Positions 1 through 64,000 of a stretch of DNA of 64,000 nt are shown piece after piece. The DNA is taken from the NCBI GenBank assembly GCA_036172245.1, contig JAYWIR010000033.1, forward strand, positions 620,001 through 684,000, in the 5' to 3' direction. The number at the start of each line of letters is the position of its first letter. Position 1 is the first letter of the stretch. Below the pieces are notes generated by a model. It made no database searches. It saw nothing but the letters and a program-made list of their open reading frames with translations, and was not told where the DNA came from. The stretch comes from Raillietiella orientalis (taxonomy: Eukaryota). A program made the position numbers and the translations under genes.

Positions 1-34600: not shown

Positions 34601-36826
34601 GATAGAGAACGGAAGCCCGATTTGGCACTGAAGAGGGTTCTGAAGTGTTTAATGATATGGTCAGGGTCCGCCGTGCATACGGTCGGGTTAGCGTCCATGA
34701 TTTGGCGAATTTCTCGTCGTCTGTTCCGACCATGAAGTTTCTGGAGGGCACCCGGTGACGTCAAACTGCCTGCTGTTCAGGCATGGTACTGTGAAGGGTC
34801 GAAGGTGTAGATGATGCTGGATAGCGGTGTACGCTGTGGAGAACGATCGCATGGCCTAGACCCAGTTGTCTACATTAGGGGTTCTTGACGAGAGCGTTTC
34901 AAGTGTTTGAGTGTCCTCGCGGAGTATCACACGCGGCTCTGCTGGTATCGGTGCAGGTTGACGTCGTTCAGCCCGGTGATGGAGAAGAGCCAGTGGTGTC
35001 TGGCCGGCTATGTTGCCGGGTGAGTCCCCGCCCTCCTGCTCGCTCTCATCATCTAGTAGGGAGAAGCGGTTGCGAATCGCTCGAGTTGGTTGGTCGGCGT
35101 TCCGGAATGGTGCTTGGCACTCTGGACGACGTTCGACACTAGGGAGGCAGTGTGTGCCCAGAGGTGGGGGAGGCAGTCTCGGTTTTTTTCGACGGTAGTG
35201 GACTATTCCCACTGCTGATCCGGAGGGGTTTCAGGGAATGGTAGCGGAGTTTCCACCTTCCGGGTGACCGGGGGGAGTGCCGTCTCTCTGGGTTCAGTTG
35301 TCGCCGAGATCATCAAGGTAGGCCGTTCGCATGTTGTGGATTACATTGTACGCCTGTTCCTGGTGACGCCAGGAACTTGGCGAGCACTCGAACGGGCAAT
35401 CGCAGCGTGCAATCGCGTGTGGTTGGCAAGCGCCTTCCGGTTAAAGGTTTGGCCACAGTTCGGTTCTGGGGATCGGAGTGGTGTTGTTCTCGGGCCACAC
35501 CTGTGATGCCAGACCGGTATCCAAAGCAGCTGGTTGCAGCGCCGGCGAAAGTGGGTGGCACGTACCAGGATACGATGAGCGGTCTGTTTGTGCCGTCGTA
35601 GTGACCCCAACGGTCGCTTGGGTTCCATCCCGAAGGTGGCCGACCTGCATCTCGTCAATGGGCATTCAATTTTCCTAGCCGCGGGATGGTCAACGATGAG
35701 GATGTTCTCCATCGTGAGTAACGAAATTGGCGTGTCGAGGCTCTCCGGCGGTGGTGGCTCAAGTCTTAGTGGTAGAACTTGTGATTGATTCCCTGGAACA
35801 TTGATACGGATCGGACGCCTGCTGTTTGATCGCACTCTGTTGGGTGCCGCATCTGGGCATCGTGGTTCATGCCGCTGACTCGCGTGTGTCGGCACGGAGT
35901 TGCCGCTCACCTAACACGTGTTGTTCCCGTATCAGGTGAGGGATTGGCCGGAGCGCTGTGTATGTATTCTCACATATGGGCACGTTTCTTCTGAGACGCT
36001 GGAATCGAGGTTATGGCTTATGGGCTTGCGTTGCCTGCATCGAGACTCAACCGCACGCACATAAGCCGGGTGAAGCGGTGGGGGAGGAGGAGGCGAGCGT
36101 GTAACGTTCACAAGCACTGATTCCCTTGGTGACAGTTGTTGCAGGAGGTCCATACCAGTTTGTGAGTGAGAGACCACTGTCATGTCGAGCGCCTCGATCC
36201 AAGAGAATGTCTATCTTCTCTGAGAAAGGAGTGGGAGGAATGGTTCACCAGTTGTGGTTGACCAAATTGGTCGATATCAGCAGCAGGTAGTGGTATAAAT
36301 AATACCATTGGTTGGTATTGAGCTGCGATATCAGTGTTCGTAGAGCGGGGAGTGGCTGCCCCAAGGAGCGTGGGAGAGTGCACGGGCGTTGCTTTCTGGC
36401 TGGTATTGTTCAGAGGCAAGTCCTCGTCAAGCAGCGATATGGCTGTAGGTGGAGATTGTGGCAGTCGCATTGCATCCACCTGTACAAGAGGTCTTCTAGC
36501 TCTCGATCGTGGCGTGCTTTGACAGCCTGGTAGCGGTGTGCCAAACCAGTTGGATTTGCGCTGGGTTGTGTCGGCAGAACTGGACGAGGAATCTAAAAAG
36601 TCGTGTTTCCACATCCCACGATTTTGATAGGACCGTCGAGGTCCCACAGTCCTCGTGCGCTTCGTTTGCCGCACCCAAAGCACTGTCCATGTTCTGGTGT
36701 TTGCAATCGTAGTGCACCTTACGAAGGGAAAAACGACCAAAGGATGCATTGCACTTTGGGCACTGCTACTTAAGGGCGAGAAGCATTTATGGGAGCAGCA
36801 CGGGAGGATTGGTACACCGATTGTGC
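31620..36826 (-). mobile_element. Copy E: 5'-truncated degenerate member of the same RLE family
   Basis: Zinc finger (35341..35910), RT (33489..33998, 32850..33467), RLE (31740..32003); 3' UTR similar to copy C, ending in AATAAA; no clear 28S flank. Confidence 0.88.
34025..34402 (+). mobile_element. 5'-truncated Tx1-like 3' end inserted in copy E with 14-bp target-site duplication
   Basis: CGCCGGCGGGAAAG at 34011-34024 and 34403-34416; insert resembles the ORF2 end and 3' UTR at 52430-52770; AATAAA 34373 plus terminal hairpin. Confidence 0.9.
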
Positions 36827-36889
36827 TTCACCACTACACACGAGCGAGTCAGGAGCTTGTGAGGAACACGTCCGACCGTCGGCACTTCT

Positions 36890-38250
36890 TTTACACCCGG
36901 GTGCGCCGGGGCATTTATTTGGTAATGAAAACAAACAAGCAGGTGTAAGGCTATTGCTCCTACAGCGCTGAAAAAATGTTCTTATGAAAGCCCTCAACTC
37001 GCCGTGTAGCCAGCACGCAGACCGACGTGTTCGACTCGGCAGCGGAGAGGAAAGGACAAACGAAAACAAAAAGAAAACACTATTTACAAAAGCAGCGAGG
37101 AGTTGGGGAAGGGATCACGTTCCGCTGACGTCGTCCTCTACATCCTTTCGAGGATGCCGGCAAGTTCAGTCCGCATACGTTTCAGATGGTAACTTCCGGC
37201 TGCCGTACTCAGGAAGCGCAGGTCAGAGGAGATGATGTCCCTGTCGTTCGGTCCACTAGTGGCAGTGCTTCATGCCGCCACAATCCCTCGTCGGCAGCAG
37301 AGGGCTGCAAGGGCAGCGGCAGGCGAAAGGGCGTCGCGCACAAAGAGGCGCTTCAAAACGTCTCTGGGTTTGATCGTGGGTGCTCCTAGGGCCGTTCCGA
37401 AACGCAAACATAGGAACCGGAGGGCAACACAGTCAAGAAGTAGGTGCGGGAGAGTTTCCCGTTCCCCGCATCTGTCACAATTTGGGTCCACAGCCCTCTT
37501 TCGTCCAGTAAGAACGGCGGTCGTTGCTGGGGAGTCCCCAGTGCAACACCAGGAATGCCGACACCTGCCACTTCAGGGAAAGGGCCTGGGAAGTCTTCAG
37601 CACCGGGGGCCACTCGAGAGCATCGTTAAGGATGCTCAGCAGCTCCCCCAGGGCAATAGTCCCTTCAATGGGACTCTTGGGGTTGCAGCGCCTGTCAACT
37701 GGCCCGTGGTCCAACCACCTTGCTCTCTCTTCCAGAGATACTGCACCTGACCTCTTATTTCGCCAGCTGGCTGCTGCTTAGGTGGTCCTTGAGGTGAAAC
37801 AGACGTGGCAAGGGAGGTCCTCAAAGCTTACGCACCCAAAGTGAGCTGCACGTTGATTTCCTGCAGCGAGTAACCCTTGTGATAGGAGTGCAGCATTAGC
37901 TGCCGTAACTCCGGGCTCGATAGAACTGCCTCGATGTTCACGCCGCATCAGCGCAGAAAGCCTCAGCACCAGGGGGATGAGTTCCGCCGCGAAGCACTCG
38001 AAGAACTCCTCAGGCAGAACATCCTCACCTGGCGCCTTGCGCTTCTTGAAACCCGCTATGGCGGAAGAAACTTCTTCCGCTGTGCAGGGCAAGTCAAGAG
38101 TGGCGCTTTCCTGATCGTCGACCGCAGGGGAATCCGCCGGCAGAAGCAGCCCCGAGAGACTGCGTTCCGTCGGCTCGCTAGCATACAAGGAGAATTAGAA
38201 GCGCCTCCGGAGGCGGCGAACGGCGGACGCAATTGTTGCGCGCTCCTTGG
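36890..38250 (-). mobile_element. Internally deleted Tx1-like element (RT start, C-terminal CCHC, 3' UTR)
   Basis: KAPGEDVLPEEFF (37778..38188), CDRCGERETLPHLLLDC (37270..37491), AATAAA plus hairpin at 36894-36919. Confidence 0.88.
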
Positions 38251-38254
38251 ATAG

Positions 38255-39442
38255 GGAGTTTTTCTTTTCTGGTGTTCCGTGTGTGTTTCGCGGCCGTTGA
38301 CAGGCAGAAATGCCTGTGAACGCCGCAGTTTCAGGTGAGGGAGGCGCGAAGACCGCGTCTCCCAAGCCAAAGGAGGTGGGATCACGCCCCACCACTTCTT
38401 CAGAACCCGCCACTACGGCGAGGGCCTGGAGCGCGGTGGAGCGGCGGAAACGCCCGATGTCGCCGCCGAAATCCAATCCTACATCCAGAAGGGCTACAAT
38501 CCGGCCCTCCTGTACAAGGTAGGCAATTTATATTCCCCGATAAGGGCGCGAAAGTTCGGCAATGCCATCAAAAAGATGGGCATTGCCGACCATGAAATTC
38601 TTTGCCTCTCTATACGGAGCGGAGGGCAGTTGGCGGAGCTCATCTGCAAGGATGCAGCTCTTACCCACAAGATGCTCTGCACGCCCGTACAATTTGAGGG
38701 CAGGAATTTACTCCCACACACGGTGGACCACTCCATTGTGGTCCACCTAACAGGGACAACAGTGCGGTTGGATGAGAACGCCATCCGCGCTGAACTGGAA
38801 AAATTCGCTTACGTTTTCGCGATGTGGAGGAAGCCCAACACCTTTGGAGTGAACGGTGCATTCAGTGGGCGAGTAGGCGCGCGCGTGAAGCTTCGAGAAA
38901 GCGTACAGCTTCCCCACAAGCTCCAAATCGGCGACGAGTTCGTCGACAGTTCGTTTGTGGGGAAACCTAAATTCTGCGGCAATTGTAAGACGTTCGGGCA
39001 TTTGAAAAAGCGGTGCCCGGACGCAGTTTGCCCAACGTGCGGCGCGAAGGGCCACACCAAAGTGGTGTGCCCGATGAACGTCGCTCCAACGCCGGAACTT
39101 CCGCAAAAGAAGGAAGGGAAGGCAAAAATAGTGATAAACCCCACAAAAGGGGATCAGCCGTCGGCTTCGACAAAAGTCCCGCAGCAGGAAAGGGACTCGG
39201 TACAGGAGCTCCCGGAAAAGACTGCCGACAAGGAAGGCTGGCAGCTGGTCACCCGTAAAGTTAAAATCGTTAAAAAAACCGCGCCCGCACCGGCGAAAGT
39301 GGTGAAGGGCAAGGGGAAGGTCCGGCCACGTCCAACAACCAAAGCGTGCAGCGTGGCCATCAAACGCGTGCCGGCGATCGATACTCGCTCCGCTGAAGGA
39401 TCGATGCGATGTGACGTCACGCCAGCTGTTCAACCCGCCGCC
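38255..39442 (+). mobile_element. Tx1-like element 0, 5' part of ORF1 (interrupted)
   Basis: ATG 38310, frameshift, ORF 38576..39445 with CGNCKTFGHLKKRC and CPTCGAKGHTKVVC; ends at TSD CAACCCGCCGCC (39431-39442). Confidence 0.88.
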
Positions 39443-39533
39443 TGAGAGGGTGGACGTACTTTTGTGGTGCTCCGCGTTTTTCTCGCGAGTGTTTTCGGTG
39501 TTTTCAGCTGTGAGCGGTTGTTCCTGGGCAGAG

Positions 39534-41204
39534 ATGCCCGAGGACGCCGCAAAGACGGCGGAGGGGGGCGAGCGAGCCTCGTCCTCCCAGCCCATGGATG
39601 TGGGGGCCATCTCCCCCACGGAATCGTCCCCCGCCCCGGCGAGGGCTTGGAGCGCGGTGGTGGCGGCGCCTGCGCCGCCCCCCGCAGAGGAACAGCGGGC
39701 CTATATGGCCGACGGCTACAACCCGGCCCTACTTTACCAGGTAGGTGGCCTGTACTCCCCCGCGGTGTTACGATCGTTCGCCGCGGAGTTTAAAAAGTTG
39801 AAAGTCCCGGAGGACGAAGTCCTCGGGCTTTCGGTTAGGAGTGGCGGGCAGCTGGTTGAGCTGAACTGCAAAACTGCAGGGATGGCTCAGCAGCTGCTCC
39901 GCCTGCCGGTGACCGTGAACGGGAGAAGGATCTTCCCGTTCACGGCGGACAACTCCATCGTGGTGCATTTGACCGGCATAACGATGCGCATGGCAAAGAG
40001 CGCCGTGCGAGAATCGTTAGAGAAGTTCGGGACCGTTCACGCGTTGTGGGCAAAACCAAATGTCCTGGGTTACACCAGGGCATTTAGTGGTTACGCCGCT
40101 GCGCGCGTGACGGTACGTGCCGAGGGTGGGCTACCCCACAGACTGCAGGTCGGGGAGGAGGAGATCGACCTGTGGTATGTGGGGAAACCCGTATACTGCG
40201 GCTTTTGCCAGGTGTCGGGGCACCTGAAGAAGAGATGCCCCAACATCGTGTGCTTGGGCTGCGGCGCAAAGGGGCACATCAGGCGGATGTGCCCCAACAG
40301 AAAAAGGTCAGTTCCTACAGGCGCGAGGAAAGCAGACACGCCGAAGGAACAGGACCGAAGCCACGAAATGGCAGAAACCCACCCTGCAGACCAACCCGCT
40401 GCTCAGCCATCCACCAGCGAACAACCAGCTGGAGAAAGCGCCGAGAACGAGGAAGGTTGGCAGAACGTGGAGAAGAGGAAAAAGGCCCCGAAGAAGGAGG
40501 TCAAACGAATCACCAAGGCGGCACCGCTGAAGAAGAAGCAGGTGATCCGCGCTTGTTCGGTAAAAATCGAACGCGTGTCGGTCATAAAAACCGCCGAAAA
40601 AATAGCGGTAAAACCGATCGATACCGTCGAATCCGCGCCGATCGCGCCCGCAGTGACGTCACCATCAGATGGTGACAATGCCGCTCCGGCATTGCCAGCG
40701 AAGGACGTCTGCGCGCCGATCGATGAAGCCGCTTCCATTGCGCCTGCGCCGTGTGTCGGTGCGGAAAGCGAGGAGGTGGCGCGAATCGAAGACGCGACCT
40801 TCGAGCAGGCCGCGGAAGAGCTGGCAGCCATGTTCAGGCGGCCTGCCAAGGTCGAAAAGAAGGCCTTGAGACGACCGGCGACGGCGAAGGGCCCGGAATC
40901 TTCCGGGTCCGACGCTGAAGCCGGTTGCTCTACTTCCGCAGCCGTGCCGAAGAGGAAAGCTGGCAAGAAGGCCGGATGCCCGAGACGTGTCGCCTCCTCC
41001 CAAGTGGAGGAGCCCATGTCATCGGGCACGGAGGAGGAGGCAATGTGCGTCGCGTCACGCGAGCCTTCTCCGATCCGTGTCTCGGAAGCCAGCGCAATGG
41101 AGGTCGCTGCTGTCGACGTGCTCCCGGGTGAGCAGCCGACCGTCGTCACGGCCGCCAACGAGCCGCCTCCCGAAAGGGAGGAGGCCGCCTCCACCCCACC
41201 ATAA
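39534..41204 (+). CDS. ORF1 nucleic-acid-binding protein (probable RRM-type region, two CCHC knuckles, disordered tail)
   Basis: First ATG in the 39411..41204 frame (MPEDAAK); CGFCQVSGHLKKRC, CLGCGAKGHIRRMC. Confidence 0.88.
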   Translation: MPEDAAKTAEGGERASSSQPMDVGAISPTESSPAPARAWSAVVAAPAPPPAEEQRAYMADGYNPALLYQVGGLYSPAVLRSFAAEFKKLKVPEDEVLGLSVRSGGQLVELNCKTAGMAQQLLRLPVTVNGRRIFPFTADNSIVVHLTGITMRMAKSAVRESLEKFGTVHALWAKPNVLGYTRAFSGYAAARVTVRAEGGLPHRLQVGEEEIDLWYVGKPVYCGFCQVSGHLKKRCPNIVCLGCGAKGHIRRMCPNRKRSVPTGARKADTPKEQDRSHEMAETHPADQPAAQPSTSEQPAGESAENEEGWQNVEKRKKAPKKEVKRITKAAPLKKKQVIRACSVKIERVSVIKTAEKIAVKPIDTVESAPIAPAVTSPSDGDNAAPALPAKDVCAPIDEAASIAPAPCVGAESEEVARIEDATFEQAAEELAAMFRRPAKVEKKALRRPATAKGPESSGSDAEAGCSTSAAVPKRKAGKKAGCPRRVASSQVEEPMSSGTEEEAMCVASREPSPIRVSEASAMEVAAVDVLPGEQPTVVTAANEPPPEREEAASTPP

Positions 41205-41212
41205 ATACACCA

Positions 41213-44200
41213 ATGCGTGGGCTCGCCTCCTGCCGCCGCTTGCGCATCACCTGTTGGAAAGTCAACGGGTTGCGCGACGACGGAAAGAGGCGAGATGTAG
41301 CCGCCATACTGCGAGACTTCGACCTGGTGCTCCTGCAAGAGACGCACGATCTCCGACCGGGAGATGTCCAGGAAATCGAAAGAATCGCGGGAGGGCGGCT
41401 ACTGTGGAGGAACGGAACGGACAACTCCTGCGGAGTGGCCTTTCTGCTAAAGCCAACCGTCGACAACTCACTGCGCAGTGCACGGTTCGACGGGGATGGT
41501 CGAGTTGGGCAGCTTGTATTCAAGTGGTCCGACTCGATCGACCTCGTAGTCACGAACCTGTACGCTCCGGTGAGCAGCCACAGGGCCGAGGAACGCACTG
41601 CGTTCTTCGAAACCTTGCGGCGAGACTGGTTGGCCGAAGCAGGCGTGCGAAGGGCGCACCTCATTGCGGGCGATTTCAATCTCCGCCTGCTGGCAGGTGC
41701 GCCCAGCGGACGAGCACAGCTGGTCAACGAGTTGTGCGCAGCCATGCATGCGCGCAACTTGTTTTCCGGCGATGCCGGGAGAGATCGGAACATCGACCAC
41801 ATGTTCCTCGACAACCACCTGTGCACGCGGGTGGGAACTCGAGGAACGCTCCCGGCAGAGCTGTCCGACCATCCACGGCTCGTGCTCGAGTTACATCCTC
41901 GCAATAAGGGCCCTCCCCTGAAAACATGGCGCCTGCCAGGGGATTGGTTGCGCCTCGCAGGAGCGGCGGAACATCTACGCTGTTTCCTGCGAGGATTCCA
42001 GCTTCAGACGCTCGCGGACTGGGACGAAATGAAGTGCTCAGTCCGTGAGTTTTGCGACCAGTTTCCCCTGGAACGTCTTCCGCCGGGCTTCGGTGAGGGT
42101 GTCCGGAACGAGCGGGCGTACCTACAGGCGCGCCGTTATTCCCGGCGTCCCGACGTCCGTCGCCTGGCGGAATTCAAGGCTGAGGCGGAGAGGCAGGCCT
42201 GGCAGTCAGGCTCGGCCTGCCTGCTGGATCATCAGGGCCAAGAACGCTCCAGCCCAGCCCAGGTAAGCCGCATCGTGCGGGAGTTTTATTCCTCCTTGTA
42301 CGCGCCACTGACACCTGAGCGCCATTTCGCGCAGCGCCTGCTGCCGGATGGCGCTCCCGCGCTCAAGGAGGAGGACCGTTCCAGATTGGCGGAACCGTTC
42401 ACGATGGCGGAGATCATCTCCGCCATCAACAGGCTCAAGAGAAGGAAGGCACCAGGGGAGGACGGCCTGCCCGCGGAGTTTTACCATCGCTTCGCGCCAG
42501 AGCTGGCCTCCCTGGTGCTCAGGTTAAGTGCGCTGATCCGCGAACACGGCGAAGTTCCCGCCTCGTTCCGGTCAGCTAAAGTACGTCTCCTGCAGAAGTC
42601 AGGAGACTTACGCAACATTGGCAACTGGCGTCCCATCACAGTAGTGAATGCGGACGCAAAGTTGTATGCCAAGTTGTGGGCTGAGCGTTTGGGGCGGGTG
42701 GCCGCTTCCGTGGTGAGTCCCGAGCAGACCTATGCGGTTCCCGGACGAACCATGGAGGCCAACCTGCTCCTCGCCAGCTCATGGTGGCAGTTGCGACAAC
42801 GCGTTGCACAGGACGGTCAAGGGAGCCTCGCGCCCCCCTCTGACCAAGAAGATCGGGCAGAGGGTGGGATGGACTCGGCGGGAGCCTTTGCCGTCGCGGT
42901 CGATTTGCACAAAGCATTCGACTGCGTCGACCAGGATCTCCTTCTGGAGCTCCTGGAACGCATGGGTTTCCCAGCCGTGCTCCAGTCCTACCTGCGCTCC
43001 TGCTGGCGCAACGCGTCTATGAATATTTGTTTCAGCGGCCGGCACCTGTACGGCGTGCCAGTGCGCCGCGGCATACGGCAGGGTGACAGCCTGAGCCCCT
43101 TGCTCTTCAGCATCTACTTTGAGTTGGTGCTTAGGGCATACAGGGTAACTCTGGCAGCCCTGCCGAGCTCGTGTGCCGGCACGCCTGCCGTGTCGGCCTA
43201 TGCAGACGATCTTCTGCTGCTGCTTCCCGGGGCCACTCCGGCGAGTGCGCTCGAGGATTTCTTCGAGTTGCTGCGCCGCGGGACGGGCCTGGAGGTGAAC
43301 AGGGCGAAGTCGTCCATGGTCTTCGTCGGTTCGGCGTGGGCTGGACGGTCGGATTGGATCCGCTTGGGGATCCCCACGGACAGGTGCTTCAAGTACCTAG
43401 GCGTTCCGATGGGGGAATTCTGCGCAGCAGAAGCCTGGTCCGACCGTCTCCAAAAGGCAGCGTTGGCGACCGGTCCGTTCCAAGAAAGCAAGCTTTACTT
43501 GCAGGAACGGGCCGCGGTGGGGAACGCGTTTGCGGCCCCCCTTCTTCGCCCCCTACTTTTTGTGTGCCCCGCCCCTTACTTCATCCGTAAACGAGCAGCG
43601 GGCCTCCTGAGGACAGTCCTTTGGGGCAAAGGGAGGTCCCGTGTGAGGCTCAAAGACTTGTGCGCTCCACGTAAGGACGGAGGACTTGGCGTTCTTACGC
43701 TGGAGCGCATTGAACTACAACTCCGGTTCAGGACTCTCGCCCTTGCGGCGGAATTGTGGGACACGCCTTGGTGCGTTCCAGCACGCCTCCTGGCCCAACG
43801 AGCCTGCGGATTCGACGGACTTTTGTCGTTTCTGCTGGCACGCGACCGCAGAGAAGCACACGGCTGCTTAATCCTGCGTCGCATGGAAGTTGCGGTACGG
43901 GAGAACGCCTGGATCTCCTGCCGCCCAGGGAACTACTCTGCATGGCTGCACGAGTCAGTGTCCACCTGGGTAAAGATCCACGTTTCGGCGGGCACAAGAA
44001 ACACTTGCCTGCAAAGGCACGCCCGCTGGAAACTGCAGGAGATCGTGCAGTCCCACGAAAAGCGCATGTGGGCTTTGATTACCCCCCTTGCCCCAGTGCT
44101 GCCCTTCCTCATCGACGCCAGGGACAGTAGCGAGCTTGGGAAATGGAACGTGTCCTGCACTATTGGAGGCAGGACACAAACGATTATGGCGTGGACATCT

Positions 44201-44770
44201 CGGCAGCTAGCGGACGCTGCGACACCGAGAGTCCCGCCTAACGGAATTCGACGCTGGGGCGAGCTACTCGGACTATCTCCGGAGGAGATGAAGTGGCCTT
44301 CGGCGTCCTGGAACAGTGGATCCCTCCCCCTGAAATGGCAGGATGTGGCGTTGCTTGTGGTCCTCTGGGGACTTCCATTCAAAGCACGCCTTCATCACAC
44401 AACCCGGGGGGCTGTGGATCCTTATTGTGACCGGTGCGGGGAAAAAGAGACCTTCCCCCACCTTCTCATCGAGTGCAGTGCCATCCGCCCTTTATGGGAT
44501 CGCCTTACGGCGATCCTGGACTTGCGCGGATGCGGCCCTAAGGACGTTTTTAGGCTCCTCTTCCGTAGTGACGACTTGTCCCCCCCCTCTTCTGTAGCAG
44601 TCCTCTGCTGCATTCGAGGGATCGTGGCGGCTTGGAACGCCACCAGAAGAAGACGTCAGCCAACTGGCAACGCCTTACGGTTCACCCGCCTATTCGTCCG
44701 AGACGTCTGCAAGTGGCGCCACTTGGGCGCAGAGAGGACTCAGCTTGTACGGATCCTAAATAGGATCTAG
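41213..44770 (+). CDS. ORF2 APE endonuclease - reverse transcriptase - CCHC (L1/Tx1 clade), 1185 aa
   Basis: LLQETH, IAGDFN, IDH, SDH; APGEDGLPAEFY, WRPITVVNADAK, DLHKAFD, GIRQGDSLSPLLF, AYADD; CDRCGEKETFPHLLIEC. Confidence 0.96.
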   Translation: MRGLASCRRLRITCWKVNGLRDDGKRRDVAAILRDFDLVLLQETHDLRPGDVQEIERIAGGRLLWRNGTDNSCGVAFLLKPTVDNSLRSARFDGDGRVGQLVFKWSDSIDLVVTNLYAPVSSHRAEERTAFFETLRRDWLAEAGVRRAHLIAGDFNLRLLAGAPSGRAQLVNELCAAMHARNLFSGDAGRDRNIDHMFLDNHLCTRVGTRGTLPAELSDHPRLVLELHPRNKGPPLKTWRLPGDWLRLAGAAEHLRCFLRGFQLQTLADWDEMKCSVREFCDQFPLERLPPGFGEGVRNERAYLQARRYSRRPDVRRLAEFKAEAERQAWQSGSACLLDHQGQERSSPAQVSRIVREFYSSLYAPLTPERHFAQRLLPDGAPALKEEDRSRLAEPFTMAEIISAINRLKRRKAPGEDGLPAEFYHRFAPELASLVLRLSALIREHGEVPASFRSAKVRLLQKSGDLRNIGNWRPITVVNADAKLYAKLWAERLGRVAASVVSPEQTYAVPGRTMEANLLLASSWWQLRQRVAQDGQGSLAPPSDQEDRAEGGMDSAGAFAVAVDLHKAFDCVDQDLLLELLERMGFPAVLQSYLRSCWRNASMNICFSGRHLYGVPVRRGIRQGDSLSPLLFSIYFELVLRAYRVTLAALPSSCAGTPAVSAYADDLLLLLPGATPASALEDFFELLRRGTGLEVNRAKSSMVFVGSAWAGRSDWIRLGIPTDRCFKYLGVPMGEFCAAEAWSDRLQKAALATGPFQESKLYLQERAAVGNAFAAPLLRPLLFVCPAPYFIRKRAAGLLRTVLWGKGRSRVRLKDLCAPRKDGGLGVLTLERIELQLRFRTLALAAELWDTPWCVPARLLAQRACGFDGLLSFLLARDRREAHGCLILRRMEVAVRENAWISCRPGNYSAWLHESVSTWVKIHVSAGTRNTCLQRHARWKLQEIVQSHEKRMWALITPLAPVLPFLIDARDSSELGKWNVSCTIGGRTQTIMAWTSRQLADAATPRVPPNGIRRWGELLGLSPEEMKWPSASWNSGSLPLKWQDVALLVVLWGLPFKARLHHTTRGAVDPYCDRCGEKETFPHLLIECSAIRPLWDRLTAILDLRGCGPKDVFRLLFRSDDLSPPSSVAVLCCIRGIVAAWNATRRRRQPTGNALRFTRLFVRDVCKWRHLGAERTQLVRILNRI

Positions 44771-45020
44771 AGGACCTATCCGCCCGCACGGTGATCCCCT
44801 CCCTGCCCTCCCATTCCCGAAACATTTGCTCCCTTCCATACTTCAACTATTTGTTTGTTTTTTGTTTTGTTCTTTCCCAACCCCCGCGGATCGGATGGAC
44901 CTCTACGGCATAGCGCCCGTAAATACCAAGCTGTTTTGTAGTGGTGGACGTTTGGTTTCACCACGCGACAATCCATTGTGATTTTATTCTTTTGAATAAA
45001 TGCCCCGGCATATCCGGGTG

Positions 45021-48000
45021 AAAAAGCGGTTCCGGCTTCGTGCGGCGAAATCGCTACGGTCGCGATCGATAGCGCGGCACACGTTGCCGCGAGCGAATCT
45101 ATTGTTCCAGTCCAGTCCACTGGAAGCGTTGTAGCGGCGAGCGAAAGCTCAGCCGCTGCGGTTCCGAACGATAGCGCGCCAGTTGCCGCTATCGAATCGG
45201 TTGTTACGTCACCCGACTCGCCAACAGGCGGCGAAATCCGTGATGACGTTGAACGTATCTCTGATGCAAACTTCGCGCAAGCCGCGGAAGAGTTGGCTGC
45301 CTTCCTGAGGCAGCCCGTCAAGGCCGAGAAGAAGGCCGTTCGACGCCCGGCTACGGCAAAAGACCCGGAAACCTCCGAGTCTGACGCCGAAAGCGGGAAC
45401 TCGCCCTCCGTTGGCTTGCCGAAAATAAAACATAAAAATGCAACAGGTGCTCGTAGGCGTGCTGTCACCTCTCAGGAAGAGGTTGAAATGGCATCTGACA
45501 GCGAGGAAGAGTCCATGTGCGTTGCACAATGCGACTCCGTGCCTGAGAGCATCCTTTACCAACTGTTAACACAGTCCACGGCCGACGGAGTGAGCGATGC
45601 CCCTGAACACTCCAACGACATGGACCCGGACCACTCGTCTTCTGAACAGGAGGCGGTTTCTTCCACCCCACCATAACAACACCATTGCGTGGACTCGCCT
45701 CCTCTAGCCGCTTGCGAATAACCTGTTGGAACGTAAACGGGTTGAGCAGCGACGGGAAGAGGCGAGACGTAGCCGCCATTCTGCGAGACTTCGACCTGGC
45801 CCTACTGCAAGAGACTCACGTGCTCACAACAGAAGCAGGCCAGGATTTCGAAAGAATCACAGGAGGGCGGCTACTGTGGAGGAACGGAACAGACTACTCC
45901 TGCGGAGGGGCCTTTCTGCTGAAGCCGGCAGTCGAAAACTCTCTGCGTAGCGTTCGCTTCGACGGGGACGGTCGAGTTGGACAACTTGTTCTCAAGTGGT
46001 CCGAATCGATCGACCTCGTTGTGACGAACATATACGCGCCAGTGAGCAACCACGGGGCCGAGGAACGCACTGCGTTCCTCGAATCCCTGCGGCGAGACTG
46101 GCTGGCTGAAGCAGGCGTACGGAAGGCGCACCTCATTGCGGGCGATTTCAATCTCCGCCTGCTAACAGGTGCACCCAACAGACGAGCACAGCTGGTCAAC
46201 GAGTTGTGCGCAGCACTGAATGCGCGCAACTTGTTGGCCGGTGATGCCGGGAGAGATCGGAACATCGATCACATGTTCCTCGACAACCACCTGTGCACGC
46301 GGGTGAGAACTCGTGGAACGCTCCCGGCAGAGCTGTCCGACCATCCACGGCTCGTGCTCGACCTACATCCGCGCAACAAGGGTCCTCCCCTGAAAACGTG
46401 GCGCCTGCCAGGGGACTGGTTGCGCCTCGCAGGAGCGGCGGAACATCTGCGCGCCTTCCTGCGAGAATTACATCTTCAGACGCTCGCGGACTGGGTCGAA
46501 ATGAAGTACTCAGTCCGCGAGTTTTGCGAACAGTTTCCCCTGGAGCGTCTTCCTCAGGGCTTCGGAGAAGGTGTCAGGAACGAGCGAGCCTACCTTCAGG
46601 CCCGCCGGTATTCCAGACGACCCGACGTTCGTCGCCTGGCGGAATTCAAAGCTGAGGCGGAGAGGCAGGCCTGGCAGTCAGGCTCGGCCTGCTTGCTGGA
46701 CCATCAGGGCCAAGAACGCTCCAGCCCAGCTCAGGTAAGCCGCATCGTGCGGGAGTTTTATTCCTCCTTATACGCGCCATTAACACCCGAGTGCCAATTC
46801 GCGCAGCAGTTGCTGCCGGATGGGGCTCCCGCGATCGGGGAGGAAGTTTGTTCCAGGTTGTCGGAACCACTCCGCCATCAGTAAATTATAGACAAGAAAG
46901 GCACCAGGGGAGGACGGCCTGCCCGCGGAGTTTTACAAACACTTCGCGACAGAGCTGGCTCCCCTGGTGCTCAAGCTAAGTACGCTGATCCGCGAACACG
47001 GCGAAGTTCCCGCCTCGTTCCGATCAGCAAAAGTACGTCTCCTGCCGAAGTCAGGAGACCTACGCAACATTAGCAACTGGCGTCCCATCACAGTGGTGAA
47101 TGCGGACGCAAAGTTGTATGCCAAATTGTGGGCTGAGCGTTTAGGACCGGTGGCGGATTCCGTGATCAGCCCGGAGCAAACATACGCTGTCCCCGGGCGA
47201 ACCATGGAAGCCAACCTGCTCCTCGCCAGCACATGGTGGCAGTTGCAACAGCGCTTTGCACAGGACGGTCAAGGGAGCCTTGAGCACCCCTCTGACCAGA
47301 GAGACCCGGTAGAGGGTGGCGCGGAATCGGCGGGAGCCTTCGCCGTCGCTGTCGACTTGCGCAAAGCATTCGACTGCGTCGACCAGGATCTCCTTCTGGA
47401 GCTCCTGGAACGCATGGGTTTCCCTGCCGTGCTTCAATCTTACCTGCGCTCCTGCTGGCGCAACGCGTCAATCAATATCGGTTTCAGCGGCCGGCACGTG
47501 TACGGCGTGCCCGTACGCCGCGGCATCCGGCAGGGTGACAGCCTGAGCCCCTTGCTCTTCAGCATCTACGTCGAGTTGGTGCTGAGGGCATACAGGGTAA
47601 CTCTGGCAACCCTGCCGAGCTCGTGTGCCGGCACGCCTGCCGTGTCGGCCTATGCAGACGATCTTCTGCTGCTGCTTCCCGGGTCCACCCCGGCGAGTGC
47701 ACTCGAGGACTTCTTCGAGTTGCTGCGCCGCGGGACGGGCCTGGAGGTGAACAGGGCGAAGTCGTATATGGTCTTCGTCGGTTCGGCGTGGGCTGGACGG
47801 TCGGACTGGATCCGCTTGGGGATCCCCACGGGCAGGTGCTTCAAGTACCTCGGCGTACCGTTGGGGGACTTCTGCGCAGCACAAGCCTGGTCCGACCGTC
47901 TCCAAAAGGCAGCGTTGGCGATCGGTCCGTTCCAAGAAGGCAAGTTCTACTTGCAGGAACGGGCCGCGGTGTGGAACGCGTTTGCGGCTCCCCTCCTTCG

Positions 48001-49478
48001 CCCCCTACTTTTTGTTTGCCCCGCCCCTTATTTTATTCGAAAACGAGCAGCGGGCCTCCTGAGGACAGTCCTTTGGGGCAAAGGGAGGTCCCGTGTGAGG
48101 CTCAAAGACTTGTGCGCTCCACGTAAGGACGGTGGACTTGGCTTACTTACGCTGGAGCGCATCGAAATACAACTTCGATTCAGGACTCTCGCCCTTGCGG
48201 CAGAATTGTGGGACACGACTTGGTGCGTTCCAGCACGCCTCCTGGCCCAACGAGCCTGCGGAATCGGCGGACTTTTGTCGTTTCTGTCTGCGCGTGTCTG
48301 CAGAAGACCATACTGTGGCTCTATGCTGCGACGCATCTTTGTTGCGGTTCGGGAGAACGCCTGGATCTCCTGCCTCCCAGGGAACTACTCCGCCTGGTTG
48401 CACGAGTCAGTCTCCACCTGGGTCAAGATCCACGTTCCGGCGGGCACAAGGAACACTTGTATGAAAAGGCACGCCCGCTGGACGCTGCAGGAGATCGTGC
48501 AGTCCCACGACAAGCTTCTGTGGGCCTTGATAACCCCCCTCGCCCCAGTGCTGCCCTTCCTTGTGAATGCCAGGGACAGTAGCGAGCAGGGGAAATGGAC
48601 CGTGTCCTGCACTATAGGCGGCAGGACACAATCGATAAAGGCGTGGACATCTCGGCAGCTAGCTGACGCTGTGACGCCGAGTGTCCCGCCCAACGGAATT
48701 CGACGCTGGGGCGAGCTACTCGGACTATCTCCGGAGGAGATGAAGTGGCCCCCAGCGTCCTGGAACAGTGCATCCCTCCCCCTGAAATGGCAGGATGTGG
48801 CGTTGCTTGTGGTTTTCTGGGGACTTCCATTCAAAGCACGCCTTCATCACACAACCCGGGGGTTCTGTGGATCCTTATTGTGACCGGTGCGGGGAAAAAG
48901 AGACCTTCCCCCACCTTCTCATCGAGTGCAGTGCCATCCGCCCTTTATGGGATCGTCTCGCGGCGATCCTGGACTTGCGCGGATTCGGCCCAAAGGACGT
49001 TTTCAGGCGCCTCTTCTGTAGTGACGCCTTGTCCCCCATCTCTTCTGTAGCAGTCCTCTGCTGCATCAGAGGAATAGTGGCGGCTTGGAACGCCACCAGA
49101 AGAAGGCGTCAGCCAACTGGCAACGCCTTACACTGGACTCGCGTTTTCGCGCGAAGTGTCTGCAAGTGGCGCCACTTGGGCGCTGAAAGGACTCAACTTG
49201 TGCGGATCCTGAATAGGATCTAGAGGACCTCTCCACGCGCACCGTGATCCCTTCCCCGCCCTCCCACCCCTACAACATTTGTTCCCCCCCACATTTGAAC
49301 TTTTTGTTTCTTTTTGTTTTTCTTTATTTCCCATCCCCGCGCATCGGAAGGACCTCTCCGGCACGGAGCCGGTAACCAGCAAGGTGTTTTGGAGTGGTGA
49401 ACCTTCGGGTTCGCCACGCTACATTTTTCTGTAATTTTATTTCTATGAAATAAATGCCCCGGCACATCCGGGTGTGAA
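45021..49478 (+). mobile_element. Tx1-like element 2, 5'-truncated in ORF1, frameshifted ORF2
   Basis: ORFs 45293..45676, 45685..46884, 46967..48883, 48795..49223 closely match element 1; AATAAA 49449 plus hairpin. Confidence 0.93.
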
Positions 49479-50680
49479 CAACCCGCCGCCGCGCGAACGC
49501 CGACGCCGCGACAAAGTCGCGAGCCCAGCGTGAGCAGCGACGACCGGGACTTCAACAAGGCGGCGGAAGAGTTGGCAGCCATGCTCCAGCAGCCTCCCAA
49601 GGCCCAGAAGAAGGCCTTGAGGCGTCCGGCTGAGGCGAAAGGACCGGAGACTACCGAGTTTGAAGCCGAAGCCGGCAACGCTCCGGCTGTCGCTCTCCCG
49701 AAGCGCCAAGCGGGCCGCAAGGTAGGCAACCCGCGGCGCTCCGCACCTTCACCGGCGGAGGAGGAAATGCGGTCGGACCACGACGACGGGAAGGCGATGT
49801 CAGCGAGACCTCGCGACTTCTCGTCGGAGGCGGCCCAGGCCAAGCAGGATCCTCCAAGCACCACCACAACCACCGACGGACCACCTCCTTGCGAGGAACA
49901 GCCCGTCGCAATGGACACACAACTCCCGCCTGCTGTTAAGCAGACGGAGGACGGTAAGCAATTATAAACACACCAACGCGTGAACTCTCCTCCTGCCGGC
50001 GACTGCGCGTAATCTGTTGGAACGTCAGCGGGTTACGCGACTTCGGCAAGAGGAGAGAAGTGGCTGCCAGCCTGCGGGACTTCCACCTGGCGCTTCTGAA
50101 GGAGACGCACGTGCTCCACGCAGAGGAGGCCCAGGAAAACGAACGGATCGCAGGCGGGCGACTCATATAGGAAAACGGAAAAGACCGCACCCGCGGTGTG
50201 CCTTTCATGCTCAAGCCAGCCGTGGTTAATGCGCTGCGCGACGTGCACTCCGACAGGGAAGGTCAAATCGGGCAGCTTGTTGCCAAGTGGTTTGACGCGA
50301 TCGACCTCGTCGTGACCAACGTGTACGCGTTCGGCACGAGCCACAGGCACGGGGAACGCACTGCGTTCTTCGAAGACCTTCGTCGAGATTGGCTGGCCGA
50401 AGCAGACATGCGAAAGGCGCACCTCATTGCCGGGGACTTTAACGTCCGCCTGCTGGCAGGTGCGCCCGACATTCGCGCACAGCTGGTCAACGAGATGTGC
50501 GCTGCCATGCACGCGCGCAACTTGTTGGCCGGTGACGCCGGAACAGAGACGAGGATCGACCACATGTTTCTCGACAACCACCTGTGTTCGCGGGTGGAAA
50601 ATCGAGGGGCAGTGCCATCCGAACTTTCCGACCATCCCCGGCTTGTGATAGAAATACACCCGCGCGTTAGAGGTCCACCC
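49479..50680 (+). mobile_element. Tx1-like element 0, remainder (ORF1 tail and APE)
   Basis: Starts with second TSD copy CAACCCGCCGCC (49479-49490); DFNKAAEELAAML; APE in 50198..50794. Confidence 0.87.
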
Positions 50681-52422
50681 AAAACACAGTCCGCGTCGTG
50701 TCCGCGAAAAACGCGAGAAAGCGCGCGGCCAAAAAGAGGAAAAAGCTGGCAGCTCGTTCTGCTGCTAAGGAGGTCACTTCCGCCACCAAGGTGAAGGCCA
50801 GCCCCGAGACCCCGGCGAAAAACGCCGAAAAGGTCGAAGGCGAGGGTCAAGAGCCAGGGTGGCAAAAGGTCGACCCCAAGAAAAACTCCCCTAAGAAGGG
50901 AAACAACGTGGCGAAACGGAGCGAAACTGCTCCGCGCCGCGAAAAAACCAAAAGCTGCTGCGTTGTCGTAGAGCGGATTCCCGCCATCGACGAATGCGGC
51001 GCTAAAGAACTCGCTGCTGCCCCTGCTCAACCCTCCGTTGACAGTGTCAACAAGGAGGGGAGCGAGGCGGCGGCGTCCTTCATCGAGCCCACGCTCGATG
51101 ACGTCGCCTTCGCGAACGCCGCGGAGGAGCTGGCTGCCTCGTTGCAGCCGGTTGCCCCCAAGGCTGGCAAGAAGGCCGTCAGGCGTCCGGCTTCCCCTCA
51201 GGAGTCGGCCACTTCCGACCCCGAGGTGAAGGCCGGAAACACAGCATCCATCTCCTTGGCACCCCGCAAAAAGGCAGGACGAAAGTCCACAATGCCCCGG
51301 AAGATCATCTCCCCCGACGAAGGGGAAGAGATGGCTTCCGGCTGCGAGGGTGCGATGAGCGTATGAAACTTCCGCGACCCATCGCCCGAGAGAATCCCAC
51401 GCGCAAACACGGAGGAGATGGAGGGGGTGGAGGCCGAACAGGTGCCTTTGGTGCCTGAAGAGGCCTCCGTCCCCATGGACATCCCGAACACCTGCCCCGC
51501 GGCAGGTGGTGCAGCGCCACCTTCCCAGCAATAAAGCCGGGAATCGCTTCTCGCCGTCGTCTTCTGATCGCCTGTTGGAACGTGAACGGGCTAAGCGACG
51601 ACGGCAAGAAGCGTGACGTGGTCGCCACCCTGGCATCCTTCGACCTGGTGCTGCTGCAGGAGATCCACGTGATCTCCGCAGATCAAGCCGGGGAGATCGA
51701 ACGGATCTCGGGTGGTCGGCTGCTGTGGCGCTGCGGTACCGCGAAATCTAGCGGTGTCGCCTACCTGCTCCGACCAGCCATCGAGGCCGCAATAAAGGAC
51801 GTACGGTTTGATGACGCCGGTCGCGTCGGTCAGCTGACTCTGAGCTGGTCCGACTCAATCGACCTGGTCGTCACCAACCTGTACGCTCCTAGCGGTAAGT
51901 ACGCGTTGAGGGCGAAGGGAAGAAGAGAATTCTACCTTGCCCTCGGACGCGATTGGCTGATCGAAGCAAGTGTTCGCAAAGCGCACCTGATCGCAGGTGA
52001 CTTCAACCTGCGCCTGCTTTCAGGTGCGGCGGATACACAGAACGACCGCGTCAACGAGTTGTGCACGCAAATGCACACGTGCAACTTGCTGGCCGGAGAT
52101 ACGGACATGGAACGGAGCATCGATCACGTGTACCTTGACCAGCACCTATGCACTCGCGTGGGCAGGCGCGGCAAGTTACCGTCCGAGCTGTCGGACCATG
52201 GCCGAATCGTGTTCGAAGTGCATCCGCGCGACAAGGGCCCGCCCTCGTCAGCTTGGCGTCTGCCAGGGGACTGGCTGAAGTTCCCGGACGCGGCGGAACA
52301 TCTCCGCGCGTTCATACGTAACTTCAGCATGCGGACGCTTCAGGACTGGGACCACTTCATGCGGTCGGTCCAAGAGTTCTGCGACCGGTTCCCTTTGCAT
52401 CGGCTACCTGCGGAATTTGGGG
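50681..52422 (+). mobile_element. Tx1-like fragment (ORF1 tail and APE) of another subfamily
   Basis: ORF 50698..51366 (FANAAEELAASL) and 51582..52493 (LLQEIH, IAGDFN, IDH, SDH). Confidence 0.87.
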
Positions 52423-55400
52423 TTGTCACCCGGGTACGCCCGGAGCGTTTATTTTCAAAAACTCTACATAAACGTGGTACGAGGCCCCACTAACTGCCAC
52501 ACAACACCGGACCTGCCGGGACGCCGGGACGAAGCCCGGCGTGACGCTCCTCGACAGTGGAGGGGGATAGGAATCAAAACAAAAAGAAAAATAAAGATAT
52601 GAAAAGAAACACAAAAAGAGTTTGGAGGGAGGGGAAGGGATCACAATCCACTGGGAGGAGGGCCCATCCTTCGCAGGATCCCCTCCAGGTCCATCTTCAT
52701 GCATTCCAGATGGGGCCATCACGCAGCTCTCCGCATGAAGCAGAACGCATACGGGATGACATCCCTCGCGTTGGCATCCGCTCCTTCCTCGCGAATGTCG
52801 CTCCACGCCGCCACGATGCCCCGGATGCAGCAGAGGGCTGCAATGGCTGCGGCGGGCTGCAAGGCGTCCCGCACGAAGAGGGGCCGAAGAACGTCTCTGG
52901 GCGCGCTGCCCATTGGGAGCCCGAGCGTCGTCCCGAACCGTTCCCACACGGGTCGGAGGGCAGCACAGTCAGCTAGTAGGTGGGGGAGCGATTCCCGCTC
53001 CCCACACCTGGCACACTCAGGCCTTACACTTCCCCGAGTCCAGTGGAAGCGGCGCGCGTTGCAGGGTAGACCCCAGTGTAACAGTAGCAGCGCCGACTCT
53101 TGCCACTTAAGGGGGAGAAGCCTAGATCCGATGAATATTAGGGGCCACTTCAGGTCATCCGTCGGGATGCCGAGCAGCTCGCCCCATCTACGAAGTCCAC
53201 GAGAAAAGGCACTCGGGGTTGTGGCATCTGCCAGTTCTCCCATGGTCCAACCGCTCATCTTCTTTTCCTTGCCTGCGATTCGGCAGGAGACTTGCCACTT
53301 TGGCTTGCGGCCGCTGGTGAAAGCCCTTCATTGGAAGGGCAGGGTCGAAGCTAGGGGGGTAGTCTCCGCCCACGTGCTCCTGGCGGGACACTCCAGAGTA
53401 GTCTGCAGTGTGCAGCGGGCGTTGGGGCCAAATCGCAGGCGGTTCCAGTCCGGGGAAGTCTGGAGGTTCAGCTTAGCATACGTCGCAACTGTTTCCTCCA
53501 GCCAGGCGGAGCAGATGGCGGGGCTGCATACCGTCCAGCCGTTGTCTCTCGCCAGGGCTTCCATGCGCCCAAGGATAAGGCCGCATCTTCTGACCTTCCT
53601 GCCAGGGCACAGACGGTAAGACGCGAGTCCATGCGTCCTGGACACACGGCTGCCGAGGAATCGTGCCGGAACGCACCAAGGGGTGCTCCATGACTTTGCT
53701 GCCATGGCGATAGTGCGCCATCGCAGCTGTACAGGCGCTCCAGCGTCAGGAGGCCGAGACCGCCGTCCGGACGAGGAGCGCATAAGTCATCTAGAGGCAC
53801 ACGTGGCATCTCGCTGCCCCAGAGGGCGATGCGGAGTAGGTCCTTGGTCCTCTTTTTAATGTCACGAGGGACGGGGCAAACAAAAAGCAGGGGGCGGAGG
53901 ATGGGAGCCGCGAACGCGTTCCACACCGCGGCCCGTTCCGGCAGAAGGAACATGCCTTCCTGGAACGGGCCGATTGCCAACTCTACCTTTTGGAGACGAC
54001 CTGAACAGGCTTCTGCGAGGCAGAAGTCCCCCAACGGGACACCCTGGTACTTCAGGTACCTGTCCGCGGGGATCCCCAAGCGCATCCAGTCAGGCCGTCC
54101 GAACCACGTCGCACCCACCGGTACGACCGACGACTTCGCCTTGTTTACCCCAAGTCCAGTCCCACGACGTAGCAGGTCGAAGAAATCCTCGACTGCGGCT
54201 GCCGGGGCGGACATAAGCAACATGAGCAGAAGCTCGTCGGCGTATGCTGCTACGGCGGGCGTGCCGAGGCACGAGCTGGGCAGGGCAGCCAAAGTCACCC
54301 TGTACGCTATCAGTACCAACTCAAAGTAGGTGCTAAAGAGCAGGGGAATGAGGCTATCGCCCTGCCGTATGCCCCGCCGCACCGGCACGCCGTACACCTG
54401 TTGGCTGGAAAAGCAGATGTTAAGGGTGGCGTTGCGCCAGCAGGAGCGCAGGAAGGAGAGAAGGGAGGGTAAGAAGCCCATGCGACCCAGGAGCTCCAAC
54501 AGTAGCTCAAGGTCAACGCAGTCGAACGCCTTATGGAGATCGACCGCGATCGCTAGGGCCCCCTTCCCAGCCCGGGTGTCCATTTTCAGCCCAGCTGGCG
54601 GCCCCAAAGTGGGGTTTCCAATCTTTCCACCAGTTTCATTCAGGGAGCGCTGCACATGAACCATGTACTCGCGAAGAACAGGTTGGCATCCATACTTCGC
54701 ACGGAAACAGCGTATGTCTGCTCCGGGCTAATCATGGAATCTGCCACCTGTCCTAGACGCAAAGCTTGCAGTCCAGCGACCAGCGTGGCGTCCGTATTCA
54801 CGATTGCGATCGGACGCCAGTTGCCTAGGGATCTCAGGTCTCCTCCTTTCGGGAGGAGCCTCACACGGGCTGACCGAAACGAGGCGGAAACGTCGCCTTC
54901 GTCTCGGATCAGCCCGGTCAACTGGAGCACCAGGGGGGACAGCTATGTCGCGAAGCATTGAAAAAATTCCGCAGGCAGGCCGTCCTCCCCTGGCGCCTTA
55001 CGCCTCTTGAGCCTTTTAATACCAACGAGAATTTGACCGGTAGAAAAAGGCTCGTCGAGGTTGATCCTCTCCTCCTCCCCTATTGCCTGGCCTCCATCCG
55101 GAAGCAGGAGCCGCGAGGCGTCCCGCTCGGGGGGTGCCCTAGCGTAGAGGGAGGAATAATACTGCCGCACGAGGTGCCTGATCGCGGGTGGGGCCGATCG
55201 CTCCCGGCCCTGGTCGTCCAGCAAGCTGGCCGACTCGGATTGCCAGGCTTGGCGCTCGGCCCCACCTCGATATTCGGCCAAGCGACGGACATTGCGGGTC
55301 CTCTCGTACCGGCGGGCCTGTAAATAAGCCCTATGGTTCCAAGCCCTCTCCTTAAATCCGGGGGGCAGCCGGTGCAGGGGGAACTCCTCGCAGAACTCGC

Positions 55401-58093
55401 GGACCGAGGCCTTAAAGAGGTCCCAATCTTTGAGACTGCGGAGGGTGACGCCTCTCAGGAATTCGCGAAGGTGTTCCTTCGCACCTGAGAGCCGCGTCCA
55501 GTTCCCAGGCAACCGCCACGCCCTGTTTGGGGTTCCTTTATCGCGCGGGCATACCTCGGCGATTAACCTGGAATGGTCCGACAGCGTCGACGCAACTTTT
55601 CCCCGTTTGCCGACCCGCGAGCACAGGTCGACGTCCAGGAAGAAGTGGTCGATGCTGCGGTCCATTCCCTCCGCGTCCGCCAACAAGTTGCGCGTGCGCA
55701 TGGCAGCGCACAACTCGTTGGCCGTGCGTTCTTGTGCTTCGGGCTCACCTGAATGCAGACGGAGATTAAAGTCCCCAGCTATCAGGTGTCCCTTCCGCAC
55801 GTTCGTATCGGCCAGCCAGTCGCGGTTCAGGGTTTCCAGCAACCTGGTACGGTCGCGGTATCCCCCTTTCCCGCTTGGGGCGTACACGTTCGTGACGATC
55901 AATTCGATCGAGTCGGACCAGCTGAGAGTCAGCTGACCGACCCGACCGTCGTCATCGAAGCGTACGCCCTTCACGGCAGCGTCGATGGCCGGCTTCACGA
56001 AAAACGCGACCCCACAGGTGTTGCGGGCGCCGCATCGCCAATACAGTCGACCCCCCGCGATCGTCTCGATCTCCTGGACGTCTGCCGAGGTGATCACGTG
56101 GATCTCCTGCAGCAGAACCAGGTCGAACTCACGCAGGGTGTCTGACGTAACTCGTCTGTTGCCGTCGTCGCGCAGCCCGTTGACGTTCCAACTGGCCACG
56201 CGGATTCGACGGCGACAGGCGAGCCCAGGTGTTATTCCTGGGAAATCGGCTCTGTGGCGTCCGCCACCTGTTGGGGCGGGACGCTAATTGGGGCAGGAGG
56301 GACAGGTGCCTCGAGCACCTAATCCCCCTTCCCCATCGGTGACGGGGCGTCGGGCGGGTCACCCTCCGGTGGGGTCGCGCCTACCTGTTGGCCCTCCTCC
56401 ATACGGGTGGGCTGTACAAAGTCCGCGCCGGCAAAGAGGACCTCGCCGCCCTGCTCACCCTCCTCCATGGGGGTGGCCTGCTCGACGACTTCCGCGCGTG
56501 AGATTTCCCCCTCCGGGGTTCCCACGCTGCCGTCGGCTTCCAGCTTCTCCTCCTCGCTCGTAAAGAGGAGGCGCCTCCTCGGCTTTTGGGACTTGTGTCC
56601 CGTCTTCCGGGAGGGTTCCTTCGACGAGGAGGATGCACTTCCGGTTCCCAGGTCGCACTCAACTGCGGGGGCCTTCTTCGGCGGAGCCGGCCTTCGCACG
56701 GCCTTGCGTGAGGGGTTCTCACGCTCGGCCAGCGTGGCCGCGAGCTCCTCCGCCGCCTGCGCGAAGGCGGCGTCCTCGCTTTCGGCGCGCGCTTCGAACG
56801 GCTCACCCTCTGTGCAAACAGAGGGTTCGTCGTCGCGAACCTCGGGCGCGGCGAAACGGCAAGGGGAGGCTCGTCGCCTCGGGTGGCAGCCTCGGGGACG
56901 GCAATCCGTTCGAGTGCCACCGTGCACTCGCGAAGAGTTCTCGAGCGCGGACCGGGTTTATTCGGTTTCGCGCTCTTTTCTCTCTTCGCTCTCGCGGGTT
57001 CCACGTGGGGAACTTTTTTTTCTTTTCTGGCCTTTACCAGCTTCCATCCTTCTTCCTCTCCCGCGTCTTCAGCAGGTTTTTCCTCCGATGCCTGGGTGGG
57101 AGGAACAGGAGATGGCGGCTGGGGCCGGCCAGTTTCGCGATAAGGTCTTTCGACCTTTTTTCCTTTTTTAGCCTGCGCATTTTTGGCAGCAGGTGGCACC
57201 GGGGTGGGGCGTTTGGGGCACACACGACGAACGTGTCCCTTCACCCCGCACAAGTGGCACTCGATATTCGGGCACCGCTTGCGCAAGTGCCCTACTGCAT
57301 CGCAGTAGCCACAATAGCGGGGTTTCCCCACGTACCAGAGGTCGACGGATTCCTTTGCGACCTTTAGTTTGTGGGACAAGCCACTGCCCTCATTAACCGT
57401 TACACGCGCTGCGGCCTGGCCTCCGAAATGGCTATTAAAGCCTTCGAAAATGGTAGGCTTTGGCCACAACGCGTATATCTCACCGTATTTACTAAGTTCA
57501 TTACTCACCGCAGATCGCGTCATGCGGTTCGTAATGCCGGTTAGATGGACCACTACGGAGCGGTCCATGCTAACCGGAAGGATCTTCCGGCCATCCACAT
57601 TAATCGGGGTGTTAATGAGGCGCTGTGCTAAGGCTACGTCTTTGCAGACGACCTTCACGCGCTGCCCCCCGCTGAGTACGGAGAGGCCCTCAAGATCCTC
57701 CTCGCGTACAGGGAAATCCTGCAGTGCCCTACTAAAAGCCCGAGCGGTGCGACCATCAAACAGGGGTCCTACTTTATAAACCAGAGATGGTTTATATCTG
57801 GAGGCCCTGTAGGCCGCTTGCTCTGCCAAGGTTTCCGCGCTCGGTGCGGAAACCATGGCGCTCCACGTCCTTGGCGTTGCCGGGGATGATTCCGGGGCGA
57901 ACGCCCCTGATTCTGCAGGCTGTGGGGGTGGGCAAGCCTCCCTCACACCTACCTCCATCGTGGTGTCCTCAAGCATCGTTGCCATCGGACACCAACGATG
58001 TTCCACACGAACACACATAAAGAAAAAAGCCGCTTCCTGTCGACTCGCTCGGGAGCTCAGCAAAAACACGTCCGCTCGCCAAGGGAGTTGGGG
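52423..58093 (-). mobile_element. Tx1-like element 5, near full length, frameshifted
   Basis: ORF1 56381..58069 (CGYCDAVGHLRKRC, CHLCGVKGHVRRVC), APE 54943..56199, RT 53468..54930, CCHC 52719..53258, AATAAA plus hairpin at 52427-52453. Confidence 0.93.
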
Positions 58094-61000
58094 TTTCCAC
58101 CCGGGTACGCCCGGGGCGCTTATTGTATAAAACTCTACAAGAAAACGTGCTACAAGGCCTTACCAACGGCCACACAACATTGGACCTGCCGGGACGCCGG
58201 GACGTATCCCAGCGTGACGCTCCTAGACAGTGGAGGGGGATGGGGATTAAAACAAAATAAAAAATAAAAATAAAGGAAAACAAAAATAGTTTGGAGGGAG
58301 GGGAAGGGATCACGTTCCACTTAGAGGAGGGTCCATCCTTCGCAGGATGCTCTCTAGGACCATCTTCATGTTTCCCAGATGGAGCCATCTCGCTGCTCTC
58401 CGCATGAAGCAGACCGCATACGGGATGACATCCCTCACGTTGGCATCCACTCCTTTGTCGCGAATGTTGCTCCATGCCGCCACGATGCCCCGGATGCAGC
58501 AGAGGGCTGCGAGGGCTGCGGCGGGCAGCAAGGCGTCTTGCACGAACAGGGGCCGAAGAACGTCTCTGGGCGCGCTGCCCATTGGGAGGCCGAAGGTCGT
58601 CCCGAACCGTTCCCACAGGGGTCGGAGGGCAGCACAGTCAACTAGTAGGTGGGGGAGCGATTCCCGCTCCCCACACCTGGCACACTCAGGCCTTACACTC
58701 CCACGCGTCCAGTGGAAGCGGCGCGCGTTGCAGGGTAGACCCCAGTGCAAAAGCAGGAGCGCCGACTCTTGCCACTTCAGGGGGAGAAGCCTGGATCCTA
58801 TCAGTATTGGGGGCCACTTCAGGTCATCCGTCGGGATGCCGAGCAGCTCGCCCCATCGACGAAGTTTATGAGGGAGGGCACTCAGGGTGGTGGCATCTGC
58901 CAGTTCTCCCATGGTCCAACCGCTCATCTTCTTCTCCTTGCCTGCGATTCGGCAGGAGACTTGCCACTTTGGCTTGCGTCCGCTGGCTAAAGCCCTTCGT
59001 TGGAAGGGAAGGGTCGAAGCTAGGGGGGTAGTCTCCGCCCACGTGCTCCTGGCGGGACACTCCAGAGTAGTCTGCAGTGTGCAGCGGGCGTTGGGGCCAA
59101 ATCGCAGGCGGTTCCAGTCCGGGGAAGTCTGGAGGTTCAGCTTAGCATACGTCGCAACTGTTTCCTCCAGCCAGGCGGAGCAGTTGGCGGGGCTGCATAC
59201 CGTCCAGCGGTTGTCTCTCACCAGGGCTTCCATGCGCCCACGAAGAAGGCCGCATCTTCTCACCTTCCTGCCAGAACACAGAAGGTACAACGCGAGTCCT
59301 TGCGTCCTGGACTCACGGCTGGCGAGGATTCGGGTCGGAACGCACCAAGGGGTGCTCCATGACTTTGCTGCCATGGCGAGGGTGCGCCATCGCAGCTGTA
59401 TGTCCAGGCGCTACAGCGTCAGGAGGCCGAGACCGCCGTCCCAACGAGGAGCGCATAAGTCATCTAGAGGCACACGTGGCCTTCCGCTGCCCCAGAGGGC
59501 GATGCGGAGTAGGTCCTTGGTCCTCTTTTTAATGTCACGAGGGACGGGGCAAACAAAAAGCAGAAGGCGGAGGATGGGAGCCGCGAACGCGTTCCACACC
59601 GCGGCCCGTTCCGGCAGAAGGAACTTGCCTACCAGGAACGAACCGATTGACAACTCTACCTTTTGGAGACGAACTGACTAGGCTTCTGCGAGGCAGAAGT
59701 CCCCCAACGGGACACCCTGGTACTTCAGGTACCTGTCCGCGGGGATCCCCAAGCGGATCCAGTCAGGCCGTCCGACCCACGTCGCACCCACCGGAACGTC
59801 CGACGACTTCGCCTTGTTTACCCGAAGTCCAGTCCCACGACTTAGCAGGTCGAAGAAATCCTCGACTGCGGCTGCCGGGGCGGACATGGGCAACATGAGC
59901 AGAAGGTCGTCAACGTATGCTTCTACGGCGGGCGTGCCGGGGCGCGAGCTGGGCAGGGCAGCAAAAGTCACCGTGTGCGCTCTCAGCACCAACTCAAAGT
60001 AGGTGCTAAATAGCAGGGGAATGAGGCTATCGCCCTGCCGTATGCCCCGCCGCACCGGCACGCCGTACACCTGTTGGCTGGAAAAACAGATGTTAAGGAT
60101 GGCGTTGCGCCAGCAGGAGCGCAGGAAGGAGAGAAGGGAGGGTGGGAAGCCCATGCGACCCAGGAGCTCCAAAAGTAGCTCCTGGTCAACGCAGTCGAAC
60201 GCCTTATGGAGATCGACCGCGATCGCTAGGGCTCCCTTCCCAGCCCGGGTGTTCATTTCCAGCCCAGCTGGCGGCCCCAAAGTGGGGTTGCCAATCTTTC
60301 CGCCAGTTTTATTTAAACAGCGCTGCACATGGAAACATGTGCTCGCGAAGAACAGGTTTGCATCCATACTTCGCCCTGAAACAGGGTATGTGTTCTCCGG
60401 GTTAACTATGGAGTCTGCCACCTGTCCTAAACGCGAAGTCCACAGTCCTGCGACCAGCTTAACGTTCGTATTCACAATTGTGATCGGACGCCAATTGCCT
60501 AGGGATCTCAGGTCTCCTTTCTTCGGGCGGAGCCTCACACGGGCTGACCGAAACCAGGCGGGAACGTCGCCTTCGTCTCGGATCAGCCCGGTCAACTGGA
60601 GCACCAGGGGGGACAGCTATGTCGCGAAGCATGGAAAAAATTCCGCAGGCAGGCCGTCCTGCCCTGGCGCCTTACGCCTCTTGAGCCTTTTAATACCGGC
60701 GAGAATTTCACCGGTAGCAAAAGGCTCGTCGAGGCTGATCCTCTCCTCCTCCCCTATTGCCTGGCCTCCGTCCGAAAGCAGGAGCCGCGAGGCGTACCGC
60801 TCTGGGGGTGCCCTAGCGTAGAGGGAGGTATAATAATCCCGCACGAGGTGCCTGATCGCGGGTGGGGCCGTTCGCTCCCGGCCATGGTCGTCCAGCAAGC
60901 TGACCGACCCGGATTGCCAGGCTTGGCGCTCGGCCCTGCCTCGATATTCGGCCAAGCGACGGACATTGCGGGTCCTCTCGTACCGGCGGGCCTGTAAATA

Positions 61001-63765
61001 GGCCCTATGGTTCCGAGCCCCCTTCTCAAATCCAAGGGGCAGGCGGTGCATGGGGAACTCCTCGCAGAACTCGCGGACCGAGGCCTTAAAGAGGTCCCAA
61101 TCTTTGAGACTGCGGAGGGTGACGCCTCTCAGGAATTCGCAAAGGTGTTCCTTCGCATTTGAGAGCCGCGTCCGGTCCTCAGGCAACCGCCACGCCCTGG
61201 CCGGAGGTCCTTTATCGCGCGGGCATACCTCGGCGATTAACCTGGAATGGTCCGACAGCGTCGACACAACTTTTCCCCGTTTGCCGACCCGCGAGCACAG
61301 GTCGACGTCCAGGAAGAAGTGGTCGATGCTGCGGTCCATTCCCTCCGCGTCCGCCAACAAGTTGCGCGTGCGCATGGCAGCGCACAACTCGTTGGCCGTG
61401 CGTTCTTGTGCTTCGGGCTCACCTGAATGCAGACGGAGATTAAAGTCCCCAGCTATCAGGTGTCCCTTCCGCACGTTCGTATCGGCCAGCCAGTCGCGGT
61501 TCAGGGTTTCCAGCAAGCTGGTACGGTCGCTGTATCCCCCATTCCCGCTTGGGGCGTACACGTTCGTGACGATCAATTCGATCGAGTCGGACCAGCTGAG
61601 AGTCAGCTGACCGACCCGACCGTCGTCATCGAAGCTTATGCCCTTCACGGCAGCGTCGATGGCCGGCTTCACGAAAAACGCGACACCACAGGTGTTGCGG
61701 GCGCCGCACCGCCAATACAGTCGACCCCCCGCGATCGTCTTCATCTCCTGGACGACTTCCGAGGTGATCACGTAAATCTCCTGCACCAGGGCCAGGTCGA
61801 TCTCACGCAGGGTGTCGGCCGTATCTCCTCTGTGGCCGTCGTCGCGCAGCCCGTTGACGTTTCAACTGGCCACGCGGATTCGACGGCGACAGGCGAGCCC
61901 AGGTTTTATTCCTGGGAAATCTGCTCTGCGGCGTCCGCCACATGTTGGAACGGGTCGCTAGTTGGGGCAGGAGGGACAGGTGCCTCGAGCACCTAATCCC
62001 CCTTCCCCATCGGTGACGGCGCGTCGGGCGGTTCACCCTCCGGTGGGGTCGCGCATACCTGTTGGCCCTCCTCCATACGGGTGGGCTGTACAGGGTCCGC
62101 GCCGGCAAGGTGGACCTAGCCCCCCTTCTCACCCTTCTCCATGGGGGTGGCCTGCTCGACGACTTCCGCGCGTGAGATTTCCCCCTCCGGGGTTCCCACG
62201 CTGCCGTCGGCTTCCTGCTTCTCCTCCTCGCTCGTAAAGGGGAGGCGCCTCCTCGGCTTTTGGGACTTGCGTCCCGTCTTCCGGGAGGGTTCCTCCGACG
62301 AGGAGGATGCACTTCCGGTTCCCGGGTCGCACTCAATTGCGGGGGCCTTCTTCGGCGGAGCCGGCCTTCGAAAGGCCTTGCGTGAGGGGTTCTCACGCTC
62401 GGCCAGCGTGGCCGCGAGCTCCTCCGCCGCCTGCGCGAAGGCGGCGTCCTCGCTTTCGGCGCGCGCTTCGAGCGGCTCACCCTCTGTGCAAACAGAGGGT
62501 TCGTCGTCGCGAACCTCGGGCGCGGCGGAAACGGCAAGGGGAGGCTCGTCGCCCCGGGTGGCAGCCTCGGGGACGACAATCCTTTCGAGTGCCACCGTGC
62601 ACTCGCGAAGAGGTTTCGAGCGCGGACCGGGTTTATTCGGTTTCGCGCTCTTATTTCTCTTCGCTCTCGCGGGTTCCACGGGGGGAACTTTTTTTTCTTT
62701 TTTGGCCTTTACCAGCTTCCATCCGTCTTCCTCTCCCGCGTCTTCAGCGGGTTTTTCCTCCGATGCCTGGGTGGGAGGAACAGGAGATGGCGACTGGGGC
62801 CGGCCAGTTTCGCGATAAGGTCTTTCGACCTTTTTTCTTTTTTAAGTTTGCGCCTTTTTGGCAGCAGGTGGCACCGGGGTGGGGCGTTTGGGGCACACAC
62901 GACGAACGTGTCCCTTCACTCCGCACAAGTGGCACTCTATATTCGGGCACCGCTTGCGCAAGTGCCCTACTGCATCGCAGTAGCCACAATAGCGGGGTTT
63001 CCCCACGTACCAGAGGTCGACGGATTCCTTTAGTTTGTGGGACAAGCCACTGCCCTCATTAACCGTTACACGCGCTGCGGCCTGGCCTCCGAAATGGCTA
63101 TTAAAGCCTTCGAAAATGGTAGGCTTTGGCCACAACGCGTATATCTCACCGTATTTACTGAGTTCATTACTCACCGCAGATCGCGTCATGCGGTTCGTAA
63201 TGCCGGTTAGATGGACCACTACGGAGCGGTCCATGCTAACCGGAAGGATCTTCCGGCCATCCACATTCAGCGGGGTGTTAATGAGGCGCTGTGCTTAGGC
63301 TACATCTTTGCAGACGACCTGCACGCGCTGCCCCCCGCTGAGTACGGAGTGACCGTCAAGATCCTCCTCGCGTACAGGGAAATCCTGCAGTGCCCTACTA
63401 AAAGCCCGAGTGGTGCGACCATCAAACAGGGGTCCTACTTTATAAACCAGAGATGGTTTATATCTGGAGGCCCTGTAGGCCGCTTGCTCTGCCAAGGTTT
63501 CCGCGCTCGGTGCGGAAACCATGGCGCTCCACGTCCTTGGCGTTGCCGGGGATGATTCCGGGGCGAACGCCCCTGATTCTGCAGGCTGTGGGGGTGGGCA
63601 AGCCTCCCCCACACCTACCTCCATCGTGGTGTCCTCAAGCATCGTTGCCATCGGACACCAACGATGTTCCACACGAACACACACAAAGAAAAAAGCCGCT
63701 TCCTGTCGACTCGCTCGGGAGCTCAGGAAAAACACGTCCGCTCGCCAAGTGAGTTGGGGAGGGGC
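58094..63765 (-). mobile_element. Tx1-like element 6, near full length, close paralog of element 5, head-to-tail with it
   Basis: ORFs 63295..63996, 62842..63264, 60617..61786, 59678..60604, 58310..59374; AATAAG plus hairpin at 58098-58124. Confidence 0.93.
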
Positions 63766-64000
63766 CGCGTAACGAAAGGTGCTATCTTCAGGCCTGACGT
63801 TACGCGAGAACCCCCGACATGCGCAGGTTAGCAGAGTATCGAGCGGGAGCCGAGAGGCAATCCTAGGAATCCGGGTCGGACAGCTTGCTGGACGACCAGG
63901 GCCTGGAGCACTCGGTTCCCGCTCAGAAACGCGGGATAGTGAGGAAATTTTACTCCTTTCAGTACGCCAGGGCGCCTCCGGAGCAGGCTGTCTCACGACT

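Follow-up and report, generated by a model that had tools for sequence, protein, structure and literature searches.

A bipartite 22-nt box at the 5' ends of R2-like and APE retrotransposons as a putative internal downstream promoter module

R2-like copies, their 28S flanks, and the APE elements

The window, i.e., the whole 64-kb stretch of DNA analyzed here, contains retroelements with two different kinds of endonuclease, namely R2-like elements with a restriction-like endonuclease (RLE) and elements with an APE-type endonuclease. Among the R2-like elements, copy A (9670..15173, minus strand) is full length and decayed, and both its reverse transcriptase (RT) domain (11166-11957, minus strand) and its R2-type RLE domain (9778-10317, minus strand) match R2 proteins in the PDB: the RT ORF has R2 structures as its best PDB matches (E 6.5e-23 to 1.3e-20, versus 1e-11 for L1), and the ORF at 9778-10317 aligned to the R2 RLE region (E 7e-10). 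No Exo_endo_phos domain was found in the R2-like copies among the 88 ORFs of at least 170 aa that were scanned, all matches to this domain lying above window position 41000. These elements have the makeup of the R2 clade, i.e., an RT and a C-terminal restriction-like endonuclease homologous to that of R2, without an APE. Their best R2-like protein matches are ~40% identical (from ticks, spiders, and a sponge); across all protein matches, which come from diverse animals, identity does not exceed about 46%. A further copy, E (31622..36888, minus strand), contains RT pieces at 32853-34058 and a nested APE-element 3'-end fragment at 34048-34402.

The R2-like ORFs lie on the strand opposite to both of their 28S flanks. 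On the 3' side of copy A, a 28S rRNA gene fragment at 8800..9669 (plus strand, opposite to A) ends in ...GGCGGGAGTAAC, its left bound being only the start of our scan, as the 28S match extends further left; the 3' end of the element itself reads GCAAATAAAA, directly followed by GTTACTCC of 28S. On the 5' side, 28S fragments flank copy A at 15174..15419 (plus strand; 28S was identified over 15140-15420, and the end at 15419 is approximate), copy B at 18002..18851 (plus strand), and copy C at 18957..19273 (minus strand, inverted with respect to the flank of B). The same 28S positions recur at all four 5' junctions and at both readable 3' junctions (A and G). The insertions are specific to 28S but, instead of a sense insertion at TTAAGG/TAGCC, they are antisense. 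Their 3' junction is shifted to a point 17 nt upstream of where canonical R2 inserts, and a stretch of 28S of about 28-29 nt, with the canonical site in it, is absent.

In all four 28S flanks, two bases, identical in position, depart from UAAUU, the LSU consensus, and the element strand has CC there in three copies and GC in C. Where CC is present, TCACTAA becomes TCACTCC, which fits the initiator (Inr) consensus YYANWYY. In copy A, the 5' flank on the element strand reads CATTCATGCGCGTCACTCCTTAGACGAC and comprises (i) the Inr-like CCATTC at -27, (ii) the Inr-like TCACTCC at -14, and (iii) the CC variant. Such a shared two-base deviation would be expected if a short 28S-like leader were transcribed and inherited. 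The CC variant could instead be the true 28S sequence of the host, the window containing no uninserted 28S copy of the region.

Among the APE elements, T1 (39431..45025, plus strand) is the only copy with an intact ORF2 (1212 aa, at 41132-44767), which encodes Exo_endo_phos, RVT_1, and zf-RVT domains; the nearest Atlas clusters to this ORF2 have the identical three domains. An APE, an RT, a C-terminal zinc knuckle, and a separate ORF1 are all present, as expected for the label Tx1, although this architecture is general to L1/Tx1-type elements. Element T5 (52423..58087, minus strand) is bounded by CCCCAA copies at 52417-52422 and 58088-58093, and T6 (58094..63753, minus strand), which is 94% identical to T5, is followed by a third CCCCAA copy at 63754-63759. 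Because of these three CCCCAA copies and of a host element (T4/T7) that is split by the insertion, we regard T5 and T6 as one insertion that was duplicated together with its target-site duplication; this replaces end-to-end template jumping as the explanation of the T6-to-T5 junction. The two had been taken as separate instances in an earlier, sequence-only reading of this DNA, and they are counted once here. Of the remaining copies, T8 (36889..38049, minus strand) is 5'-truncated, with its 3' end (..CCCGGGTGTAAAA) adjoining the leader of copy E, and T3 has only 12 nt of the 5' terminus, without the motif. The 3' flanks of six APE elements are mutually different, with no single target evident among them.

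Occurrence and conservation of the bipartite motif

The pattern GGACGTGT-N7-RAGCTCC has six exact matches in the 64-kb window, versus 0.00 expected from 100 dinucleotide shuffles. These begin at 15173 (minus strand), 19274 (plus), 24775 (plus), 36873 (minus), 58073 (minus), and 63739 (minus). Allowing up to three mismatches gave nine matches versus 3.6 expected, a level which by itself is near chance; the sites gained are those of copy B at 18001 (minus strand; one mismatch, GAGTTCC), of T1 at 39452 (plus; three mismatches), and a site at 39226 (minus; three mismatches) that lies at no element end and was treated as chance. T1 was accepted because its site and those of T5 and T6 align at homologous positions of the 5'UTR, with the ORF1 ATG following 82-88 nt later. 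The reduced core GGACG-N12-GCTCC has eight exact matches versus 0.21 expected in the window, a count reached by no shuffle, and all eight, together with the site in B, lie at retroelement 5' ends in sense orientation. At one mismatch, the core has 13 matches in the window versus 6.9 expected, with B as the sole addition at a 5' end; the one-mismatch sites at 17612, 19797, 21918, and 51277 were treated as chance. Moreover, all seven GGACGTGT octamers of the window belong to motif-bearing 5' ends, the octamer count on its own being seven, where shuffled sequence gave 2.2 on average and 7 at most.

The bipartite motif is genuine: it is present with its 7-nt spacer at all eight places named in the sequence-only reading, at the coordinates and on the strands given there, and it is enriched over background at retroelement 5' ends within the window. 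The sample comprises five R2-like and three independent APE 5' ends from this single 64-kb window. Chance co-occurrence of a short GC-rich pattern, for which the near-expected count at three mismatches might be cited, is refuted by the exact and core counts and by the sense orientation of all of these sites at 5' ends.

In the R2-like copies, the motif comprises the first bases of copy A (15152..15173, minus strand), where it adjoins antisense 28S. It likewise adjoins antisense 28S directly in copy B (17980..18001, minus strand; second half GAGTTCC) and in copy C (19274..19295, plus strand), and it is preceded by 66 nt of antisense 28S in copy D (24775..24796, plus strand). The sequence-only reading had missed that these RLE elements are 28S-specific and antisense to rRNA, with the motif as their very first bases. 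What it had called an orphan 5' end at 36873 is in fact the 5' end of the fifth R2-like copy, E, where the motif (36852..36873, minus strand; second half AAGCTCC) has a 15-nt leader ahead of it. In copy E, the motif and 40 nt are followed by sequence collinear with about +748 of copies A to D; ~690 nt of 5'UTR are gone relative to these copies, with the motif retained at the tip. A second R2-like family, F (about 28353-31600), contains no motif, and it may be 5'-truncated.

In T5, the motif (58052..58073, minus strand) reads GGACGTGT-TTTTGCT-GAGCTCC; the target-site duplication marks the 5' terminus of this element, and the motif starts 14-16 nt from there. Its tandem duplicate T6 has GGACGTGT-TTTTCCT-GAGCTCC at 63718..63739 (minus strand), which is not an independent instance. 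Degenerate versions are found in T1 (39452..39473, plus strand), which reads GGACGTAC-TTTTGTG-GTGCTCC and begins 21 nt from the terminus CAACCCGCCGCC at 39431, and at a newly found further APE-element 5' end, T9 (38225..38246, plus strand), which reads GGACGCAA-TTGTTGC-GCGCTCC and lies 85 nt before an ORF1-like ATG; the one APE copy with an intact ORF2 thus carries a degenerate motif. The module is accordingly found, as had been claimed, at 5' ends in clades with different endonucleases, namely R2-like RLE elements and elements with APE, RT, and zf-RVT domains.

Among R2-like copies A to E, the first half is 100% and the second half 88.6% identical, versus 38.6% for the spacer and 47.5% for the next 20 nt. 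Differences at first, second, and third codon positions amount to 8.7/8.3/45.6% between A and D and to 17.8/14.4/57.6% between A and E; third-position changes are thus in 3- to 5-fold excess, and these lineages diverged while coding. The APE elements T5, T1, and T9 present a similar picture, with halves that are 71% and 86% identical, versus 18% in the next 20 nt, and ORF2 of T1 and T5 differs by 25/20/44% by codon position. Because the halves were conserved while the surrounding sequence and the third codon positions diverged, the motif is under selection in both clades. A functionless 22-nt relic, passively left by recombination or a template switch between elements, would be the simplest account of 15 specified positions that are identical at equal spacing, since common descent would suffice, and LINE reverse transcriptases can jump between templates. 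Neutral sequence would, however, decay like its surroundings, whereas the halves (100% and 89%) outlast a spacer at 39% and third positions that are 46-58% different, and an equivalent pattern is seen independently in each clade; the third-position excess also argues against recent DNA-level duplicates. We therefore disfavor such a relic as very improbable. A common 5' tag of the spliced-leader type was ruled out, since the halves are conserved while the spacer and the leaders differ.

Beyond the motif, the RLE and APE elements were said to have no other UTR similarity, and our cross-clade local alignments, each compared against 1000-2000 shuffles, bear this out: for 15 pairs of leaders, the best p values were 0.057, 0.0605, and 0.077, and for the 60 nt downstream in 15 cross-clade pairs, the best p value (0.005, for C and T1) was nonsignificant after correction. 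As a side observation, ACTCC is common to the leaders of T5 and the R2-like copies, which is only a lead.

A putative downstream promoter and its alternatives

We propose, with a probability of roughly 0.5, that the module is a selected, short internal downstream promoter element of both retrotransposon clades. Situated just downstream of the transcription start, such an element would be copied into RNA and inherited at each retrotransposition. The host Pol II machinery would bind both conserved halves, ~14.5 bp apart from center to center, through TFIID-type contacts on the DPE-like half GGACGTGT or through a sequence-specific host factor, and this binding would set initiation 15-28 nt upstream. 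Judged from its sequence and position, the module may thereby drive transcription. The R2-like lineage would need a promoter of its own, because it lies antisense in the 28S gene and so could not be expressed as part of the Pol I pre-rRNA in the manner of canonical R2; its start site would probably lie within the 28S-derived leader.

The sequence-only reading had proposed a DPE together with a second element at about +43 to +49. The extended LINE DPE consensus RGWCGTKY, described at +29 to +36 in Doc, F, G, I, and jockey (PMC1636488), is matched by GGACGTGT at 8/8 positions, the consensus being one of Drosophila LINEs and DPE use in the present host being assumed. A DPE consensus (RGWCGTG or RGWCGTKY) is matched in seven of nine instances, T1 (GGACGTAC) and T9 (GGACGCAA) keeping only GGACG. 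In R2-like copies A to D, the A of CCATTC (GCATTC in A) lies 27 nt upstream, within antisense 28S, which would place GGACG at a hypothetical +28. For the APE elements, the mapped termini are only 14-16 nt (T5/T6) or 21 nt (T1/T3) from the start of the motif, and no Inr-like sequence was found 27 nt upstream within these elements; by lineage, the distance from motif to terminus is at least 15 nt in E, 14-16 nt in T5/T6, and 21 nt in T1. Because the classical DPE is described as strictly dependent on spacing (PMC8384218) and the APE distances differ, a single grammar at fixed +28/+43 cannot cover both clades. The likeness of the first half to the LINE DPE thus stands, whereas the coordinates are not common to both clades and would hold only for R2-like copies A to D, and only if the start were the A of CCATTC in the antisense 28S flank. 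A Pol III type-2 internal promoter was rejected by inference, as B, C, D, and T5/T6 have runs of six T's no more than about 60 nt past the motif, and the elements exceed 5 kb.

The module might instead work in RNA, where a host RNA-binding protein would read it at the 5' terminus as a signal in translation, export, stability, or RNP assembly. It would be transcribed in every model in which it is inherited, its distance to the ORF1 ATG is nearly constant in T1, T9, and T5/T6 (82-88 nt), and conserved halves around a variable spacer suit a protein-binding site on either nucleic acid. We nevertheless consider this unlikely, since eight folded 5' ends had no common structure (Z-scores of -1.64 to +1.54), the halves do not pair together, no Rfam family matched in the two 5' regions scanned (E up to 10), the motif-to-ORF distance varies by ~690 nt between E and the R2-like copies A to D, and the first half is a known DNA core-promoter box. 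Another possibility is that the module serves as an integration landmark, with the APE element preferentially inserting just upstream of it. Three of six APE-element 3' ends do run directly into a retroelement 5' end (T6 into T5, T2 into T3, and T8 into E), with the motif within 15-20 nt at two of these junctions (T6-T5 and T8-E). Still, the T6/T5 junction is explained by the duplication of one insertion with its CCCCAA target-site duplication, T3 has only 12 nt of the 5' terminus and no motif, and the other 3' ends lie in unrelated sequence (the RT region of E, T4, and an unidentified flank). As a landmark role would also leave unexplained both the motif in the 5'UTR of the APE element itself and its conservation in the R2-like copies, we give it very little credence.

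Origin of the module and comparison with known systems

If the module is a downstream promoter element, its presence in both clades would have about even odds of reflecting a physical swap of the 5' terminus between elements, whereas convergence on one host factor is plausible but falls short of such odds. A 22-nt two-part box in both RLE and APE clades would accordingly be a compact candidate host-factor site, in the case of convergence, or a mobile promoter cassette, and it bears on the question of how LINEs gain new promoters. To our knowledge, few LINE promoters have been dissected beyond those of Drosophila, mammals, and trypanosomatids. In a more tentative joint scenario, which we hold to be possible but on balance unlikely, an R2-clade lineage reversed its orientation in the 28S target and abandoned both co-transcription by Pol I and processing by a ribozyme. 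In their place it would use an internal Pol II promoter module in common with a co-resident APE LINE, probably via capture of a 5' terminus. Transcription would then start in the short 28S-derived leader, where an element-borne AA-to-CC change would create an initiator that is redelivered to each new target by homology-guided 5' joining. If true, an antisense, self-promoted R2 lineage would represent a new way of living in rDNA, with relevance also for the use of R2 systems as tools for insertion.

The closest parallels are the Drosophila LINEs jockey, Doc, F, G, and I, which likewise have a downstream box that lies inside the element, is inherited, and is common to different clades (PMC1636488); R2-like copies A to D even have the canonical 27 nt from the Inr-like CCATTC. 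In contrast to these LINEs, the present elements have (i) a further conserved half, (R)NGCTCC, always 7 nt from the first, (ii) an R2-like RLE element and an L1/Tx1-type APE element as carriers, (iii) an APE box 14-21 nt from the terminus, not about 28, and (iv) a putative Inr of the R2-like element in flanking or leader 28S. A 1997 paper by Minchiotti et al. reportedly deals with "multiple downstream promoter modules". In trypanosomatid LINEs (L1Tc, NARTc, ingi/RIME, and DIREs), a conserved 5'-terminal module, Pr77, is described as having Pol II promoter activity (PMC4748587, PMC1874656), with an essential CGTG downstream element at +25..+28 (PMC4748587). Likened by its description, Pr77 too is a 5' module in several retroelement families, and CGTG is also found in the present module; however, Pr77 is 77 nt long and occurs among related ingi-clade elements and their derivatives, whereas the present module is ~22 nt long and occurs between clades with different endonucleases.

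Canonical R2 is co-transcribed with 28S by Pol I and carries a 5' HDV-like ribozyme. It is described in reviews as having no promoter of its own (PMC10946416). The elements of the window resemble it in RT and RLE domains that match solved R2 proteins and in their location in the same region of the same gene. They differ from it in being antisense to rRNA, with a 3' junction displaced by 17 nt and ~28-29 nt of 28S missing, and in having a promoter-like box in their first bases, with no ribozyme family matched: an Rfam scan of two 5' regions (E up to 10) returned only chance-level rows besides 28S itself and no HDV-like ribozyme, and for a 5' HDV-like ribozyme in 19100-19700 there was no Rfam match at E up to 10, some R2 ribozymes being perhaps unmodeled in Rfam. 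We found no description of an antisense 28S R2 in the literature searched, of which our coverage was incomplete. Both the YY1 site of the human L1 5'UTR and the downstream core element (DCE) of promoters lie internally, 10-35 nt past +1, and position initiation at the first base; the DCE is multipartite, with subelements near +16..+21 and +30..+34. While the sequences of the YY1 site and the DCE differ from the present box, its halves would lie at the comparable positions +15..+22 and +30..+36 if the start were, hypothetically, the A of TCACTCC.

Occurrence of the motif and identity of its carriers

To place the module GGACGTGT-N7-RAGCTCC (half 1, a 7-nt spacer, and half 2) in the 64-kb window, we scanned both strands and found six exact matches, at 15173 (-), 19274 (+), 24775 (+), 36873 (-), 58073 (-), and 63739 (-), versus 0.00 expected from 100 shuffles. 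Allowing up to three mismatches gave nine matches versus 3.6 expected, the extra sites being 18001 (-; copy B, GAGTTCC), 39452 (+; T1), and 39226 (-), the last of which lies away from any element end and was taken as chance. The reduced core, GGACG-N12-GCTCC, has eight exact matches in the window versus 0.21 expected, every one of them in sense orientation at the 5' end of a retroelement. The match at 38225 (+) had escaped the sequence-only reading and has an ORF1-like ATG 85 nt downstream. With one mismatch the core has 13 matches versus 6.9 expected; the sole 5' end added is the one at 18001, and the other four were taken as chance. Moreover, 7/7 GGACGTGT octamers in the window coincide with these 5' ends. 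The bipartite motif is thus borne out, for one window holding the 5' ends of five R2-like copies and of three independent APE elements, and its exact counts leave chance a negligible probability.

The best matches of the RT ORF of copy A, an RLE copy, are solved R2 proteins (E 6.5e-23 to 1.3e-20, versus ~1e-11 for L1), and its C-terminal ORF aligns with the R2 endonuclease region. Database relatives are ~40% identical and come from ticks, spiders, and a sponge, several being named R2; by protein similarity, the RLE copies can be classed as R2-like. The other carrier family combines Exo_endo_phos, RVT_1, and zf-RVT, and is thus an APE element whose domain architecture is of the L1/Tx1 type ("Tx1" being the label of the sequence-only reading). 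These assignments make the two clades truly different, as had been claimed; so, too, does the claim hold that they share no other UTR similarity, because neither leader nor downstream comparisons gave significant cross-clade similarity outside the two boxes.

R2-like copies antisense to 28S rRNA

In R2-like copies A to D, the first non-rRNA bases are the motif, and the adjoining flank is 28S rRNA in reverse. Copy A (9670-15173, -) has plus-strand 28S fragments on both sides (8800-9669 and 15174-15419), and further 28S flanks of R2-like copies occupy 18002-18851, 18957-19273, and 24709-24774. The 3' end of copy A, GCAAATAAAA, joins 28S at GTTACTCC; this junction, at GAGTAAC, precedes the canonical R2 site by 17 nt, and that site is among the ~28-29 nt of 28S absent at the insertion. 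The same 28S positions recur at 4/4 5' junctions (A to D) and 2/2 readable 3' junctions (A and G, an R2-like 3' end upstream of D), which, together with the reversed flanks, indicates a lineage that is 28S-specific but antisense to rRNA. Canonical R2 is described in the available text of PMC10946416 as promoterless and co-transcribed with rRNA, a route that antisense insertion would close. In an incomplete coverage of the literature, including parts of PMC5035012, PMC13580325, and PMC10946416, we found no description of such an antisense orientation.

The 5' end at 36873, previously considered an orphan, belongs instead to copy E, the fifth of the R2-like copies, whose 5'UTR is much shorter: its leader of 15 nt, the motif, and a further 40 nt precede a segment collinear with ~+748 of A to D, which runs on into RT pieces. 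Nested in the RT region of copy E, in opposite orientation, is an APE-family 3' fragment (34048-34402, +). At 24680-24774 (+), the 3' end of G and its 3' flank, 20 nt of 28S, run straight into the 66-nt 28S 5' flank of D, a tandem arrangement with only 86 nt of rearranged 28S between the elements. At 18002-19273, the 28S flanks of B and C stand head to head in an inverted rDNA arrangement, and this portion resembles a graveyard of inserted rDNA units. A second R2-like family (28353-31600, +) is AT-rich, starts abruptly inside copy D, and matches R2 structures by its RT (E 8e-27); the motif was not seen in it, and it may be 5'-truncated.

Ends of the APE elements

The APE copies T5 and T6, 94% identical, split a plus-strand copy of the same family, in opposite orientation, at a single point (T4, 51459-52416; T7, 63760-64000). 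The target-site duplication CCCCAA occurs at their outer left edge (52417-52422), internal junction (58088-58093), and outer right edge (63754-63759). This layout identifies T5/T6 as a tandem dimer, produced by duplication of one insertion along with its target-site duplication, so that their earlier counting as separate instances is withdrawn. The duplication edges fix the T5/T6 5' terminus at (AA)CTCCCTTGGCGAGC, with the motif 14-16 nt further in. The T1 subfamily begins with CAACCCGCCGCC, the motif being 21 nt further in, and this terminus is found at T1 and again directly past the 3' end of T2. There, at 49468-49540 (+), the T2 3' end is followed by the first 12 nt of T1-type terminus and ~47 nt of unmatched sequence, after which T3 resumes with ORF1 sequence matching T1 from ~40787; T3 is thus a head-to-tail neighbour of T2, a ~1.3-kb deletion having removed its motif.

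All six APE-element 3' ends (52423-52460, 58094-58130, and 36889-36925, -; 34370-34402, 44990-45025, and 49440-49478, +) carry AATAAA, followed by an inverted repeat of the form CCCGG(G)-N4-5-CCGGGTG and by a short tail rich in A; the repeat is probably a 3' recognition hairpin for the element's reverse transcriptase. Three of the six adjoin a retroelement 5' end, as would be expected of a module serving as an integration landmark, but one of these junctions is explained by the duplication and the other three 3' flanks are unrelated, making this role very improbable.

Conservation, origin, and function of the module

Differences at codon positions 1, 2, and 3 amount to 8.7%, 8.3%, and 45.6% between A and D, 17.8%, 14.4%, and 57.6% between A and E, and 25%, 20%, and 44% between T1 and T5, a pattern of motif-carrying lineages that diverged while still coding. 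Identities for half 1, spacer, half 2, and the next 20 nt are 100%, 38.6%, 88.6%, and 47.5% among R2-like A to E; 71%, 52%, 86%, and 18% among the APE copies T5, T1, and T9 (38225, +); and 79%, 37%, 85%, and 26% across clades. Further, copy E has lost most of its UTR and kept the motif. This shows purifying selection, in both clades, on a pair of short boxes set a fixed distance apart; that the module is a neutral relic left by recombination is hardly credible, box identity and codon-position divergence both speaking against it. An RNA-level signal is unlikely, as eight folded 5' ends share no structure and the two 5' regions scanned matched no Rfam family at E up to 10. Separately, the R2-like 5'UTR at 19379-19510 (+; alignment columns 236-367) contains blocks longer than the motif and invariant in 4/4 copies, such as CCACAGTGAACCT, CAACTTTTGTGC, and GTGCTGCCATGGC; the APE family does not share these blocks, which may be RNA elements.

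We put at about 0.5 the probability that the module is an internal downstream promoter element, which host machinery would bind. Half 1 matches the extended downstream element (A/G-G-A/T-C-G-T-G/T-C/T at +29 to +36) of the Drosophila LINEs Doc, F, G, I, and jockey (PMC1636488, available text). In A to D, the antisense 28S flank contains CCATTC, the A of which precedes the motif by exactly 27 nt; a start there would hypothetically place GGACG at +28 and half 2 at +43 to +49. The proposed DPE with a second element at +43 to +49 therefore suits A to D if they start at this A, but not the APE elements, which have no initiator at -27 and whose termini lie just 14-21 nt upstream. Since DPE function is strictly spacing-dependent (PMC8384218, in part), we do not assume classical DPE mechanics for both clades.

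A second candidate start is TCACTCC, whose A precedes the motif by 14 nt; this YYANWYY match arises only where the flank has CC in place of the consensus AA. At the same two bases (A, 15184-15185; B, 18012-18013; C, 19263-19264; D, 24764-24765), each of the four 28S flanks has CC, or GC in copy C, on the element strand where the eukaryotic LSU consensus is AA; in rRNA sense, they read UAAGGAG versus UAAUUAG. Such a common change, in flanks that are otherwise canonical, would be expected were a short 28S-like leader transcribed and delivered to each new target. The flanks are 91.5-96.2% identical to each other, versus 71-82% for the R2-like UTRs; the change may be carried by the element or may be a variant native to the host.

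Of the two origins suggested earlier, 15 identical positions at the same spacing favour a physical swap of the 5' terminus between clades, convergence on one host factor being the less probable alternative. Neither the leader nor the downstream comparison of T5 with T1 was significant, so even within the APE family the flanks are saturated, and their dissimilarity across clades is uninformative on origin. Capture by the R2-like lineage would be the more natural direction, given that canonical R2 does without a promoter.

Downstream promoter boxes common to different clades are already known from Drosophila LINEs (PMC1636488), as is a shared 5' promoter hallmark, Pr77, from trypanosomatids (PMC4748587, PMC1874656), according to the available portions of these papers. 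New here are (i) the second half, conserved at a constant distance of 7 nt from the first, (ii) the RLE/APE pairing of carriers, and (iii) the tie to an antisense, apparently self-promoted R2-like lineage. Elsewhere in the window, a 320-aa ORF (1282-2241, -) matches Pfam Viral_Rep, a circovirus-type replication protein (E 1.1e-10), and is possibly an endogenous gene of CRESS-DNA virus-like or related mobile-element origin.
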